From Nitrosopumilus sp. (GTDB lineage Archaea > Thermoproteota > Nitrososphaeria > Nitrososphaerales > Nitrosopumilaceae), in assembly GCA_965203315.1 (NCBI GenBank), contig OZ241857.1, positions 448,001-512,000 of the forward strand: a stretch of 64,000 nt of DNA. The letters are read 5' to 3'. The notes beneath the pieces are model-generated. The model was not told the DNA's origin and did not search any database. It saw nothing but the letters and a program-made list of their open reading frames with translations. The translations under genes and the position numbers were made by a program. Positions 1 to 64,000 of the stretch are shown one piece after another; position 1 is the stretch's first letter; every line of letters starts with the position of its first letter.

Positions 1-361
1 GATGTTTGCGTTGTTTTTTGGTTAGATTCTCATCTTGTAGGATCATTTGTATCATGTACCGTGGAACGCTTATTCCAAGATACTTTACTAGATCACGTTT
101 GAGATTTGCGGCTCCTTGACCTGTTAAAACACGCAGTGTTAGTACTGCAGAGTGTTCTAGCCTACCTACTAGACTCTTCTTGGGTCTACCCATGGGTTTT
201 GGGTATACCATCTGATTTGGTTCTACATTCTTGTATCTGGCAAACAATTTTTGAACCCAACGAACCGATACGCCCATCTGTTCTGCAATGACAGAGTTCT
301 TGGTTCCTTTGCTCTTTTCTCGTACAATGTATTGTACTTTTTGTTGATCTAATTTACTCAT
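1..361 (-). pseudogene. N-terminal HTH fragment of a transposase (IS481-like), apparently frameshifted and running off the window
   Basis: Manual minus-strand translation from ATG 361: MSKLDQQKVQYIVREKSKGTKNSVIAEQMGVSVRWVQKLFARYK...PMGRPKK, an HTH followed by the GRP motif typical of transposases. Confidence 0.5.
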
Positions 362-540
362 TCTTCGAATTCGCTTCTTGCCTACATATTTCCACCTCTC
401 ATCATAGCTGCGTACACGCTTTCGACGGGGCTTAGAACTTGCACTCACACTCTTGATTGAGGGGTGAACTACTTTTTGGATCTTACAATACAGAACCCGC
501 AATAGTAATGTTTTTAAGCTTATCTTCACTATGTTACTGT

Positions 541-654
541 ATGTTTAACAAAAAGTCTAGTAAACCCAAAGAAGACTCGGATAAACCATTCTATGGGAGT
601 ATACCAGGTATCGACATCCCTGGTGCTAGTAAGGGCAAGCTGAGACCATCGTAG
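541..654 (+). CDS. 37-aa micropeptide, paralogue 1
   Basis: MFNKKSSKPKEDSDKPFYGSIPGIDIPGASKGKLRPS; TTTTAA box about 25 nt upstream; conserved with 931-1053. Confidence 0.55.
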   Translation: MFNKKSSKPKEDSDKPFYGSIPGIDIPGASKGKLRPS

Positions 655-930
655 AATAGGGTACTTGGTGAAAAATCAAATACAAATAAAGAAATCGCTG
701 ATGAGCCTTTCTATGAAAGCATAGAAGTTTCTGTTCAATTGACGGTAGTCGAGATCGCGATGACATTATCTCAAAGAACGCCCAAGATGAGACTCAAAAC
801 AGCAACAATTTACGATAGCCGATATGAGTCCGTTTCCATATTTTGCAAAGTTTCAAGAATTTTGTGCAGAAAATACCAACCCCTGTCAAATGAACAGAAC
901 CTTTTAAACATATGGTTACTATGTTACTGT

Positions 931-1053
931 ATGTTTAACAAAAAATCAGATAAAACTAAAGATGACTCATATCAGCCTTTCTATGGAAGCATAGAAGCAC
1001 CAGACATACCAGGTGCCATAAAGGGCAAATTGAGACCAACATCAAAGGACTGA
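931..1053 (+). CDS. 40-aa micropeptide, paralogue 2
   Basis: MFNKKSDKTKDDSYQPFYGSIEAPDIPGAIKGKLRPTSKD; TTTTAAA at 902; shares upstream ctatgttactgt with copy 1. Confidence 0.55.
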   Translation: MFNKKSDKTKDDSYQPFYGSIEAPDIPGAIKGKLRPTSKD

Positions 1054-1155
1054 GTTTCCTAGCGGTCTTTTTTAGCTCTTGATCGAATGCGCATCCCTCA
1101 CAAACTCGAGATGTGTCAAATTTCCTCTTTTAAACAATTTTTACAGTTATGATGT

Positions 1156-2988
1156 GTGAAGACAGTACAGATCCACTCGTTCCAGCTGGTACCGCTAAAC
1201 CTAGAGTTTGCATCGAGTTCTACACAGGTGGCAGGAGTATCAGAACGAGACATCATAATATCGCAGTTTCTATCGTTATTTGACAAGCTAGAGAGTCCAT
1301 TCTGGCTAGATGTGATACGCGACTATGAAGAACTGTTATTCTACAAGACTCCTCGATACTGTGCCTTTGATAGTACAATACTAAACGTAACTGATGAAAA
1401 TCCAGAGAGCATTCTCAAAGGTGCAGGTGTAAAGTATACTACAGTATCATCACGCAAATGGAACATATCATACGAGTCACCAAACTATTGCAAGCTAGAA
1501 GATGATCTATACGCCAAAGCATACACATTATCAGTACTACATGACGATCTTGTACCTGGTTGGATATACGACATATATCGATATGCAGATGCATTGAGAA
1601 TATTTGTAGAACCGATACCTGTAGAAAAGTATCAGAGTATTATCGCAAATCACAAGACTGCAGCAATAACACTATCCTCTACATTAAAGATGGACTTGGC
1701 AGAGAACATTTCAATAATCAAAGAACTAGTACTGAACAAGAAACTAGAGAAATTATACTTTACCAAAGTCATACCTATCGTACTAGCCAAAGATCTAAAC
1801 ACATTAAATGAAAAACAAAAGTCCTTTGTACAAAACACAAAGAATGTTCCCGGTATCGATACTGCAAAGCATATACAATCACAGTTGATTCGCGGTAAAC
1901 TAGGACAGAACATCCTAATGTCAACATCTGCATTTCATGCATTACTGCCTTTTTGCACATCTGAACTATACGAAGATGGTGGCACACTACTCGGCGAGAA
2001 CATGCTTACCGGAAATCCTATACGATGGAACATCAACAACAGGTTAAACCGTAATACCGTACTTGCAGCTACATCGGGCTCTGGCAAGACTACACTTGCA
2101 ATGTTGATAATTCATGCATTTGAGAGAATGTATCCACAGAGTTTCATATTTGGTGTAGACCCAGAGAACGAGTATGCTGCACTAGGTCAAAACATGGGAT
2201 TCGAATACATTGATTACTCGTTTGGTCGCAAGATGGGTCTTGATCTATTCAAGATGGTACCAGACTCGTTCGCAGCTGCTGAAACTCTGTGTAATGCACT
2301 AGGAGTACCCGAGATAGACAGAATCCAACCAAACACAGCAGCTGCCAAACTAGCAGGTATGGATATCAAACAGCGTAGCTTTGCAGAGTTTTACAAGTAT
2401 CTACAAGAGTCTGATGACAAAGAGATCATTCGTTACTTTAAAGCACTAGCAAGTCCACCATACTCTGATTTCTTTGAAGGTAAGCCACCTGTATCCAACA
2501 AGATAATACTATCGCTCAAGAATATCGGCTCTGCAGGTGGAACAGTCCATCGGCTCATTACACAGATATCGTTATCATACGCGATGGGCAGAGCACTACT
2601 CATGCCAAAGATAATCCCCAAATTGTTCATGCTAGATGAGGTCTGGATGTTACTCCAACATGATACACTGGGAAATTACATACAAAATCTATCTCGGCGT
2701 GGAAGAAAGTACAACATCAATCTAATGATGGCTACACAGAATATAGAAGATATGACAGACAACATATCGGCAAGAAACGTTCTTGTAAACAGCGATACTG
2801 TCATGTTTCTACGACAGTCCGAAGCTACGATATCATCACTAAAAGAACACTTTGTGTTATCTGATAGGGCAGTATCATTTTTGTTGCAACTAGAACGTGG
2901 TCAAGCGTTGATCAAATATGGCAACAACATGGTACCTGCAAGGATTCTACCCGACAAGGCACAGTTGGAGCTATTTAGACCGAGATAA
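1156..2988 (+). CDS. VirB4/TraC-like conjugation ATPase (HerA/FtsK superfamily)
   Basis: Walker A ATSGSGKT, VDPENEY, Walker B FMLDEVW, RRGRKY..ATQ; TATA-like TTTTAAA about 25 nt before the GTG start. Confidence 0.8.
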   Translation: MKTVQIHSFQLVPLNLEFASSSTQVAGVSERDIIISQFLSLFDKLESPFWLDVIRDYEELLFYKTPRYCAFDSTILNVTDENPESILKGAGVKYTTVSSRKWNISYESPNYCKLEDDLYAKAYTLSVLHDDLVPGWIYDIYRYADALRIFVEPIPVEKYQSIIANHKTAAITLSSTLKMDLAENISIIKELVLNKKLEKLYFTKVIPIVLAKDLNTLNEKQKSFVQNTKNVPGIDTAKHIQSQLIRGKLGQNILMSTSAFHALLPFCTSELYEDGGTLLGENMLTGNPIRWNINNRLNRNTVLAATSGSGKTTLAMLIIHAFERMYPQSFIFGVDPENEYAALGQNMGFEYIDYSFGRKMGLDLFKMVPDSFAAAETLCNALGVPEIDRIQPNTAAAKLAGMDIKQRSFAEFYKYLQESDDKEIIRYFKALASPPYSDFFEGKPPVSNKIILSLKNIGSAGGTVHRLITQISLSYAMGRALLMPKIIPKLFMLDEVWMLLQHDTLGNYIQNLSRRGRKYNINLMMATQNIEDMTDNISARNVLVNSDTVMFLRQSEATISSLKEHFVLSDRAVSFLLQLERGQALIKYGNNMVPARILPDKAQLELFRPR

Positions 2989-2989
2989 G

Positions 2990-5623
2990 ATGCCACAGAC
3001 CATTACAAATCCCAATGACTATTCCGTAATAGGATATCTAGACAAGAGAAAGGTACTGGCTATTCCAAATATATCTAGACAGAATCTACTAATTCTAGGA
3101 GAGATAGGCTCTGGCAAATCTAGTATACTACGACTGTTGATATATCAAGATATTGTAGCAGGTAGAGGATTCCTACTAGCAGAGAATCACTCTGAACTAT
3201 CCAGAGAGATACTGTCGATGATTCCGCCAGAGCAATACCACAAGCTAGTGTACATTAGTCTGTCATCTATAAAAAAATACGACAAGACACTACGATTCAA
3301 TCCACTAGAGATGGATGATCCTCAAGATGCAGGAATGATTGCGTTAAACTTTACCGAGTGTTTAGCAAAAGCATTTGCTGACTCGTGGGGTGCACGAGTA
3401 GAGACATGTGCTAGAAACGGAGCACTATCGGTAATAGGCACACAGAGTAATACCATAGGTGCAATGTTAAAACTACTCACAGACAAGGACTTTCGTCAGA
3501 CGTTCATACCTGAAATAGCCAACAAACAGGCAAGAGATTTCTTTTCACACGTATATGACGAACAGTATCCAAAAGAGGCAGGAGGCGTAATATTCAACAA
3601 ACTCAACAAGATGCTGACTATACCAGAAATGGATGCAATGTTTAATACGAAAAAGTCATCGATATCATTTTTGGATATCATAAACAACGGTATGTATGTT
3701 GTACTAGATTTTGGCGGACTACCAAACGATATGGTGATGTTTCTAGGCAATGTCTTTCTGCATCTATTTTATACACAGTACAAGAAACGAGCCAAGAATA
3801 GATCTGGCATATACGATACATTCAATCTGTATCTAGACGAGGTACAAATGTTCTCACCACCGATGATTCGAGAGTTACTGAATACAGTTCGTAAATACGG
3901 TATAAAGGCCACAATAGCAACACAGTCGATAACTGCAGTAGGCAAAGAACTATCAGACGAGATAACAACGCTGTGTAGAGCAGTGGCATGTTTCAGGTGT
4001 GACAATACAACAGCATATCATCTAAAGTCTATCTTGCCTATCAAACCCGAAGCTCAACAACAGCTGTCGTTTCACTATTTTTCATACTATGGAGCAGGAG
4101 ATAAACCCATACGAGCGGTAGCCAAAACTAAACACATGAACATTCCAGACACATCAGAACAAGCAAGTAAAGCAAGCGTAATGAATCTAGGTTCGTTTAT
4201 ATCTCTAGACAAGTACTATACATCACAAGGTGGAAATGCAGATGTCGTACTATCACCACTAGAGTTTGGCATACTGAATCTATTACGAATGGAGAATAGA
4301 GACATGACCAAAAACGAGATAACAGAAAAGATAACTCGTATATTTGTAACCAATCCACGCGCAATAACAAACGCACTAAACGATACATTGGTCGCTACCA
4401 ATAGATTCGTTGCAATAAAAGACGTCATGTCAGACGATGGTGATGATAAACTAGAGACTAGATACGTGATCACCAAGACAGCACATTCTAAAATATTTAG
4501 TCATGCAGCAGCAGGTAGACGCGCAGGAAGTGATCTACATCTACGTACTATATTTACCATAATGGATCTACAAACAAATCTGTACTGTTACTGTATTCCC
4601 GATCTTGGTAAAAACACATCACAGAAGGCAGACCTTGTTATATTTTCACCAAAAAAGATCAAACCCAAAGATCCAAAACAAGAGACGTTATACGGAACAA
4701 AATTCCATCCAACCGAATGGTCAGATAAAATAGTTGCGGTGGAGGTAGAGACTGCACCTAACAAACACTGGGATCAGATACACATCAACTATATAAAAAA
4801 TGAAAAGATGGGATACTTTACATGGTTTGTTGTATACGATGAGAATGCAAAACGAGGCATATATCACACACTGCAAGAACACGGTATATCTTCTCAAGAC
4901 TATTCGATACTAGTATATGACAAAAAGTCACTACTTGGCGCCGATATCTCTCTAGTTCGTTCAGATATTGAGTCGTGTATATGGAAAGTAATATTTGACA
5001 ACAGAGGTGCAACCGTACAGAATATCTGCGATTCACTAGTAGATTATGATAAATCGGATATCAAGAGAGCGATACAACACATGAGTGAAACGGGAGCATT
5101 AGAATCTAGACGGAATAAGAGTGACACAGCTGATATCTGGTGTATATCTGCAATACGTAACGCCAGTAATGATTCACTGGGTGTAGAGGCCATACCTGGA
5201 ACAACACCACAAGACAAGGAGCGATATGCAGCAACACGAGAGATATCTGACGTATCTGTCGATGTCAATCCAAATACAGTACAAGATACATCTTTGAATA
5301 TCGAAAAAATACTAGATCATCCGGTGGTTCGAACTAGACCGACTCTAGACGATCATATCTTTACAGATACACCGATATCTGATGTGCAGGACTCGCAAAC
5401 ATCTAGTTCTATCCCGGATAAAGAGTGTACAGATGCCAAACCAGACATGACAAACGTGCAGTTGCTAGAGTACTGGATCAACATACATGATCTGACTGAT
5501 CCAGAATCTCAATCAGTACTAAAGGATATTGAAGCAAAGTTGATGAACCGAGGATTAATGGTAAAATCTAGAAGAGGCAAGTTCTTTCTATCAAAGATTC
5601 CCAAAAATCAAAAGTCCAAGTAG
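2990..5623 (+). CDS. VirD4/TraD-like coupling ATPase fused to wHTH and PD-(D/E)xK-like (replication-relaxation-like) C-terminal domains
   Basis: GEIGSGKS, FNPLE, LYLDEVQ, RKYG..ATQ; C-terminal H..IPD..ADLVIF..AVEVET; ATG directly after the VirB4-like stop. Confidence 0.7.
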   Translation: MPQTITNPNDYSVIGYLDKRKVLAIPNISRQNLLILGEIGSGKSSILRLLIYQDIVAGRGFLLAENHSELSREILSMIPPEQYHKLVYISLSSIKKYDKTLRFNPLEMDDPQDAGMIALNFTECLAKAFADSWGARVETCARNGALSVIGTQSNTIGAMLKLLTDKDFRQTFIPEIANKQARDFFSHVYDEQYPKEAGGVIFNKLNKMLTIPEMDAMFNTKKSSISFLDIINNGMYVVLDFGGLPNDMVMFLGNVFLHLFYTQYKKRAKNRSGIYDTFNLYLDEVQMFSPPMIRELLNTVRKYGIKATIATQSITAVGKELSDEITTLCRAVACFRCDNTTAYHLKSILPIKPEAQQQLSFHYFSYYGAGDKPIRAVAKTKHMNIPDTSEQASKASVMNLGSFISLDKYYTSQGGNADVVLSPLEFGILNLLRMENRDMTKNEITEKITRIFVTNPRAITNALNDTLVATNRFVAIKDVMSDDGDDKLETRYVITKTAHSKIFSHAAAGRRAGSDLHLRTIFTIMDLQTNLYCYCIPDLGKNTSQKADLVIFSPKKIKPKDPKQETLYGTKFHPTEWSDKIVAVEVETAPNKHWDQIHINYIKNEKMGYFTWFVVYDENAKRGIYHTLQEHGISSQDYSILVYDKKSLLGADISLVRSDIESCIWKVIFDNRGATVQNICDSLVDYDKSDIKRAIQHMSETGALESRRNKSDTADIWCISAIRNASNDSLGVEAIPGTTPQDKERYAATREISDVSVDVNPNTVQDTSLNIEKILDHPVVRTRPTLDDHIFTDTPISDVQDSQTSSSIPDKECTDAKPDMTNVQLLEYWINIHDLTDPESQSVLKDIEAKLMNRGLMVKSRRGKFFLSKIPKNQKSK

Positions 5624-5661
5624 ATTTAGTAAATGAGCAGTATTGTATTCTCTACTTGTAG

Positions 5662-7184
5662 GAGGTTGTCCGGTGAATAGGAATAGGGCAGCTGCAAATC
5701 CACTCATCGGGGATACAAATCGCTCGATTTTGAACACATGAGAAATATTTTCTCTAATTGCATCGTTTCTAGTGTTGTTTTTTCAACTGCTGCATAGAAT
5801 TAGTAACAAGTTCTAGTTTACAATTAATTTTAAAACACAAAATAGATATCAAAATGAAAAGATCTATAAAGGGGAACTATTTTTAGAAATGTCATGGCGA
5901 GTGATTTCCCTTATTGGTTCAAGTTTCTAAAAGATGAGGACATGAATCGTAAAGAAAAACGTGAGAAAGCAAGAAATTTAAGTAGAATTATGAAATCATT
6001 AAAACATAAACCAAGATTAAGACTTTTATTTTTTATGCTTGTTTTAAGATTGGAAGACGAGGATAAATTTAAAGAAGAATTCGAAAAAGAGTTAACTCTT
6101 ATGAATAAAAATAAACGTGGTGGACAATTCCTTTATTCAGAAGCTCTTATAATGTACGCAGGCATTACAAAATCTAGAAACAACTATTCATATAGACGAC
6201 TCATAAAAGAGTTAGAGAAATCTTTTCCTAATTTCAAGATACCACGTAGATCTCAGTTACACGCTAGAATAAAAGCACAGGAAGTCGATATTTTAAACGA
6301 TCTCTTAATTATAAAGTCTAAAATGCCACATACTCTAGCTATTGATGCTTCTGGCTTTAGACAACATGCAGGTGGTCGATGGATTGAAGCCCATTACAAA
6401 GTAGAACGAGATGGATTTGTAAAAATGCACATTTGTATAGACGTGAATTCAAAGATTATAAGGTCATACAGCATTACGACTGACAAGAAATCAGATTCGT
6501 CACAGTTTAAGCAACTATTAAAAGATGCAACAGAGATAGTTGATGAATGTAATCGTACCGGTAAACCAATCACAAAGAAAATTCTCGCCGACAAAGGTTA
6601 TGATACAAAAAAGATTCACGAGTTTTGTATGATGTATAATCTCATCAATGGAATATTGATAAAACGTAATGCAGTATCACATGGAGATGATCCCAGAAGT
6701 AAATTAGCCGAGTTTCAATTTGGTGCTTTAGATGGTAAAGATCTAAATTCCATGCCAACAGACGAACGCGAAGAAAATCAAGATGATTGGAAGATAATTC
6801 TAGGATATGGAGACCGTGCAAATGTTGAAGGCGTATTTTCAACAATGAAACTCCTATTTGGTGAAGACATTAAAGCAATAAAATGGGAAAACATGGTTCA
6901 AGAGTTAAAGTTCAAGATTGCTGCACATAATTCAAAAGTAATTTTAGCACAAGTGGGTATTGAGTGGTAACCAAATACTGTTTTTTGGTAAATGCATGCT
7001 TGTCGAGCATTAATTTGTGGCGTTTTAATTAATCAAACTTGATTATTGAAGTGCAAAACGGTACACTTTGCACCAAAGTTTAACTTTTAATAGAAAAATA
7101 ACGGCAAATAGAGTTAATTTGTTGTATTTTGTTTAAGAGATCATAAAATGCATAGATTTTACGAGATATTCACCGGACAACCCC
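5662..7184 (+). mobile_element. IS5-family insertion sequence (ISH1-like)
   Basis: TIRs gaggttgtccggtgaata / tattcaccggacaacccc; 8-bp TSD acttgtag on both sides. Confidence 0.9.
5894..6970 (+). CDS. IS5-family DDE transposase
   Basis: AIDASG, KMH, ADKGYD, YGDRANVEGVFSTMK motifs. Confidence 0.9.
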   Translation: MASDFPYWFKFLKDEDMNRKEKREKARNLSRIMKSLKHKPRLRLLFFMLVLRLEDEDKFKEEFEKELTLMNKNKRGGQFLYSEALIMYAGITKSRNNYSYRRLIKELEKSFPNFKIPRRSQLHARIKAQEVDILNDLLIIKSKMPHTLAIDASGFRQHAGGRWIEAHYKVERDGFVKMHICIDVNSKIIRSYSITTDKKSDSSQFKQLLKDATEIVDECNRTGKPITKKILADKGYDTKKIHEFCMMYNLINGILIKRNAVSHGDDPRSKLAEFQFGALDGKDLNSMPTDEREENQDDWKIILGYGDRANVEGVFSTMKLLFGEDIKAIKWENMVQELKFKIAAHNSKVILAQVGIEW

Positions 7185-7215
7185 ACTTGTAGATACATAT
7201 TCGATACTTTTTGAT

Positions 7216-8136
7216 ATGCGTGTCCAGATCCAATTGCAAACAAGATTTAAAAAAACCAACGCCTCAATCTGGACTATGAGTACAAGCTCGATTATGATCG
7301 ATACCGATATAATTTACAATGAAGACTGTATTGATACAATGGCACGATTTCCTGATAACTGTATCTGCCTTGTAGTTACTTATCCTCCATATGACAACAT
7401 GAGAAAGTACAATGGTACCAGCTTCAATGAATTTGAGACCATATCTTGTGAACTATGCCGAGTGATAAAAGATGGCAGAGTTGTTGTGTGGGTTATGGGA
7501 GATCAGACGCGTAATGGAAACGAGAGTGGAACGTTATTTACATATGCCTTATTCTTCAAAGATATCGGATTTAATCTATTTGATACAATGATATATCTCA
7601 AACCGCCACATGGTGCTGTTGGTAACAACAAGACTTGTTGGCAGTCATTTGAGTACCTGTTTGTATTTTCTAAAAATAAACTAAAGACGATCAATCTATT
7701 AATTGACAGAGAGAACAAAGACTCTCGAGATGGAGATAACGGTACAAAGAGATTGTACAACGGCACCCTAAAGAGCGTAAAACGAAACGAATACGAAAAG
7801 ATGGGTAAAAGGACGAACGTTTGGGAGTACTATACTAAAAGAGGACATTCTGCAACAGACAATATAGAAGATCAACACCCATCAATATTTTCAAAAAAAC
7901 TCGCAAGAGATCACAACATGTCATGGAGCAGTAAAGGTGATATTGTATATGATCCGTTCATGGGATCTGGTACAACTACAAAGATGTGTGTCTTGAATGA
8001 TCGCAAGTACATCAGAAGTGAGTTGGATAAAAATTATTATAGAATATCAAAAAAGAGATTAAAGACTTGTCAGACCCGGACGCAACTAGATTGTATATAT
8101 TTGTCGAATTCAATAAAAAAATCCAGAGGCCAATAA
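7216..8136 (+). CDS. N4/N6 DNA methyltransferase (beta-type), catalytic motif altered
   Basis: VVTYPPY in place of TSPPY, HPSIF, DPFMGSGTT; true start probably downstream of 7216. Confidence 0.75.
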   Translation: MRVQIQLQTRFKKTNASIWTMSTSSIMIDTDIIYNEDCIDTMARFPDNCICLVVTYPPYDNMRKYNGTSFNEFETISCELCRVIKDGRVVVWVMGDQTRNGNESGTLFTYALFFKDIGFNLFDTMIYLKPPHGAVGNNKTCWQSFEYLFVFSKNKLKTINLLIDRENKDSRDGDNGTKRLYNGTLKSVKRNEYEKMGKRTNVWEYYTKRGHSATDNIEDQHPSIFSKKLARDHNMSWSSKGDIVYDPFMGSGTTTKMCVLNDRKYIRSELDKNYYRISKKRLKTCQTRTQLDCIYLSNSIKKSRGQ

Positions 8137-8137
8137 A

Positions 8138-8973
8138 ATGGTAACTAGACAACAGGTTGATAAAAAACAAAGAGGAATCTATGACAAACGAAACAATCTC
8201 AATGACTTGACAGGAAAAGAATGGCTTCAAATGTCAAAGAGTGTTTGGATTAGTAAAAGAAATGTTATTGACAAGGATGCATTTGATCACCCTGCACCAT
8301 TTTTATTTGAAGATATTAAAAGGTTAATTCTTACTTTTACTAAAAAAACGATCATGTTGCAGACATATTCATGGGTAGTGGAACAACCATTATTGCGTCT
8401 ACACTCTCTAAGAGATATGGAATAGGAATTGATCTTAATAAACAATATTGTAATTTAGCAAAAAAAAGACTGCGCAAGCTTCAGATACCAAAAGAAAATT
8501 TTAAAGTAATATGTGGCGACGCTTTAAAGGTTATAAAAAAAATAGACAAGATGGATTATTGTGTGACATCACCCCCATATCACAACATACTTAGAAATAA
8601 TGGAATGGGTTTACGGCACGATGGAAGTCAAAAAAGACAAGGAGTTGAATATTATTCAAACAATTTAAACGATCTAGGAAATAAAAAAACATATAAAGCA
8701 TACTTGCAATCTATTGAAGAAATAATGGTTGAAATGTACAAAAAACTGTCCGACAAAAAATACTGTACCATAATAATCAGCGATTTTACAGTAAACAAAA
8801 AAGAGACTAATGCTCATGGAGATATGATCAACTTGATGCAGAATGTTGGCTTTGAATTTACCGGAAATATAATATTGGTTCAAGACAGCAAACCACTGTA
8901 TCCCTTTGGCTACCCATATGCATTTAAGATAAACCATGTACATCAATATTTATTAAATTTTAGAAAAATTTGA
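8138..8973 (+). pseudogene. DNA methyltransferase split by a frameshift
   Basis: ORF 8138-8425 (HPAPF) and ORF 8371-8973 (MGSGTT, VTSPPY) overlap across the A-run near 8342. Confidence 0.75.
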
Positions 8974-8991
8974 AGCACTAGTTACATCGTT

Positions 8992-11358
8992 TTATGATTT
9001 TTTGAATAATTTAGTAAACGAGTCTTCAGTCATACTTTCATTTTTAATGAAACTTTCGAGGCGATCATATAAGATGATTTGCCACTTGTCTTTTTTGAAA
9101 TAATCGGAAAACAATGGTTCGGTTTTCTTTCGCTCAAAAAATTTCATTCTTTCGTTAGGCAACACGATTATCCTTTTGACTTCGTGAGAGCTTATGTTGG
9201 AGCCACGTTCCAATGCAGTTGTAATGCCTGTAGAGTTTTCAACTTCGAACGCGTATTTGATTTTCCCCTCTTTCATCCACAAAACGTCAATTAGTTTTAT
9301 TCTATCGCTGTTTGGAATACTATCAAGATCGAAATCTATACAAATGTTGCTCATTTCAGAATTTTTTGACTTGTCAGGCGACCAAACATCGTAACCAAAT
9401 TTTACTCCAATTTTCATCAAAACGGTTTCTATACTTGTATGTTTTGATAATATTTCGCTCTCATTCATTCCTAACTTTAGTTTCCACATACCGTCGCTTG
9501 TTTTTTCACCATATTCGTTCAAGTAGTATCCAACATTTTCTGTGTCTGGCGTAAGTGAGTTTGGAAACTTTTCAAAGATACTTCCAAGTACTTGATCGTA
9601 AGTTACTTTATAATTTTGCCGCAATACATTTAGAACAGCTTCTTCAACTCTGTCAGATAGCGGAATGCTGAGCTTTGATTTTTTAATTACAGAGTCAGTA
9701 AACCACCACAATTCATTTTTAATTTTTATGAAATCCTTACTTTTGTCGAGTATTGTTGATATTTGATTGTCTGACGAAAAATGAATTCGCATCCCTGACT
9801 GTCCCATCTCTTCATACATGTGTGGAATCATTGCAGCTATTTCTGTAGGTTCACCACGTTGGCTGAGTACCTCTTTAGCTATTCTCTCCACAATACTCTC
9901 GAATTTAATTTCTACAAAATCAGTCAGTTTAGTGACACTCTCATCTTTTTTTGGTTTTCTAAACCGGATGTAAAAATCACTCACGGAAGTACCCCATGGA
10001 CTAACTGCACCCGTTTCCCCAGCTCTTCTATTCATCTGAAACAAAATTTTTTCTAGTACGAATCCACTGTTTTGACATGCCTTTAGTATAGAGTTGAATA
10101 TTTTTGGTTTACTGTTGTGAAATGTTACTGTCATATACTTTCCTCCTTTCAAAACTCTGAAAATTTGATCAAATACAAGATCTAGCCTTCTATGATATTC
10201 TTCAAAGTCTATTTTCTTATGAGAATCAATTGTAATTTCATCATCAAACGGAATTGTAAATCTGTCGTCAACAAGTGCCAACCATGCACTCCAAATAAAG
10301 CTCAAATCAAAGTAAGCGATTAATCCTCCATAAGGAGGATCAGTTATCACATAATCTATACTGTTGTCCTTGAGAAAGTTTACCATTTCTAAAGCATTTG
10401 TTTGTGATAACAATACAGTGCTATCAAAATTTAAATCTTGAACGGTTTTGGCAAATTTGACCTTGTCCATTAATCTTTCATTAGAGTTTATTTTTCCCTT
10501 AATAATTCCTTGGTTACCTTCTATTGCTCTTTCAAACTGTAGGAATGGATTCAATTCCATGTTCTTTTTCGGTTTCATGTATGATGGTCTCCCCCAGCTG
10601 CCAGAACCAACTCTGCCAGAATGCTCTCTGACACTTGGTATGCTCGATACAAGATGAACCATCGATATAAAAGCAAATTTGAAAAAATCTTTTAGAACTA
10701 TATCATCAACCTTGTTAATTCTATTAAAAATTACTGCAAGAGCAAAAAGATTACGTCTAGTAAATAACTCCTCATACGTTTCACCATAATTTCTTCGAGC
10801 CATATCAAAAGCAGCAGTATGTGGAAATTTTTGCTTTGGATATTGAAACTTTATGTCATGTACATTGGAGATAGAGATTGCTTTCTTGTCGTTTTGATCT
10901 AGTGATTTTTCTTGATATTTTTTGACACATGAGCATTTGTAAAAAATTGTGTATGGAATGTCGTCCACTCGATTCACTGTAACTAGTCTTGCGTTATTTC
11001 CACAGCGGATACACAGCGTTGCAAAAAAGTTAGATCCTTTCTCATACTTGTCTAGATCTTTTTTTATCTTATTCCACTCTTTATTGAATTTGGATATATC
11101 TAGTGGTTTTAAAATCATTTTTGCTTGAAAGATTGCTATTGGATTCAAGTCAATGCCTATGGCTTTACGTCCATTTCTTACAGATTCAGCGACTCCCACA
11201 CCACGGCCACAAAAAGGATCTAAAACAACATCGTTGCTTTCTGTGTACTTTTTAATGTATTCTGCCCATATGTTGTGAGGTTTACCGCCCCACCACTTCA
11301 TCATCTTGTACATCATTGGCCTTTTGTTTTCTACAAGTGCAGTGTTGATATGATCCAT
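8992..11358 (-). CDS. DNA adenine methyltransferase fused to a C-terminal PD-(D/E)xK-like nuclease domain
   Basis: DPFCGRG, CxxC..CxC, ITDPPY; C-terminal IDVLW..AFEVENS. Confidence 0.75.
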   Translation of the reverse strand: MDHINTALVENKRPMMYKMMKWWGGKPHNIWAEYIKKYTESNDVVLDPFCGRGVGVAESVRNGRKAIGIDLNPIAIFQAKMILKPLDISKFNKEWNKIKKDLDKYEKGSNFFATLCIRCGNNARLVTVNRVDDIPYTIFYKCSCVKKYQEKSLDQNDKKAISISNVHDIKFQYPKQKFPHTAAFDMARRNYGETYEELFTRRNLFALAVIFNRINKVDDIVLKDFFKFAFISMVHLVSSIPSVREHSGRVGSGSWGRPSYMKPKKNMELNPFLQFERAIEGNQGIIKGKINSNERLMDKVKFAKTVQDLNFDSTVLLSQTNALEMVNFLKDNSIDYVITDPPYGGLIAYFDLSFIWSAWLALVDDRFTIPFDDEITIDSHKKIDFEEYHRRLDLVFDQIFRVLKGGKYMTVTFHNSKPKIFNSILKACQNSGFVLEKILFQMNRRAGETGAVSPWGTSVSDFYIRFRKPKKDESVTKLTDFVEIKFESIVERIAKEVLSQRGEPTEIAAMIPHMYEEMGQSGMRIHFSSDNQISTILDKSKDFIKIKNELWWFTDSVIKKSKLSIPLSDRVEEAVLNVLRQNYKVTYDQVLGSIFEKFPNSLTPDTENVGYYLNEYGEKTSDGMWKLKLGMNESEILSKHTSIETVLMKIGVKFGYDVWSPDKSKNSEMSNICIDFDLDSIPNSDRIKLIDVLWMKEGKIKYAFEVENSTGITTALERGSNISSHEVKRIIVLPNERMKFFERKKTEPLFSDYFKKDKWQIILYDRLESFIKNESMTEDSFTKLFKKS

Positions 11359-11905
11359 TGCTACTATTATGAATATAATGCTTTTATCTATTCCGTTTGC
11401 TGCGCAAGCTCGAATCTGTTTACCACTCTAGTTTGACGCAATATCGTCTCTAGTTCTTACATCTTTTTTACACGTTTTGAATCAACGCTAGATCGCTTCT
11501 CAGATTTATTCGCTAGTAACCATGATCAAAAACTGGTAGAATTCGTGGATGGATATGTGGAAGTTGTAATTCATGTATTGGTAAATTCAATAAAGATACA
11601 CAAATTTTAGAGAGAGCGATCAAATGGCTGAAAGGAGATCTAAATCGGTAATTGTACGAATAGCGTCTCTGTTATTGGCTACAAGACAGTAAAATATCGT
11701 GTTGACACAGCACATATACGAAAATCAAGATTCAAACAATATCTCATTTTGTTCACGACATGTCTTGTGAATATTCTACGCAATGTGACTAGTCATGAAA
11801 AGGGTAAAATCAACTTGCCTGATGAGCAGGTTGAACAACTTGCCCATAAGTGGACCATAGTTGCGTAATAATTAAAAGATATTATGGATCTCCAGTTGTA
11901 AGAAC

Positions 11906-12532
11906 ATGACTGACGTAAAAATAACCTCAACAATAATACTTGCAATCACTGTCACATTTGCATTGCCTATCGCCTTTGGACACGACAGTAACTCAAACAT
12001 CATGACGTTTCACCCATATGGTGTAAACGAGTCAGAGACAATTTGGTACGATATTACTAGTCTCAACGATGTAAATTTGGATAACGAGTCCAATGGTGCT
12101 GGAATTCGACTAAGTGCCTAAGTATCACGAAATATGATTCACAGTACCGATTTTGATCTAGTCGAAACTAGTACATACTCATGGCCACATGCCAGTAAAG
12201 TTGACGCAGCAAATTTAGGTTCTACCAACACATATGGTGTGACCACAACCCATAAAGGTACTTCTGGCGGTAACCCATATTTCTACAAAGTAATTTGGCT
12301 AAATACCCACGAACATCTGAACTACAACACACGTGGTAGTTGCAATATATTTGCTAGTGATGTTCCGGTACAATATATCCTCAATCATGAGTTTGGACAT
12401 CTTGCAGGTTTGAATCACCATCACCATTTTACATGGACTTCTGATCATACCGCAATGAAGCCTGGCTGTGATTCAGGAATGGCGCAACTGAGAGCCGAAG
12501 ACATCAATGACATCAATGACTACTATTCATAG
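11906..12532 (+). pseudogene. Secreted matrixin-like zinc metalloprotease with an in-frame TAA
   Basis: Signal peptide in 11906-12121; same frame resumes at 12134; HEFGHLAGLNH plus Met-turn (TAMKP). Confidence 0.7.
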
Positions 12533-13092
12533 GAGAAGAAATGAACAAAAAACTATTGGCGACTAGTGTTTTGATCATCGCGACTATTTCGGTAATTTCT
12601 ATTGCTGCATTGATGACGCCTAGTGAGTACGTGTATGTCCAATCAGACATTACCAAAGCAAATCCAAATCTCAAGGTATTACCTACCGAAGTCTCTATGA
12701 GAACACATAACATTTCAGAAACAAAAGATACTGTAGTCTTGACGCTCTCTGGAACTGTAATGTCGGTAGGCGATCCTATAGTTTGGAAGTATAAAAGCGT
12801 TACACAAGGTTCTGTACCGGTAACTATAGATGTCAGTAAGAAAACAAAGGACAAAGATACTGAACTTGTACATAATGGTGACTCGTTCACATTCTATCTA
12901 ACAGGTACTTATGAACACGAAGAACATTTCATATTTGGCTTTGAACCTCAATTCGAGTTGGGTGAAAACGTAATAGTACACATAGGAAAGTCTGTTCACG
13001 GCCCTAACGGAGAGAATGGCAATAATTACTTTGTAGAACTAGGCAAGTATGGCAAGTACAAAATTGTTGGAGATAAAGCATACAATGAAAAA

Positions 13093-14593
13093 GATTCTGT
13101 AAACTTGGCGGGTGGTGGTTTTATCATAAACACTCTTCAAATGTTTCACATTGCACATAAAAAACACATCAAATGCATTACAATTGCTGCCACAAAATAA
13201 TATTGTTCTGTCTATCAAGATACATTGTTTTTAAATAATGATGTGTCATGTTACTAAAAATTATAAAAGTATGTATCATAATTTTGAAATAATATAACAA
13301 AATGTAAAGATCTATATACTAGTAATTTTTTAACAATTGTATGGTTAGAAAAATAACTTGTGAAGTAAACTCTAGTAAAGAGGAATATGAGATAATTAAG
13401 ATAAACGAAAATGAATACACCGTTAAAGACAAACAACAAGGAACACCATATCATGTACATGTTGAAGGAAATACTTTTTCTTGCTCTTGTGATGACAAGA
13501 CGGTAATAAACATATGCAAACACAGTATGCTAGTTTACTCTGTAATCAAAAAATTTACCATAAACCACATAATTGAACCTCAGTCTGTTAACTGCTGTCC
13601 AAAGTGCAAATGTAAAAAATACATCAAAAACGGCAAGCGTAAAAAGAAATTGGGACCAGCTCAACGCTACCTTTGCAAGTCATGTGGTCATAGATTCACG
13701 GATAATTTGGGGTTCGAGGGCATGAGAATGACGCCAGAGATTATAACGGATGCAATCCAATCGTTCTTTACACACAAAAGTCTTCGGAACATTGCAGAAG
13801 GATTTGAACAAAAAGGCATTTCAATATCACATACTGCTATATGGAAATGGGTTCAAAAATATATTCCAATAACAGTAAAGTACCTGTCAAAATTTGTGCC
13901 AAATTTGAGTGAGAAATGGCACGGCGATGAAACATACATAAAAGTTCTTGGCAAGGGTCACTATCTATTTACAGTAATGGATCATGATACAAGATTTTGT
14001 ATTGCACATCAAATGAAACAACAAAAATACGGTAATGCACCAACAAGACTATTTAGAAAAGCTAAACAAGCTGCAAAGACAGTACCAAAAATATTTGTAT
14101 CTGATTCATCACGTTCATTTGCTAAAGCATTTAGAAAAGAATTCCTTGAGAAAAATCCTACAAACAAACGTGTCAAACACATAAAAGAAACTCATCTGCG
14201 CAATCAACGATCAAACAACAACATTGAAGAGCGTTTTAATGGATGGCTCCAAGACAATTTTAAAGTATACAGAGGTATGAAAAAATCTGACAGTACAATT
14301 ATTTCTGGACTGATCATAACTCGAAATTTTATTACACGGCATATGGGTTTAGACGGTGAAATACCTTGTACTATGGCAGGAATTGTAATACTTGGAGACA
14401 ATAGGTGGAAAACATTAATTCAAAATTCAAGTCTAAAAAAGTGAATTTTAAACTCTAATTGATAAATAACATCTTGTTTGATAAATATCCAGCATATTGT
14501 TAATTTTATGGTTGAATTTAGATGAGAATAATTTGAGAGATTTAGAAAATTTTGTTTGGTAAAACCACCACCACCCGCCAAGTTTACAGAATC
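13093..14593 (+). mobile_element. IS6-family insertion sequence
   Basis: TIRs gattctgtaaacttggcgggtggtgg / ccaccacccgccaagtttacagaatc; 8-bp TSD atgaaaaa. Confidence 0.9.
13341..14444 (+). CDS. IS6-family transposase with N-terminal SWIM-like and Zn-ribbon domains
   Basis: CSC..CKH, CPKC..CKSC, WHGDETY, VSD, NNNIEERFN. Confidence 0.85.
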   Translation: MVRKITCEVNSSKEEYEIIKINENEYTVKDKQQGTPYHVHVEGNTFSCSCDDKTVINICKHSMLVYSVIKKFTINHIIEPQSVNCCPKCKCKKYIKNGKRKKKLGPAQRYLCKSCGHRFTDNLGFEGMRMTPEIITDAIQSFFTHKSLRNIAEGFEQKGISISHTAIWKWVQKYIPITVKYLSKFVPNLSEKWHGDETYIKVLGKGHYLFTVMDHDTRFCIAHQMKQQKYGNAPTRLFRKAKQAAKTVPKIFVSDSSRSFAKAFRKEFLEKNPTNKRVKHIKETHLRNQRSNNNIEERFNGWLQDNFKVYRGMKKSDSTIISGLIITRNFITRHMGLDGEIPCTMAGIVILGDNRWKTLIQNSSLKK

Positions 14594-14918
14594 ATGAAAA
14601 ATATGATCAAGGTAGATCTCTTGATCCCATATTTAAAGAAGCCATAGAGAAAGAGTCCAAAGATCTCAAATAACTCTTCTTTTTTATTTCCAAGACTACA
14701 AAGATACTGATGTGATATCAGGATGCACATATCTTTCAAATGACACGCTAAGATATTTTTAGCATTACTCTTATCGACCGTAGCATATTGTTACATTTTG
14801 TATTATAGTTTTATCCTAGAATGGATCACAGATATAACAAAGATTCCCAAGTCCAAGAGATTAGAGATCGACACACGATATCGAAAAATATTTGTATTGA
14901 TCTAATCATCAAATAGAT

Positions 14919-15746
14919 ATGACATCCACATCACAGTTTTTGGTACAAAATCAGAGATCACTCAAACTGATCCCATATATTGGCTGCAAGGCAGGATTTG
15001 CCCACATCTTTGACTTGCTGATCCCCGACAACTATGGCAAAAAGATATACGACATATTTGGTGGTGGTGGAGGATTTACATTTTATGCGTGTAATCGATT
15101 TGGCTCTAAAAACGTCATATACAACGATCATAATCCCGTAATTACAAATCTTATGAGCCATCTACAATCAAACCCCATAGAACTATACAAAGAGTATCAA
15201 CGACACTATCGAAAATCTAGTAACGACTATTATCTAAAGATTAGATCCATGGATATTACACAAGGAGTACAGGCTGCAGGTAGATTCTTTTATCTAGCAA
15301 AAAATGCATTCTCTGGCAAGATTCGATTCAATGCCAAAAATCAATTCAACACGCCGATGAGAAAGAACGCCAAGTGCCCCCAAGTTGAACAAGAGACACT
15401 TGAAGACCTTGCTCACACAATACGAGATCTAACAATAGTGAATAAGGACTATGCTGACTTTGACAGTATACGTGACTCTTTTCTATACTTGGATCCGCCA
15501 TACATGAACAACTCTAACGGTCACTATAACGCAACCGTACCTCTAGGCGACTTTATCTCTTTCGTCAAATATGTAGAGACTAATAATATGATCATGATCT
15601 CAGAGCAGAACAATCGTAAAACTCTGAAATTATCTAGCATGTACAAGATATTCCCAATAACCTTGAAACGATCACTGCAATACATAACACAGAGTAACAG
15701 TAACGAGATAATTGCGATAAACTATAAAGTTCCAGCCGATACATGA
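14919..15746 (+). CDS. Dam-like (D12 class) DNA adenine methyltransferase
   Basis: PYIGCK, DIFGGGG, YND, YLDPPY. Confidence 0.85.
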   Translation: MTSTSQFLVQNQRSLKLIPYIGCKAGFAHIFDLLIPDNYGKKIYDIFGGGGGFTFYACNRFGSKNVIYNDHNPVITNLMSHLQSNPIELYKEYQRHYRKSSNDYYLKIRSMDITQGVQAAGRFFYLAKNAFSGKIRFNAKNQFNTPMRKNAKCPQVEQETLEDLAHTIRDLTIVNKDYADFDSIRDSFLYLDPPYMNNSNGHYNATVPLGDFISFVKYVETNNMIMISEQNNRKTLKLSSMYKIFPITLKRSLQYITQSNSNEIIAINYKVPADT

Positions 15747-16483
15747 TGTCAGATATCGCAAAGAGTGGTTTTATTACAGAAGAACAAGTCGTAAGCGAGT
15801 TCAACAACTGGAAAGAGAGTACAATAACACCACAGTGGTTCAAGCAGATCAAGATATCAGATATCAAACATGTTGCAGCACACACTACAAGATCACTTGG
15901 CAAGAACACCAAAGCTGATGTGCTAGTAACAATCAATGGAACTCAGATAGGCATATCTGTGAAAAAGTTCAAAGCTAGTTTTAACCAACTCGACAAGAGA
16001 CGTATAGATTCCTATGAAGAGATGTGGAATATTCCAGATAATGTGTCGACTATATTACGAAAATACTGTGGTGAAGAAGGATTTAGACCAATAGATCATA
16101 AACGAACCAATGTCAGAGATACAAGACGATATTTTTTGAACGAATTAGATCAAAGTGAACAAAGAGATCTGTTGGAGTTTTTTACTAGATGCCAAAGGCA
16201 GATAGTAAATGACATCTTGCAAGGATACCAAGAACCAAAGGCAGACTATATGCTAGTTGTACAAAAGAATGGTGATGGACTAGAGCGATCAAAGATTGTG
16301 GATATCAATACAGTAATCGAATATGTGTTGGGACCAGTACACATCACAAAGAAAGGATCACTAAAGATGGGCAAGATAACTGTTCAACGAAAGGGAGGCG
16401 ATGCAGGCAAGAGTTCCGCACAAATGCTACAATTCAAGTTCTCACCACAAGATGTTCTGGATTTAAACTATGATCTTGTCTAG
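15743..16483 (+). CDS. Type II restriction endonuclease, HinP1I-like
   Basis: AKSGF..E, KADV..ISVK, FNQLDKR, QRKGGD..QFKF; overlaps the MTase stop. Confidence 0.7.
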   Translation: MMSDIAKSGFITEEQVVSEFNNWKESTITPQWFKQIKISDIKHVAAHTTRSLGKNTKADVLVTINGTQIGISVKKFKASFNQLDKRRIDSYEEMWNIPDNVSTILRKYCGEEGFRPIDHKRTNVRDTRRYFLNELDQSEQRDLLEFFTRCQRQIVNDILQGYQEPKADYMLVVQKNGDGLERSKIVDINTVIEYVLGPVHITKKGSLKMGKITVQRKGGDAGKSSAQMLQFKFSPQDVLDLNYDLV

Positions 16484-16639
16484 TTTGATATATGATCTCA
16501 CTCATCAGTTTGTATCAGTTGCGAACGCCCATGAATCCGTCATCAAACTCAGAATAACAGCCGGTGAATTGTAGAGATATAACAAACGAACCATAGCTAC
16601 ACAATAGTTAAAAGCAAATATACGCCAATAGTAACAATA

Positions 16640-17815
16640 ATGACAAACAAGACAAACACTCTCAAAATACTGTCAATGATAGTAGCAGTTACGCTAGTAG
16701 CAACTACGCCTGTGATGACAAATGCTCAGATTACACCTGGTGAAGATGGTCCGATAACCACGCCAGCCAGAACAGGCAGTACCACGTTATCGGATGATGA
16801 GATCTCTAAAAAAGTTGACGAGATTGGATTTGCCATGTTGCAACTGAAAATTCAAAATCAACATCTAGCCCAATTTTCCACCAACGAACTCATACAAGAT
16901 ATGATCAACGATAACGAGGAAGAGATAGAAAAGTTATTTGCACAGATGATGGAGATATGGCCACCATTAGTTGTTGTTGAGATTCCCGCAGATGTCGAGG
17001 CTAGAATGAACACAGTCTTGCCAAAACTAGCAGAAAGTGGTTTGCCGGTGTTAGGAATGGGAATTGATCATCTTACAGGAACGTTGAGTGTAAAGGTCGA
17101 CGTAGAAAGAACGACACCAGACACTGAACAGAAAATAAGAGAGATTGCAGGAGATGTTCCGTTGAGCATTACTTTTGTCGCAGACGATGCAGTATTTCAG
17201 AGCGCATCATGTGATCGAACCACCGGGTACTGTGATCCTCTAGTGGGTGGCTCATTAGGGGAAGACAGGCATTGGGGTCTAGAGTGTACTATATCTATTG
17301 CAGCAGTTAGAAATACAGGTAATGGAACAGAAAATGGAATAGTAATCCCAGATCATTGTAACAAAGAAACAACACAGTATTATCAACCTGATAACGCTAG
17401 ATCATCATATCTAGTGGGTAGTGAAACTAAAGATGGGGGTTGGTTCTGTGACTGTGATTTTGTGAAATCAAATTCACGTGCAATTGATGCGACTAAACTG
17501 ATTGTCAACGGATCAGATTTTACCTTGTCCGGCAAGTCTGATCTTAGAGTAGGCGATTATGTATTCATGTATGGCGCAAAATCAGGCTACGATGTGGGAC
17601 GAATAGTATCCATAAATCAATGGCAGACTTTTGATAACAGATGGTTCTGGGATCTGTACGCAATAGAAGACATAAACTTTACAGATGGTGACAGCGGTGC
17701 TCCAATCGTAGGTACCTCAAACGATCACTATGCTGGAATGAATATTGGTACATTCGATGGACATAATTATGGTCATGATTGGTCTATTCTAAAGTCTAGA
17801 CTAGGTTTACAATAA
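16640..17815 (+). CDS. Secreted trypsin/chymotrypsin-like serine protease with pro-domain
   Basis: Signal peptide; PDHC (catalytic His), CDCD, GDSGAP. Confidence 0.75.
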   Translation: MTNKTNTLKILSMIVAVTLVATTPVMTNAQITPGEDGPITTPARTGSTTLSDDEISKKVDEIGFAMLQLKIQNQHLAQFSTNELIQDMINDNEEEIEKLFAQMMEIWPPLVVVEIPADVEARMNTVLPKLAESGLPVLGMGIDHLTGTLSVKVDVERTTPDTEQKIREIAGDVPLSITFVADDAVFQSASCDRTTGYCDPLVGGSLGEDRHWGLECTISIAAVRNTGNGTENGIVIPDHCNKETTQYYQPDNARSSYLVGSETKDGGWFCDCDFVKSNSRAIDATKLIVNGSDFTLSGKSDLRVGDYVFMYGAKSGYDVGRIVSINQWQTFDNRWFWDLYAIEDINFTDGDSGAPIVGTSNDHYAGMNIGTFDGHNYGHDWSILKSRLGLQ

Positions 17816-17841
17816 CAAAAAACATCTTTTTATTTTTTTTT
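17816..17841 (+). terminator. Oligo-T archaeal-type terminator
   Basis: ctttttattttttttt immediately after the protease stop. Confidence 0.5.
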
Positions 17842-18138
17842 AACAAATTCCTCAAACATATCATATAGTCTTACATACAGTCAAAAATTAAGTATTTAGA
17901 TGCAATGTCCAGGCATGATAAACTCAATATCTAGATGTTCTGAAACTATATTGTCTATCCTTTGCACAAATACAAGTTCGGCTTTTGTCTCTAGAAACCT
18001 TGTCTCTAATTGTATTTATGGTGGTCACACACTTGATGTAGAACACTTTTGAACCTTGTAAGCCACAGTCTGAGCAGTGTGTTAAGGGAATCAATTTATT
18101 ATTTTCTCCTTTAAATGTAAAATTATCTGTATTAAGCA

Positions 18139-18441
18139 ATGTTAGGCAAAAGCAAAGAAGCAGACATCAATGAGATACTTCGTGGACCTGTAATGGTAGC
18201 CGCAATGGCCATCCTCGTAATCGGGGCAACGTTTGCACTAGCCGAGAACTATATCCCTAAAGAGAGTGACAAACCCGACAAGACTGCCATCTTTGGCACA
18301 TTTATGATCGATGCGATAGATGAAGTTGTATTCTATATCAAGTGGGGCGGATATCTAGCTATAATTGCAGGAGGTATCATGGTAGGAGTTCAGCTACGCA
18401 TACATCCCAGCTTCAAAGATACACATGGTTCTGGTGAATAG
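18139..18441 (+). CDS. Small 2-TM membrane protein
   Basis: Two hydrophobic segments; TTTAAA about 25 nt upstream; first gene of a tightly coupled operon. Confidence 0.6.
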   Translation: MLGKSKEADINEILRGPVMVAAMAILVIGATFALAENYIPKESDKPDKTAIFGTFMIDAIDEVVFYIKWGGYLAIIAGGIMVGVQLRIHPSFKDTHGSGE

Positions 18442-18838
18442 TACCATGTTGTATCATTTTTTACTAATCACGTCTTATACGATATATGCTATATTCTCTG
18501 TACTGATAGGTATAATCGCAAATGTATTTTTGAACGACTATGGCATATGGATTGCAATATTTGTGTACATTGGATGTTTCTTTGTAGATTATATCACGAC
18601 CATTAGAGTGAAAAATTATACCAAACATGAGATAAATCCATTATTTCAGGTACTGAATCACAAACTTGATTCCACTACATCGTTTATGGTGATACTAGGA
18701 ATTGGTGTAACTGTCAATCTAGTTGCATTCTATACCATACAAGATACTGTTCTATCGTATATCTTGAGCATTGGACACTTGTGTATGGCTGCCAATAATC
18801 ACCACTACTCTAAAAAGATAAACATGGAGGTAATCTAG
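18425..18838 (+). CDS. Multi-pass membrane protein
   Basis: Hydrophobic throughout; DYITT..EINP motif. Confidence 0.6.
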   Translation: MVLVNSTMLYHFLLITSYTIYAIFSVLIGIIANVFLNDYGIWIAIFVYIGCFFVDYITTIRVKNYTKHEINPLFQVLNHKLDSTTSFMVILGIGVTVNLVAFYTIQDTVLSYILSIGHLCMAANNHHYSKKINMEVI

Positions 18839-19338
18839 TGATTACTGTACAGATAGACAATGTCGTTACAACTGCTCAAGTTACTAGATTCAACACAAAT
18901 AGTATCGTATATTGGCCAAAAGTAGAGTTTCGACCAAATGGTTATCCTGGAATCTGTATACATGAAAGACATGTAACTCTATCAGTATTTGACTCTGGCA
19001 AGATCGTATCCAAAGGTAGCAAAGGCACGAAAGATGCTATTCAATCTATACTAGACTTTATTCAAAGACTAAAAAAGTCTGGAATCAAGGTCTCTCTAAA
19101 GTCAAAACCTACCATCAGTATGATCGTAGCACATGTTAGATTTGAGCCAAAGAGACTAGACATTCAAAGACTCAAAGAGTTGCCAGAGTTTCATAAAGAG
19201 ATCAAGAGATTTGCCAGCATACAACTAAAGTTCAAAGAGGGTAATGTTCAGGCATACGAGTCCAAGATTGTAATAAGCAGTACAAGCATTGATGATATCA
19301 CTCGCATAGCAAAAAAGATGAGGCGATACACATGCTAA
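18838..19338 (+). CDS. Divergent TATA-binding-protein-like protein
   Basis: QIDNVVTT..EFRPNGYPGI..LSVFDSGKIVSKGSK matches the first TBP repeat; second repeat degenerate. Confidence 0.7.
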   Translation: MITVQIDNVVTTAQVTRFNTNSIVYWPKVEFRPNGYPGICIHERHVTLSVFDSGKIVSKGSKGTKDAIQSILDFIQRLKKSGIKVSLKSKPTISMIVAHVRFEPKRLDIQRLKELPEFHKEIKRFASIQLKFKEGNVQAYESKIVISSTSIDDITRIAKKMRRYTC

Positions 19339-19796
19339 CCACAGAGTATCTAAAGATCTTTTTACTGACAGGCGTAATAACAGCTAGTGCCATTGGTATC
19401 GCATTCTCGTCTGGACAGTTTGATACCATGGTACTAGATTATCGTGTACAAGTACATACAGAGTATCTACTAAACAACAATACCGACAATATCGGGCATA
19501 TCTGGTACGAGATATACAATACTGGAACTAGCGATATTGATATCATACGTACAAGCTGTGAAATTACATGTAACATAAATGATCCTGCACTGGTACATCC
19601 ACTCGGAGTACCATGTGATAACTGTACGCCACCACGATCTGGAGGGGAATCATTACTTTCAGGTCAATCGATCAAGATTAACGGCAGAATCGTTCTTGGT
19701 AGTCTAGAAAGAGGAGATCATATAACATTACAATTTGATGCAATAGATGCACTTGGTTCTAACAAACTAGTAATCAAACAGGTGCTAGTACGATGA
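19332..19796 (+). CDS. Membrane-anchored beta-rich surface protein
   Basis: N-terminal hydrophobic segment, IYNTG motif. Confidence 0.5.
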   Translation: MLTTEYLKIFLLTGVITASAIGIAFSSGQFDTMVLDYRVQVHTEYLLNNNTDNIGHIWYEIYNTGTSDIDIIRTSCEITCNINDPALVHPLGVPCDNCTPPRSGGESLLSGQSIKINGRIVLGSLERGDHITLQFDAIDALGSNKLVIKQVLVR

Positions 19797-19853
19797 CTAG
19801 CTGTATAGTTGCATTGAGTGGCATTGTTGAACAATATAATCAAGGTGTTTTAG

Positions 19854-20579
19854 TTGGCTGAAAAGACAGAGATAGAGTGGGCAGACTGTACATTGAATAC
19901 AGTTGGGGGCTGTACCAAGGTATCATCTGGTTGTGAAAACTGTTACACGTTTAGACTATCAAAGATATTTGGCAGAACTGCAGATGTTGTACAACCCAGA
20001 CAGATAAAGAACATTAAATCAGATATCAAGCGACTTGGTAGCACGAGACGAATAGTTTTCCTGAACTCTTTGACTGATACCTTTCACGAAGATTTTAGTG
20101 ATGATTTAATTACGAGTTGGTTTGACGCCATTTTATCTGCTCCTCATGTATACATTATTCTAACAAAGCGAGTAAATCGAATGTACAACTATTTCAAGAT
20201 TAGAGATGTTCCCGATAGATTTTGGCTAGGTACAAGTATTGAGAATCGAGCTGCATACCATCGACTAGAAAAACTAAAGAGGATATCAGCAAAGACAAAG
20301 TTTGCCTCATTAGAGCCATTGTTGGAATCTGTATCTGATATCAACTTACAAAGTATACAGTGGTGTATTGTGGGTGGCTAATCTGATCAGATATCTCCTA
20401 GACCATTTGACGAGCAGTGGGCACGAGAGATACGAGATATTTGCAAGTACAATAACATAAAGTTCTTTTACAAGCAGTCTGGAGGTCGTAAAAAGATCAA
20501 CGGTACATGGGGCACAAATGTACTTGACGGTCAGACACATCTAGAGATGCCAGAGACGCTAAAGACCAAGCCATATTGA
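19854..20579 (+). pseudogene. DUF5131 (phage Gp37/Gp68-like, three-Cys) protein with an in-frame TAA
   Basis: TEIEWAD, GCTKVSSGCENCY, SLEPLL; GGES has become GG*S; frame continues through FFYKQSGG to the stop at 20579. Confidence 0.8.
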
Positions 20580-20619
20580 CTTTGAATACACTTAAATATT
20601 TGGCACCAGATATAAGACT

Positions 20620-21875
20620 CAGTACTTCCAACTGTCTGCTTATTAACAAGCTGCAGCGGCAATCTTTGGTGGAGGCCATTTTTCTCGATAGAGTTCAATG
20701 TAATCTAGCACAAGATCTCTGAACGTAAGTTGAGGAATGTGCCACCAACCAACATTCAATGGATCATTTTCATCATCTATGTTACGTGCTATGATCCAAG
20801 CATTATAAAACAAAAGAGAAAAAGAAAACAACAAATCTCTTACTGATTCATTTTTAGTTGTAGTTGGTAATCTCATCTTATCGACTACCCTATATCCAGT
20901 TTCAATAACCCATCGCTTTGCGTATTTTTTTGTATCAATTCTTGGATTGTTTGTTGCGAATGGAATGTAGTCTATTTTACCATCCTTTTCAATTTCTTCT
21001 ATGATCATGTAATAGTCCATTGACAAGCCTTTGCCATTAGAGATCGTACGTTTTGATACTCGTTTACGTTTTCCTTGTTTGTACTCTTCTAGATATCGCC
21101 TTGTCTTGGCGTTATTTTGACAGATGGTGAGAAATGTGTAACCTCGACCTTGCAGCAGCTGCAAGATCTGTGTAGTAAGAAACTCACGATCCATCAACCA
21201 GTTACCAATGTCCAGACGCAGATCTTCACAATCTTTGATGATTTTACGCACAAAATTGGGGTTTTGGTCTCCTTTGTACATGGCATGTTTTGACACAACT
21301 AGTGTTTCGCCTTCGTTTATGACTTGTGCTGTCATGTACTTTTCATGTAATGCATATCTGTCGTCAACCGGACCATAGCATAGTTTAGTATCTGTTTTGT
21401 CATCATATCGTGCATATTTGTGCAGATCAATTGCTATATCTTTTGGCTCTTTAGACCAACGACCCATATCTTGTAATGCTGCGATGTTGCTTTTTACTGA
21501 CCTTTTAAATTTAAAGTTGTCAAAATCAGCTGCTGCCTTTTTGAATAATAGTCTAAAATATTCTGGAGATGGAGCACGCTTTTTCCTCATTTTCATTGAA
21601 GTTGAATGTCCAGTTATTGAACTTTTAGACATGGCTGTTTTAAACATAATGGATAAAACATCTTCTTTACCAAACTTTGCATTATTTTTTTTTAGACACA
21701 GGAATATCTAAATCATTTAAAAATGCAGTATATCGAGAATATTCTAAATGTCTTCTAAATCGCTGTCCATTTAATTCATTTTTGTTTTTCAACAAAAGTT
21801 ATTTTTAGAAACCCTTTATAGATCTTTCTATTTCTATATAATTTTCGTTATTTAAAGAGACATTTGGAAGTACTG
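20620..21875 (-). mobile_element. ISH3-like insertion sequence
   Basis: TIRs cagtacttccaa / ttggaagtactg; 5-bp TSD agact; inserted between a TATA box (20591) and the ParB-like start. Confidence 0.85.
20643..21647 (-). CDS. ISH3/IS4-like DDE transposase
   Basis: AIDLH, LMDREF, YAKRWVIETGYR, LFYNAW. Confidence 0.85.
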   Translation of the reverse strand: MFKTAMSKSSITGHSTSMKMRKKRAPSPEYFRLLFKKAAADFDNFKFKRSVKSNIAALQDMGRWSKEPKDIAIDLHKYARYDDKTDTKLCYGPVDDRYALHEKYMTAQVINEGETLVVSKHAMYKGDQNPNFVRKIIKDCEDLRLDIGNWLMDREFLTTQILQLLQGRGYTFLTICQNNAKTRRYLEEYKQGKRKRVSKRTISNGKGLSMDYYMIIEEIEKDGKIDYIPFATNNPRIDTKKYAKRWVIETGYRVVDKMRLPTTTKNESVRDLLFSFSLLFYNAWIIARNIDDENDPLNVGWWHIPQLTFRDLVLDYIELYREKWPPPKIAAAAC

Positions 21876-21880
21876 AGACT

Positions 21881-22690
21881 ATGGTTGAAAATATTCAAGC
21901 AATACCAGTTAACTGACTTGATATCTCAGAATATAACGTCAGAAAATCTAATGTACTTCAAGACATAGATGAACTAGCTAAAAACATTGCAGAAGTAGGA
22001 GTAAAAAACCCGCTTACAGTTAAAAAGACTGGAAAAAACAAATTCGAAATAGTAACAGGTCAAAGGAGATATATAGCTGCCCAAAAAGCAGGCTTGAAAA
22101 CAGTTCCATGCATAATTAGAGAGTATGATTCTGAAATAGACTCCATGATAGAATCATTTAGTGAAAACGTGTTTCGCTCGGATATGACGCTGAGTGATAA
22201 AGCAAAAACTGCTATTACTCTATTAAAAATGCTTGATAACGATAAAAACAAGGTTGCTAAAAATCTAGGAGTCCATATCTCAACACTTGAAAGATATCTA
22301 GAACATGAATCTCTTCCGAAGAAACTACAAAAACTAATTAGAGAAAAAAAGATGAACTTTTATACAGCAAAAACTATTTACAAGAAAACAAAACATGATG
22401 AGATACAAAGAAACAAAATTATTGAGTCGTATATTAAAAAAGAGAAAAAAGATAAAAACAATTTTTACGTTGCGTTAAAAGAGAGCAAAGCCAGCGACAA
22501 ACTTGAAGACATAGAAAAAAATTCCAAAGAAATTGCAAATTCACAAAAATATATCTTGCGCTCACCAACTGCTCAAAATAAATTTATACAAAAAATTGCA
22601 AAGGATAAAAACATATCTCCTGAAATGGTCTTACAAAATTTTATAGCTGTAGGTATTGAGGAATTTAAGCACGGGAGAATGAGAATTTAA
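21881..22690 (+). pseudogene. ParB/Srx-domain protein with an early in-frame TGA
   Basis: MVENIQAIPVN*LDISEYNVRK..GVKNPL..IVTGQRRYIAA in frame with ORF 22094 (SENVFRSD, HTH). Confidence 0.75.
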
Positions 22691-23223
22691 TGGATCTCAA
22701 ACAAGCCGAGTTAATTTTAATGGATAATCTGAAAGGGAGTAAAAATAAAAAGAATGATATTTTGAGTATTGCTAAAGCAGTAAACGTTGTAAAGAATCAT
22801 TATACCACATCAGATATAAAAACCATGTTTGAGATCACTCCTACTAGTGTTAATAGAATAAATGCAATAAATAAACTAAATACATATTCTAAAAAATTAA
22901 TAAAACAGAGAAAAATAAAAATTGAGCAAACATATCACTTATCTCGATTAGATGGAAAAAGGCAAGATGAGGCAGCTCGAATTGTTGCGTCTATGAATGC
23001 ACACAACTCCAGAATATTTGTGAATATGCTTTTGGCACAACCAACCAAAACTGTTAAAGAATGTAAAAACATTTTTGATAAATCTAGAAATGACGATATA
23101 TCTCTAGCTGTAGTACCTATGCCAAACGACGTATACAATAGCTTAGAAAGAATTGCAACAAAGAATAAAAAAGAGCCACAAGATATTATTTTACAGTTGG
23201 TGGAGGATTACATTGGTCGATGA
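22690..23223 (+). CDS. ParB C-terminal-like HTH protein with a possible ribbon-helix-helix tail
   Basis: Coupled to the upstream stop; helical; VPMPNDVYNSLERIA at the C-terminus. Confidence 0.5.
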   Translation: MDLKQAELILMDNLKGSKNKKNDILSIAKAVNVVKNHYTTSDIKTMFEITPTSVNRINAINKLNTYSKKLIKQRKIKIEQTYHLSRLDGKRQDEAARIVASMNAHNSRIFVNMLLAQPTKTVKECKNIFDKSRNDDISLAVVPMPNDVYNSLERIATKNKKEPQDIILQLVEDYIGR

Positions 23224-23369
23224 ATTGTTAGATATGAAAAACTTGTCTGCCTCGGAGTTAGACAAAATTAACCATGACTGTGAGGATAACTTACCAAACA
23301 TAACTTCAAGATTTAATGATCAATACATTTCTATCAATGATGACATATCTAAGTCGTCAGCAGAACTAG

Positions 23370-24882
23370 GGTTCTTTTAACTTATCGGGGGGTAGTAAAT
23401 TGACAAATTTGACACTAAATTTTAGAAATAACGAATCATGTATTAAAATATAGAAAAATAATAGAGAATAATTGCAAACTGGTTGTTTGTGATTTAAAAT
23501 TATGACACACTAGTTGGCAAGAGCTGCATTTTCAATCAATATGCGCCATTTATTGTCACCTTGTATTACAATTCCAGCTTTTTCAGCTGGCGTGTTTCCA
23601 TTTAAACTACTATGCGGCCTTATGAAATTATAATTTATCCACATGCCCTCAAAAAATGGACTAGAGGTTGTTTTCAAACCTCTGGGAACTTTTTCACGGT
23701 CTCTTATACTGCCGTTAAAGCGTTCTTGTTTGTTGTTGTTTTTTCTTTTCTTTTGCATGTGAATCTCTTTAATGTGTGTGGGCTTTTTAATTGCAGATTT
23801 AAACGCGTTTTTGATGGCAAAGGGATACACTGGCGAACCATCAGATACCACTTTGCTAGGAACCATTCTTGTAATTTGTTGAGCAGAATTAAACATTTTG
23901 ATTGCATTGTGTCCCTCTTTTGTATCGCCTAGTTCATATGAAATAAAAAATCTTGTAGTACTATCAGTTATTGCAAAGAGCCATTTTATCTCACCATTGA
24001 TCTTGACGTACATCTCATCTGTGTGCCATTTTATCTCACCATTGATCTTGACGTACATCTCATCTGTGTGCCATTTTATCCCAACCTTTGGTGAAAACTT
24101 TGACAAATATGCATGTATTAGTTTAGTGTATTTTACGACCCATTTGTATATGGAAACAAAGGACACTTTACATCCTTGTCGTTTAAAACACTGTTCAATA
24201 GCGACAAAAGACATTCCTGAAAAATACAAGTCTATGGCCAAAGTTATCCATTTGGGATCAACTCTAGCTCGCTCAAATCCTACATTGCCACAGAATTCTC
24301 TGTTACATTTTAGGCATTCATACCTCTGAACGTCACCGCTTTTGTTATGACGTATACCATTTTTGCGAAATTTTCTTAATTTGCAATGCGTGCAACGAAT
24401 AATCTCTGCAGGTTTAATTTTAATTTTCTTTATCAGGTTTTTTAAAAATTCAATAACCAACAAGACATGTTTGACAAATGTTTTCGAACTCTAATACCAT
24501 TGCAGGAACAACACCAACAAGATTTATCTTTTTTAATTTTATACGTTTTATTCTCTTGTTTGGATTTAACTGTATAGCGATTGTTCCTTCTCGCTTTAAT
24601 TGAGTACTTGTCGCTAACGATTTTTTCTATCTGCATTAATTCTTGCTCCATAATTACCTCAAAATCGATACCATATATAGATCTTTCGGAATAAATCTAC
24701 TATTTCAAAAATATTTTACTGCCAATATGTAAAAAATCTTAATTACAAAAACACGTGTGCGACTTTTATTAGATGAAATAACACACGATATCGAAAAACA
24801 AGGTCGTTATGAAATTTTAACACTCAACTCGCTGATTAAAAACACCAAAAACAACGTCATCTCCCGTTAAGTTAAAAGAACC
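23370..24882 (-). mobile_element. IS6-family element, defective
   Basis: TIRs ggttcttttaactta / taagttaaaagaacc; no matching TSD. Confidence 0.8.
23510..24651 (-). pseudogene. IS6 transposase, frameshifted, with an internal 45-bp duplication
   Basis: ORFs 24442-24651 and 23510-24463; IKWHTDEMYVKINGE occurs twice. Confidence 0.8.
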
Positions 24883-25041
24883 GAGCGAGCTATACGATCA
24901 ATGGTGCTATTCCGCAAGGTAACTCAACGTATTGTATCTGTGGAGAGTAAACGACGAGTTGGCAATATCTTTACATGTGTAACAACATGGGAGCAACAAG
25001 GTCTCAACGTCTATGATACACTCCTAAAAGTTGTGCGTGAG
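24883..25041 (+). pseudogene. C-terminal remnant of an IS66-like transposase
   Basis: Translates ERAIRSMVLFRKVTQRI...TTWEQQGLNVYD. Confidence 0.55.
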
Positions 25042-25163
25042 ACCTAACCTCATACTGGAAGACTATGCGGGGTATCAAACGGCACACATGCGACGAGATT
25101 TGAAAGAATGTTACTTACCAATATATCAAATAAATTTTTATGATGTTATTCTAGATTACATAC

Positions 25164-25571
25164 ATGAGTGATGTGGCATATGAGATTTTACCAAAATGTA
25201 CAGTCACTAGATCGTTAAACGATGATACCAGTACAGTATTGAGCCGATCAACGACTATTGTCTTTTGTACCATGCATGACAGAGAACCACATATTGCTCC
25301 CGTGTGGTTTGTTACATACAGTAACAAAATCCTAGTTGGTAAAGACATGTTTCACCAGTACAAGCAACTAATGCATAACAAGTATCAAGATCTAAAGATT
25401 AATCGTTTTGTTGAGAGCATAGAGTATATGACTGTACTAATTCTGGCGATAGTCATAACATTGATTCCGAGAGATACAACACAAGGAGAACCTATGATCT
25501 ATACTAGAGGTAATAGTCCTTACCGTAACATGCCACAAAAAATTAACTCAGAGAAAGGAGGCAAGGAATGA
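25164..25571 (+). pseudogene. Degenerate copy of the pyridoxamine-5'-phosphate oxidase-like gene at 29059
   Basis: Shares EPHIAPVWF and YKQLMHNKYQD; internal deletion and unrelated 3' end. Confidence 0.6.
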
Positions 25572-27877
25572 AGAAGAATACTGACCCACTAGAATCTGCA
25601 ACTAGAAAAAAGATAGACCAAATCCTAATCAATCTAGAATGGAATACTGACGAATTTTCTAACAAGTGTAACGTGTTTACAGAAAGAGTAAAGACCAAAG
25701 AACAAACAAAACTGCTTAAAAAGATTAGTGGTTACAAAAAACCGCCAGACTATGTTTTGTATGAATCCAATACGGACAAACCTATAGCAATTATTGAAGC
25801 TAAGAGAATTGGACAATCCATGGAAGGTGCACTAAACCAAGCAATTACAAATTATGCAGAACCTCTCAATGTAGATTTAATCTTCACTACAGACGGAACA
25901 ATCGTTCAAGCATTTGATAACCGTAGTAAAAATAATCTCCTTATGGATGATCAAATAGTTACTGATTTTCTTGATGAGCAAACAGTTTTGAAATTTATTG
26001 AGGATGGTTACAAACTATACACTTCTGAAAAATTCTCCCACACAAAACGTGAACTAATTGAAATTTTTTCAAACGCAAATGATATTTTGAGAGAAGAGGG
26101 AATAAGGCAAGGAATTGAGAGATTTACCGAATTTTCTAATTTATTGTTCCTGAAATTAATCAGTGAAAAAGAAAAAGCACGAGAAGCTAAAGGTGAGAAA
26201 AGAATATTAGAAAAAAAATACTGTTGGGAATCATTCTGTGACAAAGAGCCAGAACTTGTACTGGATTACATTAACAAAATCATTCTTCCAAGATTAGTTG
26301 ACAGATACAATGGCAGTGGAGAGGTTTTTCAGAAGGAATTGAAGATAAAAACACCTGAAATTCTTAAAGAAATTGTAGATCAACTATCTACTCTTAAACT
26401 ATATGATACTGATTCTGATGTAAAAGGTGATGCATTTGAGTACTTTTTAAAAAATGCCCTAATCGTAGGCAAGGATTTGGGAGAACATTTCACACCTAGA
26501 AACATAGTCAAACTAATGGTAGATTTGATTAGTCCTAGTTTTGGTGAAAAAGTTTATGATCCTGCATGTGGTACAGGCGGATTTTTGATAGAAGCATTCA
26601 GACACATCAAAGCTAAAATTAAACATACTAGAGATAACATAAAAGTTTTAGAACAAGACACAATCTATGGACGAGAGTTAACTGCAACTGCAAAGATAGC
26701 CAAAATGAACATGATTGTGAGCGGAGATGGACACACAAACATTCAACAGATGGATAGCCTAAAAAATCCACTTAAAAACGAGTATGAGACAATTCTTACA
26801 AACATACCCTTTTCACAAAAAACCAAACATTCAAGTCTTCATGGGTTTACTACCACCGATGCAAACCCTGTATTTTTGAAACATGTTATAGATGCCTTAA
26901 GCGATGGTGGAAGATCTGCTGTCATTGTTCCTGATGGATTATTATTTGACAAAGGCTCGGAATACCAAAAAATCCGAAAGATACTGCTTACAACTTGTAA
27001 TGTAATAGCTATAATCCAATTACATCCTTATGTTTTCTCACCATACACCAAACAGCCCACATGTATAGTTGTTTTCCAGAAAGGACAATCGACTAAAGAT
27101 GTATGGTTCTTTGAGGTGGATAATGATGGGTTCAAGAAGACAGACAGTAAGAAAGGAAGGCCACCCATTGAGAAAGATGATTTGAAATTGTTAAGAGAGA
27201 TTTGGAATGACAAATCTGATTCATCCCATTCTTTCTCGATAAATTATAAAACAATCGAAAAAAACTATTACAAGTTGAACATGAATGCATACAAGCAAAG
27301 AAAAACACGTAAAGTTCCCACTATGCCTCTAAGCGAACTATGTACTATAGATATTGGTGGAACCCCTCCAAGAGGAAATCGAGAGTATTGGACAGGAGAC
27401 CATGTTTGGGTAAAAATTGCCGATATGTTAGGTAAAAAAACAATTACTGAATCTGGAGAAACCATCACTGACAAAGGCATTGAAAAATCCAACGTAAAAG
27501 AACTCAAAGAGGGAACTTTGTTGTTTAGTTTTAAACTCACGCTGGGTAGAGTGGCATTTGCGGGAAAGGCTCTATACACAAATGAAGCAATAGCAGGATT
27601 AAACCCAATAGATAAGGATGATAAATATTTGATGAGATATTTGTACTATATACTACCTACTCTTGATTTTGCACCGTGGTCCCAAAGAGCTACCAAAGGA
27701 TTCACAATGAACAAGGATTCGATAGGAGATATTGAGATTCCAATGCCCTCGCCCTATATGCGACAAAAAATTGTCGAGACGGGAGAGAATAATGAAGAGA
27801 GAAAACAAGATCTTTTTGACCAAATTGACAAAATCGATGATTCGCAGATCGATTTTATTAAAAAATCAACTTGTTGA
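25568..27877 (+). CDS. Single-chain type I-like/IIG RM enzyme (HsdR_N nuclease, N6-MTase, one TRD)
   Basis: PDY..IIEAK, GEHFTPR, DPACGTGGF, TNIPF, GGTP..WVKIAD..TNEAI. Confidence 0.85.
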   Translation: MKKNTDPLESATRKKIDQILINLEWNTDEFSNKCNVFTERVKTKEQTKLLKKISGYKKPPDYVLYESNTDKPIAIIEAKRIGQSMEGALNQAITNYAEPLNVDLIFTTDGTIVQAFDNRSKNNLLMDDQIVTDFLDEQTVLKFIEDGYKLYTSEKFSHTKRELIEIFSNANDILREEGIRQGIERFTEFSNLLFLKLISEKEKAREAKGEKRILEKKYCWESFCDKEPELVLDYINKIILPRLVDRYNGSGEVFQKELKIKTPEILKEIVDQLSTLKLYDTDSDVKGDAFEYFLKNALIVGKDLGEHFTPRNIVKLMVDLISPSFGEKVYDPACGTGGFLIEAFRHIKAKIKHTRDNIKVLEQDTIYGRELTATAKIAKMNMIVSGDGHTNIQQMDSLKNPLKNEYETILTNIPFSQKTKHSSLHGFTTTDANPVFLKHVIDALSDGGRSAVIVPDGLLFDKGSEYQKIRKILLTTCNVIAIIQLHPYVFSPYTKQPTCIVVFQKGQSTKDVWFFEVDNDGFKKTDSKKGRPPIEKDDLKLLREIWNDKSDSSHSFSINYKTIEKNYYKLNMNAYKQRKTRKVPTMPLSELCTIDIGGTPPRGNREYWTGDHVWVKIADMLGKKTITESGETITDKGIEKSNVKELKEGTLLFSFKLTLGRVAFAGKALYTNEAIAGLNPIDKDDKYLMRYLYYILPTLDFAPWSQRATKGFTMNKDSIGDIEIPMPSPYMRQKIVETGENNEERKQDLFDQIDKIDDSQIDFIKKSTC

Positions 27878-28237
27878 CTATCTCCAGACACCGTAAATGT
27901 TCGTGTAAGTTTTGGCGTCTAGGGCGCAATCGACTCAAGCGTGGGCTCGGGAGGAAGGATAATTCTACTGCGAGTATAATTCCGGGAACTCTCCTAAATC
28001 CTAACTGTCACAACAAGTTGGGATAACCACCACTCTCTTGTTGATCGATATGGACTTTGATGCTGTTCTCATCGTATGGTGTGATGATCATTTGATATCA
28101 TAAGGTTTCTGAATATAGTTTTATGAGCAGACTCGTCAACCCGTATATCTTCAAACTGTAACCGCATTGTTTCGAGATTGGTCACAAGTCGGTGTTCACT
28201 AAAAGTCTTTTATTAATGAAAATCATATTGTCATGTA

Positions 28238-29044
28238 TTGAATGTAGATGAATTTGGACCAGCCCCTCGAAAGAATGGACTGCTTTATCCAGGCAAACGC
28301 CCATCACAGTCATACGTGATGTGTGGCAATAGCATATCGCTTATCAGTCCAGTATCTCCACTAAAAGACACTCTGGTATCAACCAACCATGGAACGCTAT
28401 CCTTGATAGAGTTCTTACGTCTACATGATACCGATATTGGCAACAGATATTGTGTGATTGGATACGGTTCAAACGCATGTCCTGCACAGCTGCATGAAAA
28501 ATTTAATGATGATGTATTGATCGTCTTGCGTGGTACATTACAAAACTATGACATAGTATACGCAAATGCTATAACAAAGTATGGCTCTATACCTGCCACT
28601 ATAATCGACTCACCTGGTACCACTGTACAAGTATGGTGCAACATACTAGATGAAGAACAGCTGTACACAATGGATGAGACGGAGGGTAGAGACACATCAT
28701 ATATCATGGGCAAGCTAAACGGTACAGTCAGACTAGATGGTCTCAGTAAATATGCCGCATATAGTTATGTTCATTCTCAAGGAGCACTAAACTACAAGGG
28801 TAAACCTATACGAATAGCAGATATACCTGCAACAAATCCCATCCATGACAGCTTGAATCAGATCGAGATGTTAGAACTATTCTCTAATATCATAAACGAA
28901 CCAAAAGTAGCACCAAGTTTTATCAAAGATATCATCAAATATCGAGTAAAATATACTAAAAAGCTACACGACCTATCAAAAGGCATACATTCAACACAAT
29001 TTGAGAGACTACCACGTCCTAGTGTGCCAGACACTTTTTTATAA
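28238..29044 (+). CDS. Gamma-glutamylcyclotransferase-like fold protein
   Basis: IGYGSN motif and MDETEG. Confidence 0.5.
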   Translation: MNVDEFGPAPRKNGLLYPGKRPSQSYVMCGNSISLISPVSPLKDTLVSTNHGTLSLIEFLRLHDTDIGNRYCVIGYGSNACPAQLHEKFNDDVLIVLRGTLQNYDIVYANAITKYGSIPATIIDSPGTTVQVWCNILDEEQLYTMDETEGRDTSYIMGKLNGTVRLDGLSKYAAYSYVHSQGALNYKGKPIRIADIPATNPIHDSLNQIEMLELFSNIINEPKVAPSFIKDIIKYRVKYTKKLHDLSKGIHSTQFERLPRPSVPDTFL

Positions 29045-29058
29045 TGTAGTGATACAAC

Positions 29059-29472
29059 ATGTACATGACTGATGCTGCATACAAACTTGTTCCCAAATGC
29101 ACCATTACCAGATCATTGGATGACATCAGCTGTAACATACTGGACAGATCAAAGATTATTGTTTTTTGTACAATACACAACATAGAACCACATGTCGCTC
29201 CCGTATGGTTCGCCACATACAACAATACAGTACTAGTTGGCAGTGTAAAGATATCTAAAAAGATCAAAAACATACAAAACAATCCATCAGTAGCATTATG
29301 TACGGACAATATCAGAATAACAGGCACTGCAAGTATCTCAGACGATAAAGATTTGTCGTACCAATACAAACAACTAATGCATGACAAGTATCAAGACCCA
29401 AAGATCAATCGTTTTGTTGAACACATAAAACACATTATTGTAATAACTCCAGTGAGAGTCACAACATGGTAG
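29059..29472 (+). CDS. Pyridoxamine-5'-phosphate oxidase-like (FMN/F420 split barrel) protein
   Basis: PHVAPVWF, SKKIKNIQNNPSVAL, ITGTA. Confidence 0.75.
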   Translation: MYMTDAAYKLVPKCTITRSLDDISCNILDRSKIIVFCTIHNIEPHVAPVWFATYNNTVLVGSVKISKKIKNIQNNPSVALCTDNIRITGTASISDDKDLSYQYKQLMHDKYQDPKINRFVEHIKHIIVITPVRVTTW

Positions 29473-30014
29473 AGATACTGCTAGTAGATAACGGCACTAA
29501 ATATATCAAAGATCTAAAAAACACCTTGAATGGATACAACTTTACCTGTATTGTCTATGACAAGCTGGTTGATACCAGTTTGGATGTTTTTGATGGTTTT
29601 ATCTTATCGGGAGGTAGAGGCGGTACCATACAAGATATTACAAATTACAAGATCATAGAACATTGTCACACTTGTAATAAAACCCTCTTGGGAATATGCT
29701 ATGGTTCAGAATTGTTGGCGTTATACCGTGATTGCAAGTTAGGACGTCTTTATGGACTACGTCATTTACATCAAGATATTGTAATCAACTTTACACTACT
29801 CGACAAACATACGATAAACGTCTTTTCCAGTCATAGATACTTTATCAGTGAACTGTCACCAAGTGTACACATATTGTCTAGATCAAGCATACCAGAGATG
29901 ATACACATTAAAGATACCAACATGTATGGTACACAGTTTCATCCTGAAAAGACTATTGACGGTCAAAATATCATACACGTATTATTCAATCTGTTTTCGA
30001 GATCTAAACATTGA
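29466..30014 (+). CDS. Class I glutamine amidotransferase
   Basis: LVDNG, ILSGG, LGICYG, TQFHPE. Confidence 0.85.
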   Translation: MVEILLVDNGTKYIKDLKNTLNGYNFTCIVYDKLVDTSLDVFDGFILSGGRGGTIQDITNYKIIEHCHTCNKTLLGICYGSELLALYRDCKLGRLYGLRHLHQDIVINFTLLDKHTINVFSSHRYFISELSPSVHILSRSSIPEMIHIKDTNMYGTQFHPEKTIDGQNIIHVLFNLFSRSKH

Positions 30015-30232
30015 GGATGTAAAGATACTCCAAACAGTGATTGTCATCAATATGATGGTCCATGGCACACGTCCATCGAGTATGATCTTTTGTACATAGT
30101 CGAGTAAGTCATCAGATGGTGTAGGTAATGGCGATATGTGGAATAGTGGTATAGTGACATGACGAATTAATTTCACTATTATGTCCCTTAAAACACTAAA
30201 ATTCACGCATTGACACAATTTTTAGTGATATC

Positions 30233-30475
30233 TTGAGTACAAAACACAAAAATCTTCTTCTAGCTCTTAAAAATAAAAAGTACGCGCACATACGAACTAG
30301 AATCTTTGGTGTAAAGATGGTTCTAATTGATAAAAACACAATATCACGTACAGCAAGGCATGTTGGCAGGACGGAACGTACCGTGTATAATTGGCTAAGA
30401 CGATACAAGCGAGAAGGAATTGCAGGACTAGAAGACAAACCAGGTAGAGGAAGAAAGCCACTAACACGAGTTTGA
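30233..30475 (+). CDS. Stand-alone HTH paralogous to the IS630 transposase N-terminus
   Basis: VGRTERTVYNWL..GLEDKPGRGRKP versus transposase VGVTERTVYNWL..GLEDKGGRGRKP. Confidence 0.65.
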   Translation: MSTKHKNLLLALKNKKYAHIRTRIFGVKMVLIDKNTISRTARHVGRTERTVYNWLRRYKREGIAGLEDKPGRGRKPLTRV

Positions 30476-30479
30476 CGTA

Positions 30480-31526
30480 TTATGCAACGATCTCTCTTTT
30501 TATGAATGCCAAAAGATCGAGCGTATGTCGTGTCTTTTTTAGATAGTCACGCACAGCAGCTTCCATCTCTTCAACTGTCTCATAGTATACTCCAACTTTG
30601 ATCTCTCGTTTGAGCTGATGCCAATACTCTTCGATTGGATTGAACTCGGGTATTGCTCTTGGCAGATAGACGAGTTTGATATCCTTGCCCTTGATGAACT
30701 CTTCAACATCTTCTCCTTTGTGCGTCTTGGGACCATCGAGCAGCAGTATCACTTTTTTGAAGCGTTTGTACAGGTTTTTCAGAAACTCCAAGAAACAGGC
30801 CTTGTTTGTACTCTCTACTATCTCAAAGTATTGCACTCTACCTTGACCTATTGCCCCCATTACGATCACTTTATCACGTGACCCCTTTGAGGTAGCATAT
30901 ACAGGCCTGCCTATTTTGGTCCAGAATTTAGCACCGTTCTTGGTTTCTAACGTCAAGATTGTCTCGTCCATTGCAAACAGTTTCCAACCTTTCTTCTTGA
31001 GATGTCCATACATGGACAGTACCCTTTTACGGAATGCTTTGATCTCTGGAGGTTTAGCTCGATTTCTGTATGCCGTTTGTGAACGTTTCCTTGACCACCC
31101 TAACTTTTTCATCCTCTTTCTTATCGTATCAAAGTGTTGTTTCACACCCGTCTCGTCTAAAAGTAACTTGTACATGTCTCTAGGTGTTGTTCTTTCTTGA
31201 GTGTCTAGTATTTGCTCATATGTTTCGTCAGGTATCTTGGGTTTTCTTCCACGACCACCCTTGTCTTCCAGCCCAAAAAGAGCCTTTTCGCTAAACAGAT
31301 TGAGCCAATTGTATACTGTACGTTCTGTTACTCCAACAGATTTTGCAGCAAGTGCTACTGTACAGCCATCGACTATGATCATCTTGAGAGCTATGACTTT
31401 GTGTCGTATGTGTTGGTGTTTTCTTTTCTTAAGACCCTTCTTGAGTATTTTTCTCTGTGATCCAGACCATCGTCTGGGCGATTTAGATGTCTTTGAAGTA
31501 TTGACAGATCTCTTTTTTGATGCCAT
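30480..31526 (-). CDS. IS630 transposase
   Basis: MDET, LLDG..H, PEFNPIEEYW. Confidence 0.9.
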   Translation of the reverse strand: MASKKRSVNTSKTSKSPRRWSGSQRKILKKGLKKRKHQHIRHKVIALKMIIVDGCTVALAAKSVGVTERTVYNWLNLFSEKALFGLEDKGGRGRKPKIPDETYEQILDTQERTTPRDMYKLLLDETGVKQHFDTIRKRMKKLGWSRKRSQTAYRNRAKPPEIKAFRKRVLSMYGHLKKKGWKLFAMDETILTLETKNGAKFWTKIGRPVYATSKGSRDKVIVMGAIGQGRVQYFEIVESTNKACFLEFLKNLYKRFKKVILLLDGPKTHKGEDVEEFIKGKDIKLVYLPRAIPEFNPIEEYWHQLKREIKVGVYYETVEEMEAAVRDYLKKTRHTLDLLAFIKREIVA

Positions 31527-32490
31527 TGTAATGTCTAGAACACATTAATTCATAACTTATGATGTCAAAAATAGTTGATACTGAAATTAATTTATCTTGT
31601 CACTATAGTATCACAGATAGGCCAACAATGCATAGTGGTCCAAACCCATTGATCTTCTTCTTTATTTCCCAAGCTAGATGGCGACGTATCTTTACAGGAT
31701 CACCTTGTGATATTTCCAGTTGCGCTCTAGATATTTGATCCATAAATATGAGGTGAATGCTTTTGCCCGTATCACTCAATTGTGGTATATAATCACCATC
31801 TCTAAATGGTTTAAGATTCTTATCATGATGATTTTGCATCTGTGTGCTAAGTGATGTACATTTTACAACTATTGATTTTGTGGGCGATTCTATGATTACT
31901 CGATCTCCATATTCAACATTAATCATCTCTGTCATCTCAGAACACAGAGAGACCATGGGAATCTTACTCTCACGAAATATTGGATTTGAATGTGATCTCA
32001 TCACTGCCTTTTGATAGTTTAGACGCTCTCTGAGCATAGTTGACATCTTGTTTCTAAATCGATATAATTTGCCATGCTGTCTGTTGCTTATTGTTACTGT
32101 ATTGCCAAGGTTTAATCGTAGTGCTTCTCGATATGTCTGATCAAGTGCAACTGTCTTTCCCTCAACAACTTTGGTGTTTCTAGAATACTTGTGACTGTTG
32201 GATATACATACAGCATGTATTTTTAGTCCATTATACGTCAAGAGCACTTGGTCTCTCTCACGAATCTTTTCCTTATTCATGTCGTTTTTATGTAAGATTA
32301 TTATAAAATCACACATAGGTTGAGTCGTAACATTTGTGTGCGTTACTGTTAGTTCTAGCATCGATTCATAGTTGGCACTATCTTTTAATATAGCATATCA
32401 TGTTCAAAATTGACGATTTTGTCAAAAATACTAGACAATTGATATTAGCTCTAGTACCAGATGAACTAGGCATACAAGCGAATCTACACA

Positions 32491-32826
32491 CTAGTCCAAG
32501 AGATATGACTTTGTGAGTATGTCAGATGTCCGTACACCATCAGATTCATCGTTTGTTGTTACATTTGTATTGGATTGTGGTTTATCAACAGTTTTTTGTG
32601 TATTTGTATAATCCTCTGGTTTGATACCGAGACGCAACATGTGTAGCTGCTCATCAAGATCAATTCCAAGTCTATCTAGTTTCTCTTTGTGTTCATACAA
32701 GAATGCAATGTCTTGCGCAATCTCGTCTATTCGTTTACGTAAGCGATGTTTGTACGCGTATCGTTTTGTAGGCTCCAAAGTACGTGGCGATGTAATCACA
32801 CGTTTTTCTTTGACACTTAGAGCCAT
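32491..32826 (-). CDS. Small basic helical protein, paralogue 3 downstream of the actin-like gene
   Basis: MALSVKEKRVITSP..YKHRLRKRIDEIAQDIAFL; SD gaggtg. Confidence 0.65.
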   Translation of the reverse strand: MALSVKEKRVITSPRTLEPTKRYAYKHRLRKRIDEIAQDIAFLYEHKEKLDRLGIDLDEQLHMLRLGIKPEDYTNTQKTVDKPQSNTNVTTNDESDGVRTSDILTKSYLLD

Positions 32827-32908
32827 GTTGACCACCTCGACACATTCATGGTACAGACATGTGTTCTGATCTTTGCATCTGTTTCAAAGTTCAATAAACA
32901 TCTCAAAT

Positions 32909-33244
32909 CTACCAACCTCCATTCTCCTGATATCGTCTACTCTTTGATGTGCTAGATTGTTCAATATTTGATACGGATTTGCTCTCCGTATCGGAATGTT
33001 GTGACTGAATCGTATGCGGTATGTGTAATTTATCTGGCATCTTGTATGTACAATTCAACATTGAATAGTCCTCAATCTTGATTCCAATGCCAGACAGTTG
33101 TTCAATATTATCATTTAAGAACGTCACGTCATCTTGTATCTCCTTTAGTCTTTTACGTAGGCGATGTTTGTACAGACTCTTGTTTGCAGGAGAAAATGTT
33201 GCAGGTGCGGTTACTATTTGTCTCTCTCTAATACTCAAACCCAT
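32909..33244 (-). CDS. Small basic helical protein, paralogue 2
   Basis: MGLSIRERQIVTAP..YKHRLRKRLKEIQDDVTFL; SD ggagtgg. Confidence 0.65.
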   Translation of the reverse strand: MGLSIRERQIVTAPATFSPANKSLYKHRLRKRLKEIQDDVTFLNDNIEQLSGIGIKIEDYSMLNCTYKMPDKLHIPHTIQSQHSDTESKSVSNIEQSSTSKSRRYQENGGW

Positions 33245-33311
33245 CTCGACCACTCCATATTTACAGATATTGGCTCTGTATGTGTACCTGTCTTGTAGAT
33301 CAGCAAGGGTT

Positions 33312-33611
33312 TCAAGCAGATCGACTCCTGTTATCTCGTAATCGTTTATTGGTACATTTGCAGTTTCGTTCTTTGATGTGTACGACAGACTTTGAGTCTG
33401 TATCGGATTTATCATATTTTGATATTAAAAGATAGTCATCAATTTTAATCCCCAGACTAGCTAGATGCTCAATGTTATTACACAAGAATTCTAGATCATC
33501 TGCTATCTCTTTTAGTCTAGTTCGGATACGGCGCTTGTATAATTTCTTGTTTGCAGCAGACAAGACTCCTGGCGAACTGACCACTTGTCTCTCTATATCA
33601 CTTAGACACAT
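33312..33611 (-). CDS. Small basic helical protein, paralogue 1
   Basis: MCLSDIERQVVSSP..YKRRIRTRLKEIADDLEFL; overlaps the actin-like stop. Confidence 0.65.
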   Translation of the reverse strand: MCLSDIERQVVSSPGVLSAANKKLYKRRIRTRLKEIADDLEFLCNNIEHLASLGIKIDDYLLISKYDKSDTDSKSVVHIKERNCKCTNKRLRDNRSRSA

Positions 33612-34468
33612 TTTGCCTGCCTCAACATTCCTAGTGCGTTTGCAAATACTGGCTCTTTAGCTACTTGTAAATTGGATATCGTATCGTTTCTGATCTCTGA
33701 TATCAACTTTGGTATTAATGCTCCTCCGCCTGCACATATTACAGGTAGGTTTGAATAATTTAAAACGACCTTTTCTAATGCATTTGAAATCGTACCTGCT
33801 AAAACTTTACGATACTGTGCTAGCTCGTTATCTCGTCTCTGAAATACAGTACTGTCTAGATACTCTACCATCGAAGTAGATATGGCATCTGTGATATCTC
33901 CAACTCCGTTCATTATAGTCTGACCATACGCAATATCGTCTCCAATCACTACCATTATCTCGGTTGTACCGTGGCCGATATGACATACGATACCATTCTG
34001 TATATTCTCATGTATCAGAGTGGCGCGTGCTTGGTACATCATTCCAAAGAACTTTGGTTTGAATCTCTCTACAACTGCAGCCTTGATCTGTTTTGATTTA
34101 TGTCGAGCTACATAAGGTATACCTGCGACTATAATCAAATCTTCATAGCTCTTTGGAGCATTATAGATGGGTTCTGTATGCGCCTTGAGAACTCTGTCCA
34201 AGGCATGTTGTATCAGAGCTAGATAGTCTCTCATGGATGTAGGCGCACCTCTATACACGGGAGTCTTTAGAACTATGGAGCGAATCGGTTCTAGCTTTAC
34301 TGCCGCATCACCTACTGCATACACTTCACTAGATTGATTGAGATCTAGTTTGTGCCCTCTTGCAATAACTGATGGAAACTTGAACTGTTGTGTACTGGTT
34401 GCGACCTTGACAGTCCCAGTCCCAATGTCTAGTCCAACTGTATTCAGATTCAACAATCTATACAGCAA
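33602..34468 (-). CDS. ParM/MreB-like actin-fold ATPase
   Basis: Phosphate-1 GLDIGTGTVK, FPS, phosphate-2 HIGHGTTE, adenosine AGGGA, ANALG. Confidence 0.85.
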   Translation of the reverse strand: MLYRLLNLNTVGLDIGTGTVKVATSTQQFKFPSVIARGHKLDLNQSSEVYAVGDAAVKLEPIRSIVLKTPVYRGAPTSMRDYLALIQHALDRVLKAHTEPIYNAPKSYEDLIIVAGIPYVARHKSKQIKAAVVERFKPKFFGMMYQARATLIHENIQNGIVCHIGHGTTEIMVVIGDDIAYGQTIMNGVGDITDAISTSMVEYLDSTVFQRRDNELAQYRKVLAGTISNALEKVVLNYSNLPVICAGGGALIPKLISEIRNDTISNLQVAKEPVFANALGMLRQAKCV

Positions 34469-34857
34469 GTTTTGAATTTAAAGCGAAAAAAATACTCCAA
34501 AGATCTTACATAATAGTAGATGAAAATCTTTGAGCATTGTGGAAGATATTTTTGCTCGCAAAACAACCATAACAAAAACCTCCTTAATACAACAAATACA
34601 CTACTAGGCGTAAAAACAGCAAAACACAGCTAACATTTGAACGATAACACGATTAACCTTATCGTCAAGATTAGACGACAAATCGATCTCTGCAAACCAA
34701 AATCAAACCATAGATCTACTATCACGGTGTAAGATTATTCTGGATTTCCTCCTTTGAAAAATGTCTCAATCCGCCAAGAATTCACAAAACTTTTGCAGCT
34801 GTCAAGTATCACCGTGTTTAGTTCAAGGTTAGCTTTTGCTGTCTCAATTGAAAAGAG

Positions 34858-35553
34858 ATGAATCGTACAAAAGAATCCAAACCACAACACAGCACGGACT
34901 GTCCGACATACACACCACCAAACTGTTCACGTGCACTTCCAACAGATACCGAACCAAAACGCAATCTAATAAAATACCTGCCAATCGGTCTGAGTATAAT
35001 TGCCCTAGTATGTGCAATCGTTCTCACATATCCGAACTGGAGCGACAGCGCAACATCTCTACTAGGTGAATTCAAAGAAGGCAGTGTCTCATTTGGAGAG
35101 AGGCTTGAATCATTTGGTAGAGGAACATCAACAGCTTTTCACAACTCTTTCCTACAAGATGAATCTACAGAGATAGAATCTCCAAATGTAGACATAATCC
35201 GTGTAGGTGCAGCTGTAGTAAAACACACAGACAAACCAATAACAAACACAACAGCAGCTAGTACACTAACAAACGCAACGACAGTCAACACAGAAATCCA
35301 AACCAACAATACAAAAAACAAACAATACACAGCATCTAGTACATTTGAACAAGAGATGTACAACTGTCTTTTGCGGACAGGTGGACTAGAAGCAGTTGTA
35401 ATGTGCGAACGAGAAGGTACCATGTACTTTGTTGTGGATGAGCCCCAAGATACAGCAGTTCGATATCAGACCAATCTAACCATTGCCGATGACAGATACT
35501 TTGTCATTTATGAGCAGGGTAGAGAACAACACATCCTCGAGTTGTATCCCTAG
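34858..35553 (+). CDS. Single-TM hypothetical protein with a Thr-rich linker
   Basis: One hydrophobic segment; followed by hairpin tgcca-gtaa-tggca and a T-tract. Confidence 0.6.
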   Translation: MNRTKESKPQHSTDCPTYTPPNCSRALPTDTEPKRNLIKYLPIGLSIIALVCAIVLTYPNWSDSATSLLGEFKEGSVSFGERLESFGRGTSTAFHNSFLQDESTEIESPNVDIIRVGAAVVKHTDKPITNTTAASTLTNATTVNTEIQTNNTKNKQYTASSTFEQEMYNCLLRTGGLEAVVMCEREGTMYFVVDEPQDTAVRYQTNLTIADDRYFVIYEQGREQHILELYP

Positions 35554-35631
35554 AGCTCAGCATGCCAGTAATGGCACATCCTCTCTTTTTTCTAATTTTA
35601 CAATACAATCTTGAAATTTTACGCTACCCAC

Positions 35632-35726
35632 AGGGGCGAGACAGGCGATGATTATTCACCCAGCACTGAGAGAGTTTGACCCCTCTCAATGATGAATCTG
35701 GCGTTGTATGAGTCCTCGAATCCCCT
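35632..35726 (+). ncRNA. Box C/D guide RNA A1 (BHB-flanked)
   Basis: C ATGATTA, guide ttcacccagca, D' CTGA, gagag/ctctc hairpin, C' ATGATGA, guide atctggcgttgt, D ATGA. Confidence 0.8.
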
Positions 35727-35767
35727 ACTTTATAATTCTCACTTTTCGCCAGATTTGGCTTTTGTAA

Positions 35768-35834
35768 AGTGAGGGCGATGATGAGAGAAACGACGTCTGA
35801 CTCTGATGGGCGTTACGATAACTGAGCCCTCACT
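35768..35834 (+). ncRNA. Box C/D guide RNA B1
   Basis: 9-bp stem agtgagggc/gccctcact, C ATGATGA, gagaaacgacgt, CTGA, C' CTGATGG, gcgttacgataa, CTGA. Confidence 0.85.
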
Positions 35835-35868
35835 GTATGTACATTTCTTCTAACTATTAACTGTAATC

Positions 35869-35960
35869 GGGCGAGACAGGCGATGATGAGACGGAGCTAT
35901 ATGAGAGGGCATAGCCCCCTCAATGATTAGAGCCTGTTAATCAGAGTCCTCGAATCCCCT
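35869..35960 (+). ncRNA. Box C/D guide RNA A2 (BHB-flanked)
   Basis: C ATGATGA, gacggagctat, D' ATGA, gaggg/ccctc hairpin, C' ATGATTA, gagcctgttaat, D CAGA. Confidence 0.8.
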
Positions 35961-36001
35961 ACTTAATAATTTTCACTTTCAGCCAGATTTGGCTTTTGTA
36001 A

Positions 36002-36070
36002 AGTGAGGGCGATGATGAGAGAAACGAAATCTGACTCCATGATGAGTTACGACTAGTCTGAGCCCTCACT
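36002..36070 (+). ncRNA. Box C/D guide RNA B2 (all four boxes consensus)
   Basis: agtgagggc-g-ATGATGA-gagaaacgaaat-CTGA-ctcc-ATGATGA-gttacgactagt-CTGA-gccctcact. Confidence 0.92.
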
Positions 36071-36105
36071 GTCTGTACATTTCTTCTAACTATTAACTGT
36101 AATCT

Positions 36106-36196
36106 GGCGAGACAGACGATGAAGAGTAAGAACTCCACTGAGAGTGTTTGACCCCTCTCAATGATGAATGAGTTGCACAGAGTCCTCGAATCCCCT
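36106..36196 (+). ncRNA. Box C/D guide RNA A3 (BHB-flanked)
   Basis: C ATGAAGA, gtaagaactcca, CTGA, hairpin, C' ATGATGA, atgagttgca, D CAGA. Confidence 0.8.
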
Positions 36197-36236
36197 ACTT
36201 AATAATTCTCGCTTGTTGCCAGATTTGGCTTTGTAA

Positions 36237-36307
36237 AGTGAGGGCAATGATGAGTGAAACGACGTCTGACATCTAGTGATGAAAGATAACCTGTCTGAGC
36301 CCTCACT
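36237..36307 (+). ncRNA. Box C/D guide RNA B3
   Basis: Stem, ATGATGA, gtgaaacgacgt, CTGA, GTGATGA, aagataacctgt, CTGA, stem. Confidence 0.9.
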
Positions 36308-36340
36308 GTTTGTACATTTTGCTAGCTATTAACTGTACTT

Positions 36341-36430
36341 GGCCGCGACAGACGATGATTATTAACTCAACACTGAGAGAAGATACTCCTCTCATTGATG
36401 AATCTGGCGTTGTAAGTCATCGAATTCACC
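36341..36430 (+). ncRNA. Box C/D guide RNA A4, degenerate (D box and BHB eroded)
   Basis: ATGATTA, ttaactcaaca, CTGA, hairpin, TTGATGA, atctggcgttg, no clear D box. Confidence 0.6.
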
Positions 36431-36470
36431 ATGTTAGAATTATCCCTTTTCGCCAGATTTGGCTTTGTAA

Positions 36471-36537
36471 AGTGAGGGCAATGATGAGTGAAACGACTTC
36501 TGACTCTGATGAGTTACGACTAGTTTGAGCCCTCGCT
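36471..36537 (+). ncRNA. Box C/D guide RNA B4
   Basis: Stem agtgagggc/gccctcgct (G-U retained), ATGATGA, gtgaaacgactt, CTGA, CTGATGA, gttacgactagt, TTGA. Confidence 0.85.
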
Positions 36538-36569
36538 TGCTGTACATTTCGTCGAGTTATTACATCTAC

Positions 36570-36666
36570 AGGGGCGAGACAGACGATGAGGATGGATAGG
36601 AAATCTGAGGGCGTTTGACCACCTCTCAATGATGAACGAATCACATTCCGAGTCCTCGAACCCCCT
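36570..36666 (+). ncRNA. Box C/D guide RNA A5 (perfect BHB)
   Basis: agggg-cgag-aca-gac, ATGAGGA, tggataggaaat, CTGA, hairpin, ATGATGA, acgaatcacatt, CCGA, gtc-ctcg-aac-cccct. Confidence 0.8.
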
Positions 36667-36725
36667 CATACTTTCTCTACTTATTTAGGTTGAGAATGGA
36701 CACGCTTGAATCACAAAGCGCATAG

Positions 36726-37118
36726 TTGGTCATCGTAAGGACCAAAATTACAGTGAACATATTAAAACTGTTCATCTGTGTAGTCGACACAGCAAAAAAT
36801 CGTCCAAGTGTATGCAGAAATTCAAAGAGCAATGACGGATGTCTAGAATTTCTGCGACAAGATCTCAAGTATCGTGAGGCAAAGTTTGGTCTTACAGATG
36901 ACGAGCTCTACTGTATGAACTTTATCAAACTAGAGCGCAAATACTTTGAGAGAGAATCAAATTTCACACATACACGTAATGAATCTATTACGTCCTTCAA
37001 CGAGGAGTGTGCGAAATATTGTCCTACTCCCTCAGACGTTTATGGGAGTGTACGTCATTTTTACGAGCACTTGGACAAACTAGAGAGAATGCGAGAAGTT
37101 AATCGACAATTCGTATGA
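36726..37118 (+). CDS. Hypothetical protein; may be a pseudogene starting at ATG 36696 with an in-frame TAG
   Basis: 130-aa ORF directly after the array; no Nop or nuclease motif recognised. Confidence 0.45.
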   Translation: MVIVRTKITVNILKLFICVVDTAKNRPSVCRNSKSNDGCLEFLRQDLKYREAKFGLTDDELYCMNFIKLERKYFERESNFTHTRNESITSFNEECAKYCPTPSDVYGSVRHFYEHLDKLERMREVNRQFV

Positions 37119-37285
37119 TCTCAAATCACCTATTTTTTGGTGACTGGACAAAAATCTCATAACCACAATACTCTTGAAAAAGAGCCGACCAGCGGGTGGG
37201 TGTGGAGATAGTGAACCATATTGCATATCCTACTGTACGATCCTAGTTCAAGGAGTGTAGGCTGAGTGTAACAATTGAAAAAAGC

Positions 37286-37894
37286 ATGAGCGACGAAAAA
37301 ACCAACAGACTATCTCGTAGAGAACAGATTCGCAAGTCTCTCAGAGACAATACAAAGTATACGTCGATTCTAACTGCAGGTGTATCGGCACTTGTGATGG
37401 GAGTTATGGCACTACTTGTAACTCCACCAGAACAAGATGCATATGCGCTAGCAATCATGGGAATCGGCATATCCTTTATTATCGCAAGTATCGTAGGGCT
37501 GATAATGGCATCGCAGACAGATGAGATTGCAGCTCGTATTTATGAGCGATTCGACAGACAAGATGAATTAGCAGAGAGACGTCATCAAGAGATGATATCA
37601 GTACTCAAAGAGATATCCAATAAACTAGACGCATTAGACAAGCTAGACAAGCTAGATGTCATGGATAGTAAACTGGACGTCATAGTCAACAACACCACCA
37701 AACTGGATGTCATAGTCAACAAACTAGACACCATAGACAACAACACCACCACCAAACTGGATGTCATAGTCAACAAACTAGACACCATAGACAACAACAC
37801 CACCACCAAACTGGATGTCATAGTCAACAAACTAGACACCATAGACAGTAAACTAGACACCATAGACAACAACACTAGACCATCTAATGCGTAG
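37286..37894 (+). CDS. 2-TM coiled-coil repeat protein, copy 1 (202 aa)
   Basis: Two TM helices, GISFIIASIVGLIMA..ERFDRQ, KLDVIVNKLDTIDNNTTT repeats. Confidence 0.8.
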   Translation: MSDEKTNRLSRREQIRKSLRDNTKYTSILTAGVSALVMGVMALLVTPPEQDAYALAIMGIGISFIIASIVGLIMASQTDEIAARIYERFDRQDELAERRHQEMISVLKEISNKLDALDKLDKLDVMDSKLDVIVNNTTKLDVIVNKLDTIDNNTTTKLDVIVNKLDTIDNNTTTKLDVIVNKLDTIDSKLDTIDNNTRPSNA

Positions 37895-38079
37895 CAAAAA
37901 ACCCAAAATCTTTTTTCTCGACTGAGACGTAAATCCCAAACCCGCATGGAATTTCTAATTTCCCCACACACTAGACTCAGCTAGGCAGGGTGTGCGGATT
38001 AACTGAACCATATCTCATATTCCTGTACGTATAATCTAGTTCAGAGAGTACCAGGTTGAGTGAGACAATTGAAAAAAGC

Positions 38080-38658
38080 ATGAGCGACGAAAAAACCAAC
38101 AGACTATCTCGTAGAGAACAGATTCGCAAGTCTCTCAGAGACAATACAAAGTATACGTCGATTCTAACTGCAGGTGTATCGGCACTTGTGATGGGAGTTA
38201 TGGCACTACTTGTAACTCCACCAGAACAAGATGCATATGCGCTAGCAATCATGGGAATCGGCATATCCTTTATTATCGCAAGTATCGTAGGGCTGATAAT
38301 GGCATCGCAGACAGATGAGATTGCAGCTCGTATTTATGAGCGATTCGACAGACAAGATGAATTAGCAGAGAGACGTCATCAAGAGATGATATCAGTACTC
38401 AAAGAGATATCCAATAAACTAGACGCATTAGACAAGCTAGACAAGCTAGATGTCATGGATAGTAAACTGGATGTCATAGTCAACAAACTAGACACCATAG
38501 ACAACAACACCACCACCAAACTGGATGTCATAGTCAACAAACTAGACACCATAGACAACAACACCACCACCAAACTGGATGTCATAGTCAACAAACTAGA
38601 CACCATAGACAGTAAACTAGACACCATAGACAACAACACTAGACCATCTAATGCGTAG
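38080..38658 (+). CDS. 2-TM coiled-coil repeat protein, copy 2 (192 aa)
   Basis: As copy 1, 10 aa shorter. Confidence 0.8.
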   Translation: MSDEKTNRLSRREQIRKSLRDNTKYTSILTAGVSALVMGVMALLVTPPEQDAYALAIMGIGISFIIASIVGLIMASQTDEIAARIYERFDRQDELAERRHQEMISVLKEISNKLDALDKLDKLDVMDSKLDVIVNKLDTIDNNTTTKLDVIVNKLDTIDNNTTTKLDVIVNKLDTIDSKLDTIDNNTRPSNA

Positions 38659-38843
38659 CAAAAAACCCAAAATCTTTTTTCTCGACTGAGACGTAAATCC
38701 CAAACCCGCATGGAATTTCTAATTTCCCCACACACTAGACTCAGCTAGGCAGGGTGTGCGGATTAACTGAACCATATCTCATATTCCTGTACGTATAATC
38801 TAGTTCAGAGAGTACCAGGTTGAGTGAGACAATTGAAAAAAGC

Positions 38844-39368
38844 ATGAGCGACGAAAAAACCAACAGACTATCTCGTAGAGAACAGATTCGCAAGTCTCTC
38901 AGAGACAATACAAAGTATACGTCGATTCTAACTGCAGGTGTATCGGCACTTGTGATGGGAGTTATGGCACTACTTGTAACTCCACCAGAACAAGATGCAT
39001 ATGCGCTAGCAATCATGGGAATCGGCATATCCTTTATTATCGCAAGTATCGTAGGGCTGATAATGGCATCGCAGACAGATGAGATTGCAGCTCGTATTTA
39101 TGAGCGATTCGACAGACAAGATGAATTAGCAGAGAGACGTCATCAAGAGATGATATCAGTACTCAAAGAGATATCCAATAAACTAGACGCATTAGACAAG
39201 CTAGACAAGCTAGATGTCATGGATAGTAAACTGGATGTCATAGTCAACAAACTAGACACCATAGACAACAACACCACCACCAAACTGGATGTCATAGTCA
39301 ACAAACTAGACACCATAGACAGTAAACTAGACACCATAGACAACAACACTAGACCATCTAATGCGTAG
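38844..39368 (+). CDS. 2-TM coiled-coil repeat protein, copy 3 (174 aa)
   Basis: As copy 2, one 18-aa repeat shorter. Confidence 0.8.
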   Translation: MSDEKTNRLSRREQIRKSLRDNTKYTSILTAGVSALVMGVMALLVTPPEQDAYALAIMGIGISFIIASIVGLIMASQTDEIAARIYERFDRQDELAERRHQEMISVLKEISNKLDALDKLDKLDVMDSKLDVIVNKLDTIDNNTTTKLDVIVNKLDTIDSKLDTIDNNTRPSNA

Positions 39369-39533
39369 CAAAAAACCCAAAATCTTTTTTCTCGACTGAG
39401 ACGTAAATCCCAAACCCGCATGGAATTTCTAATTTCCCCACACACTAGACTCAGCTAGGCAGGGTGTGCGGATTAACTGAACCATATCTCATATTCCTGT
39501 ACGTATAATCTAGTTCAGAGAGTACCAGGTTGA

Positions 39534-39857
39534 GTGAGATATTTGGTGTATGGAATGCCATCCCAAATAGCAAGCGTAGGCGTGATTACGCATGACCGAG
39601 AGAACAAACTCGGTAAACAAATGTGCGCAGATATTCAAGTAGAATATCGGTGTAGAGTCAGCTGTGACGGTAGTTATGGAATGCTCGACATGTATGATAT
39701 CGAGTGTGATGACTGCATGACCAGATGCGAGTCTACATACACGATTCTCTTATTCGATGTGATAAGAGATGACGATTCAGCACTCCTAGCTCGATATCAA
39801 ACTAGAATCGAACTAGCACGACTAAGGCGCATACTAGATTTACTAGAACGAATATAG
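39534..39857 (+). CDS. Small Cys-rich hypothetical protein
   Basis: CRVSC..CDDC; start uncertain. Confidence 0.45.
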   Translation: MRYLVYGMPSQIASVGVITHDRENKLGKQMCADIQVEYRCRVSCDGSYGMLDMYDIECDDCMTRCESTYTILLFDVIRDDDSALLARYQTRIELARLRRILDLLERI

Positions 39858-40634
39858 TCTATGTAAATACTAGTCAAACCAATTTTTTCCTCTATTTTCT
39901 TTGAGGCTTGTACATCTGATGAGATATCATGTGAGTGGTTGTATATTGTTGATTCCACATTACATCTTTTGAAAGATCAGCGTGTTTACCAATCTTGTAG
40001 AACGAGATACAGATTGGTTATTTCATCTGATGATAAACTAGGACATCAAACAAGGTGTCAGTCCCAGAGGGACGAAAAATAGCCATGTCTCATACTCCTA
40101 TCATTTCGAGCCAAGCTAGTGGCGATAGGTTGAGAGAGAAGTGCAGGTGATTGCTATGCAGTTAGAAAGCGTAGATACACTCGTTTACGACGAGTATAAA
40201 CCGCTTGAGGGCTATGCCGTAACGTGCACGTCTTGTGGTTCTGAAGCAGAAGTACATACGCGCAAAAAGACGGGGCAGTCTTTTAGATGCTTTGTCTGTG
40301 AACCACGACGTACACGATTCGGCTAGTTTCCGAGTTCACACATAGTGTGATGATTGACCAATACAAGATATTATATCTCGTAATTGTTACTACACATCTG
40401 TTAGTCACAAGTATAATATCACGTTTGGTTTAACCCATGTATTTTTTTAAAAATACAAAATAGTTTCCAAATCTACTATACCTAAATGGTTAGCTCGATG
40501 TAGATTTGAAACAGTCGTCTGAGATATCAGATAGAGAGACATGTGCCACAAGTATAGAAGGTACAAATGTACACGCGAGTCACCGCTGCTCGGCGGGCGT
40601 CTATACTGTGTGGATATAAAAAGGAGGAATCCAA

Positions 40635-41903
40635 ATGAGCAAATTACACACAATCGTTGGTTTCAAACAGACCAACAAAGTTGTTCATAAATTGAACAGC
40701 AAAGCTGTTTCCAATGGAAGCAGAATAGTCTTGAATAGAGACTATCAAAAGAGTACACGCAAAAACTATAAGAGAATTGGCAAGAAAGAGCAATTCGACA
40801 TACCTGAACAGAAACTGTTGCAAAAGATGCAAAAGTTTCTCTACCAAAATACAACGTACAGAGGCAAACCACGCAAGATCGTCTACAACAAGATAACCAA
40901 AGAGGATAGAATGGTCATAGTGTTTTCTATAAAGGTCACTCTACAGTATGATCCGCCATCGATATGGGCCATAAAGATATTTGATCAGAGTGATCACATA
41001 GTACACTATGAAGAAGAAAAGCCAGTAGAGACATTCAAGGTTATAGTAGGTGTATATGATCAAAGCAAGCTGTACTGTATGCGTACTAGAAAGTTTAGAA
41101 TGCCGACAAAATATGACAAAGTATATGATCCAAACGATCTAGTCAGTATACGTGACAGTCACTTATGTACATCCTGCAACAGATGGTACAAGAGTCCCGA
41201 TTCAGACAAGTGTTTCTGTGGCACTCCACTAAAAAAGATAGAAAGAGTATGTCACAAAGACAACATACAGTATGATGATGAATATTTGATCGAAAAGAGA
41301 TGTCTGCAAGAGATCGAGTATCAATCTGTCGCACCGCGTCGCAGATCATCTAATCGTAGAACAACTGATAGTGAGTTTGTACCACAGTACACAACAAATA
41401 CAGTACTAGACCACTTGGACATAGAACTAGAAGATGAACCACCAGTACCGCTAACAGTACAACAGAGTGCCGCACAGAACAAGCTAGATTACATCTGGAA
41501 CAAGAACTGCGTTCTAGGAAAGACGTGCATCATAAAGCAGTACGGCGAATACAAGATGTCACCTGATCCCGAAAATCAGCAAGCACTACGTTCGCACATA
41601 TACAACTGTACAAAAGATCCAAATCGCAATCTGTTCGATGTTGTAGTTGATGAGACCGAGTCTGTAAAAACGTCCACGATATCATCTACAGATTCACAAC
41701 CAGATCTATATCACAGAGACCCAGAAAAGATAAGAAACGATCTAGTTACACACGACTTTGAACTATCTCAAGATGAGATCGAACTGCTAGATGTACCATA
41801 CTGTACACTAGACTGTGATGGTAAAAACAGATTTTGGAACCTAGTCAACAAGGCTCGTCGCAACCAGAAACAGTTCAACGTTGTATACAAACTTGTACAA
41901 TAG
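40635..41903 (+). CDS. Hypothetical protein with a Zn-ribbon
   Basis: 422-aa ORF, CTSC..CFCG, SD aggagg. Confidence 0.7.
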   Translation: MSKLHTIVGFKQTNKVVHKLNSKAVSNGSRIVLNRDYQKSTRKNYKRIGKKEQFDIPEQKLLQKMQKFLYQNTTYRGKPRKIVYNKITKEDRMVIVFSIKVTLQYDPPSIWAIKIFDQSDHIVHYEEEKPVETFKVIVGVYDQSKLYCMRTRKFRMPTKYDKVYDPNDLVSIRDSHLCTSCNRWYKSPDSDKCFCGTPLKKIERVCHKDNIQYDDEYLIEKRCLQEIEYQSVAPRRRSSNRRTTDSEFVPQYTTNTVLDHLDIELEDEPPVPLTVQQSAAQNKLDYIWNKNCVLGKTCIIKQYGEYKMSPDPENQQALRSHIYNCTKDPNRNLFDVVVDETESVKTSTISSTDSQPDLYHRDPEKIRNDLVTHDFELSQDEIELLDVPYCTLDCDGKNRFWNLVNKARRNQKQFNVVYKLVQ

Positions 41904-41948
41904 AGATGGCGTGTATCTCAAACCCACATCCCATTTTTGAGGATAAAA

Positions 41949-42770
41949 ATGAGTCAAGTAAGAACCTCTGAGAAAGCCAGAGAGATACTAGTCGAACTAG
42001 CAGAAAAGTTCGGCAAGACCGAATTCGTAGACAGTTCGGCCAAGATGTTGATAGATGCTCGTACATATGCAAAGCCATCGAGCTCATGGTCATTGGGTAA
42101 TCAACTAGCAATGTACTTTGGTGGTACCATGGATGCAAGAGGATACAATCAATGGAACGCAGTAGGACGACATGTCAAGAAAGGAGCAAAGGCAATCTAC
42201 ATTCTAGGTCCAATGACTAGAAAGATCGAGCCCAAGGAGGGTGAAGACGAACGAATCATAATAACTGGATTTAGAGCGATACCCGTATTCCGATTCGAAG
42301 ATACAAAAGGTAAACCACTAAAAGAGTACAAACCCAAGACACTTCCACCGTTGTATCATCTAGCAGAAGAGAATGATATCAAGGTAGAGTATATCGAATC
42401 TAGACATGGTGAATATGGTTCGATACACATTCCAACAAAGAACATGACGCTGAGTACAGAGTCGCCGGATACGTTCTTGCACGAACTGATGCATCTATAC
42501 GACAACAAGAGTCAAGAACTGAAACCAGGACAAGACCCCATACAAGAGACTGTAGCACAGCTTGGTGCATGTGTTCTAGCCAAGATGTATGGATATGACG
42601 TAGAGGCACATACATGGAACTATATCTCAGCATATGCGGGTTCAAAAGATCCCAAAGCTGTTGGCAACATGTGCTTCAAGGTATTACAACGTGTTCAGCT
42701 AGCAATAAACAAGATACTAGATGATGCACAAGAACTGAAACCAATCGAGGCAAGTATAACAAAGATGTAG
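41949..42770 (+). CDS. ArdC-like antirestriction protein (ssDNA-binding domain plus zincin HExxH domain)
   Basis: WSLGNQL, GYNQWNAVGRHVKKGAKAIYILGP, PVF, LHELMH, ETVAQL. Confidence 0.8.
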   Translation: MSQVRTSEKAREILVELAEKFGKTEFVDSSAKMLIDARTYAKPSSSWSLGNQLAMYFGGTMDARGYNQWNAVGRHVKKGAKAIYILGPMTRKIEPKEGEDERIIITGFRAIPVFRFEDTKGKPLKEYKPKTLPPLYHLAEENDIKVEYIESRHGEYGSIHIPTKNMTLSTESPDTFLHELMHLYDNKSQELKPGQDPIQETVAQLGACVLAKMYGYDVEAHTWNYISAYAGSKDPKAVGNMCFKVLQRVQLAINKILDDAQELKPIEASITKM

Positions 42771-43339
42771 TGTATCATGTACTATATCTGATATTGTACA
42801 CACAATATCACAAAACATGATAGTGGTGTACGGCACACCATCTTTACAAAAAAATGTTGAGATACTTTTGATACCAAAAGTATACTCCAGGAAAATCCCC
42901 TGATGATTTCACCAATTATGTAATTGGTGAATGCTCAAAATGTCTTGTAATAACAAACATTTTGGGTTGGCTCTGTCCTGTATGGGCATTGCCGAAACTA
43001 TACTCGTTAGTACGAGTATGGTCGGGAAGATGGAATCAAAAAACATTTGAACATAAATTGTGCTGTATATCGAGTACACTAATTTCAAATGTAAACGATA
43101 TAATTCGCTGGTACGGCGAGTATTCATCTTTTCAGAGTCATGCGCCACAGATGCAGCTAGTACCATAGCGCTGCAACTCTGCAGAGCTGTATCGTGTGGT
43201 TTTCCAAAAGGAGGAATAGTATGAGTACAAAATCTACAATAAAAGACACTAGATTGGAGCGCCGCGTAGATGGGCGTTATGAGACTCTGGTGCAGATCAA
43301 ATTGTTGAACAATTCAAACATTCTCATAAGATATGAGAT

Positions 43340-43606
43340 ATGAGCCATGAAAAGTTCACGCCTAAAGACTTGACAATAATCCCAAAGGATTGTAGTGTAT
43401 GTGATGGGTGTAACAAACAACTTACGGATGAAAACTTTGTTGCGATTCAAGACTGTGTGTGGTTTGAAGGATATCTGTACTGTCAAGGTTGTGAACAGAG
43501 ATACAGGCCAAAAGATGTTGGCTTGTCACTAATTAAACGTATCTGTATGGGTGATGATCTATCCGATACAGAACTTGCAAAACCAATAGTGATAGAGTCA
43601 TGGTAA
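43340..43606 (+). CDS. Small Zn-finger protein
   Basis: CDGC..CQGC. Confidence 0.55.
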   Translation: MSHEKFTPKDLTIIPKDCSVCDGCNKQLTDENFVAIQDCVWFEGYLYCQGCEQRYRPKDVGLSLIKRICMGDDLSDTELAKPIVIESW

Positions 43607-43879
43607 TAGCACATAATGTCGTTGTAAACACAATCTACAAATCTAAAAACCAACTTGATACAACAGCTTGTACGTATACACAATGACTGCAGTAGAGAAG
43701 GCAATAGAGTTGCTAGAGGGGCACCCATTCTATAACGTCCTAGTTGAATATGTTGCAACAAAAGCCACAAGATATACTCAAGCAAAGATCATATTTGACA
43801 AGAGACTTGGAGCAAGTTCAGGAACAGAAAATATGATACGTGATGCAGTATTTGATGCATTAAAACAGAGGCATGTGAG

Positions 43880-44470
43880 ATGAGATTTCGATATGGGACT
43901 ATTGGTGTTGTTGTGTTGTGTATGGGGCTAGTATTATTTGCAGCTAGTGTATTACCAAACTATCAATCAAACATAGATAAAGCCACAAACGAGATATCTG
44001 GCATAGATAGAACAACACCAAACGTTGAATCAAGTCAGGATAAAACACCAAACACCAACATCAATATAGATAGAACAACAAACATCGAAACAGATATCAC
44101 AGAACGAGATACCAGCTGCTCAATGTGTTATACGGGTATCGTAACTAGAATAGTTGACGGAGATACAATTCATGTAGATGATAATATAATACGACTTGCG
44201 ATGGTCGATACTCCTGAACGAGGTGAGTCAAACTATGCTGCCGCAACTGCACATACTAGATCTACATGCCCTATTGGTACAACAGCACTAGTTGATATAG
44301 ATGATCTGCAGATACAAGATCGTTATGGCAGACAGATAGCAAAGGTGACTTGCAGCGGTACAATACTGAACGAATCACTACTAGTATCAAATCTCGCAGA
44401 CGTGTATCACTACTTTTGTTCAAGGTCAGAGTTTGCGAGTGAACCTTGGTTGAACAACGAATGCACATAG
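43880..44470 (+). CDS. Membrane-anchored thermonuclease (SNase family)
   Basis: TM segment, VDGDTI, RLAMVDTPE, DRYGRQIA. Confidence 0.9.
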   Translation: MRFRYGTIGVVVLCMGLVLFAASVLPNYQSNIDKATNEISGIDRTTPNVESSQDKTPNTNINIDRTTNIETDITERDTSCSMCYTGIVTRIVDGDTIHVDDNIIRLAMVDTPERGESNYAAATAHTRSTCPIGTTALVDIDDLQIQDRYGRQIAKVTCSGTILNESLLVSNLADVYHYFCSRSEFASEPWLNNECT

Positions 44471-44482
44471 GATCAGTATCAT

Positions 44483-44625
44483 AGACTGTATGCGTATTTC
44501 TTGTATCTTACGCACATTTTAAGATACAATAAAACACGGGTGTAATTTCTAGAGGCAAATTGATTCATTGTTATCGTGTTTGATGATTGGACATAGGCAC
44601 ACCCTTAATAATACGCATACAGTCT
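44483..44625. mobile_element. MITE, copy 1
   Basis: 16-bp TIR agactgtatgcgtatt/aatacgcatacagtct; 3-bp TSD cat. Confidence 0.8.
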
Positions 44626-44626
44626 C

Positions 44627-44938
44627 ATGAATGAGATAACTAGCATAGTCGAGATGATAAAACACAAGGCAACCACACATATCTTGAGTGAAGTCAATTG
44701 GTATGAGATATCTCAGAGATACAAAGATGACATTCAAGAGCTAACAGACAAAGTCAAAGAGGAACAAGAATCGCTCCGCGAAGATATAGAATATCAGACA
44801 AGAGAACTAGAAGATGTACTGGAACAGCTGTTAAACCTCTTTGCACATCAGAACAGATGGAATACAATACAACGTCAAGTAAAAAATGACTTGGAGAATA
44901 GTACACAGCGAGTCTACAATCTAGACCAAAAGGACTAG
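44627..44938 (+). CDS. Coiled-coil hypothetical protein
   Basis: 103-aa ORF, co-oriented with the cluster. Confidence 0.5.
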   Translation: MNEITSIVEMIKHKATTHILSEVNWYEISQRYKDDIQELTDKVKEEQESLREDIEYQTRELEDVLEQLLNLFAHQNRWNTIQRQVKNDLENSTQRVYNLDQKD

Positions 44939-45072
44939 CACGCCAAAGTGTAGAGACGCTATCTCTTGCGCAATCAGTATCCTACTGCATAATATCATAT
45001 GATATCACATGATATCGTACTAGGACTGCTGCTCGGCAGGATTGCATGCGAAGAGATTCTTACAAGGAGGTG
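44922..45072 (+). promoter_or_regulatory. Repeated hairpin leader R1
   Basis: tagaccaaaaggactagcacgccaaagtgtagag..atctcttgcgcaatc..ctgctgctcggcaggattgcatgcgaagagatt..ggagg. Confidence 0.7.
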
Positions 45073-45077
45073 AAAGT

Positions 45078-45674
45078 ATGAGAATAAGAAAGAGTATCTC
45101 AAACAAGATACAATCCTTTAGCGAGTCTATTGCTAAAGAGACTGTATATAGGATCGTGATGTTTGCAGGAATAGCTCTAACTGGATATGGAATTTATCTA
45201 CAAGACATAGCAATAATCATATCTGGATCAGCTTTAATAACTGCAAGTGTCATAGGTATAGTAATGTCTATGCAGACCAACAAGATTGCACATACTATCT
45301 ATGAGCGATTTGATAGACAAGATAAATTGGCGGATATGCGCCACAAAGAGACAATATCAGTACTAAAAGAGATGATGTCAGTACTAAAAGAGATAGTTAC
45401 ACTGCTAAAAGATAGCAAAGAATGTAACGAAAGAATGAGTCAAACACTAGACAGAATCGACAAAAACACAAGTAAACTAGACAGAATCGACAAAAACACA
45501 AGTAAACTAGACAGAATCGACAAAAACACAAGTAAACTAGACAGAATCGACAAAAACACAAGTAAACTAGACAGAATCGACAAAAACACAAGTAAACTAG
45601 ACAGAATCGACAAAAACACAAGTAAACTAGACAGAATCGACAAAAACACAAGTAAACTAGCTGAGAAACTGTAA
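45078..45674 (+). CDS. 2-TM coiled-coil family protein with seven LDRIDKNTSK repeats
   Basis: SD ggaggtga; ASVIGIVMSMQT..ERFDRQ. Confidence 0.8.
   Translation: MRIRKSISNKIQSFSESIAKETVYRIVMFAGIALTGYGIYLQDIAIIISGSALITASVIGIVMSMQTNKIAHTIYERFDRQDKLADMRHKETISVLKEMMSVLKEIVTLLKDSKECNERMSQTLDRIDKNTSKLDRIDKNTSKLDRIDKNTSKLDRIDKNTSKLDRIDKNTSKLDRIDKNTSKLDRIDKNTSKLAEKL
45451..45660 (+). repeat. Seven perfect 30-bp coding tandem repeats
   Basis: acagaatcgacaaaaacacaagtaaactag x7. Confidence 0.95.
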
Positions 45675-45812
45675 TAGACCAAAAGGACTACACGCCAAAG
45701 TGTAGAGACGTTATCTCTTGCGCAATCAATATCTTACTGTATAATATCGTATAATATCGTACTAGGACTGCTGCTCGGCAGGATTGCATGCGAAGAGATT
45801 CTTACAGGAGGT
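45675..45812 (+). promoter_or_regulatory. Repeated hairpin leader R2
   Basis: Homologous to R1, ends in ggaggt. Confidence 0.7.
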
Positions 45813-45906
45813 AAGAGATGAAAGAAAAAGATACTGGCAAAGTGCCAGATTGGATAGGTATGCCAGAACGTGTACCTTGTAGGCAACTATATCGGAATAG
45901 AACAAG

Positions 45907-46335
45907 ATGAATCGAGAAAGAACGTTAGAGAACATCCGTCGTCTCGGTAATACGTTAGCAAAGAATCAACTGTATACCGCAATATTGATGATCGGTACTG
46001 GTATGCTCACATCAGCTCTTGTTATTGATGATACACTCTTGTTATCGATAGGAATATCCTTTATAATTGCGAGTGTCGTAGGAATAATAATGGCATGGCA
46101 GACCAAAGAGATTGCAGCTGATCTACATCAACGATTTGATAGAATAGAAGATATTCTAAAGTCGAACCATAAAGAAGCTATGCACAACCATAAAGAGACT
46201 ATGAATAATCATAAAGAAGCTATGCAAAAACACAACGAAACCATATCTATTCTGAACAAGATGGTTGTTGTACTTGAACAAATCAAGACAGAGCTTAGAG
46301 AGATCAAAGAATCAAGTAAACCAGAAAAGAGATAG
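45907..46335 (+). CDS. 2-TM coiled-coil family protein
   Basis: GISFIIASVVGIIMAWQT..QRFD; NHKE repeats. Confidence 0.75.
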   Translation: MNRERTLENIRRLGNTLAKNQLYTAILMIGTGMLTSALVIDDTLLLSIGISFIIASVVGIIMAWQTKEIAADLHQRFDRIEDILKSNHKEAMHNHKETMNNHKEAMQKHNETISILNKMVVVLEQIKTELREIKESSKPEKR

Positions 46336-46471
46336 ACCAAAAGGACTAGCACGCCAAAGTGTAGAGCCGTTATCTCTTGCGCAATCAGTATCCTACTGTA
46401 TAATATTGTATAATATCGTACTAGGACTGCTGCTCGGCAGGATTGTATGCGAAGAGATTACCTATGGAGGT
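46333..46471 (+). promoter_or_regulatory. Repeated hairpin leader R3
   Basis: Homologous to R1. Confidence 0.7.
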
Positions 46472-46478
46472 AGGAAAT

Positions 46479-49102
46479 ATGAAAACAAAGAGTATTCCGA
46501 GTGTAAAATCACTCTGGCGCTGCCCCATGTGTGCAGCAAAAACAGCCCTCGATATAGAGGGCAAATTAGGACAGACAAAGAGATTTGATTGTTCTAGATC
46601 AGATTGTTGGAACAAAGTCCAACATTGCGTAAAAAACAAAGAGATAGAAAATGTCGTATAGTCATCTAACACTTGAGAATCTACCACAAGTGTGGGAGTA
46701 CATCAAGAAGACAAGAGACTGCAAAGATGCAATACTAGGTATTCATTTACCTTGCGAAAATGTTACTGAAATAGAGATAGATGACTTTGTAGACCTGTTA
46801 AAGATGGTCATGCAAAAGTATGATGACCACGCAAACATTACAGTCAATGCTTCGATTGGGGTCGATTGTGATTGTGGTACACAACATCTAGTTCCAATGA
46901 ATAACATTGTCGAGTACATAGAGAAATACTATAACAAGGCAATAGAGGCATGAAGATAAAATACTACAACCATACCGTATGTCTAGAAGACTATGACCCA
47001 GAATATAATGCAGTTGGAGAGTTATCAGATGGTCATCCAGATCCAAATCAAGAACATACTTGGGAATCAGAGAGAGATCTAATAGACTGGAACATGAATT
47101 GGATAGAAGGACTCTACAAAGAGATGTGGCGACTAACAAGTCTCTGTGATACCAAAAAAGCAATATGGAAGGCCTATACAAGTTGGCAAGATGCGATACA
47201 CTACACACAAGAGATAGTAAATCACATACGAGATGTAACAGCAAGTAGAGATCCAGACTATAAAGAAGACAATCCAGAACTAAAAGAGATCAATGACTGG
47301 TACACAATGTGCCAAAAATGTATGAAACAGACAACGTTCTACATGCAAGACGAGACCAACTGTGGAACTTGGTATTGCAGCGTATGCAAACACATGAAAA
47401 CATAGGAGGTAACAAAATGACCAACGAATGTGTATCCTGGCATGTAAAGATAGAACGTGCTGGTGATGATAGAGAACCATGTACGCGATGTCATACACCA
47501 TTTGATGATCCAAATGGAGAGGCATGGGTACTAGTTGTAGAGCAAGATGGACTGTGTCAAGAGTCCAAAGCACAATGTGAGAAATGTATGAGAAAGTTCA
47601 TGAAAGAAGCCCAGGAAGCAGATGAACATGAATGAGTTAGAAAAACTAGCAATCCAACTGGATCAGAAACTACGAGCGCTAGAATGGGAAGAGAATAGAT
47701 TTCAAGAACTCAAACTAGACTATCGTGCAGATAGTAAAGTAGCGAGTATATTTCTCAGACTACACCAAGTAAGAGACGAATTAGCAGAACTAACCCCTGA
47801 TGACTATGAATCATGCAACATACGGTGGAGAGATATAGAATGACATTCTCAAACCCATATTGGAATCTACGTGTATTACACGCCAAAGACGGATCAGGCT
47901 GGACAAACGTTGGATTTGAGAGCTATGATGAAGTTATAGAACATATGCACAAACTCAAAGAAAAACACGCACCTCTGATATACTGTATAGAGAGAATAGA
48001 CGATTACGGCACAGAATACGTAAAGAAAACGATCCTAGAGTGTGAGGAATTGCACTGATGAAATATATAGAATGTAAACAATGCGATAAATCTATGGAAG
48101 AACACTGTGATTTCGTAGAGTTCTGTTCAGAAATGCTGTCTAGAGTATATGGTTGATGAAAATAACGGACATGGACATCTGTTTTATCTCTCTTGATGAA
48201 TCAGGAGAGATCAAAACAAAAAACATAGATTTAGGCAAACTAGAAGACATCAAGACAGAACAAGAATTTAAAGACAAGATAAAGGCAGAACTCGAGTCAG
48301 ACATAGTAGATGATAATGACTGAACTCGAAAATATGTGTACCGAGCTAGAGTATAGCTTGAAAAACATAGGCTTCCAAAAAGATAGATTCTACAAAAAAG
48401 GGGATCTGATACAAAGAATGATGATAGGAATAGTATTCCAAAACATCGAACAATCTAGAGATACTTGTCAGGTCTAACAGGTGAATATCATGAATAAAAC
48501 CATGTCAATGCTCTTTGAAACAAGTATCAAAAAATGGCGACATCCAGTGAAACAAGACAAATTCTCCGATAGGTTTCAGGAATGGGTAAAAATTATAAAC
48601 CCTGATTATGTCTATCAAGAAATTCAACGACAGATAGCAATGTCTAATGAAAATATAGCAAATCGTCAAGAAGAACTAGAAACCGCATTAAAGAACTTGG
48701 ATACAGCCATTAGTGAGCGAGAATATTGGTTACATTGCAGATACATCTATGAAAACTCGGTGATGTGTAGTGACTGAGTTAGACCTAACCAAACTCGGAT
48801 ACAGAGAGATAGCAATAGTAAGAGACTTGTTAGGTTGTGTAATGAATAACAGATACACACACCTTGCCAAAGCAAACTTTGATGACTCTCAAATCAAAAT
48901 AGGAATAGATATAGACAAATGTGTATTTCTGTTTAACGAAGATGGTAAAGTCCTAGTAGAATACAACAACAAACTACATCTGGTCGTAACATGTTCTGAA
49001 TGTGGTAACGAAGCAATAGAGACGGACTGGGTACCAGAAAAAAACTGCAAAACCTGTCAAGTGATATCTGAATTCTATGCACTGTATGACCACTATTCAT
49101 AA
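46479..49102 (+). other. Operon of more than ten tightly packed small hypothetical ORFs, many with CxxC motifs
   Basis: ORFs at 46479, 46651, 46950, ~47418, 47622, ~47840, 48481, 48770 with overlapping start/stop codons and SD motifs. Confidence 0.65.
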
Positions 49103-49114
49103 CACTTCAAGGCA

Positions 49115-49486
49115 ATGACTAAAAGTACATACAATAGATACAAAACTCTCAAAAACGTATTCATAAAGCAACCATTCTATACCATGATGCTTGCATTTGG
49201 TATATTTGGAATGTTTGCATCAGAGTGGAACATATACCAAGATCCAAATCTGCTACTCACGATTGGCATAGCTTTTATTAGTTCAAGTGTGGTAGGACTA
49301 GTTATGGCTTGGCACAGTGATAGAATAGCAAGTACATTGCATGAGCGATTTGATGAACAGAACGAGATCATGAAGTCAAATCACAAAGAGAGTATGTCTG
49401 TACTCAACAAGATGGTCGATGTACTTGAGCAAATCAAAACAGAGCTTAAAGAGATCAAAGAATCAAGTAAACCAGAAAATAGATAG
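49115..49486 (+). CDS. 2-TM coiled-coil family protein
   Basis: GIAFISSSVVGLVMAW..ERFDEQ; C-terminus nearly identical to the 45907 paralogue. Confidence 0.75.
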   Translation: MTKSTYNRYKTLKNVFIKQPFYTMMLAFGIFGMFASEWNIYQDPNLLLTIGIAFISSSVVGLVMAWHSDRIASTLHERFDEQNEIMKSNHKESMSVLNKMVDVLEQIKTELKEIKESSKPENR

Positions 49487-49627
49487 ACCAAAAGGACTAG
49501 CACGCCAAAGTGTAGAGCCTTTATCTCTTGCGTAATCAATATTCTGTGTACAATATACGATATACGATATTGTACAACAGAACTGCTGCTCGGCAGGATT
49601 GTATGTGAAGAGATTCCCTATGGAGGT
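49484..49627 (+). promoter_or_regulatory. Repeated hairpin leader R4
   Basis: Homologous to R1; inner stem gtacaatat/atattgtac. Confidence 0.7.
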
Positions 49628-49634
49628 AGGAAAT

Positions 49635-50540
49635 ATGAACAAAAATATGAATGGCTCATCAGAGCCAATACAGAACATTCGTGTTCTACCAATAAATCCG
49701 GTGGAGTTTATTCCAAGGAATGTCCCACGATTTATTGAGACTCGTAACGAGTCTGCAAGACTCCAAGTTGCAATGGAGTCAACTGATCCGCTACTTTTGG
49801 TTGGACCAAAAGGAATCGGAAAGACACTCTGCATTGATGCATTTGCAGCAAAGCTCAATGTACCGCTGATTCGATATGACTGTTCAGATGGTACGAAAAA
49901 GTTTGATCTCTATGGACGATTTACTATAATCGGACATGAGACGGTGTACAAACCCGGCATACTAGCTACTGCTATAGAGACAGCAAACCAGTTCGGTACA
50001 GCCGTTCTAGTACTAGAAGAGGTAAATGCGCTAAACGGTGCAATGCAAAAGGTACTGAACTCGCTATTAGATTATCGTCATTCGTTGATGATAGAAGAGT
50101 TGAACAAGGTGTATTCATTGAGAGATGGTGCCAATCTCTTGATATGTGCTACAATGAATCCCAGTACGTATGGTGGCACAAACGAACTGAACGAAGATCT
50201 AAAGTCTAGATTTGCCATCTGGAAGTGGAAGTATCCTGAAGAGAATGAAGAACGTGAAATACTCAACACACAAGGTATCCCAGAGTTGTTTGTAACTCGA
50301 ATGTTACAGTTTGCTCAAGATACGAGAAATACTGCAGCTGCAGGAAAGATAGAATATGCGCTATCACCACGTGATCTAGACATGTTCTTTAGACGATACC
50401 GCATATATCTTGGCAGACCAGAGTTTGGACTCGATACCGTATTTGAAGAGTGCATCTTGAACAAGTATGATGCGGCATCAGATATAGAGTATATCAACGA
50501 TCGAAGACAGTCTATATTTGGCAAGGATGTATCAAGATAA
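49635..50540 (+). CDS. MoxR/CbbQ-type AAA+ ATPase
   Basis: GPKGIGKT, VLEEVN, ATMNP, LKSRF, SPR. Confidence 0.9.
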   Translation: MNKNMNGSSEPIQNIRVLPINPVEFIPRNVPRFIETRNESARLQVAMESTDPLLLVGPKGIGKTLCIDAFAAKLNVPLIRYDCSDGTKKFDLYGRFTIIGHETVYKPGILATAIETANQFGTAVLVLEEVNALNGAMQKVLNSLLDYRHSLMIEELNKVYSLRDGANLLICATMNPSTYGGTNELNEDLKSRFAIWKWKYPEENEEREILNTQGIPELFVTRMLQFAQDTRNTAAAGKIEYALSPRDLDMFFRRYRIYLGRPEFGLDTVFEECILNKYDAASDIEYINDRRQSIFGKDVSR

Positions 50541-52285
50541 TGTCTGTTATGATAGAGCGATATGAAAAAACTGCAAATATAGTAAACAACATCAAAGGTA
50601 CCAAGTTTACTCTACTGTGCGGTGATGGTAGAGATATCTTGTGGAAGAATAGCGAGATCATGATAACTGACAAAGATACACTGACCAATCTAGAGCACTC
50701 ACTAGCTCACATCATGTATGATTCTAGAGCACCAACAAACAGTACAATCATCGAGATAACAAAGACAGATCAAGGACATGATGGCTCGGCATTCTTTAAG
50801 GAGATATTCTATACACTAGAAGCAGAGCGAGTCGAGAGTAATTGGGGTGAGATATACTATGGTTCACATCAAGAGTTTGAACGACAGAGAAGTGAACGTG
50901 GTACAATGGATAGTGGTGAACTCGATCCAATGCGTGCAATACAGTTTGCTAGAAACGGTAGTATCGGCAAACTAGAGGGTACACAGTACGAGCAAGCCAT
51001 ACAATACATCAATACTGTACACGGTATGGACAGCAAGGTATCACTCAAGCTTGCCATAGAATACTATGAAAAATATGTCAAGGATTGGCTAGATGTACAA
51101 ATATCAAAGATACGAGAAGAGCATTTAGAGAAACTCGTACAGAGAATAAAAGATCACTTTGAAGAACAGATAGAGGAACAAAAGAGAGAGCTAGATAGAA
51201 CTGGAGATAAAAATGTACGGAAACGCATAAACGAGTTGTACAAAGACATGAGCAATACAATAGAGAACAAGACCATACATGACATACGCATATCTAGCTG
51301 GGATGTAGAAAATATCTTGAAAGACTATTCGACGAGAACACGTCAGGAATGTCATGAGAATAGTCCTAAAAAGTTGTCCAAGAGTACTGTACAAAGTATT
51401 CAAAAGAGAGATATGGACTCTTTGGTCAAACAAGGCAAGAAAGCAACTGCAAAGATCAATAGTAAGATCAAAGAGATCAATCGTCCTGTACAACCCAAAC
51501 TTGCAAACCTTGCAGAAAAGATACATGTCTCGAATAGACCTGAAGAAGAATATACCATAGATTATGAGACATCATACAGATTGCGCAAGTTGATCAACGA
51601 GGTTAAAGCAAGTCGTACACAAGTATACGACATGCAAGGAAATATGATAGATGTTGATGAGTATATCCAAGATATCATCAATACCAAACAAGGTATCTAT
51701 TGGGAAGACGAAGAACCTAGTAAGGGACTAGCTATTGTAATTGGCATAGATTGTTCAGGTTCTATGCCAGATGGTGCAATGCAGGCTTGTCGAGACATGT
51801 GTGCTACAATACTATACGCAACCCAGCGACTCAAAGATGTAGCAATAACATTTGTACCATGGAGTACAAGTAACAGTCGACACGATTTGTACGCCAACGA
51901 GTTTACGACACTAGACGAGATCAAATGCATATCAAAGAACTATGAGCCACAAAATGCCAATGATCTAGCACATCAATATCTAGACAGAGTCATCGCGAAG
52001 AGCAATGCCGTAAATAAAGTCATCATAATGATGACTGATGGTGAACCATACTGTCATGGAATAGATCCAAATGTGCTCTTTGCAAATACTGTAGAAGCAA
52101 TAAGACAGAGTAAGTTGAGAGGCAATCTAGTGTATGGCGTATTTCTGAACTTTGGCGCCAACGAAGATAGGGCAAAAAAGATGGCAGGCATGTATCGTAG
52201 TAACTTTGTATCGTGCAATACAATGAACGATGCAAGCAAGGCTGTCATCGAACTGACCCAGAATCACATCTTGAGAGCTATCTAG
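50540..52285 (+). CDS. vWA-domain partner of the MoxR ATPase
   Basis: MIDAS DCSGSM, MTDGEP; N-terminal HSLAH..EAERVE. Confidence 0.85.
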   Translation: MSVMIERYEKTANIVNNIKGTKFTLLCGDGRDILWKNSEIMITDKDTLTNLEHSLAHIMYDSRAPTNSTIIEITKTDQGHDGSAFFKEIFYTLEAERVESNWGEIYYGSHQEFERQRSERGTMDSGELDPMRAIQFARNGSIGKLEGTQYEQAIQYINTVHGMDSKVSLKLAIEYYEKYVKDWLDVQISKIREEHLEKLVQRIKDHFEEQIEEQKRELDRTGDKNVRKRINELYKDMSNTIENKTIHDIRISSWDVENILKDYSTRTRQECHENSPKKLSKSTVQSIQKRDMDSLVKQGKKATAKINSKIKEINRPVQPKLANLAEKIHVSNRPEEEYTIDYETSYRLRKLINEVKASRTQVYDMQGNMIDVDEYIQDIINTKQGIYWEDEEPSKGLAIVIGIDCSGSMPDGAMQACRDMCATILYATQRLKDVAITFVPWSTSNSRHDLYANEFTTLDEIKCISKNYEPQNANDLAHQYLDRVIAKSNAVNKVIIMMTDGEPYCHGIDPNVLFANTVEAIRQSKLRGNLVYGVFLNFGANEDRAKKMAGMYRSNFVSCNTMNDASKAVIELTQNHILRAI

Positions 52286-52308
52286 AATATACGAGTACGA
52301 GATCAGGA

Positions 52309-52426
52309 TAGACCAAAAGGACTAGCACGCCAAAGTGCAGAGCCGTTATCTCTTACGCAATCAATATCTCATTTGAGACCATGGCTCGATGGGATTGCGT
52401 ATGTGGAGATTCTCACAAGGAGGTGA
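52309..52426 (+). promoter_or_regulatory. Repeated hairpin leader R5 (variant loop)
   Basis: Same flanks; tacgcaatc/gattgcgta stem with a different interior. Confidence 0.65.
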
Positions 52427-52430
52427 AAGT

Positions 52431-52826
52431 ATGAGAATAAGAAAGAGCATCTCAAACAAGATACAATCCTTTAGCGAGTCTATTGCTAAAGAGACTGTAT
52501 ACAGGATCGTAATGTTTGCAGGAATAGCTCTAACTGGATATGGGATTTATCTACAAGACATAGCAATAATCATATCTGGATCAGCTTTAATAGCTGCAAG
52601 TGTCATAGGTATAGTAATGTCTATGCAGACCAACAAGATTGCAGGTAATCTTTACAATCGAATTGACAAACAAACTGCACTCTTGGAATCAAGCCTCAAC
52701 AAGATGGTTGCTGTACTAGAACGAATGGACAAGAAACTGGACAAATTAGACACAATAGATACAAAGCTGGACAAATTAGACACAATAGATACAAAGCTGG
52801 ACAATATAGACAAGAAAATGGACTAG
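52431..52826 (+). CDS. 2-TM coiled-coil family protein
   Basis: N-terminus nearly identical to the 45078 protein; different KLDKLDTIDT tail. Confidence 0.8.
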   Translation: MRIRKSISNKIQSFSESIAKETVYRIVMFAGIALTGYGIYLQDIAIIISGSALIAASVIGIVMSMQTNKIAGNLYNRIDKQTALLESSLNKMVAVLERMDKKLDKLDTIDTKLDKLDTIDTKLDNIDKKMD

Positions 52827-52946
52827 CACGCCAAAGTGTAGAGCCGTTATCTCTTGCACAATCAATATTCTGTGTACAGTATACCATACTGTACAACAGG
52901 ACTGCTGCTCGGCAGGATTACATGCGAAGAGATTCTTACAGGAGGT
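52820..52946 (+). promoter_or_regulatory. Repeated hairpin leader R6
   Basis: Inner stem gtacagtat/atactgtac. Confidence 0.7.
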
Positions 52947-52953
52947 AAGAGAT

Positions 52954-53343
52954 ATGGAAGCAATAACACAGCTACGCCCTAGTGGAGCAAAAAATAATGA
53001 TTGTACTCTAAGATCAAGTTTTCGGCTTGATCGTATACGCAAGCGTGCAATTAGTTATCTGACCCAGTCAGGTAAGAAGGATCAAGTAGCAAATGTACCA
53101 CGTGAATACCCTACACAACAGAGTCAATTACGTGGACTTGATCTGGTAGTACGAGGTAACATACTACGATCACATCTAAACGATGTGTTTGAGAATGTTT
53201 ACGTCAAGACTATCCGCAGAACAACTCCCCATACTATCAAAGTCGAACACGACCTACTAGATGACAGTATGCTGAGAGATATCTGCAAACTGTATGAAGA
53301 CTCGGACTTGCAAGTCGACATACGCAAAGTCTCGCGCTGGTAA
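52954..53343 (+). CDS. Hypothetical protein
   Basis: 129-aa ORF with an SD supplied by R6. Confidence 0.6.
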   Translation: MEAITQLRPSGAKNNDCTLRSSFRLDRIRKRAISYLTQSGKKDQVANVPREYPTQQSQLRGLDLVVRGNILRSHLNDVFENVYVKTIRRTTPHTIKVEHDLLDDSMLRDICKLYEDSDLQVDIRKVSRW

Positions 53344-53469
53344 AAGCATGTACGAGAATAGTATCTCGCATGAGGTACTATTCTTGCAAGACTTTGTTTA
53401 ATACATCTAGGTATAATGCTTATCTAATTTGCATGGCTTTACTAGACATATTTGATATATTGATACTAT

Positions 53470-53610
53470 AGACTGTATGCGTATTTCTTATGGCTCATGT
53501 ATATTTTGAGGCACTGTAAAGCGTACATGGTATTTCTAGAGGCGAATTCATCAATTGTCACCATATTTGATAATGTGGGAAAGACGCTCTCAATAATACG
53601 CATACAGTCT
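53470..53610. mobile_element. MITE, copy 2 of the 44483 family
   Basis: Same 16-bp TIR; 3-bp TSD tat; diverged interior. Confidence 0.8.
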
Positions 53611-53695
53611 TATATATGCACAGAAAAGTAAAACTCTTTTTTGGTAAAAACACACCATCACTTTCGACACATCATAAAGCATTTAAGATACATGT

Positions 53696-54807
53696 GTGCA
53701 ACTATGCATGTTGTTACAACAAAAGATCATCGAGGATATGTCAAGATCCCACAAACGTCAGAATGGTATATTTTATACAGCAAATAATCCATTTAAACTA
53801 GTACCATTCAAGAGATGGGCAAAGAAAGTATGTCTAACCGAGAATGCAATATTAGAACCATTTGCAGGAGCAAATAATATAATCAGGATGTTACAGCAAG
53901 AGAATCTATGCAACGATTTTCGTTCCTATGATGTTGAACCGAAGGATAAACTAGTTGAAAAGAGAGACACACTATATAATTTTCCTGTAGGATATAACGT
54001 ATGTATTACCAACCCTCCGTGGTTAACTAATTATTCGGCAAGACGAAATAATATATTTTTTCCTAAAATTGAGTACGATAACATATACAAGCATTGTTTG
54101 AAACTTGCGTTAAAAAACTGCGAAAATGTTTGTTTCATTATTCCTGCCACCTATTTGAGAACTGGTCTTTTTTTTTGATAGATTGAATAGTGTCATCTTT
54201 ATAAACAATAGAATGTTTATGGACACGGACAATCCTGTATGTTTGGCATTGTTTACACAAAAAAGTAACAGAATTAACATCTATAATGATAATACATTTA
54301 TTGGAACTTTTAAATATTTACACTCACTAGTGTCTAGTAAAAATCATAGTAATAAAAAAATTATATTTAATCATCCAAACGGTAAATTAGGCCTTATTGC
54401 ATTTGATAATACTAGAGCACCATCAATAAGGTTTTGTAGAGGCGACGAAATTAAACGGGCCATAAAACATAGTGACCGATTGATTACTAGAATTGATGGT
54501 GATTTCAAATGTAACGATACTATAATTAATAGATTAAATTTTGAGTTGAATAGAATTCGTAGGGAAACCCATGATGTATTCTTTGCTCCATTTAAAGGGT
54601 TACGTAAGGATGGTAAATATATAGTCGTGAACATAATAATTTTCTTAATGTTCAGTATCACAATTTGGTGTTATATGTTCTGCCAGAGGTAAATTCCGTC
54701 TATGACCCCACATGTGCGAGAGTAAACAAGAAAACAATTCCGTTCGTGACTATAGAAGACGAATAGATTATGAATTTGTGAGGAGATTGATAAATGAATA
54801 TACCTGA
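53696..54807 (+). pseudogene. N6-adenine DNA methyltransferase-like gene broken by a poly-T frameshift and a MITE
   Basis: FYT, LEPFAG, ITNPPW; T-run near 54167-54176; KDGKY|RRRIDY restored by removing 54622-54752. Confidence 0.7.
54622..54752. mobile_element. 131-bp IS630-type MITE
   Basis: Imperfect TIR tagtcgtgaac/gttcgtgacta; TA duplication; excision restores the reading frame. Confidence 0.7.
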
Positions 54808-55807
54808 CTTTGAAGGTGAACGTCATAAGCAACGAATAAAAAATTGGGAACAAAATGTAATATCAAAAACACAAATAAAGACTTTTTGTAAAAATACAGG
54901 AAAAGATTATGATGCAGTAATGAAGAAAATTGATGCAGATATGGATTTTAGATGGTTTTTTGTGATAGATCCCATAAGACAGAACATACATGAAAAAACA
55001 TTTGGAATGTTTATACGAAAAATTAAAAATACAAAAAACATAAAAAAATTTTGGCGATTGCTCATTTCGAGCCCCTAAGCGTGTATTGCATCAATAAATC
55101 AAACAGATCGCACTCTCGGTTCTTGCATCACCACTCCCTCTCTTTGAGATACAGTAAGAATTTCTTTGAGCTCACCCCACGATGCTTCACCATGTTTAAT
55201 TTTGTAAAGCCCCAGAACCCTTCCATTCCGTTGATGTGCACTTCGTCCCTAGCAAAGATATTCTGGTGATCAACTGATTCTCGCTGGTATCCATCAAAGA
55301 CCCGTGCATCATACACGTCATTTCCCACCTTAAGAAGAGATATCAAATATATCAAAACTTACATCTAAATTTGATCATATTTGGTTAGGGGCTCGAAATG
55401 AGCAATCGCCAAAATTTAATACATATGAAATGCAATTAATTAATGGTGCTGTGGTAAAAAAGTCTGATCTAGAAAAAATGGATTCTGATATAGTGCCCTC
55501 TTGTAAGAGTATTGACTTTTATCTAAAATGTAATAATAAAGATGTTTACATTTATCACAAATATACTAAAATCGGTGGTGGACATCAAGATAATCAATAT
55601 GATGACTTGAAACAATTCATTATGGCTGCAAACAGTTCCACAAATCGTAATATCATCTTCATCGCAGTGGCTGATGGTAATTTTTACAATTCCAAAAATG
55701 GTAAAGCAAACACCACTAAAATTCAAAGACTCAAAGATATCGCTAACGGGAAAACAACATTTGCAATGACAAGTAAAGAGTTACCTAACTTTTTAGAGAC
55801 GCTATGA
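54794..55807 (+). pseudogene. Probable restriction-endonuclease-like partner interrupted by an IS1595 derivative
   Basis: ORFs 54794-55078 and 55430-55807 (KSIDF..HKYTK..GGHQDNQ) flank the insertion. Confidence 0.55.
55053..55410 (-). mobile_element. Internally deleted IS1595-family element
   Basis: 26-bp TIR ggcgattgctcatttcgagcccctaa; near-perfect 8-bp TSD aaaattt(t/a); remnant HINGMEGFW..GV..YLKE. Confidence 0.85.
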
Positions 55808-55908
55808 CCACGCATCACAAATATGATTACAAGTTTTTACATTTGGAGAGCAATCTGTTTATGAGGTAATTCTTAGGGAATGGCTACTATTGTTTGAGAT
55901 ATAACATA

Positions 55909-56825
55909 TAGTGTTCGGAAAAAGTAATTTTATGGTCAAATTTTCTTGACATTGTATTGTATTACTCAATTTCTGTACAGAATATCATGGTTCAGAAATA
56001 TGAGGATCTCTTTCAGGCCTGCAGAAGCAGTGAATACAAACAAATACGTGATAGGATCGTAGCTGTAAAGATGGTTTTGGTTCACAAACACACAAAAGTA
56101 CATGTGGCAGAAATCTTTGGAGTTAGCGAACCAACAATTTACATTTGGATCAACAAGTACAACAAAGACGGAATCACAGGTCTGAAAGACCAACCTCTTC
56201 TGGAAGACCACCAAAAGTATCAGACGAAATACTTGAAAAATTGATTGATGAACAAAAGCCTACATTTCCATTAGAGATGAAAAGCATAGTCAAAGAAAAG
56301 ACAGGTGTAGAGTATCATGGAGATAGTTTACGGTACAGGATGAGAAAGCTTGATCGGTCTTCCAAAGTTGCTCAAATATATTATGCGCATCGAGCTACAA
56401 CCAGAGAGATAAAGAAAGTACAAAGAGCACGTTCTAAAGAGATTTCACGTCTAAGAAAACGTGGTTACATTATATTTTCTATGGATCAGTCAACAACAAG
56501 TCGCGCAACTCTCAAAGGCAGAGTATTTTGGGCAGAACGAGGAGTAGAAATATTTGTGCCCACTACGAACTCTGGCAAAAAAATAGTAATCTTTGGAGCA
56601 ATAGGGGAGAATGGAGAACAATACTTTGAACTACATGAGAGAGCAAATAACCAAACAATGATGAAATTCATGGACGGTTTTATTAAGCGACACAAAAAAT
56701 CAGGTTGGATATTAGATCAGGCGCCGTGGCATACATCACCAAAAATTATAGCACATGCCAAAAAAATAGGTCTCGAGTTGCTGTTTTGTCAACAGCAGTA
56801 CCAGAACTTAATGCAATCGAAGAGT
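55909..56825 (+). mobile_element. Truncated, frameshifted IS630 copy
   Basis: HTH ORF 55957-56244 plus DDE ORF (MDQS, LDQAPWH); near-identical to 62226-63189. Confidence 0.85.
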
Positions 56826-57008
56826 GGTTCTTTTAACTTAACGGGGGGGGGGGTCGATGGTTTTCACGCAATATTCTCTAAAAATTTTACAAGTTATGAA
56901 AAATGGTTAGATTGCCCATTGCAGATTATTAATGTTTTAAATTGCATACAGGACGTTTCTTGAAATACATGCATCTTAATCTTAATCCCCCGATAAGTTA
57001 AAAGAACC
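56826..57008. mobile_element. 183-bp MITE derived from the IS6 at 23370
   Basis: Ends ggttcttttaactta / taagttaaaagaacc. Confidence 0.8.
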
Positions 57009-57219
57009 GTACCGAGTGTCGGGGTTGGTCTGGGATCTGACGCTGAATGTGTCTCGATCTATTTGGGAATAATGTCCTTCTGTGCTCTTGATCTCGATTG
57101 ATTTTTGAGTTCTTGCATTCATTGCGGGGACGAAGCGTTGTTTTTCAATATAAAGAGTTGGGAGATGCTGTTGTTTGTGTGGTTACTAACTATTCATATC
57201 GACCGTGATCTAGTATATA

Positions 57220-58499
57220 TACCAAAGTGCAAAAGTATTTTCCACGATTTGACAATAAATTACTCTAACCGAAACCTTTATCGATCAGATGTTTTTCTGT
57301 ATTTGTAATGGGCACACACTTTCAAGGATTAATGGAAGCGTTTCAAAAAGAAAAAGATGATACCAGTTTCTCAAAAAGAGCGTTGGCGGTAATACTAGTC
57401 AAAGTTAAAAAAATACCTATAGACGAAGTAGCAGAAATATTTGGTTGTGTACCAAAAACGATAAGGAACTGGTTAAATCGATACAAGGAAAGAGGCATCA
57501 ATGGCTTGAGAGATCGTCCAAAAACAGGTAGACCAAGAAAGATTTCCAAGTTGCAAATTTTAGCAATAGTTTTGCACATGCCCCAAAAACACCCAATCAT
57601 CATAAAACGAATTATCTATGATCTAACAAAAATCGAGTATTCTGTGTGGAGCATTAGAAGAGTATTACGTGAATTGAAGCTTACCCGAAAGAAGCCCAAG
57701 CCATATTACATAAATCGAGCTAGTGCAGAAGACACTCAAATATTTCAAGATAGAGTACTTTTAAAAATACAAAAAGCAAAAAGAAAAGGCATACCAGTAT
57801 TTGTTTGTGACGAAGTCCAAGCCAATTATGACGACAATTGTAACTATATGGTATGGGAGTTTAAATGGAAAGATGCACGTGTTCCATACGTAAACCAATA
57901 TGAAAGTGTCAGATACTTTGGAGCTCTTGATTCAGACGGCAATCTATTTACAATACAATATGAGGATAATTTTACAGCAGATATGTTTAGGATATGTTTG
58001 AACATGCTTTACGACAAATGCGGTAAATTTATGATAATAGCAGATGGAGCTAAAGCACATACTGCAAATAATGTCAAAGAGTTTTGTGAAAAGAAAGGAA
58101 TAGACCTAGAAATTCTTCCTGCTGGACGTCCAGAACTCAATGCAATAGAGACAATATGGTACATGGGGAAAAAGGAACACGTAAATGGCAAGTTTTATCC
58201 AGATCGTAGAGAATTAGTGTCAAAACTCAATGAATTTTTTAGTCAAAAATTCGATATTGACCTAGTAAAATACTTGAAAAGAAAGGTTGATGACTAGTAA
58301 ACAGTCGCAAATCGATCATAATATGGATATACAAGACAATTGCATGAACTTTAATAATTACAATCTCATCTTTCGTTTAAATTAACTAACTCTTTATCAA
58401 TTTCTTAGTTAAGTAATAGACAAACAGAGTGCTTGGAAACAAAATTTAGACCAATACGTTTTGGGACACAGTTTTGGAAAATACTTTTGCACTTTGGTA
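57220..58499 (+). mobile_element. IS630-family element, apparently intact
   Basis: Perfect TIR taccaaagtgcaaaagtattttcca; TA duplication. Confidence 0.9.
57308..58297 (+). CDS. IS630 transposase
   Basis: HTH-GRPRK, CDE, IADGAKAH, PELNAIETIW. Confidence 0.9.
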   Translation: MGTHFQGLMEAFQKEKDDTSFSKRALAVILVKVKKIPIDEVAEIFGCVPKTIRNWLNRYKERGINGLRDRPKTGRPRKISKLQILAIVLHMPQKHPIIIKRIIYDLTKIEYSVWSIRRVLRELKLTRKKPKPYYINRASAEDTQIFQDRVLLKIQKAKRKGIPVFVCDEVQANYDDNCNYMVWEFKWKDARVPYVNQYESVRYFGALDSDGNLFTIQYEDNFTADMFRICLNMLYDKCGKFMIIADGAKAHTANNVKEFCEKKGIDLEILPAGRPELNAIETIWYMGKKEHVNGKFYPDRRELVSKLNEFFSQKFDIDLVKYLKRKVDD

Positions 58500-58524
58500 T
58501 ATCTGAGTCGAAATTTGAATAGAT

Positions 58525-59235
58525 ATGGACAATAAAGAAATTGAGATCATTGAGTTAAGATATCTTAATGAGATCAACTGGCACTTTACAAATGAAATGG
58601 ATAAAATCATTAAACTATTACAAACAAAAGATATCATAAAGGACCACTGGAAACATATATTCGATAGAAAAGACAAGAAAAGTCAGACAGGTGAAATGTC
58701 AAGAGGAGTAGAACGTGTATTTGGGGCATTTTTTCCAAATACATGGTTGCCAAACTCGACTCCTGTGGGTGCAGATTTCATGTTTGAGACAATCGATTCA
58801 ATAATACATGTTGATACAAAGACTGCTAAATTAGATAATGAAGTAGATCATAGAGGTAAGGTCGCTCTTAGTTTAAATCAAACCAGCTATTATCTAACTA
58901 TAGATGATAGAATTAGTGGTAATTTACCACAGTTTTATAATTTACCAAACAGCACAGTAAAGAAAAAACTAACAACAACGTATATGATTCATACTGTTTA
59001 TGATGAAAAAGATTATACTGTGTGTTGCATAGTACTGATTTGTGTTCCAAACGGTCAATTACATTCAGTGTATGGAGATGACATCATGGATAGAGGTAAA
59101 GCAAAAGATAATTCATTTAGATACAGGTATGGAGATCAAACATTTAGATTATTAAACGGACACATTCCTAGATACACAGTACCATTTTGTAAATCTAAAG
59201 AGATAAAACATAAAATCACATCTTTAAAACTGTAA
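58525..59235 (+). CDS. Putative type II restriction endonuclease
   Basis: GVER, GADFMF..VDTKT PD-(D/E)xK-like; convergent with an MTase. Confidence 0.55.
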   Translation: MDNKEIEIIELRYLNEINWHFTNEMDKIIKLLQTKDIIKDHWKHIFDRKDKKSQTGEMSRGVERVFGAFFPNTWLPNSTPVGADFMFETIDSIIHVDTKTAKLDNEVDHRGKVALSLNQTSYYLTIDDRISGNLPQFYNLPNSTVKKKLTTTYMIHTVYDEKDYTVCCIVLICVPNGQLHSVYGDDIMDRGKAKDNSFRYRYGDQTFRLLNGHIPRYTVPFCKSKEIKHKITSLKL

Positions 59236-60493
59236 CATCTTTACCAACTATTCTCTTAATTATATTAATGTATGTGGGATTTAATTCAATACCTATACTG
59301 TTGTTATGTAGTGATTGTGCTACTTTAAGTGTAGTTCCAGATCCACAGAATGGATCTAGTACAATTCCATTTTTAGGGCAACATGCTTTGATACACATCT
59401 CGGGTAATTTTTCAGGAAAAGGAGCAAAATGCTTCTCTTTAATTGATGATGTGGCCATCTCCCACACATCACTAGGATTCTTACCCTTTTCATGATGTCG
59501 AACTGTTTGCAATACATAATGTTGTTCGGTCATGATATTATCGTATTTCGTATTGCCTAATTCTAATATCTTTTTTAGTTTGTTCCATTGTATAGGATCA
59601 GGTAAAGAACTACCGCCATCATCTAATCGAAACCAATGCCCAGCTGTATGTGTGGTACCTAGTTTATAATCTATGTGTGGAATATCGACACCGATCTTTT
59701 TTCTCTGTGTACGAAGCATTTTAATAATTTCAATCTTTTCTTGTTTAGTAATGTGATGTTTACGTTGTAAAGAATAATATTCACCATTTATGTTTAGTCG
59801 ACCACCTGCACTTGCACCTACATTGATCGTTTGCTGACCCTTGAACTTACCATTATATTCTTTTGTGCGAATCATTTTTGAATATTTTTCAAAGTCTTTA
59901 ATAGATATTGTACGAGGTAGATAATCATTTAATGTTTTTTGTTGAGTTTTATGAGGTATACGTATTTTATCTAGATCAAAATAATAATCAGGCGTAGTAT
60001 AGTTATCAGTATCTTTCACAAACATGTAAATAACTTCATATGCATTAGTAAACCGATCTGTTATGGGACTTGGATTTGGATTTGTCTTATGCCAGATGAT
60101 CTTATTTCGTATTACGTATCCATTCTCAACCATCTTTATGGCTAGTCGCTCTGGGATCATCTGTAATGATTTACGATGGTATTTGTCACCTATGTTTAGA
60201 AAATATACCCCTGTATTCTTTAAGACCCGATACAATTCCATGTTTATTTCTAACAATTTTTCAATATATTCTTCTGGTGTGGATTCTTTTCCTAATTCAC
60301 CATTTGTTTGGTAGTCTCTTTGATTCCAATATGGTGGCGAGGTAACAGCCACATCAACTAACCCCGAGGGCATGTTTTGTAGTGCGTGTAATGCGTTTGT
60401 ATTCAATATGATTGGTGCATGTGTGTTGGAAAACAACTTGTTGATTGATAATTTGTTTATGGGCAATGAGTTTTTTAGTAATGTTTTTGTCAT
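59216..60493 (-). CDS. N4/N6 DNA methyltransferase with an inserted HTH-like domain
   Basis: VTSPPYW, NIGD, HFAPFP, DPFCGSGTT. Confidence 0.85.
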   Translation of the reverse strand: MTKTLLKNSLPINKLSINKLFSNTHAPIILNTNALHALQNMPSGLVDVAVTSPPYWNQRDYQTNGELGKESTPEEYIEKLLEINMELYRVLKNTGVYFLNIGDKYHRKSLQMIPERLAIKMVENGYVIRNKIIWHKTNPNPSPITDRFTNAYEVIYMFVKDTDNYTTPDYYFDLDKIRIPHKTQQKTLNDYLPRTISIKDFEKYSKMIRTKEYNGKFKGQQTINVGASAGGRLNINGEYYSLQRKHHITKQEKIEIIKMLRTQRKKIGVDIPHIDYKLGTTHTAGHWFRLDDGGSSLPDPIQWNKLKKILELGNTKYDNIMTEQHYVLQTVRHHEKGKNPSDVWEMATSSIKEKHFAPFPEKLPEMCIKACCPKNGIVLDPFCGSGTTLKVAQSLHNNSIGIELNPTYINIIKRIVGKDVTVLKM

Positions 60494-60496
60494 AAT

Positions 60497-60694
60497 TTAC
60501 ACCCGTTTTAAGAATCTGATTTGGATCTTAAACATATTATGATCTGGGACTAGATCCCATTCGATTTGATCACCTGCTAACAAATTAAACTGTTTAACTA
60601 TGTGTGATGGGATAGTGACCCGTAAAGAGTTACTTTTATTGGCATGTACTAGGTTTGTTTTTTCTCCCATTCCATATGTAGTTATACATACCAT
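60497..60694 (-). CDS. AbrB/MazE-like DNA-binding protein (probable regulator of the MTase)
   Basis: SLRVTIPSHIVKQFNLLAGDQIEW. Confidence 0.75.
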   Translation of the reverse strand: MVCITTYGMGEKTNLVHANKSNSLRVTIPSHIVKQFNLLAGDQIEWDLVPDHNMFKIQIRFLKRV

Positions 60695-60724
60695 AATATA
60701 ACCTATGTGATAACCTAACTGAAA

Positions 60725-60768
60725 GATTCTGTAAACTTGGCGGGTGGTGGTTTTTTCATAAAAACTCA
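60725..60768. mobile_element. Orphan end of the 13093 IS6 element
   Basis: gattctgtaaacttggcgggtggtggtttt identical to 13093. Confidence 0.75.
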
Positions 60769-62225
60769 GCTCTGTTCAATGAATATTTTTGCAATATGAT
60801 GGTTTAGGGATGGTCTACATGAAAACACACCATATGTACAATTCGGAATCAATTTCACATTAAAATTAAAGCTTGTTGTACTGAAATGTTGTTTTTTACT
60901 ACAAAATGAACAAGATTCTGACAATCAAAAGTTAGAAATCATTAAAAATCAAAGGTTTGCAAGTATTTGTTTTTTAATTATTCGCAAGTTATGTGCGGCA
61001 ACCCTAAATAACAATTCTTGAACCATGTGTTCCCACAATATCGATTTTAGACCTTCGCCAAACAGACGCTTCATTGTAGAAAATACACCTTCCGATGCAG
61101 AGCGCTCACCATAACCGTTTTTTCTCCCCCATCTTGCTTGATTTTTTAATCTATCTTTTTTTGTGATCTTTGTTACATCTTTGCATTTTGAGCCAAAAGT
61201 TAACTGAATCTGAGCAGTTTTACTTCTAACAGTTTCAAGATATGTTTTGGCAGTGTATCTTATTGGAATTATTGGTTTAATCCCACGCTTTTTACAGTAC
61301 TCAAAGATTTCAACTGTGTCGTAGCCTTTATCAGCTAGAATTTTAATCTCTATGTCATTAATATTACAACATTTTTGGAGCATACCAAGCGCAAATTCAA
61401 CGAGTTCAATAAATTGAGATGAATCTGCTTCAGAATCGGTTGTAATGGTACATCCTAGTATTGCCTTTGTTTTTACGTCTATGATTGGGTGTAATTTAAC
61501 AAATCCTTTCTTCTTTACTTTGTCCTTTTCTTTCTCGAACCTAAACTCGATCCATCTACCGCCTGCGTGTTGTGTAAATCCAGAGGCATCCAGGGAAAGA
61601 ATGACTTCTTTAAAATGATCTGCAACTACGATATCATTTAAAATGTCTACCTCCTTGTCATTTATTCTAGTAAATAATGTAGTATAAGCTGGTATATCGA
61701 AATCAGGAAAAAATCGTTTTAATTCGTCTTCTAATTCTCTATATGATAATCCTCGCTTAGCTCTTATCATTGCAGCACATCTCAAAAAAGATTCCGAATA
61801 GGCGTATTGACCGCCACGTTTCTTTGCGTTCATCTTTTTTAATTCTTTACTAAACAGTTCTGCAAGTTCCTCAATATCGATTACTCCAAATTCAAATAAT
61901 AACAAAACATATCTGACTGTTGAACCATTACTAAGTTGCTTTGCTATTCTTCTTATTTTATTTCTTTCTTTATTTTGAACTTTTTTATCTTTTAAAACTT
62001 TGAATGTTGACTTGTTTTTACGTTTCAATATCTTGTAGAAAATAGATACCCTATATAGATCTTTTCATTTAATTTTAAAATTACATCACAAAAAATGAAA
62101 TCATAATTAAAAGCAAACTAACATGCAATTTAATTTCATAATCTCTAATCATCTTCGAATTTGACGCAGTTGAGTATCAACTAATGAGAAATTTTGCGGT
62201 TTTGTGCCTATTCATTGAACAGAGC
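60769..62225 (-). mobile_element. IS5-family element
   Basis: 17-bp TIR gctctgttcaatgaata/tattcattgaacagagc; flanks not duplicated. Confidence 0.85.
60949..62028 (-). CDS. IS5-family transposase, paralogue of 5894
   Basis: SLDASG, KLH, ADKGYD, YGERSASEGVFSTMK. Confidence 0.9.
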   Translation of the reverse strand: MKRKNKSTFKVLKDKKVQNKERNKIRRIAKQLSNGSTVRYVLLLFEFGVIDIEELAELFSKELKKMNAKKRGGQYAYSESFLRCAAMIRAKRGLSYRELEDELKRFFPDFDIPAYTTLFTRINDKEVDILNDIVVADHFKEVILSLDASGFTQHAGGRWIEFRFEKEKDKVKKKGFVKLHPIIDVKTKAILGCTITTDSEADSSQFIELVEFALGMLQKCCNINDIEIKILADKGYDTVEIFEYCKKRGIKPIIPIRYTAKTYLETVRSKTAQIQLTFGSKCKDVTKITKKDRLKNQARWGRKNGYGERSASEGVFSTMKRLFGEGLKSILWEHMVQELLFRVAAHNLRIIKKQILANL

Positions 62226-63189
62226 ATAATATATGCCAACTTTGATCTTTCTTTTTAGTTGATGCCAATACTCTTCGATTGCATTAAGTTCTGGTACTGC
62301 TGTTGACAAAACAGCAACTCGAGACCTATTTTTTTGGCATGTGCTATAATTTTTGGTGATGTATGCCACGGCGCCTGATCTAATATCCAACCTGATTTTT
62401 TGTGTCGCTTAATAAAACCGTCCATGAATTTCATCATTGTTTGGTTATTTGCTCTCTCATGTAGTTCAAAGTATTGTTCTCCATTCTCCCCTATTGCTCC
62501 AAAGATTACTATTTTTTTTTTGCCAGAGTTCGTAGTGGGCACAAATATTTCTACTCCTCGTTCTGCCCAAAATACTCTGCCTTTGAGAGTTGCGCGACTT
62601 GTTGTTGACTGATCCATAGAAAATATAATGTAACCACGTTTTCTTAGACGTGAAATCTCTTTAGAACGTGCTCTTTGTACTTTCTTTATCTCTCTGGTTG
62701 TAGCTCGATGCGCATAATATATTTGAGCAACTTTGGAAGACCGATCAAGCTTTCTCATCCTGTACCGTAAACTATCTCCATGATACTCTACACCTGTCTT
62801 TTCTTTGACTATGCTTTTCATCTCTAATGGAAATGTAGGCTTTTGTTCATCAATCAATTTTTCAAGTATTTCGTCTGATACTTTTGGCGGTCTTCCATAA
62901 GAGGTTGGTCTTTCAGACCTGTGATTCCGTCTTTGTTGTACTTGTTGATCCAAATGTAAATTGTTGGTTCGCTAACTCCAAAGATTTCTGCCACATGTAC
63001 TTTTGTGTGTTTGTGAACCAAAACCATCTTTACAGCTACAATCCTATCACGTATCTGTTTGTATTCACTGCTTCTGCAGGCCTGAAAGAGATCCTCATAT
63101 TTCTGAACCATGATATTCTGTATAGAAATTGAGTAATACAATACAATGTCAAGAAAATTTGACCATAAAATTACTTTTTCCGAACACTA
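62226..63189 (-). mobile_element. Truncated, frameshifted IS630 copy, inverted relative to 55909
   Basis: ORFs 62854-63141 and 62255-62953 nearly identical to the plus-strand copy. Confidence 0.85.
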
Positions 63190-63674
63190 TATGAAGTCTA
63201 GGATTTATAAGTAATGTGTGTTGACTATACTTCATGTCTACATCAGATTGGAATGAACAGGATTTGGAAATCTGTAGAAGATATGACGAAAAAGTGAAAC
63301 AGGGGAAAATGGGATACACCAGAGTTAAAGTAAAATAGGTGTTCATTTTTCGGTTCTTTTAACTTATCGGGGGTATTTGAAATTTAGGAAATCTCTTGGA
63401 AATTTGCTGTCGGTGGCGACCCTACAAACGATTCACAAAAAATTACACATTATTAAACAATTCATCTTGAATTATTTAAATTTTCGATATTTGGGTTCTG
63501 TTGCATCTTCGAGACCTGCTAATTCAAACATAAAAGATCACAAGATCGGAATCAATCCAAGATCCCATATCAATTGAAACCCAGATCTTGAGCACTAGTT
63601 TGCATACCATTCATACTGTTCAGATTGACAAGATCGCATATGTTTATAAACACACACATCTCCCAAAAGTAAGA

Positions 63675-64000
63675 ATGAAAATTCTAATCTTGAGTCTTAC
63701 TGCAGTATTGAGTATCATATCATTTGGTCTAGTAGATAGTGCGTATGCAGAACACCCAGCTGAAAATCCCAACGATAACATTGCAATAGATGTTAGAATC
63801 AACAACTGTACCAGCTTTACCATATTTGGAAATGCAGATGAACATGGATTACTTACTGCACACATGTATTTTGTTGAATATCTTGACAACAATCGTAGTT
63901 TTCAATACGCTTCTATATTTCCACTTAACATAGTAAATGGGGTTTTTGAACATACATACACATTACCAATATCAGTAAACCATTGGACAATGATGGACTA
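63675..64000 (+). CDS. Secreted hypothetical protein, incomplete at the window end
   Basis: MKILILSLTAVLSIISFGLVDSAYA signal peptide; frame open to the end; TTTATAAA upstream. Confidence 0.6.
   Translation, partial: MKILILSLTAVLSIISFGLVDSAYAEHPAENPNDNIAIDVRINNCTSFTIFGNADEHGLLTAHMYFVEYLDNNRSFQYASIFPLNIVNGVFEHTYTLPISVNHWTMMD

Follow-up and report, generated by a model that had tools for sequence, protein, structure and literature searches.

Introduction

Box C/D guide RNAs are seen as housekeeping genes of their host, many of which are present in thermophiles and few in mesophiles. The polycistronic snoRNA clusters of plants and trypanosomatids (cited in a section of PMC12045711) resemble the locus described here in being tandemly repeated sets of different C/D guides, which are processed from a single precursor. 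They are chromosomal core genes of eukaryotes and not cargo of prokaryotic mobile elements. The closest described relatives of this locus are the archaeal box C/D sRNAs (Rfam sR1, sR14 and snoPyro_CD), guides bound by L7Ae, Nop5 and fibrillarin, with which it shares the order C-guide-D'-C'-guide-D and a terminal stem. Guides of 10-15 nt, complementarity to rRNA at the N+5 position and targets in known hotspots are further common features, and the relevant sections of PMC7994747 describe a concentration of archaeal guide targets at the peptidyl transferase centre, the intersubunit bridges and the decoding centre. The statement in a first-pass annotation of the locus that such genes are normally dispersed singly is correct in part, as archaeal sRNA genes clustered in twos or threes have been published (Tripp et al. 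2017, summarised in a section of PMC7994747). For these clusters and for dicistronic tRNA-sRNA units, the same section regards co-transcription as probable, and maturation is thought to need kink-turns only.

A transposon-like multiplication of C/D sRNA-like units, comparable to the one found here, is known from the MITE-like sRNA elements of Pyrobaculum calidifontis, for which the pertinent passages of Lui et al. 2018 (PMC6009581) report that guides are replaced and that they transpose between the D and D' positions. As characterised there, those elements are dispersed, have flanking inverted repeats and belong to a hyperthermophile, whereas the units described here form tandem arrays beside a ParM-like gene and, as single units, also lie at the edge of a module with a full transposase gene. 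TIGR-Tas systems likewise consist of tandem units with two short guides each and box C/D-like flanks, and their arrays often occur on mobile elements (Faure et al. 2025, PMC12045711, in the sections on array structure and occurrence). These sections give edge and loop repeats of 8-12 nt, spacers of ~9 nt, RNAs of 36 nt and 'CCA'/'UG' boxes, together with an adjacent Nop-domain Tas protein and DNA as the target.

In this work, we analysed a 64,000-nt stretch of DNA from Nitrosopumilus sp. (hereafter, the window), which contains an array of nine putative box C/D sRNA genes on what appears to be an integrated plasmid-like element.

Results

Structure of the array

On the + strand of the window, five A units of ~95 nt alternate with four B units of ~70 nt between positions 35632 and 36666 (Table 1). 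The nine-unit alternating array with a period of ~237 bp that had been described initially was recovered: the starts of the A units lie 231-236 nt apart (in order, 235, 236, 236 and 231 nt), and Tandem Repeats Finder reported a single array at 35666-36636 with a period of 234, 4.1 copies, 75% matches and a score of 984. Units measure 65-97 nt, linkers 31-40 nt and guides 10-15 nt, and boxes, stems and spacing are as expected for the archaeal C/D sRNA layout that had been proposed.

The B units are enclosed by a terminal stem of 8 bp (GTGAGGGC/GCCCTCAC) and read C box ATGATGA, 12-nt guide, D' box CTGA, C' box TGATGA, 12-nt guide and D box CTGA, with the exceptions of C' in B1 (TGATGG) and D in B4 (TTGA). 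In all four of them, the terminal C and D boxes adjoin the 8-bp stem with a 3-nt bulge and could form a kink-turn. Judged by these motifs, the B units are textbook examples of the archaeal box C/D sRNA. In the A units, the stem CGAGAC/GTC(C)CTCG is followed by the C-box core GATGA, a 13-15-nt guide, the D' box CTGA (ATGA in A2), a hairpin GAGAG...CTCTC, the C' box AATGATGA and a 10-12-nt guide. The 5-bp hairpin, in which one pair is changed from A-T to G-C in A2, closes the C'/D' motif. The D box of these units is degenerate (ATGA, CAGA, CAGA, TAAG and CCGA), being reduced to NNGA in four out of five, and the G-A pairs are preceded by a bulge of 4 nt instead of 3 nt, with a terminal C/D motif that conforms to a kink-turn only in part. 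The A units are predicted to form a canonical C'/D' kink-turn in their interior, which a hairpin closes, together with a weaker terminal C/D motif. Over the nine units, the D' box is CTGA in eight and the C' box is TGATGA-like in all. The claim that every unit has a D box and is closed by a terminal stem holds for the B units, but the D box of the A units is weak and the stem of A4 is broken. In the latter unit, a substitution in the 5' stem arm disrupts a pair with the 3' arm and the D box lacks GA; A4 looks like a decayed, pseudogene-like unit.

Pairwise identities of boxes and stems are 81-100%, except for the degenerate D box of the A units (52.5%), and those of the linkers are 79-85%. Guides of the A units are only 33-36% identical and the D guides of the B units 39%, while the D' guides of the B units reach 83%. 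The conservation of scaffolds and linkers stated in the first-pass annotation is borne out by these values, but the guides are not uniformly variable as had been assumed. On these identities, guides inside fixed scaffolds diverge far faster than linkers, in an apparently cassette-like manner. The palindrome GCCAGATTTGGC of the first A-to-B linker is found again at 35982-35993, 36218-36229 and 36452-36463, and its columns are invariant in four out of four linkers. The palindrome, or the TATA-like box beside it, may serve the B units as an internal promoter or operator.

Table 1. Coordinates of the array units and neighbouring features in the window, with predicted rRNA pairings of the guides (SSU and LSU positions are those of the own genome)
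Feature	Position	Strand	Score (bits)	Remarks	D' guide	D guide
ParM/actin-like ATPase gene	33602..34468	-		Divergent from array		
A1	35632..35726	+	107.5	A-type C/D sRNA	Orphan	ATCTGGCGTTGT; 10-nt pairing, SSU 922-931; N+5 = SSU 925 = E. coli C970
A-to-B linker	35729..35759	+		AT-rich TATA-like box TTTATAATT and palindrome GCCAGATTTGGC		
B1	35767..35835	+	84.3	Canonical C/D sRNA; folding z -4.33	9-nt pairing, SSU 1361-1369; N+5 = C1407	7-nt match only, near SSU 1443
A2	35867..35960	+	91.1	D' box ATGA	Orphan	GAGCCTGTTAAT; 10-nt pairing, LSU 2542-2551; N+5 = LSU 2544 = E. coli A2451
B2	36001..36071	+	93.4		Degraded copy of C1407 guide, 7 nt	GTTACGACTAGT; 9-nt pairing, SSU 1440-1448; N+5 = SSU 1441 = G1494
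A3	36103..36196	+	95.2	Weaker matches only	10/11 nt at LSU 831	8 nt to SSU 1276 (A1319), or 8 nt + GU + 1 nt to LSU 855-864
B3	36236..36308	+	90.8		GTGAAACGACGT; 10-nt pairing, SSU 1361-1370; N+5 = C1407	10/12 nt at LSU 2211, mismatch internal
A4	36339..36430	+	77.2	Degenerate A unit; stem broken, D = TAAG; lowest score of the five A units		Identical to A1 D guide
B4	36470..36538	+	85.6	D box TTGA; one G-U in stem	C1407 (9 nt)	G1494 (9 nt)
A5	36570..36666	+	94.7		GGATGGATAGGAAAT; 10-nt pairing, LSU 2604-2613; N+5 = LSU 2608 = E. coli C2515	Orphan
Nuclease gene	43880..44470	+		Staphylococcal-nuclease type, N-terminal hydrophobic anchor; co-oriented with array		

RNA fold and covariance models

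B units fold with z-scores of -4.1 to -4.7, and none of 200 shuffles folded as well; folding of the A units is weak (z = +0.05 to -2.93). Over 49 distinct B-type RNAs from several genomes, the terminal stem was paired in 96.4% of the cells, compared with 35-63% in slid controls. In this alignment, which had been fitted to the model, three out of the eight stem pairs were changed on both sides and 44 cells showed compensatory double changes, a level not reached in any of 500 shuffles.

A search with Rfam models, as had been suggested for the units, gave no matches at gathering thresholds in the whole window. At E <= 1, the region 35500-36800 yielded 39 sub-threshold matches, all of them to C/D-box (sno/sca)RNA families and on the + strand. 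The best was the archaeal sR1 (26.7 bits, E 1.9e-4), whose gathering score is 45, so that this array differs from the archaeal box C/D sRNAs in that no Rfam family is matched at its gathering score. A tRNA scan of the window gave no hits.

Predicted rRNA targets of the guides

Seven out of 16 distinct guides of the window form at least nine contiguous Watson-Crick pairs with the rRNA of the own genome that cover the N+5 position (~0.9 in shuffles), and six out of 16 match rRNA in at least 10 of the 11 nt beside the box (shuffle mean 0.65, maximum 3 in 60 shuffles); because related guides are not independent, these shuffle tests overstate significance, and the signal is carried by only five independent sites. 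Among 81 unique guides from arrays and IS copies, with those of foreign loci scored against the own-genome rRNA as a proxy, 20 reached at least 9 nt compared with 4.7 in shuffles, and seven reached at least 10 nt compared with 1.0.

Numbered by alignment to E. coli K-12 rRNA, the predicted sites are C970, C1407 and G1494 in 16S and A2451 and C2515 in 23S rRNA. C970 belongs to the P-site loop of helix 31 and A2451 to the peptidyl transferase centre; C1407 and G1494 are the partners of one base pair of helix 44 in the decoding centre. These two partners are targeted by the two guides of the same B-type RNA. Recurrence was observed across genomes: LSU 2544 is matched from three scaffolds and SSU 924-927 from A-type, B-type and IS-borne units. 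Methylation of A2451, whose 2'-OH is important for catalysis, might harm rather than help. Matches of 9-10 nt are at the low end for guides, and 9 of the 18 guide positions (A1.D', A2.D', A3.D', A3.D, A4.D', A5.D, B1.D, B2.D' and B3.D) are without a convincing target.

When tRNAs were considered as targets, the longest guide match was 7 nt. Guide complements were not enriched in the DNA of the window (mean longest match 8.94 versus 9.17 in shuffles) or of the genome, where just three non-self 12-mers were found. Since guides match the own 16S and 23S rRNA at the methylation register and show no such enrichment in tRNA or DNA, the simplest function would be 2'-O-methylation of rRNA. The CRISPR-like, programmable framing under which the array had first been presented is not supported by these assignable guides.

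Host machinery for box C/D RNPs

Among the 64 ORFs of the window that were scanned, none codes for a Nop-domain protein, as had been noted, nor for fibrillarin or L7Ae. When the search was extended to the own genome, the single Nop-domain gene was that of the host Nop5 (C1:1871476-1872108), which adjoins fibrillarin and is far from the window; the host L7Ae gene is also chromosomal and outside the window. Therefore, any RNP would have to be that of the host. The earlier idea of a protein-free programmable system borrowing host C/D RNPs survives in its borrowing but not in its programmable part. A TIGR array was considered and rejected, as there is no Tas in the window, the repeat anatomy differs and the boxes have the form RUGAUGA/CUGA. 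At four foreign array loci, Nop and Tas genes were likewise absent among 40 ORFs scanned.

As a positive control, a genus-core sRNA was detected in 12 out of 12 genus genomes fetched, as well as in the own genome (C5:253429-253500), and its D' guide matches rRNA over 10 nt. Our scans of the host core genome, which relied on a heuristic and the B-type model and may miss divergent genes, gave a handful of other C/D sRNA candidates. With so few, the element would roughly double the methylation repertoire.

Genomic context and distribution

The 20 kb around the array had no DNA match in 57 out of 60 sampled genus genomes. The locus is non-core and accessory, in line with the mobile-element origin first assigned to it. 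The window contains T4SS-type ATPase genes (TraG/VirD4-type ATPase domains at 1156-5623), IS elements, restriction-modification, ParM-like, ArdC-like and nuclease genes. No integrase was found in the window, and a weak integrase-like match lies at C1:412469-412801. As had been stated, the array heads a cluster of co-oriented genes, including the ArdC-like and nuclease genes, next to the ParM-like gene; an ORF of 231 aa stands between the array and the ParM promoter region.

Five other genus genomes harbour related arrays of 2-12 units (12 in G145) in the same gene context. Array periods are about 130, 234 and 205-257 nt. ParM-like homologues with 45-56% identity adjoin the arrays at five out of seven foreign array loci. 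Homologues of the nuclease are also present at five out of seven; in G172, G169 and G163, they follow immediately downstream of the array. The nuclease was considered as a partner in array processing, but five out of five homologues share conserved cysteines and a hydrophobic anchor at the N terminus; it therefore fits a membrane or extracellular type, and a processing role is unlikely.

Single sRNA units were found at the 5' edge of an IS240-type module with a full transposase gene. Copies of the same transposase family in the own genome had no sRNA in any of the 14 upstream regions inspected. The possibility that the sRNA stem serves as terminal inverted repeat of the module was discarded, given that no third copy of the stem motif occurs at right ends, and inverted-repeat searches at the module gave weak pairs only. 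The pattern GAGGGCNATGATGAG gave chance matches in genome and viral contigs: among the matches listed, the B model scored none of 80 viral loci and one of 80 genome-contig loci, weakly (21.8 bits, in a bacterial MAG). A longer pattern with both stem arms had no match in viral contigs and two in metagenome contigs, which at ~14 bits and 57% GC would be unrelated single sRNAs.

Discussion

Taken as a whole, the motifs, targets and surroundings of the array indicate that it probably consists of nine genes for box C/D sRNAs, which guide 2'-O-methylation of rRNA by the host RNP and belong to the cargo of an integrated plasmid-like element. In contrast to other archaeal box C/D sRNAs, the nine genes alternate regularly in tandem and lie on an accessory mobile element of a mesophile with few core sRNAs, and in the A units a hairpin closes C'/D' and the terminal D box is weak. 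Compared with the archaeal clusters described in the relevant section of PMC7994747, the number of units is higher (nine, and up to 12 in G145), scaffolds and linkers are repeated, and the arrays stand in a conserved mobile-element context.

It seems unlikely that the array is a decaying tandem duplicate, in which unequal recombination amplified one A-B pair of perhaps IS-linked origin, most copies now lack expression or function, and guide variation reflects relaxed constraint. Degenerate A4, the TTGA box of B4, the degraded C1407 guide at B2.D' and the orphan half of the guide positions would suit such a history, as would one public assembly contig that lacks one 234-nt period, from which copy number may vary unless the repeat is collapsed there. 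However, relaxed constraint alone does not leave linkers 79-85% identical beside A guides at 33-36%, five distinct guides retain 9-10-nt matches to functional sites of the rRNA, and other genomes also have arrays in this context.

A role at the level of DNA, in which the repeats beside the ParM-like gene would be a parC-like centromere or a protein-binding partition region, perhaps besides encoding RNAs, is very improbable. In parMRC systems, the parC iterons sit upstream of and divergent from parM, and the array has this position with respect to the ParM-like gene in the window and at five out of seven foreign loci. Yet both units and periods are too long for short iterons, conservation falls on RNA motifs whose stems show compensatory changes, guide segments vary unlike a binding site, the 231-aa ORF intervenes before the ParM promoter region, and no ParR-like protein was identified. 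We give hardly any credence to the idea that the guides lead a host or other effector to competitor or host DNA or mRNA in a TIGR or CRISPR manner, which would account for fast-changing guides in fixed scaffolds on a mobile element and for the nine positions without rRNA or tRNA target, because Tas and Nop genes are missing from the window and the four foreign loci scanned, the kink-turn boxes are not the 'CCA'/'UG' boxes of 36-nt TIGR units with 9-nt spacers (as defined in the array section of PMC12045711), guide complements are not enriched in window or genome DNA, and assignable guides match rRNA.

If the array does guide rRNA methylation, as we favour, transcription of the + strand would start upstream of A1, giving one precursor, or at the AT-rich boxes of the linkers. 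The RNAs would then fold into kink-turns at C/D and C'/D', whose motifs and stems are present in the sequence. Going by the established behaviour of the family, they would be bound by L7Ae, Nop5 and fibrillarin of the host, since the window encodes none of these, and methylation would be directed to the 2'-O of the rRNA nucleotide paired with the fifth guide position upstream of D or D'. These methylations would be aimed at functional centres of the ribosome. As the guides match such centres in the host, the island probably adds new ribose methylations to host rRNA, and any benefit to element or host could lie in a change of ribosome stability, of translation or of the sensitivity to ribosome-binding inhibitors.

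In bacteria, antibiotic sensitivity is known to be altered by protein 2'-O-methyltransferases that act on rRNA, such as the thiostrepton-resistance methylase at A1067 and TlyA at C1409/C1920. Tentatively, we propose that a family of mobile elements of ammonia-oxidising archaea uses cassette-like guide arrays to rewrite, through the host C/D RNP, the methylation of decoding centre, P site and peptidyl transferase centre to its own advantage, which could be a changed sensitivity to ribosome-binding inhibitors or toxins or a translation bias. Should this be true, methylation guides would be a mobile and exchangeable trait instead of being fixed in the host genome. To its handful of core guides, this mesophilic ammonia oxidiser appears to add nine from a mobile element, and these seem to be directed at the ribosome's most sensitive nucleotides, among them A2451 and the two partners of the C1407-G1494 pair. 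Provided the arrays are active, RNA alone could suffice for horizontal transfer to reprogram ribosome modification, with no new enzyme. Their recurrence, the fast turnover of guides and the transposase-linked form would make them a natural system for the origin of new guides, in which related strains with and without arrays permit direct tests.

Structure of the array

The first-pass annotation had described nine alternating box C/D-type units with a period of about 237 bp. Five A units (92-97 nt) and four B units (69-73 nt) in strict alternation on the + strand were recovered by reading and alignment, separated by linkers of 31-40 nt. The tandem period measured by Tandem Repeats Finder, for which this was the sole array reported, was 234 (4.1 copies, score 984). 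The C/D layout that had been claimed for every unit holds for the B units, which are canonical: an 8-bp terminal stem (GTGAGGGC/GCCCTCAC), a C box (ATGATGA) preceded by a 3-nt bulge, a first guide of 12 nt followed by D' (CTGA), a loop of 3-7 nt, C' (TGATGA), and a second guide of 12 nt followed by a D box (CTGA) that abuts the stem directly. Their folding z scores ranged from -4.1 to -4.7, with none of 200 shuffles equalling them. In the A units, however, the terminal D box is degenerate, with only NNGA left adjoining the stem, and A4 has a broken stem and lacks even the GA. The best kink-turn motif of the A units is internal, consisting of D' CTGA and the stem GAGAG/CTCTC, then AAT and GATGA. 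In the terminal motif, a GATGA core follows a 4-nt bulge and the stem is CGAGAC/GTC(C)CTCG. Thermodynamically, the A units fold weakly (z +0.05 to -2.93). In the Rfam check, no family reached its gathering score for the array, but all 39 matches at E <= 1 in 35500-36800 were to C/D-box families on the + strand, archaeal sR1, sR14, sR11 and snoPyro_CD among them. Judged from their sequence, the array units are box C/D sRNAs, a known class with a known mechanism.

All four A-to-B linkers contain one palindrome, GCCAGATTTGGC, without any change; it lies about 10 nt 3' of a TATA-like box, includes 7 nt complementary to the guide upstream of the D box of A1, and may serve as an operator, a terminator or a processing site. 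In one public run (X4), a contig has 35747 fused directly to 35982 and lacks a single A-B period of exactly 234 nt, which may reflect either copy-number variation or assembly repeat collapse.

Features of the array, its surroundings and the host genome (unprefixed coordinates are window positions; C1 and C5 are contigs of the own genome)
Feature	Coordinates	Strand	Remark
TraG/VirD4-type ATPase domains	1156-5623		
TBP (TATA-binding-protein) paralogue	18838-19338		
Insertion sequence (IS)	30150-31608		
DDE_3 transposase of this IS	30480-31526	-	
ParM/actin-like gene	33602-34468	-	divergent from array
Tandem array	35666-36636	+	Tandem Repeats Finder limits
Linker palindromes	35748-35759, 35982-35993, 36218-36229, 36452-36463		
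Small paralogous ORF family	37286-39368; also 45042-46335, 49115-49486	+	downstream of array
Tandem repeats in small ORFs	37687-37847		54-nt period
ArdC-like protein	41937-42770	+	downstream of array
Nuclease	43880-44470	+	downstream of array
SSU rRNA	C1:295869-297355		
LSU rRNA	C1:297496-300486		
Weak B-model match	C1:517157-517216	+	14.9 bits
Fibrillarin gene	C1:1870635-1871279		
Nop-domain gene	C1:1871476-1872108		
Genus-core C/D sRNA	C5:253429-253500	+	

Guides diverge more than scaffolds and linkers

Pairwise identity was computed region by region among the units of the array, for which conserved scaffolds and differing guides had been proposed. In the A units this was borne out, with 100% identity in the C-box core, 90% in the D' and C' boxes and 81-89% in the stems, as opposed to 36% and 33% in the two guides, the degenerate terminal D box (52.5%) being the exception among the scaffold elements. 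The stems and boxes of the B units share 88-100% and their D guide 39%, but their D' guide is 83% identical and departs from the proposal. Linkers show 79-85% identity. The pattern is as in two arrays of another genus genome, G172, where linkers are 92-98% identical versus 61-66% for the guides. The guides have diverged much further than the linkers, which are non-coding, and neutral decay following tandem duplication cannot account for this.

Host machinery and genomic context

The own genome (archaeal, 2.47 Mb, 7 contigs), in which the window occupies C1:448001-512000, encodes an archaeal AmoA, and therefore the host is an ammonia oxidiser. As had been noted, no Nop-domain gene was found among the 64 ORFs scanned in the window, nor were fibrillarin or L7Ae genes; a search of the whole genome located a single Nop-domain gene, adjoined by that for fibrillarin, and two L7Ae-family genes. 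C/D sRNA candidates outside the array are few (one by a strict pattern, three by a looser heuristic), and the B covariance model relaxed to E <= 5 gave six weak matches there. The candidates include a genus-core sRNA, placed just 3' of a conserved ORF end and present with conserved guides in each of the 12 genus genomes fetched (L300-L311). It served as positive control for the rRNA-match test, its D' guide having a 10-nt match to LSU 2600-2609. An IS240-type transposase gene (C1:517322) is found about 105 nt downstream of the 14.9-bit B-model match, which may be a decayed sRNA cap.

The locus is non-core, as suspected: over the 20 kb that surround the array (26001-46000), 57 of 60 sampled genus genomes gave no match at the DNA level, and the remaining three share just 198-468 nt, inside the nuclease and ParM-like genes. 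The window also contains nine or more transposase genes and many DNA methylase and restriction genes. A MoxR-VWA pair lies downstream of the array on its strand, the small paralogous ORFs contain internal repeats, and the nearest integrase-like match, a weak one, is 35 kb upstream of the window. Three further copies of the DDE_3 IS on C1 are 99-100% identical to it, which indicates recent activity of this element.

Related arrays in other genomes

Searches covered samples of the genus and the order. Array DNA had no match in 34 of the 36 genus genomes searched first; one of the two matches is a related single B-like sRNA (G009), the other a 20-nt match (E 0.008). Of 150 other genus genomes, the B-unit covariance model matched 67 at E <= 0.01, mostly through a single match of about 27 bits to the core sRNA, and 13 at E <= 1e-5. 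Five genomes carry tandem sets: G172 (one array of 7 units and one of 6, period ~130), G145 (12 units, period 205-257), G169 (4 units plus 1), G150 (two pairs) and G163 (one pair plus single units). The order C box, guide, D', C', guide, D can be read in all 43 units examined, and their terminal stems covary in an alignment that had been fitted to the model. In the order-wide sample, only one of 150 other genomes matched at E <= 1e-5, from another genus of the same family.

At five of seven foreign array loci, a homologue of the ParM-like gene (45-56% identity) adjoins the array and a nuclease homologue is present too, and one locus has a TBP paralogue near a G172 array (L027, 9315-9854). No Nop, fibrillarin or L7Ae domain was found in the 40 ORFs scanned at four of the foreign array loci. 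Relatives of the small paralogous ORFs are multicopy at foreign array loci (at least six in locus L031). Next to the 12-unit array of G145, locus L029 carries three more long-period tandem repeats (2185-2945 and 3998-4974, 225-nt period; 5956-6787, 297-nt period).

Single units linked to a transposase

By the A-type model, 10 of 150 other genus genomes each have a single copy. At seven of these ten loci (L035-L044), the sRNA is followed after 27-39 nt by an ORF that combines a Cys-rich N-terminus with a DDE_Tnp_IS240 domain, and the same kind of ORF follows the sRNA at four of 19 B-type loci examined (L008, L010, L011, L020). Over both types the spacing is 27-41 nt, and the sRNA-linked transposase has about 375 aa. 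In both within-genome pairs compared, a shared block begins at most 8 nt from the sRNA 5' end and spans the transposase (1270 bp, 92% identity, in L046/L047 of G073; 1234 bp, 73.5%, in L049/L050 of G162). The sRNA thus caps a repeated module of about 1.25 kb. In the own genome, none of 14 regions upstream of copies of this transposase family contains an sRNA. The AT-rich box 3' of A units in the array resembles that 5' of the transposase in single-unit modules, and because of this likeness we infer that the arrays grew from transposase-linked modules.

About 10-40 nt upstream of each transposase-linked sRNA in L035-L044 and L046/L047 there is an AT-rich TATA-like stretch with a short palindrome, of which the structure is kept and the sequence differs from copy to copy; a shared (T)ATGAA(TCA) motif follows, just before the sRNA.

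Relation to known systems

The idea of a TIGR variant can be discarded, since the window array differs in every defining feature tested from TIGR arrays as presented in the available text of PMC12045711. A MITE-like sRNA family with guide replacement and guide transposition between positions has been described in one Pyrobaculum species (PMC6009581, available portion). Our literature search found no paper joining C/D sRNAs with plasmids, integrative elements, archaeal viruses or ammonia oxidisers, and a survey of integrated elements in Thaumarchaeota (PMC6563490, main text) contains no occurrence of 'sRNA', 'snoRNA' or 'non-coding'.

Predicted targets of the guides

Guides were scored against the rRNA of the own genome. 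Over the 11 box-proximal nt, six of 16 distinct guides match rRNA in 10 positions or more (shuffle mean 0.65, maximum 3, 60 shuffles). Seven have an uninterrupted run of 9 or more Watson-Crick pairs across the predicted methylation site, the nucleotide paired to the fifth guide position upstream of D or D', with about 0.9 expected from shuffles (4.7 per 81 guides); kinship among guides inflates these statistics, and the matches are short (9-10 nt). In E. coli numbering (global alignment to K-12 rrsH and rrlH, local contexts plainly homologous), 10-nt matches place the predicted sites at 16S C970 (D guides of A1 and A4), 23S A2451 (D guide of A2) and 23S C2515 (D' guide of A5). The D' guides of B1, B3 and B4 would address 16S C1407 (9-10 nt), and the D guides of B2 and B4 16S G1494 (9 nt). 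The remaining nine guide positions are orphan or match rRNA weakly. Against 40 tRNAs the longest guide match was 7 nt, and guide complements showed no enrichment elsewhere in the window or in the genome.

The two guides of one archaeal sRNA typically aim at neighbouring nucleotides. C1407 and G1494 are the partners of one base pair at the top of helix 44, which belongs to the decoding centre; A2451 is a nucleotide of the peptidyl transferase centre, and 16S 964-971 forms the loop of helix 31, at the P site. Certain guide themes recur across scaffolds and genomes, the foreign guides being scored against the rRNA of the window's host: ..GGCGTTGAT and ..TCTGGCGTT match SSU 924-927, ACAGCCTGTTA matches LSU 2544 (A2451), and TTCCATTCATT has an 11-nt match at LSU 2066 (A1969). 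Archaeal guide targets include the peptidyl transferase centre, helices 68-71 and the decoding centre, according to the available text of PMC7994747, and the sites predicted for the array fit this pattern.

What the first reader, a model, noticed from the sequence alone, without database searches (positions are those of the whole stretch)
35632..36666. A-type guides are wrapped in canonical bulge-helix-bulge motifs, a built-in processing code
Seen: A5 5' arm agggg-cgag-ACA-gac pairs with 3' arm gtc-ctcg-AAC-cccct, forming an outer helix, a 4-bp central helix, two 3-nt bulges each 3' of the central helix, and an inner helix abutting boxes C/D. A1-A3 have the same motif; A4 is eroded. Known: this is the substrate of the archaeal tRNA splicing endonuclease, excised introns are circularised by RtcB, and the euryarchaeal tRNA-Trp intron is a C/D guide released this way. 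Inference: the host splicing machinery dices the polycistron into circular A guides and frees or concatenates the B guides, which explains the strict A/B alternation.
Basis: partly seen in the sequence, partly recalled or inferred. Interest (0 to 1): 0.85.

Follow-up and report, generated by a model that had tools for sequence, protein, structure and literature searches.

The report
Guide RNAs wrapped in splicing motifs
A tandem array in an ammonia-oxidising archaeon encodes rRNA-methylation guide RNAs, and every second one is enclosed in a conserved motif of the kind the tRNA-splicing enzyme cuts, which suggests these guides are cut out and closed into circles.

Summary
Window 35632-36666 (+) carries 5 A-type and 4 B-type box C/D guide RNAs in a 234-nt tandem repeat. 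The A arms fold as outer helix, 4-bp helix and inner helix with two 3-nt bulges (hBHBh'). The motif is complete in A1 and A5, has a short outer helix in A2 and A3, and is eroded in A4.

This geometry alone is common by chance (0.39 per kb per strand in the genome, 0.30 in a shuffle). What makes it real is conservation. Covariance models found homologues in related genomes. In 28 of 28 distinct sequences both bulges are 3 nt and the central helix is 4 bp. 16 of 18 pairs show compensatory changes and 92.8% of cells pair. RNAalifold predicts the same fold on its own.

The host has two EndA paralogues and RtcB, and no PF09414 RNA ligase. The guides match host rRNA: 4 of 16 have at least 10 contiguous pairs, against a shuffle mean of 0.14.

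Best reading: the splicing endonuclease excises A guides and RtcB circularises them. This rests on structure only; no RNA data were available.

The claim that this explains the A/B alternation is not supported. Relatives carry single A-type RNAs with the same motif and no B neighbour, often just upstream of IS6-like transposase genes. Tandem duplication explains the alternation.

The parts
35594..35605 (+). Candidate archaeal TATA-like box about 27-38 nt upstream of A1
   Evidence: Seen by eye. Not tested.
35632..35726 (+). A1: box C/D guide enclosed in an hBHBh' motif. 5' arm 35632-35646, 3' arm 35712-35726. Predicted excised part 35643-35720 (78 nt).
   Evidence: (R1, 110.3 bits). The D guide has 10 contiguous pairs to SSU 922-931.
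35729..35759 (+). A-to-B spacer: TATA-like TTTATAA (35729-35735) and hairpin GCCAGATTTGGC (35748-35759) followed by TTTT. Repeated after A2, A3 and A4.
   Evidence: The TATA-like box also follows A-type RNAs in relatives. Function inferred only.
35768..35834 (+). B1: canonical box C/D guide with a 9-bp terminal stem
   Evidence: (z = -3.06).
35869..35958 (+). A2: the same motif with a 3-bp outer helix. The D guide pairs with LSU 2542-2551.
   Evidence: (92.4 bits).
36002..36070 (+). B2: canonical box C/D guide
   Evidence: (z = -3.46).
36106..36193 (+). A3: the same motif with a 2-bp outer helix. The best scored matches of its two guides lie 24 nt apart in LSU, starting at 831 and 855.
   Evidence: (96.6 bits).
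36237..36307 (+). B3: canonical box C/D guide
   Evidence: (z = -4.43).
36337..36432 (+). A4: eroded copy. The central helix keeps 2 of 4 pairs, the outer helix is lost and the D box lacks GA. Its guides nearly duplicate those of A1.
   Evidence: (78.4 bits).
36471..36537 (+). B4: canonical box C/D guide. The terminal stem has one changed pair and the D box reads TTGA.
   Evidence: (z = -3.98).
36570..36666 (+). A5: complete hBHBh' motif. Predicted excised part 36581-36660 (80 nt).
   Evidence: the minimum-free-energy fold shows the motif exactly; 95.8 bits.

Best explanation
The A units are box C/D methylation guide RNAs whose two ends are held in a strict bulge-helix-bulge motif.

Proposed mechanism:
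1. The archaeal splicing endonuclease cuts in both 3-nt bulges. This host has two EndA paralogues, which suggests the heterotetrameric type.
2. RtcB joins the ends of the excised roughly 78-80-nt piece into a circle.
3. In the circle, boxes D and C are linked by about 13 nt. The D'-hairpin-C' element forms a regular K-turn.
4. The circle then guides 2'-O-methylation of host rRNA.

Shown: the structure, its conservation and covariation, the presence of the enzymes, and guide-rRNA complementarity.

Inferred: cleavage, circularisation, and the cut positions after the second bulge nucleotide.

The B units are ordinary guides with a 9-bp terminal stem. The A/B alternation comes from tandem duplication of an A+B unit. 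The A family is older than the array. In relatives it is a single gene, often directly upstream of an IS6/IS240-like transposase gene.
For: - The motif is present as described.
- Independent MAFFT alignment of 16 sequences: 91.6% of cells paired, 12 of 18 pairs with compensatory change, 0 of 500 shuffles reach this, and slid controls give 31-55%.
- RNAalifold predicts the same arms without my input.
- 28 distinct sequences from the family: 92.8% paired, 16 of 18 pairs compensatory, central helix 98.2% paired, inner helix 100% paired.
- Both bulges are 3 nt in 28 of 28. One sequence of 28 has a 1-nt insertion.
- G.U pairs occur in the arms. This fits pairing in RNA of the + strand rather than a DNA repeat.
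- The host has two EndA paralogues, RtcB and fibrillarin. It has no PF09414 RNA-ligase match in a genome that is 99.98% complete.
- The host tRNA-Tyr intron has the same bulge polarity.
- Guides: 4 of 16 distinct guides have at least 10 contiguous Watson-Crick pairs to host rRNA and 7 of 16 have at least 9. In 300 shuffled sets the means were 0.14 and 0.76 and the maxima 2 and 4. The sense control gave 0.
- Print: BHB ends are cut and ligated by EndA and RtcB in permuted SRP RNA (PMC4731332, passages) and in tRNA-Trp introns.
Against: - There is no RNA evidence of any kind. No run on record as RNA held the locus, and the one guessed RNA run laid nothing.
- The bare geometry is as common as in shuffled sequence.
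- A2 and A3 have outer helices of only 3 and 2 bp, and A4 is eroded.
- The 28-sequence set was collected with models that contain the pairs, so it leans towards the structure.
- Relatives L127, L129 and L130 share the D'-hairpin-C' core but have plain terminal stems. The core therefore does not need the motif.
- No Rfam family matched at gathering score.
Confidence: 0.62

Rival explanations
1. The whole array is one polycistron. EndA dices it into circular A guides and RtcB joins the exons so that B guides are freed or concatenated. This processing logic is why A and B alternate.
For: - A2-A5 have no TATA-like box at about -26 that I could see, so they probably depend on upstream transcription.
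- Cleavage at A bulges would separate B-containing pieces.
- The outer helix would hold the exon ends together.
Against: - The same motif occurs on single A-type genes with no B unit beside them in 10 other genomes of the genus.
- TRF reports a 234-nt period with 4.1 copies, and a contig lacks one unit. Duplication accounts for the alternation.
- The G145 array has no motif and no alternation.
- A TATA-like box after each A unit may start B-A transcripts.
Confidence: 0.2
2. The arms are only a structured terminal stem. It protects or defines the ends of a linear guide RNA, or binds a protein, and EndA does not cut it.
For: - B units and relatives L127, L129 and L130 use plain terminal stems.
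- Bare BHB geometry is common by chance.
- There is no cleavage evidence.
Against: - A plain stem has no reason to keep two bulges of exactly 3 nt, staggered by exactly 4 bp, in 28 of 28 sequences while every helix covaries.
- While the inner helix is formed, boxes C and D have no 3-nt bulge for a K-turn. The linear form therefore looks like a precursor (inference from the sequence).
Confidence: 0.15
3. The element is mainly part of insertion-sequence biology. It would be a BHB 'intron' in the leader of an IS6-like transposase transcript, and its removal or folding would control transposase expression. Guide activity would be secondary.
For: - An ORF of at least 200 aa starts 25-37 nt downstream in 7 of 11 genus-level loci. 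Two of these were confirmed as PF13610.
- 5 of 15 family-level loci have a similar N-terminus, judged by eye.
- The RNA 5' flank and arm repeat the start of the transposase ORF, ATGAATCAAAGAG.
- A purine-rich GAGG motif sits before the downstream ATG.
Against: - In this window no such transposase gene adjoins the array.
- By my hand reading, joining the predicted exons in L016 and L024 meets a stop codon, so no ORF is restored.
- The D guide to SSU 922-931 is kept in A1, A4 and most genus-level relatives, which points to selection on rRNA targeting.
- 75 of 77 loci of transposase relatives have no R1 match at E <= 0.01.
Confidence: 0.12
4. The arms are a DNA-level inverted repeat, such as a recombination or transposition site, and not an RNA structure.
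For: In two copies in genome G073, sequence identity begins 6 nt upstream of the RNA.
Against: - G.U pairs occur in several helices. They would be A.C mismatches on the other strand.
- The R1 score on the minus strand is 10.4 bits, against 110.3 on the plus strand.
- No terminal inverted repeat matching the arms was found.
Confidence: 0.03

Closest known systems
tRNA-Trp intron of Euryarchaeota (Haloferax, Pyrococcus, Thermococcus, Halobacterium)
   Same: A box C/D guide RNA bounded by a BHB motif, cut by EndA and circularised through the RtcB pathway (passages of PMC7714728, PMC9014305 and PMC12558985).
   Different: Here there is no tRNA. ARAGORN found 0 tRNA genes in the window. The exons are short leader and trailer sequences or neighbouring guide RNAs. 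The predicted targets are rRNA, not the host tRNA. The lineage is the Nitrosopumilus family.
Permuted SRP RNA of Thermoproteus
   Same: A non-tRNA RNA whose leader and trailer form a BHB. Recombinant EndA cuts it and it is circularised into the functional form (PMC4731332, passages).
   Different: A different RNA class. That case has in vitro cleavage and RNA-seq junctions. This one has structure and covariation only.
Circular box C/D sRNAs of Thermococcales and Sulfolobales
   Same: Circular forms of free-standing C/D guides exist (PMC7994747, passages).
   Different: Those termini usually lack canonical BHB motifs (PMC7994747). In T. kodakarensis they need an ATP-dependent Rnl ligase (PMC9014305, abstract and passages). 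This host gave no PF09414 match. That PF09414 covers that ligase family is recalled, not tested.
Canonical archaeal box C/D sRNA
   Same: C, D', C' and D boxes, guides of 10-15 nt, and antisense matches to rRNA. The B units also have a terminal K-turn stem.
   Different: In the A units the C box starts (A/G)CGATGA and the D box is NNGA. The terminal stem is replaced by the BHB, and a hairpin closes D'/C'.
MITE-like sRNA elements of Pyrobaculum calidifontis
   Same: C/D guide-like genes tied to mobile DNA (PMC6009581, passages).
   Different: Those are short inverted-repeat elements without a BHB. Here the link is to IS6/IS240-like transposase genes and to a region with conjugation-type genes.

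Membership tests
Substrates of the archaeal splicing endonuclease (strict hBHBh') | Central helix of exactly 4 bp | tested here: met
   Met in A1, A2, A3 and A5. A4 keeps 2 of 4 pairs. 98.2% of cells pair across 28 sequences. The definition is cited from PMC3239211.
Substrates of the archaeal splicing endonuclease (strict hBHBh') | Two 3-nt bulges on opposite strands, each 3' of the central helix | tested here: met
   28 of 28 distinct sequences have 3-nt bulges on both sides. The polarity equals that of the host pre-tRNA-Tyr.
Substrates of the archaeal splicing endonuclease (strict hBHBh') | Flanking outer and inner helices | tested here: met
   The inner helix is 3 bp and 100% paired. The outer helix is 5 bp in A1 and A5, 3 bp in A2, 2 bp in A3 and lost in A4. 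It is 7 bp in most relatives.
Substrates of the archaeal splicing endonuclease (strict hBHBh') | Host encodes EndA and the RtcB ligase | tested here: met
   PF01974 matches at 107.5 and 88.1 bits. PF01139 matches at 582 bits.
Substrates of the archaeal splicing endonuclease (strict hBHBh') | Cleavage in the bulges and ligation, in vivo or in vitro | not testable with these tools
   No run on record as RNA held the locus. Contigs of four runs were laid, and the one guessed RNA run laid nothing.
Archaeal box C/D guide sRNA | Boxes C, D', C' and D with guide spacers of about 12 nt | tested here: met
   B units match strict consensus patterns. A units have a degenerate C box (position 2 is C) and a degenerate D box (NNGA).
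Archaeal box C/D guide sRNA | Antisense complementarity of guides to rRNA or tRNA | tested here: met
   4 of 16 guides have at least 10 contiguous pairs and 7 of 16 have at least 9. Shuffle means were 0.14 and 0.76. The sense control gave 0.
Archaeal box C/D guide sRNA | Match to a curated Rfam family | tested here: not met
   0 matches at gathering score in the 64-kb window. Rfam C/D families are lineage-specific, so this says little.
Archaeal box C/D guide sRNA | Binding of L7Ae, Nop5 and fibrillarin, and guided methylation | not testable with these tools
   The host has a fibrillarin gene. No modification data exist.
tRNA intron-encoded C/D guide (tRNA-Trp type) | Located inside a tRNA gene | tested here: not met
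   ARAGORN found 0 tRNA genes in the window. The flanks are spacers and other guides.

The most novel reading that the evidence does not exclude
C/D guide genes in this archaeal family are mobile cargo. They ride at the 5' end of IS6-like transposase genes and in arrays inside a region with conjugation-type genes. The BHB wrapper makes each guide self-contained: whatever transcript it lands in, the host tRNA-splicing machinery cuts it out and circularises it. Such arrays would then be transferable, programmable cassettes that re-methylate the host ribosome at its functional centres. By the N+5 rule the targets include E. coli-numbered A2451, the C1407-G1494 pair and C970. The effect could be to change drug or toxin sensitivity, or translation itself.
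Probability: 0.15. Interest if true: 0.9.

Novelty: new variant of a known kind. Interest (0 to 1): 0.7.

Why it matters
Two points are stated as open in the 2021 review PMC7994747 (passages): how free-standing archaeal C/D sRNAs become circular, and whether C/D sRNA genes have mobile features. This family offers a testable answer to the first, a strict BHB that recruits EndA and RtcB. It does so in a host that gave no match to the PF09414 RNA-ligase family. It also gives a concrete case for the second. It would add a new class to the short list of EndA substrates named in the passages I read: tRNA introns, pre-rRNA, two mRNAs and permuted SRP RNA. It would also be the first such case I could find in the Nitrosopumilus family. 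My searches found no paper describing BHB-flanked free-standing C/D guides.

Tried and rejected
- RNA evidence: the look-up of sequencing runs listed no holder on record as RNA. Read laying on X9, X4, X5 and X3 gave DNA-type contigs only. X9, a guessed RNA run, laid nothing. This says nothing about expression.
- Similar DNA in plasmid and phage collections: no match.
- Two pattern scans of viral contigs: 0 matches each.
- Rfam: 0 matches.
- The sigma-70 promoter scan was not used because it does not fit archaea. Promoter remarks are by eye.
- A genome-wide scan showed that bare BHB geometry is not enriched over shuffle, so I dropped occurrence as an argument.
- I considered a K-turn at the arms and rejected it, because the three positions after each bulge covary as Watson-Crick pairs.
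- I considered a BHB intron that restores the transposase ORF and rejected it. Read by hand for L016 and L024, the joined exons meet a stop codon.
- The boundaries of the insertion sequence around the RNA in relatives were not resolved. Another subgroup of this transposase family in G000 has clear terminal repeats of about 26 bp.
- The metagenome scan, structure prediction and complex tools were not used.

Full report
**What is there.**
- Window 35632-36666 (+) is a tandem array. TRF gives a period of 234 nt, 4.1 copies and 75% matches.
- It holds five A units and four B units in alternation.
- B units are textbook box C/D guides. They have a 9-bp terminal stem, C box (G/A)ATGATGA, D' CTGA, a short spacer, C' and D CTGA. 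Fold z-scores run from -3.1 to -4.4.
- A units carry C box (A/G)CGATGA, D' CTGA (ATGA in A2), a 4-5-bp hairpin and C' AATGATGA. This arrangement gives a regular K-turn. The D box is reduced to NNGA.
- No Rfam family and no tRNA gene is found in the window.

**The observation.** A5 reads AGGGG-CGAG-ACA-GAC ... GTC-CTCG-AAC-CCCCT. The inner helix touches GATGA on one side and GA on the other. A1 is equivalent. A2 and A3 keep the central and inner helices but only 3 and 2 outer pairs. A4 is eroded and has lost the GA of its D box. The minimum-free-energy fold of A5 is exactly the motif. The polarity is that of a real substrate. In the host's tRNA-Tyr gene the anticodon-stem side is followed by CTGT, which pairs with ACAG, and the bulges are AGT and AAA, each 3' of that helix.

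**Is it more than chance?** Taken alone, it is not. A scan for the same geometry (Watson-Crick central and inner helices, at least 3 outer pairs, arms 50-120 nt apart) found 1942 hits in 4.94 Mb, or 0.39 per kb. A shuffled contig gave 0.30 per kb. Only A5 passed in the array under those rules. The case rests on relatives.

**Relatives.**
- Model R1, built from the five A units, found full-length matches in 12 of 150 other genomes of the genus. Ten of these genomes (11 loci) are A-type. Two matched only through B-like units.
- A MAFFT alignment of 16 sequences, not fitted to any structure, gave 91.6% paired cells and 12 of 18 pairs with changes on both sides. None of 500 shuffles reached this, and slid controls gave 31-55%.
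- RNAalifold predicted the same arms independently.
- Model R2 found matches in 13 of 150 further genomes of the family, in 7 of 27 genera. By eye, 14 of the 21 loci I printed keep the motif, 1 keeps only the 3' arm and 6 do not.
- Pooling matches with E <= 1e-6 gave 28 distinct sequences: 92.8% paired, 16 of 18 pairs compensatory, central helix 98.2% paired and inner helix 100% paired.
- Both bulges are exactly 3 nt in 28 of 28, and every bulge begins with A. One sequence has a 1-nt insertion.
- The central helix itself covaries: CGAG/CTCG, CAAG/CTTG, CGGG/CCCG and TGAG/CTCA.
- This pooled set was gathered with models that contain the pairs, so it leans towards them. The 16-sequence MAFFT result does not have that fault in its alignment, although 11 of its rows were also found with R1.

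**Host machinery.** The genome is 99.98% complete. It has two EndA paralogues, which suggests the heterotetrameric type that tolerates relaxed motifs (PMC3239211, passages). It also has RtcB and fibrillarin. It gave no match to PF09414. I recall, but did not test, that PF09414 covers the ATP-dependent ligase that circularises C/D sRNAs in Thermococcus (PMC9014305).

**Are they guides?** Of 16 distinct guides, 4 have at least 10 and 7 have at least 9 contiguous Watson-Crick pairs to host 16S or 23S rRNA. In 300 shuffled sets the means were 0.14 and 0.76 and the maxima 2 and 4. The sense control gave none. I aligned host rRNA to E. coli rRNA and applied the N+5 rule, which is established knowledge and was not tested here. 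That puts the predicted sites at:
- SSU C970 (A1 and A4);
- LSU A2451 (A2);
- LSU C2515 (A5);
- SSU C1407 (the B D' guides);
- SSU G1494 (B2 and B4).

**Mechanism.** The best reading is that EndA cuts after the second nucleotide of each bulge. This position follows from the canonical 37/38 intron site as seen. RtcB then closes the 78-80-nt piece. While the inner helix stands, boxes C and D lack the 3-nt bulge that a K-turn needs. After circularisation they would be joined by about 13 nt, like a K-loop. This last step is inference.

**The alternation.**
- Single A-type genes in relatives have the same wrapper. They have a TATA-like box about 30 nt upstream and a T-run downstream, and no B unit.
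- A DNA contig in run X4 skips exactly one 234-nt unit.
- G145 holds an array of at least 14 B-like units without the motif.
- Duplication of an A+B unit therefore explains the pattern. Whether the array is one transcript is open, because each A is followed by a TATA-like box that also follows A-type RNAs in relatives.

**Context.**
- The window carries TraG/VirB4-like, ArdC-like, ParM-like and DNA methylase genes and several transposase genes.
- In relatives, an ORF of at least 200 aa starts 25-37 nt downstream of the A-type RNA in 7 of 11 genus-level loci. Two were checked by Pfam and match PF13610.
- 5 of 15 family-level loci have a like N-terminus by eye.
- The RNA's 5' flank and outer arm repeat the first codons of such ORFs.
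- Only 2 of 77 loci of transposase relatives have a strong R1 match.
- G000 has many copies of this transposase family but none beside the array.
- Record titles of these transposase relatives name Nitrosopumilus and related taxa.

**Literature.** I read passages, not whole papers.
- The review PMC7994747 says C/D sRNA termini usually lack canonical BHB motifs, that the circularisation route is unclear, and that mobile features remain to be discovered.
- Known BHB substrates are listed in PMC7714728 and PMC4731332.
- Four searches found no description of this arrangement.
- Supplements were closed.

**Verdict.** This is a real, conserved RNA structure and a new variant of a known kind. Its processing is unproven.

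Noticed in passing
L011-L020, L024, L108, L122, L126, L131 (relatives); compare window 35622-35640: A-type RNAs in relatives sit 25-37 nt upstream of IS6/IS240-like DDE transposase ORFs with a zinc-finger-like N-terminus. The RNA's 5' flank and outer arm (ATGAATCAAAGAG) repeat the ORF's first codons, as if the 5' end of the gene had been duplicated. B-like and other C/D RNAs occupy the same slot in L002, L032 and L038.
   Followed up: partly
L022 and L025 (G145:C2:119122-123606, minus strand): A second, different array: at least 14 B-like box C/D units in repeats of about 245 nt. Each has a D'-C' hairpin, a T-run and a TATA-like box. There is no BHB. Several guides resemble guides of the window's array.
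   Followed up: partly
window 35931-35942 (A2 D guide); 35789-35800 and 36050-36061 (B guides): By the N+5 rule the guides point at ribosomal functional centres: LSU A2451 (peptidyl-transferase centre) and SSU C1407 and G1494. By recall, the last two pair with each other in helix 44. The A2451 register recurs by hand alignment in an A-type RNA of G036 and in units of the G145 array.
   Followed up: partly
window 35747-35982: A DNA contig in run X4, which carries a different organism label, skips exactly one 234-nt repeat unit. This is either copy-number variation of the array or an assembly collapse.
   Followed up: no
window 1156-5623, 33602-34468, 41937-42770, 8992-11358, 25568-27877, 59216-60493: Conjugation-type ATPases (TraG/VirB4-like), a ParM-like actin, an ArdC-like N-terminal domain, three DNA methylases and at least four transposase genes. 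The array lies in what looks like an integrated mobile region.
   Followed up: partly
window 37286-39368: Three tandem paralogous ORFs of about 180-200 aa directly downstream of the array. They have only weak Pfam matches below cut-off.
   Followed up: no
G000 C1:430263, 579372, 1018784, 1511782, 1924809; C6:39805: Six near-identical copies of another IS of the same transposase family, with terminal inverted repeats of about 26 bp. No C/D RNA was noticed in the 5' stretch printed.
   Followed up: partly
L127, L129, L130 (G269, G191): RNAs that share the A-type D'-hairpin-C' core but have a plain terminal stem instead of the BHB.
   Followed up: no
G000 C1:40493-42191 and C1:597739-599623: ARAGORN calls a tRNA-Gln and a tRNA-Thr with 'introns' of 1601 and 1787 nt. 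These may be false calls or large insertions.
   Followed up: no

Follow-up and report, generated by a model that had tools for sequence, protein, structure and literature searches.

Nine box C/D sRNA genes with predicted rRNA guides form a tandem array in a conjugative-element-like region of a Nitrosopumilus genome

What does a kilobase of regular repeats encode when it lies among genes for conjugation and transposition in an ammonia-oxidising archaeon? We analysed a window of 64,000 nt (contig OZ241857.1) from the genome of Nitrosopumilus sp., in which TRF delimits a repeat at 35666-36636 with a period of 234 nt, 4.1 copies and 75% matches. Parsing of the units resolves the whole array (35633..36665, plus strand) into nine box C/D sRNA genes in tandem, in the order A1 B1 A2 B2 A3 B3 A4 B4 A5. 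Two scaffold types alternate along it, namely four canonical B units and five A units, the latter having an internal hairpin and terminal boxes that vary from the canonical form. Here, we argue that the locus is very probably a tandem array of archaeal guide genes in an accessory region resembling an integrative conjugative element (ICE), whose RNAs would direct rRNA 2'-O-methylation through the host ribonucleoprotein (RNP). The evidence in hand consists of the box architecture, covariation of the stems, guide-rRNA complementarity in excess of controls, the host machinery, the mobile or accessory context and recurrence elsewhere.

Each B unit is laid out as an 8-bp terminal stem, ATGATGA, a 12-nt spacer, CTGA, TGATG(A/G), a second 12-nt spacer and CTGA or TTGA, with the spacer length of 12 nt kept in all eight guides. 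Box C (RUGAUGA) and box D (CUGA) with the terminal stem are exact in B1 to B3, while the D box of B4 reads TTGA. B1 (35769..35833, plus strand), canonical in form and closed by a terminal stem of 8 bp, folds with z = -3.61. Guide pairing, box parsing and folding delimit B2 (36003..36069; also recognised by its motif), B3 (36238..36306) and B4 (36472..36536), a copy of B2 that differs in its D box and one stem change, all on the plus strand. The terminal stem forms in all four folds (z = -3.6 to -3.75; 0-1 of 200 shuffles fold equally well). In a set of 27 distinct homologues, 94% of the stem is paired and 22 cells show double changes, which none of 500 shuffles matched. A strict regular expression for the full architecture finds five loci genome-wide, three of them being B1-B3. 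At the gathering score, Rfam returned no match in the 64-kb window; sub-threshold C/D matches on the B units were many (best 26.7 bits, cut-off 45), and the archaeal C/D families in Rfam are species-specific. ARAGORN reported no tRNA within the window.

The A units lie off consensus, with box C (G/A)CGATGA, box D NNGA and a hairpin between D' and C'; their D spacers measure 10-12 nt and their C-D' spacers 14-15 nt, the latter outside the 12-nt norm. A1 (35633..35725) combines the C box GCGATGA, D' CTGA, the internal hairpin, C' TGATGA and the D box ATGA, its D' guide lying at 35652-35665. A2 (35869..35959) has the D' box ATGA, C' TGATTA and the D box CAGA, and A3 (36106..36195, D box CAGA) and A5 (36571..36665, D box CCGA) were placed by guide pairing and box parsing. 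A4 (36341..36429), placed by unit parsing, is a decaying A1 copy that has the same D guide (36402-36413), a lost D box (AAGT) and a damaged terminal stem. All five are on the plus strand. The folds of A1 and A3 are no better than those of shuffles (z = 0.25 and 0.09), and an A-type model (R2) run on 100 genomes of the genus found the five A units only, apart from one weak match (G070).

Which molecules do these spacers address? The original prediction, made from the letters of the window, had proposed guides against the 16S decoding site and the head of the small subunit on the basis of three motifs, all of which were found as described, with their complements present in host 16S. GTTACGACT occurs at 36046 (B2) and 36513 (B4), with the shorter GTTACGA also at 35812 (B1); TCTGGCGTTG occurs at 35697 (A1) and 36403 (A4), and GAGTTGCA at 36170 (A3). 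Each motif sits in a 10-12 nt spacer ending at a D-type box. The reverse complements lie in host 16S at 1440 (GTTACGACT), 922 (TCTGGCGTTG) and 1272 (GAGTTGCA), that of GAGTTGCA also in host 23S at 855. With E. coli (Ec) numbering transferred by MAFFT alignment to the rRNA of E. coli K-12 (MG1655; rrsH for 16S), the nucleotides at N+5, i.e. opposite the fifth guide position, came out exactly as predicted: G1494, C970 and A1319.

The D' guides of all B units pair over 7-11 bp with 16S 1361-1371 and thereby place Ec C1407 at N+5. Watson-Crick pairs at this site number nine in B1 (35785-35796), seven in B2 (36019-36030) and nine in B4 (36488-36499); B3 (36254-36265) forms ten plus one G-U over 16S 1361-1371. 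The D guide of B2 (36046-36057) forms nine Watson-Crick pairs, at guide positions 4-12, with 16S 1440-1448 and sets Ec G1494 at N+5, as does that of B4 (36513-36524); both are mismatched at positions 2-3, yet N+5 lies inside the duplex because the pairing spans positions 4 to 12. In B1, the D guide (35810-35821) forms seven Watson-Crick pairs plus a G-U, with Ec C1496 at N+5, while that of B3 (36283-36294) is an orphan with no convincing rRNA target. C1407 is the base-pair partner of G1494 in h44, and its predicted pairing with the B-unit D' guides is the strongest support for the decoding-site reading. The B units are also double guides in the published sense, that is, guides with two targets within 100 nt (PMC4644070). 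There, Dennis et al., with 9 bp as their criterion, predict guides against Ec G1494 for M. maripaludis and against A1408 for two further species.

In the head, the D guide of A1 (35696-35707) forms ten Watson-Crick pairs with 16S 922-931 and places Ec C970 at N+5. The D guide of A3 (36168-36177), only 10 nt long, has two alternatives, namely 16S 1272-1280 (Ec A1319; eight Watson-Crick pairs and a G-U) and 23S 855-864 (nine and a G-U, hence all ten guide positions); taken by itself, the GAGTTGCA match lacks significance, and 23S offers the better fit. The A3 D' guide is an orphan. As the h42 match at A1319 is beaten by the 23S site, the part of the prediction that concerned the head now rests on h31. 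Beyond the small subunit, the D guide of A2 (35930-35941) forms ten Watson-Crick pairs with 23S 2542-2551, with Ec A2451 at N+5, and the D' guide of A5 (36590-36604) ten with 23S 2605-2614, with Ec C2515 at N+5. Since these two guides target 23S, the guide set is not restricted to 16S. The original prediction named G1494, C970 and A1319 correctly but did not include C1407, A2451 and C2515. The D' guide of A2 (35887-35900) forms nine Watson-Crick and two G-U pairs with 23S 639-649, a G-U sitting at N+5, and the A5 D guide (36636-36647) is an orphan. In 16S, the predicted sites are thus C970 in the P-site loop of h31 and, distributed over the two strands of the decoding helix h44, C1407, G1494 and C1496; in 23S, they are A2451 and C2515 in the peptidyl-transferase region. 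In host numbering, these positions are 925, 1364, 1441 and 1443 in 16S and 2544 and 2608 in 23S.

These matches are far better than expected by chance. Among 16 distinct guides compared with 16S and 23S, seven have an exact run of at least 9 nt and four of at least 10 nt; shuffled guides average 0.84 and 0.17, respectively, and the observed counts were reached by 0 of 2000 shuffles and 0 of 498 random genome chunks. The guides match rRNA in antisense orientation only, the opposite-orientation and reversed-rRNA controls giving zero. With related copies collapsed into 11 independent guide families, five have a Watson-Crick run of at least 9 nt over N+5 (equalled by 1 of 3000 shuffles) and four a run of at least 10 nt (0 of 3000), and N+5 is Watson-Crick paired in every strong match. 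The view that rRNA is the target is thereby supported, the guides being clearly superior to the shuffled controls on host rRNA that had been named as the decisive check. Individually, matches of 8 and 9 nt are not significant, and six of the 11 families have no convincing rRNA target. With 40 tRNAs as candidate targets, none of the 18 guides beat shuffles (best 7 nt, reached by at least 96 of 300 shuffles). As positive control, a conserved chromosomal sRNA (C5:253432-253497; ten Watson-Crick pairs from position 2) equals the match quality of the array.

The region around the array looks like an accessory ICE. It holds conjugation ATPases, transposases and a ParM/actin-like gene, the likeness to a conjugative element following from two conjugation-type ATPase genes (1156..5623, plus strand; TraG P-loop/HerA-like and TraG-D_C, ORFs 1156-2988 and 2918-5623). 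A tyrosine-recombinase match 35 kb upstream of the window is weak (22.3 bits, below cut-off). Of 40 genomes of the genus that are at least 95% complete, just three match the 20 kb around the array, and only over stretches of 200-470 nt at 65-70% identity; the array DNA itself is matched in 1 of 60 relatives, over 77 nt. Next to the array lie an actin-fold (MreB/ParM-like) ATPase gene (33602..34468, minus strand; Pfam MreB_Mbl 28.9 bits, cut-off 27) and, between the two, a 231-aa ORF (34858..35553, plus strand) with one hydrophobic helix and no Pfam family, which is not Nop-like. The window also contains two IS240-like transposase genes, neither of which has an sRNA upstream.

A repeat array located directly upstream of a divergently oriented actin-fold ATPase gene also calls to mind a centromere-like or iteron site for a partition system, with the rRNA matches being incidental. 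The linkage is indeed kept, as homologues of the actin-like gene (45-56% identity, tblastn) directly adjoin related sRNAs in four other genomes; in G007 and G101, however, a single sRNA and no repeat array lies beside the gene. Moreover, the C/D boxes and stems are conserved and the variable parts match rRNA far above chance, so that we consider such a partition site scarcely credible. Elsewhere in the genus, other species have related sRNAs of the same specificities beside homologous genes for actin-like proteins or transposases, which fits the guide-gene reading. The pattern C' box, 9-nt guide, 2 nt and D box, with A2451 at N+5, was found in 5 of 151 genus genomes (reversed-pattern control, 0 of 151) and on at least three different scaffolds. 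A longer box pattern found no viral contigs and three metagenome contigs with unrelated, GC-richer sRNAs that have no genes in common with the array region; a 14-base box pattern was too unspecific in genome and viral contigs, the matches listed being unrelated bacteria and viruses. Our literature search returned no description of C/D sRNAs in ammonia oxidisers, nor on archaeal plasmids, viruses or ICEs, and a survey of thaumarchaeal mobile genetic elements (PMC6563490) has no occurrence of 'sRNA', 'actin' or 'ParM'.

How might the array act? Fibrillarin, Nop5 and L7Ae are all encoded in the genome; transcription, RNP assembly, methylation and any benefit for host or element are inferred. After transcription, the RNAs would be cut back to their terminal stems and would join the L7Ae, Nop5 and fibrillarin of the host in an RNP; the 10-12 nt guides would pair with nascent host rRNA, and fibrillarin would 2'-O-methylate the nucleotide opposite guide position five, counted upstream from box D or D'. 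Each B unit would hold both h44 strands simultaneously and may therefore double as a folding chaperone. A TATA-like octamer read off the sequence (35729..35736, plus strand) may be an archaeal promoter; it lies about 40 nt 5' of the B1 stem and recurs ahead of B2 and B3. Of four sequencing datasets compared with the array, one that is presumably RNA gave no coverage of it, and the other three consist of contigs. A genome-wide single-guide scan had no power, with 271 antisense 9-mer matches versus 285 and 263 in controls, and 65 antisense 10-mer matches versus 57, 48 and 49. Among the 65 are four in the array (1.1 kb), and the scan also picked up the conserved chromosomal sRNA, but as matches hardly differ from controls, host chromosomal guides are not countable in this way.

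Why should a guide be directed at A2451? Its 2'-OH is needed for catalysis and its methylation should be harmful (PMC13215694, citing Erlacher 2005 and Lang 2008), which makes the predicted methylation paradoxical; in our literature search, no report of Am2451 was seen in the accessible texts. This leaves two options: in vivo, the catalytic 2'-OH is open to methylation, or C/D RNPs serve a role other than methylation here. The latter leads to a reading in which some or all guides bind rRNA without methylating it, as assembly chaperones or element-encoded antisense modulators of ribosome biogenesis that hold h44, h31 or the peptidyl-transferase loop. It overlaps with guided methylation and does not exclude it. 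The requirement for the A2451 2'-OH speaks for it, as do the D guides of B2 and B4 that pair only from position 4, the related units in G101 and G090 that pair from positions 4-5, and the two guides of a B unit that cover two strands of one helix. The h31 loop is targeted at four registers across genomes (A969, C970, G971, C972), a variety that fits selection for binding as well as a fixed methylation site. Chaperone roles were proposed by Dennis et al. for double guides, some of which have only one site methylated (PMC4644070). Simple antisense binding, though, would not call for the 12-nt spacing that is exact in all eight B spacers and matters for methylation geometry; likewise, the register of the A2451 guide is constant in all five genomes while the two nucleotides beside the box vary, and N+5 is paired in every strong match. 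We therefore regard binding without methylation as rather unlikely.

Decay also has to be weighed, as the array could consist of duplicated, non-functional sRNA-like repeats whose complementarity is left over from one ancestral host sRNA. The fourth repeat is visibly degenerating and six of the 11 guide families are orphans. One metagenome contig joins 35747 to 35982, i.e. one 234-nt unit is missing, which could reflect either variation in copy number or collapse during assembly and might be taken as a further sign of decay. A single ancestor, however, is hard to reconcile with five guide families directed at five different rRNA sites at the correct box distance, with specificities that recur in other species and on other scaffolds, and with guides that diverge faster than the intergenic spacers and still match rRNA: in repeats 1-4, guide columns are 52% identical (159/304) compared with 84% (908/1083) in all remaining columns. 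Hence, we consider decay very unlikely as the explanation of the whole; the array would have grown by tandem duplication with fast turnover of its guide segments, the fourth repeat now decaying.

With its relatives beside actin-like and transposase genes, the locus would be a case of guide genes that travel on conjugative and insertion elements and whose guides diversify in a tandem array. If so, a genome could gain rRNA modification patterns by horizontal transfer, and the element may supply most guides in a mesophile with few chromosomal ones. A bolder idea, which we put forward with considerable doubt, is that conjugative and IS elements of ammonia oxidisers carry exchangeable guide cassettes that hijack host fibrillarin to rewrite active sites of the ribosome, for ribosome protection or host control and not for housekeeping. 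The sites at stake would be C1407-G1494 as the decoding pair of h44, the P-site loop of h31 and the 2'-OH of the catalytic A2451, all three of them well-known pockets for antibiotics and toxins. Such a cassette would be a horizontally transferable, RNA-programmed module.

Which known systems does the array resemble? Tandem dual-guide arrays with box C/D-like flanks on mobile elements are the features it has in common with TIGR-Tas (Faure et al. 2025, PMC12045711), a system evolutionarily linked to box C/D RNPs in which a dedicated Nop-domain Tas protein targets DNA. That the array itself is such a tandem interspaced guide RNA array for a DNA-targeting effector is nevertheless extremely improbable. 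In TIGR, repeats of 8-12 nt and 9-nt spacers make up a unit of about 36 nt (PMC12045711), whereas the array has a period of 234 nt, complete K-turn boxes and guides of 12 nt. The two guides of a unit are antisense to one and the same rRNA strand instead of to opposite strands of DNA. The Pfam Nop family (PF01798), searched in the whole genome at Pfam-level sensitivity, matches host Nop5 only (C1:1871476-1872108), and two flanking ORFs have neither a Nop match nor a Pfam family. MITE-like sRNA elements of Pyrobaculum calidifontis likewise consist of C/D-like copies in mobile DNA associated with genome instability, but these are dispersed and carry orphan or tRNA guides (Lui et al. 2018, PMC6009581), whereas the genes described here are arranged in order, have strong rRNA guides and lie on a conjugative-type element or next to IS transposase genes. 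Clustered polycistronic snoRNA genes, also named in PMC12045711, share tandem duplication and diversifying guides with the array. Those of plants, yeast and trypanosomes are tandemly duplicated C/D guide genes as well, yet eukaryotic, chromosomal and not horizontally mobile. Closest are the archaeal box C/D sRNAs of Sulfolobus, Pyrococcus, Pyrobaculum and Methanococcus, with which the array shares the four boxes (C, D', C' and D), the terminal stem, guides of 12 nt that match conserved rRNA cores over at least 9 bp, pairs of targets within 100 nt and a presumed need for L7Ae, Nop5 and fibrillarin; guide shifts of 1-2 nt between archaeal paralogues are known (PMC6009581). In contrast to them, the array is a regular 234-nt tandem of two alternating scaffold types, its A units have variant terminal boxes and a D'-C' hairpin, one guide sets the catalytic A2451 at N+5, and the setting is a conjugative-like accessory region in a mesophilic ammonia oxidiser where the strict expression finds very few canonical sRNAs on the chromosome. 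Its arrangement is conceptually intermediate between dispersed snoRNA-type guides and TIGR arrays. Judged by sequence, our verdict is that these are genuine rRNA-directed C/D guides in a mobile and arrayed form that is new, and they would be the first clearly mobile ones of their kind.

The array (35633-36665, + strand) repeats with a period of 234 nt, and each repeat holds two distinct box C/D sRNA-like genes, in the order A1 B1 A2 B2 A3 B3 A4 B4 A5. By layout, the B units (65-69 nt) appear to be textbook archaeal C/D sRNAs. Each is closed by an 8-bp terminal stem. Box C (ATGATGA) and D' (CTGA) are separated by a 12-nt spacer, D' and C' (TGATG(A/G)) by a linker of 3-7 nt, and C' and box D by another 12-nt spacer; box D reads TTGA in B4 and CTGA in the other B units. 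The folds of the B units include the terminal stem (z = -3.6 to -3.75). The A units (~90 nt) depart from this layout, with box C (G/A)CGATGA, a C-D' spacer of 14-15 nt, D' CTGA except for ATGA in A2, a conserved hairpin (GAGAG...CTCTC) between D' and C' (TGATGA), a D spacer of 10-12 nt and a box D that has shrunk to NNGA (ATGA, CAGA, CAGA, CCGA) and is gone from A4. Since ATGA is also box D of the conserved chromosomal sRNA of the genus, this variant is in use in the lineage. Rfam gave no match to the array at gathering score and, below threshold, C/D matches on the B units only. A TATA-like octamer lies ~40 nt upstream of each of B1, B2 and B3, a placement that suggests B-A co-transcripts. 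One metagenome contig (run X4) joins 35747 to 35982 and thus lacks exactly one 234-nt repeat, which may reflect copy-number variation of the array or assembly collapse.

Host rRNAs were found with Rfam models and aligned to E. coli K-12 rrsH and rrlH for numbering (Ec). The original prediction had assigned three guide motifs to 16S rRNA; all three were recovered in place, their complements are present in host 16S, and the alignment reproduced the proposed targets at N+5 (the rRNA nucleotide paired to the fifth guide position upstream of box D/D'), namely C970 (A1/A4), G1494 (B2/B4) and A1319 (A3). Taken singly, the 8-nt match of GAGTTGCA in A3 nevertheless carries little weight as a 16S target, and the guide containing it pairs better with 23S 855-864, across all ten positions. 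The D guide of B1 has its N+5 at C1496. Three further targets, C1407, A2451 and C2515, had not been predicted. All four B-unit D' guides pair with 16S 1361-1371 with N+5 at C1407 (10 Watson-Crick pairs plus one G-U in B3, 9 pairs in B1 and B4, 7 in B2). In the part of PMC4644070 consulted, C1407 and G1494 are named together as a pair at the top of h44, so that a B unit targets the decoding helix on both its strands; with targets 77 nt apart, it is also a double guide as defined there (a pair of targets within 100 nt). Predicted targets given in the same part for other archaea include Ec G1494 for M. maripaludis and A1408 for two further species. In 23S, the A2 D guide forms 10 Watson-Crick pairs with 2542-2551 (N+5 at A2451) and the A5 D' guide 10 with 2605-2614 (C2515). 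Six guide families are orphans (A1/A4 D', A2 D', A3 D', A3 D, A5 D and B3 D), and none of the guides had a tRNA target above chance. As a separate observation, host 16S carries a 16-nt insertion forming a small hairpin at positions 776-791 (G000:C1:296644-296659, outside the window), which is missing from congener G106 in a pairwise alignment of 97.2% overall identity; the gene measures 1487 nt in the host, and 1471 nt likewise in the four other congeners examined.

Exact Watson-Crick runs of at least 9 nt to 16S plus 23S occur in 7 of the 16 distinct guides and runs of at least 10 nt in 4, compared to averages of 0.84 and 0.17 for shuffled guides. These counts were reached by none of 2000 shuffle sets and none of 498 equal-size random genome chunks, and antisense and reversed rRNA gave zero matches. 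Since the set contains several duplicated guides, copies were merged into 11 families, and each shuffled family was allowed its best member. A run of at least 9 nt covering N+5 was then found in 5 of 11 families (reached by 1 of 3000 shuffles) and one of at least 10 nt in 4 of 11 (0 of 3000). The proposal of rRNA as target thus held against shuffled guides. The conserved chromosomal sRNA (C5:253432-253497 in the host genome), whose D' guide forms 10 Watson-Crick pairs from position 2 with 23S (N+5 at Ec C2510), served as positive control for the guide-matching method.

Fibrillarin, Nop5 and L7Ae are all encoded by the host, and no Nop-domain protein besides host Nop5 was found in the genome with Pfam. 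At the level of sequence, the array units qualify as box C/D sRNAs, and the best-supported reading is that they would be functional guide RNAs, which recruit host L7Ae-Nop5-fibrillarin and act on nascent rRNA. The D guides of B2 and B4 are mismatched at positions 2-3, and these mismatches, together with the variable register at h31, are compatible with selection for binding. The 2'-OH of A2451 is the critical catalytic group according to an excerpt of PMC13215694 (citing Erlacher 2005 and Lang 2008), which makes methylation at this site paradoxical, and the register of the guide is nonetheless conserved in five genomes. Identity within repeats 1-4 is 52% (159/304) in guide columns versus 84% (908/1083) in all non-guide columns, intergenic DNA included; guides thus change faster than the non-coding DNA that separates the genes. 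Relative to each other, B1 and B2 are shifted in register by 2 nt, a type of pattern reported for Pyrobaculum paralogues in the excerpt seen of PMC6009581, and repeat 4 is a degenerating duplicate of A1 and B2.

A covariance model of the B units matched 55 of 100 genus genomes, in most cases through a single weak hit to the conserved chromosomal sRNA. Larger sets of B-like units occur in a few larger genomes: G090 (at least 10, as an array with periods of ~205-257 nt), G106 (8), G078 (5) and G099 (4). The A-type scaffold is nearly exclusive to the host genome. In 27 distinct units taken together, 94% of the terminal stem is paired, with compensatory changes, although fitting of this alignment to the model biases it toward pairing. 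Of 26 units, 23 could be parsed and were matched to the rRNA of their own genome, but to host rRNA for G007 and G101. By these pairings, guide specificities recur across the genus: the h31 site is a target in G078, G090, G099, G007 and G101 (registers A969, C970, G971 and C972), 23S A1969 and A1919 in G106 and G078, and A2451 in G090. A scaffold-independent pattern for the A2451 guide (C' box, guide core of 9 nt, two unconstrained nucleotides, box D) was found in 5 of 151 genus genomes, with A2451 at N+5 in every case, and in 0 of 151 with the reversed control. In G112, G161 and G036, the pattern is embedded in another scaffold, immediately 5' of a gene for an IS240-like transposase; the B-like sRNAs of G009 and G099 also adjoin a gene of this type. 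These five loci (L010 in G009, L043 in G099, L302 in G112, L305 in G161, L306 in G036) each hold one single C/D sRNA gene, ~60-300 nt from IS240/rve-type transposase homology (~60-150 nt in four); at least those of L010, L302 and L305 share the strand of this homology, and the A2451 guide is present in three of the five. Such single sRNAs may be carried along by the IS or serve as its leader. Homologues of the actin-like gene of the window (45-56% identity) directly adjoin B-like sRNAs, divergently oriented, in G007, G101, G106 and G090. Next to the G090 array lie other tandem repeats (225 and 297 nt), with units not C/D-like at first sight (locus L039, G090:C2:112000-131000; 3185-3945, 4998-5974 and 6956-7787).

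The host genome (2.47 Mb, 7 contigs) encodes archaeal AmoA, which marks an ammonia-oxidising archaeon. By gene content, the entire window looks mobile: it encodes a TraG/HerA-type and a TraG-D_C ATPase, many DNA methylases and restriction genes, at least eight DDE transposases, a ParB-HTH protein, an actin-fold ParM/MreB-like ATPase, a staphylococcal-nuclease-like protein and a weak ArdC-N match. The 20 kb around the array matched 3 of 40 near-complete genus genomes, over only 200-470 nt at 65-70% identity, and the array DNA 1 of 60 relatives, over 77 nt. For the two ORFs flanking the array, no family was found. Just downstream (37286-39368) is a tandem set of three paralogous ORFs (202, 200 and 182 aa) that contain 54-nt and 21-nt repeats and have weak, coiled-coil-type Pfam matches only; ORFs at 45042-45674 and 52389-52826 are related. 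The window also contains an IS with a DDE_3 transposase (30150-31609), present elsewhere in the genome as three more full-length and two partial copies (98-100% identity), and an AAA_5 (MoxR/dynein-like) ATPase gene followed by a VWA-domain protein gene (49599-52285).

Compared to TIGR arrays as described in the part of PMC12045711 consulted, the units differ in unit size, spacer size, Tas protein and DNA targets, and this identity was rejected on all four counts. Our literature search turned up no description of C/D sRNAs from ammonia oxidisers, nor of any carried by archaeal plasmids, viruses or ICEs. The nearest precedent is the MITE-like sRNA copies of Pyrobaculum (PMC6009581, seen in excerpt). 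New here are the regular tandem array of two unit types, its location on a conjugative-element-like region of a mesophilic ammonia oxidiser, with relatives next to IS genes, and the recurring set of predicted active-site targets.
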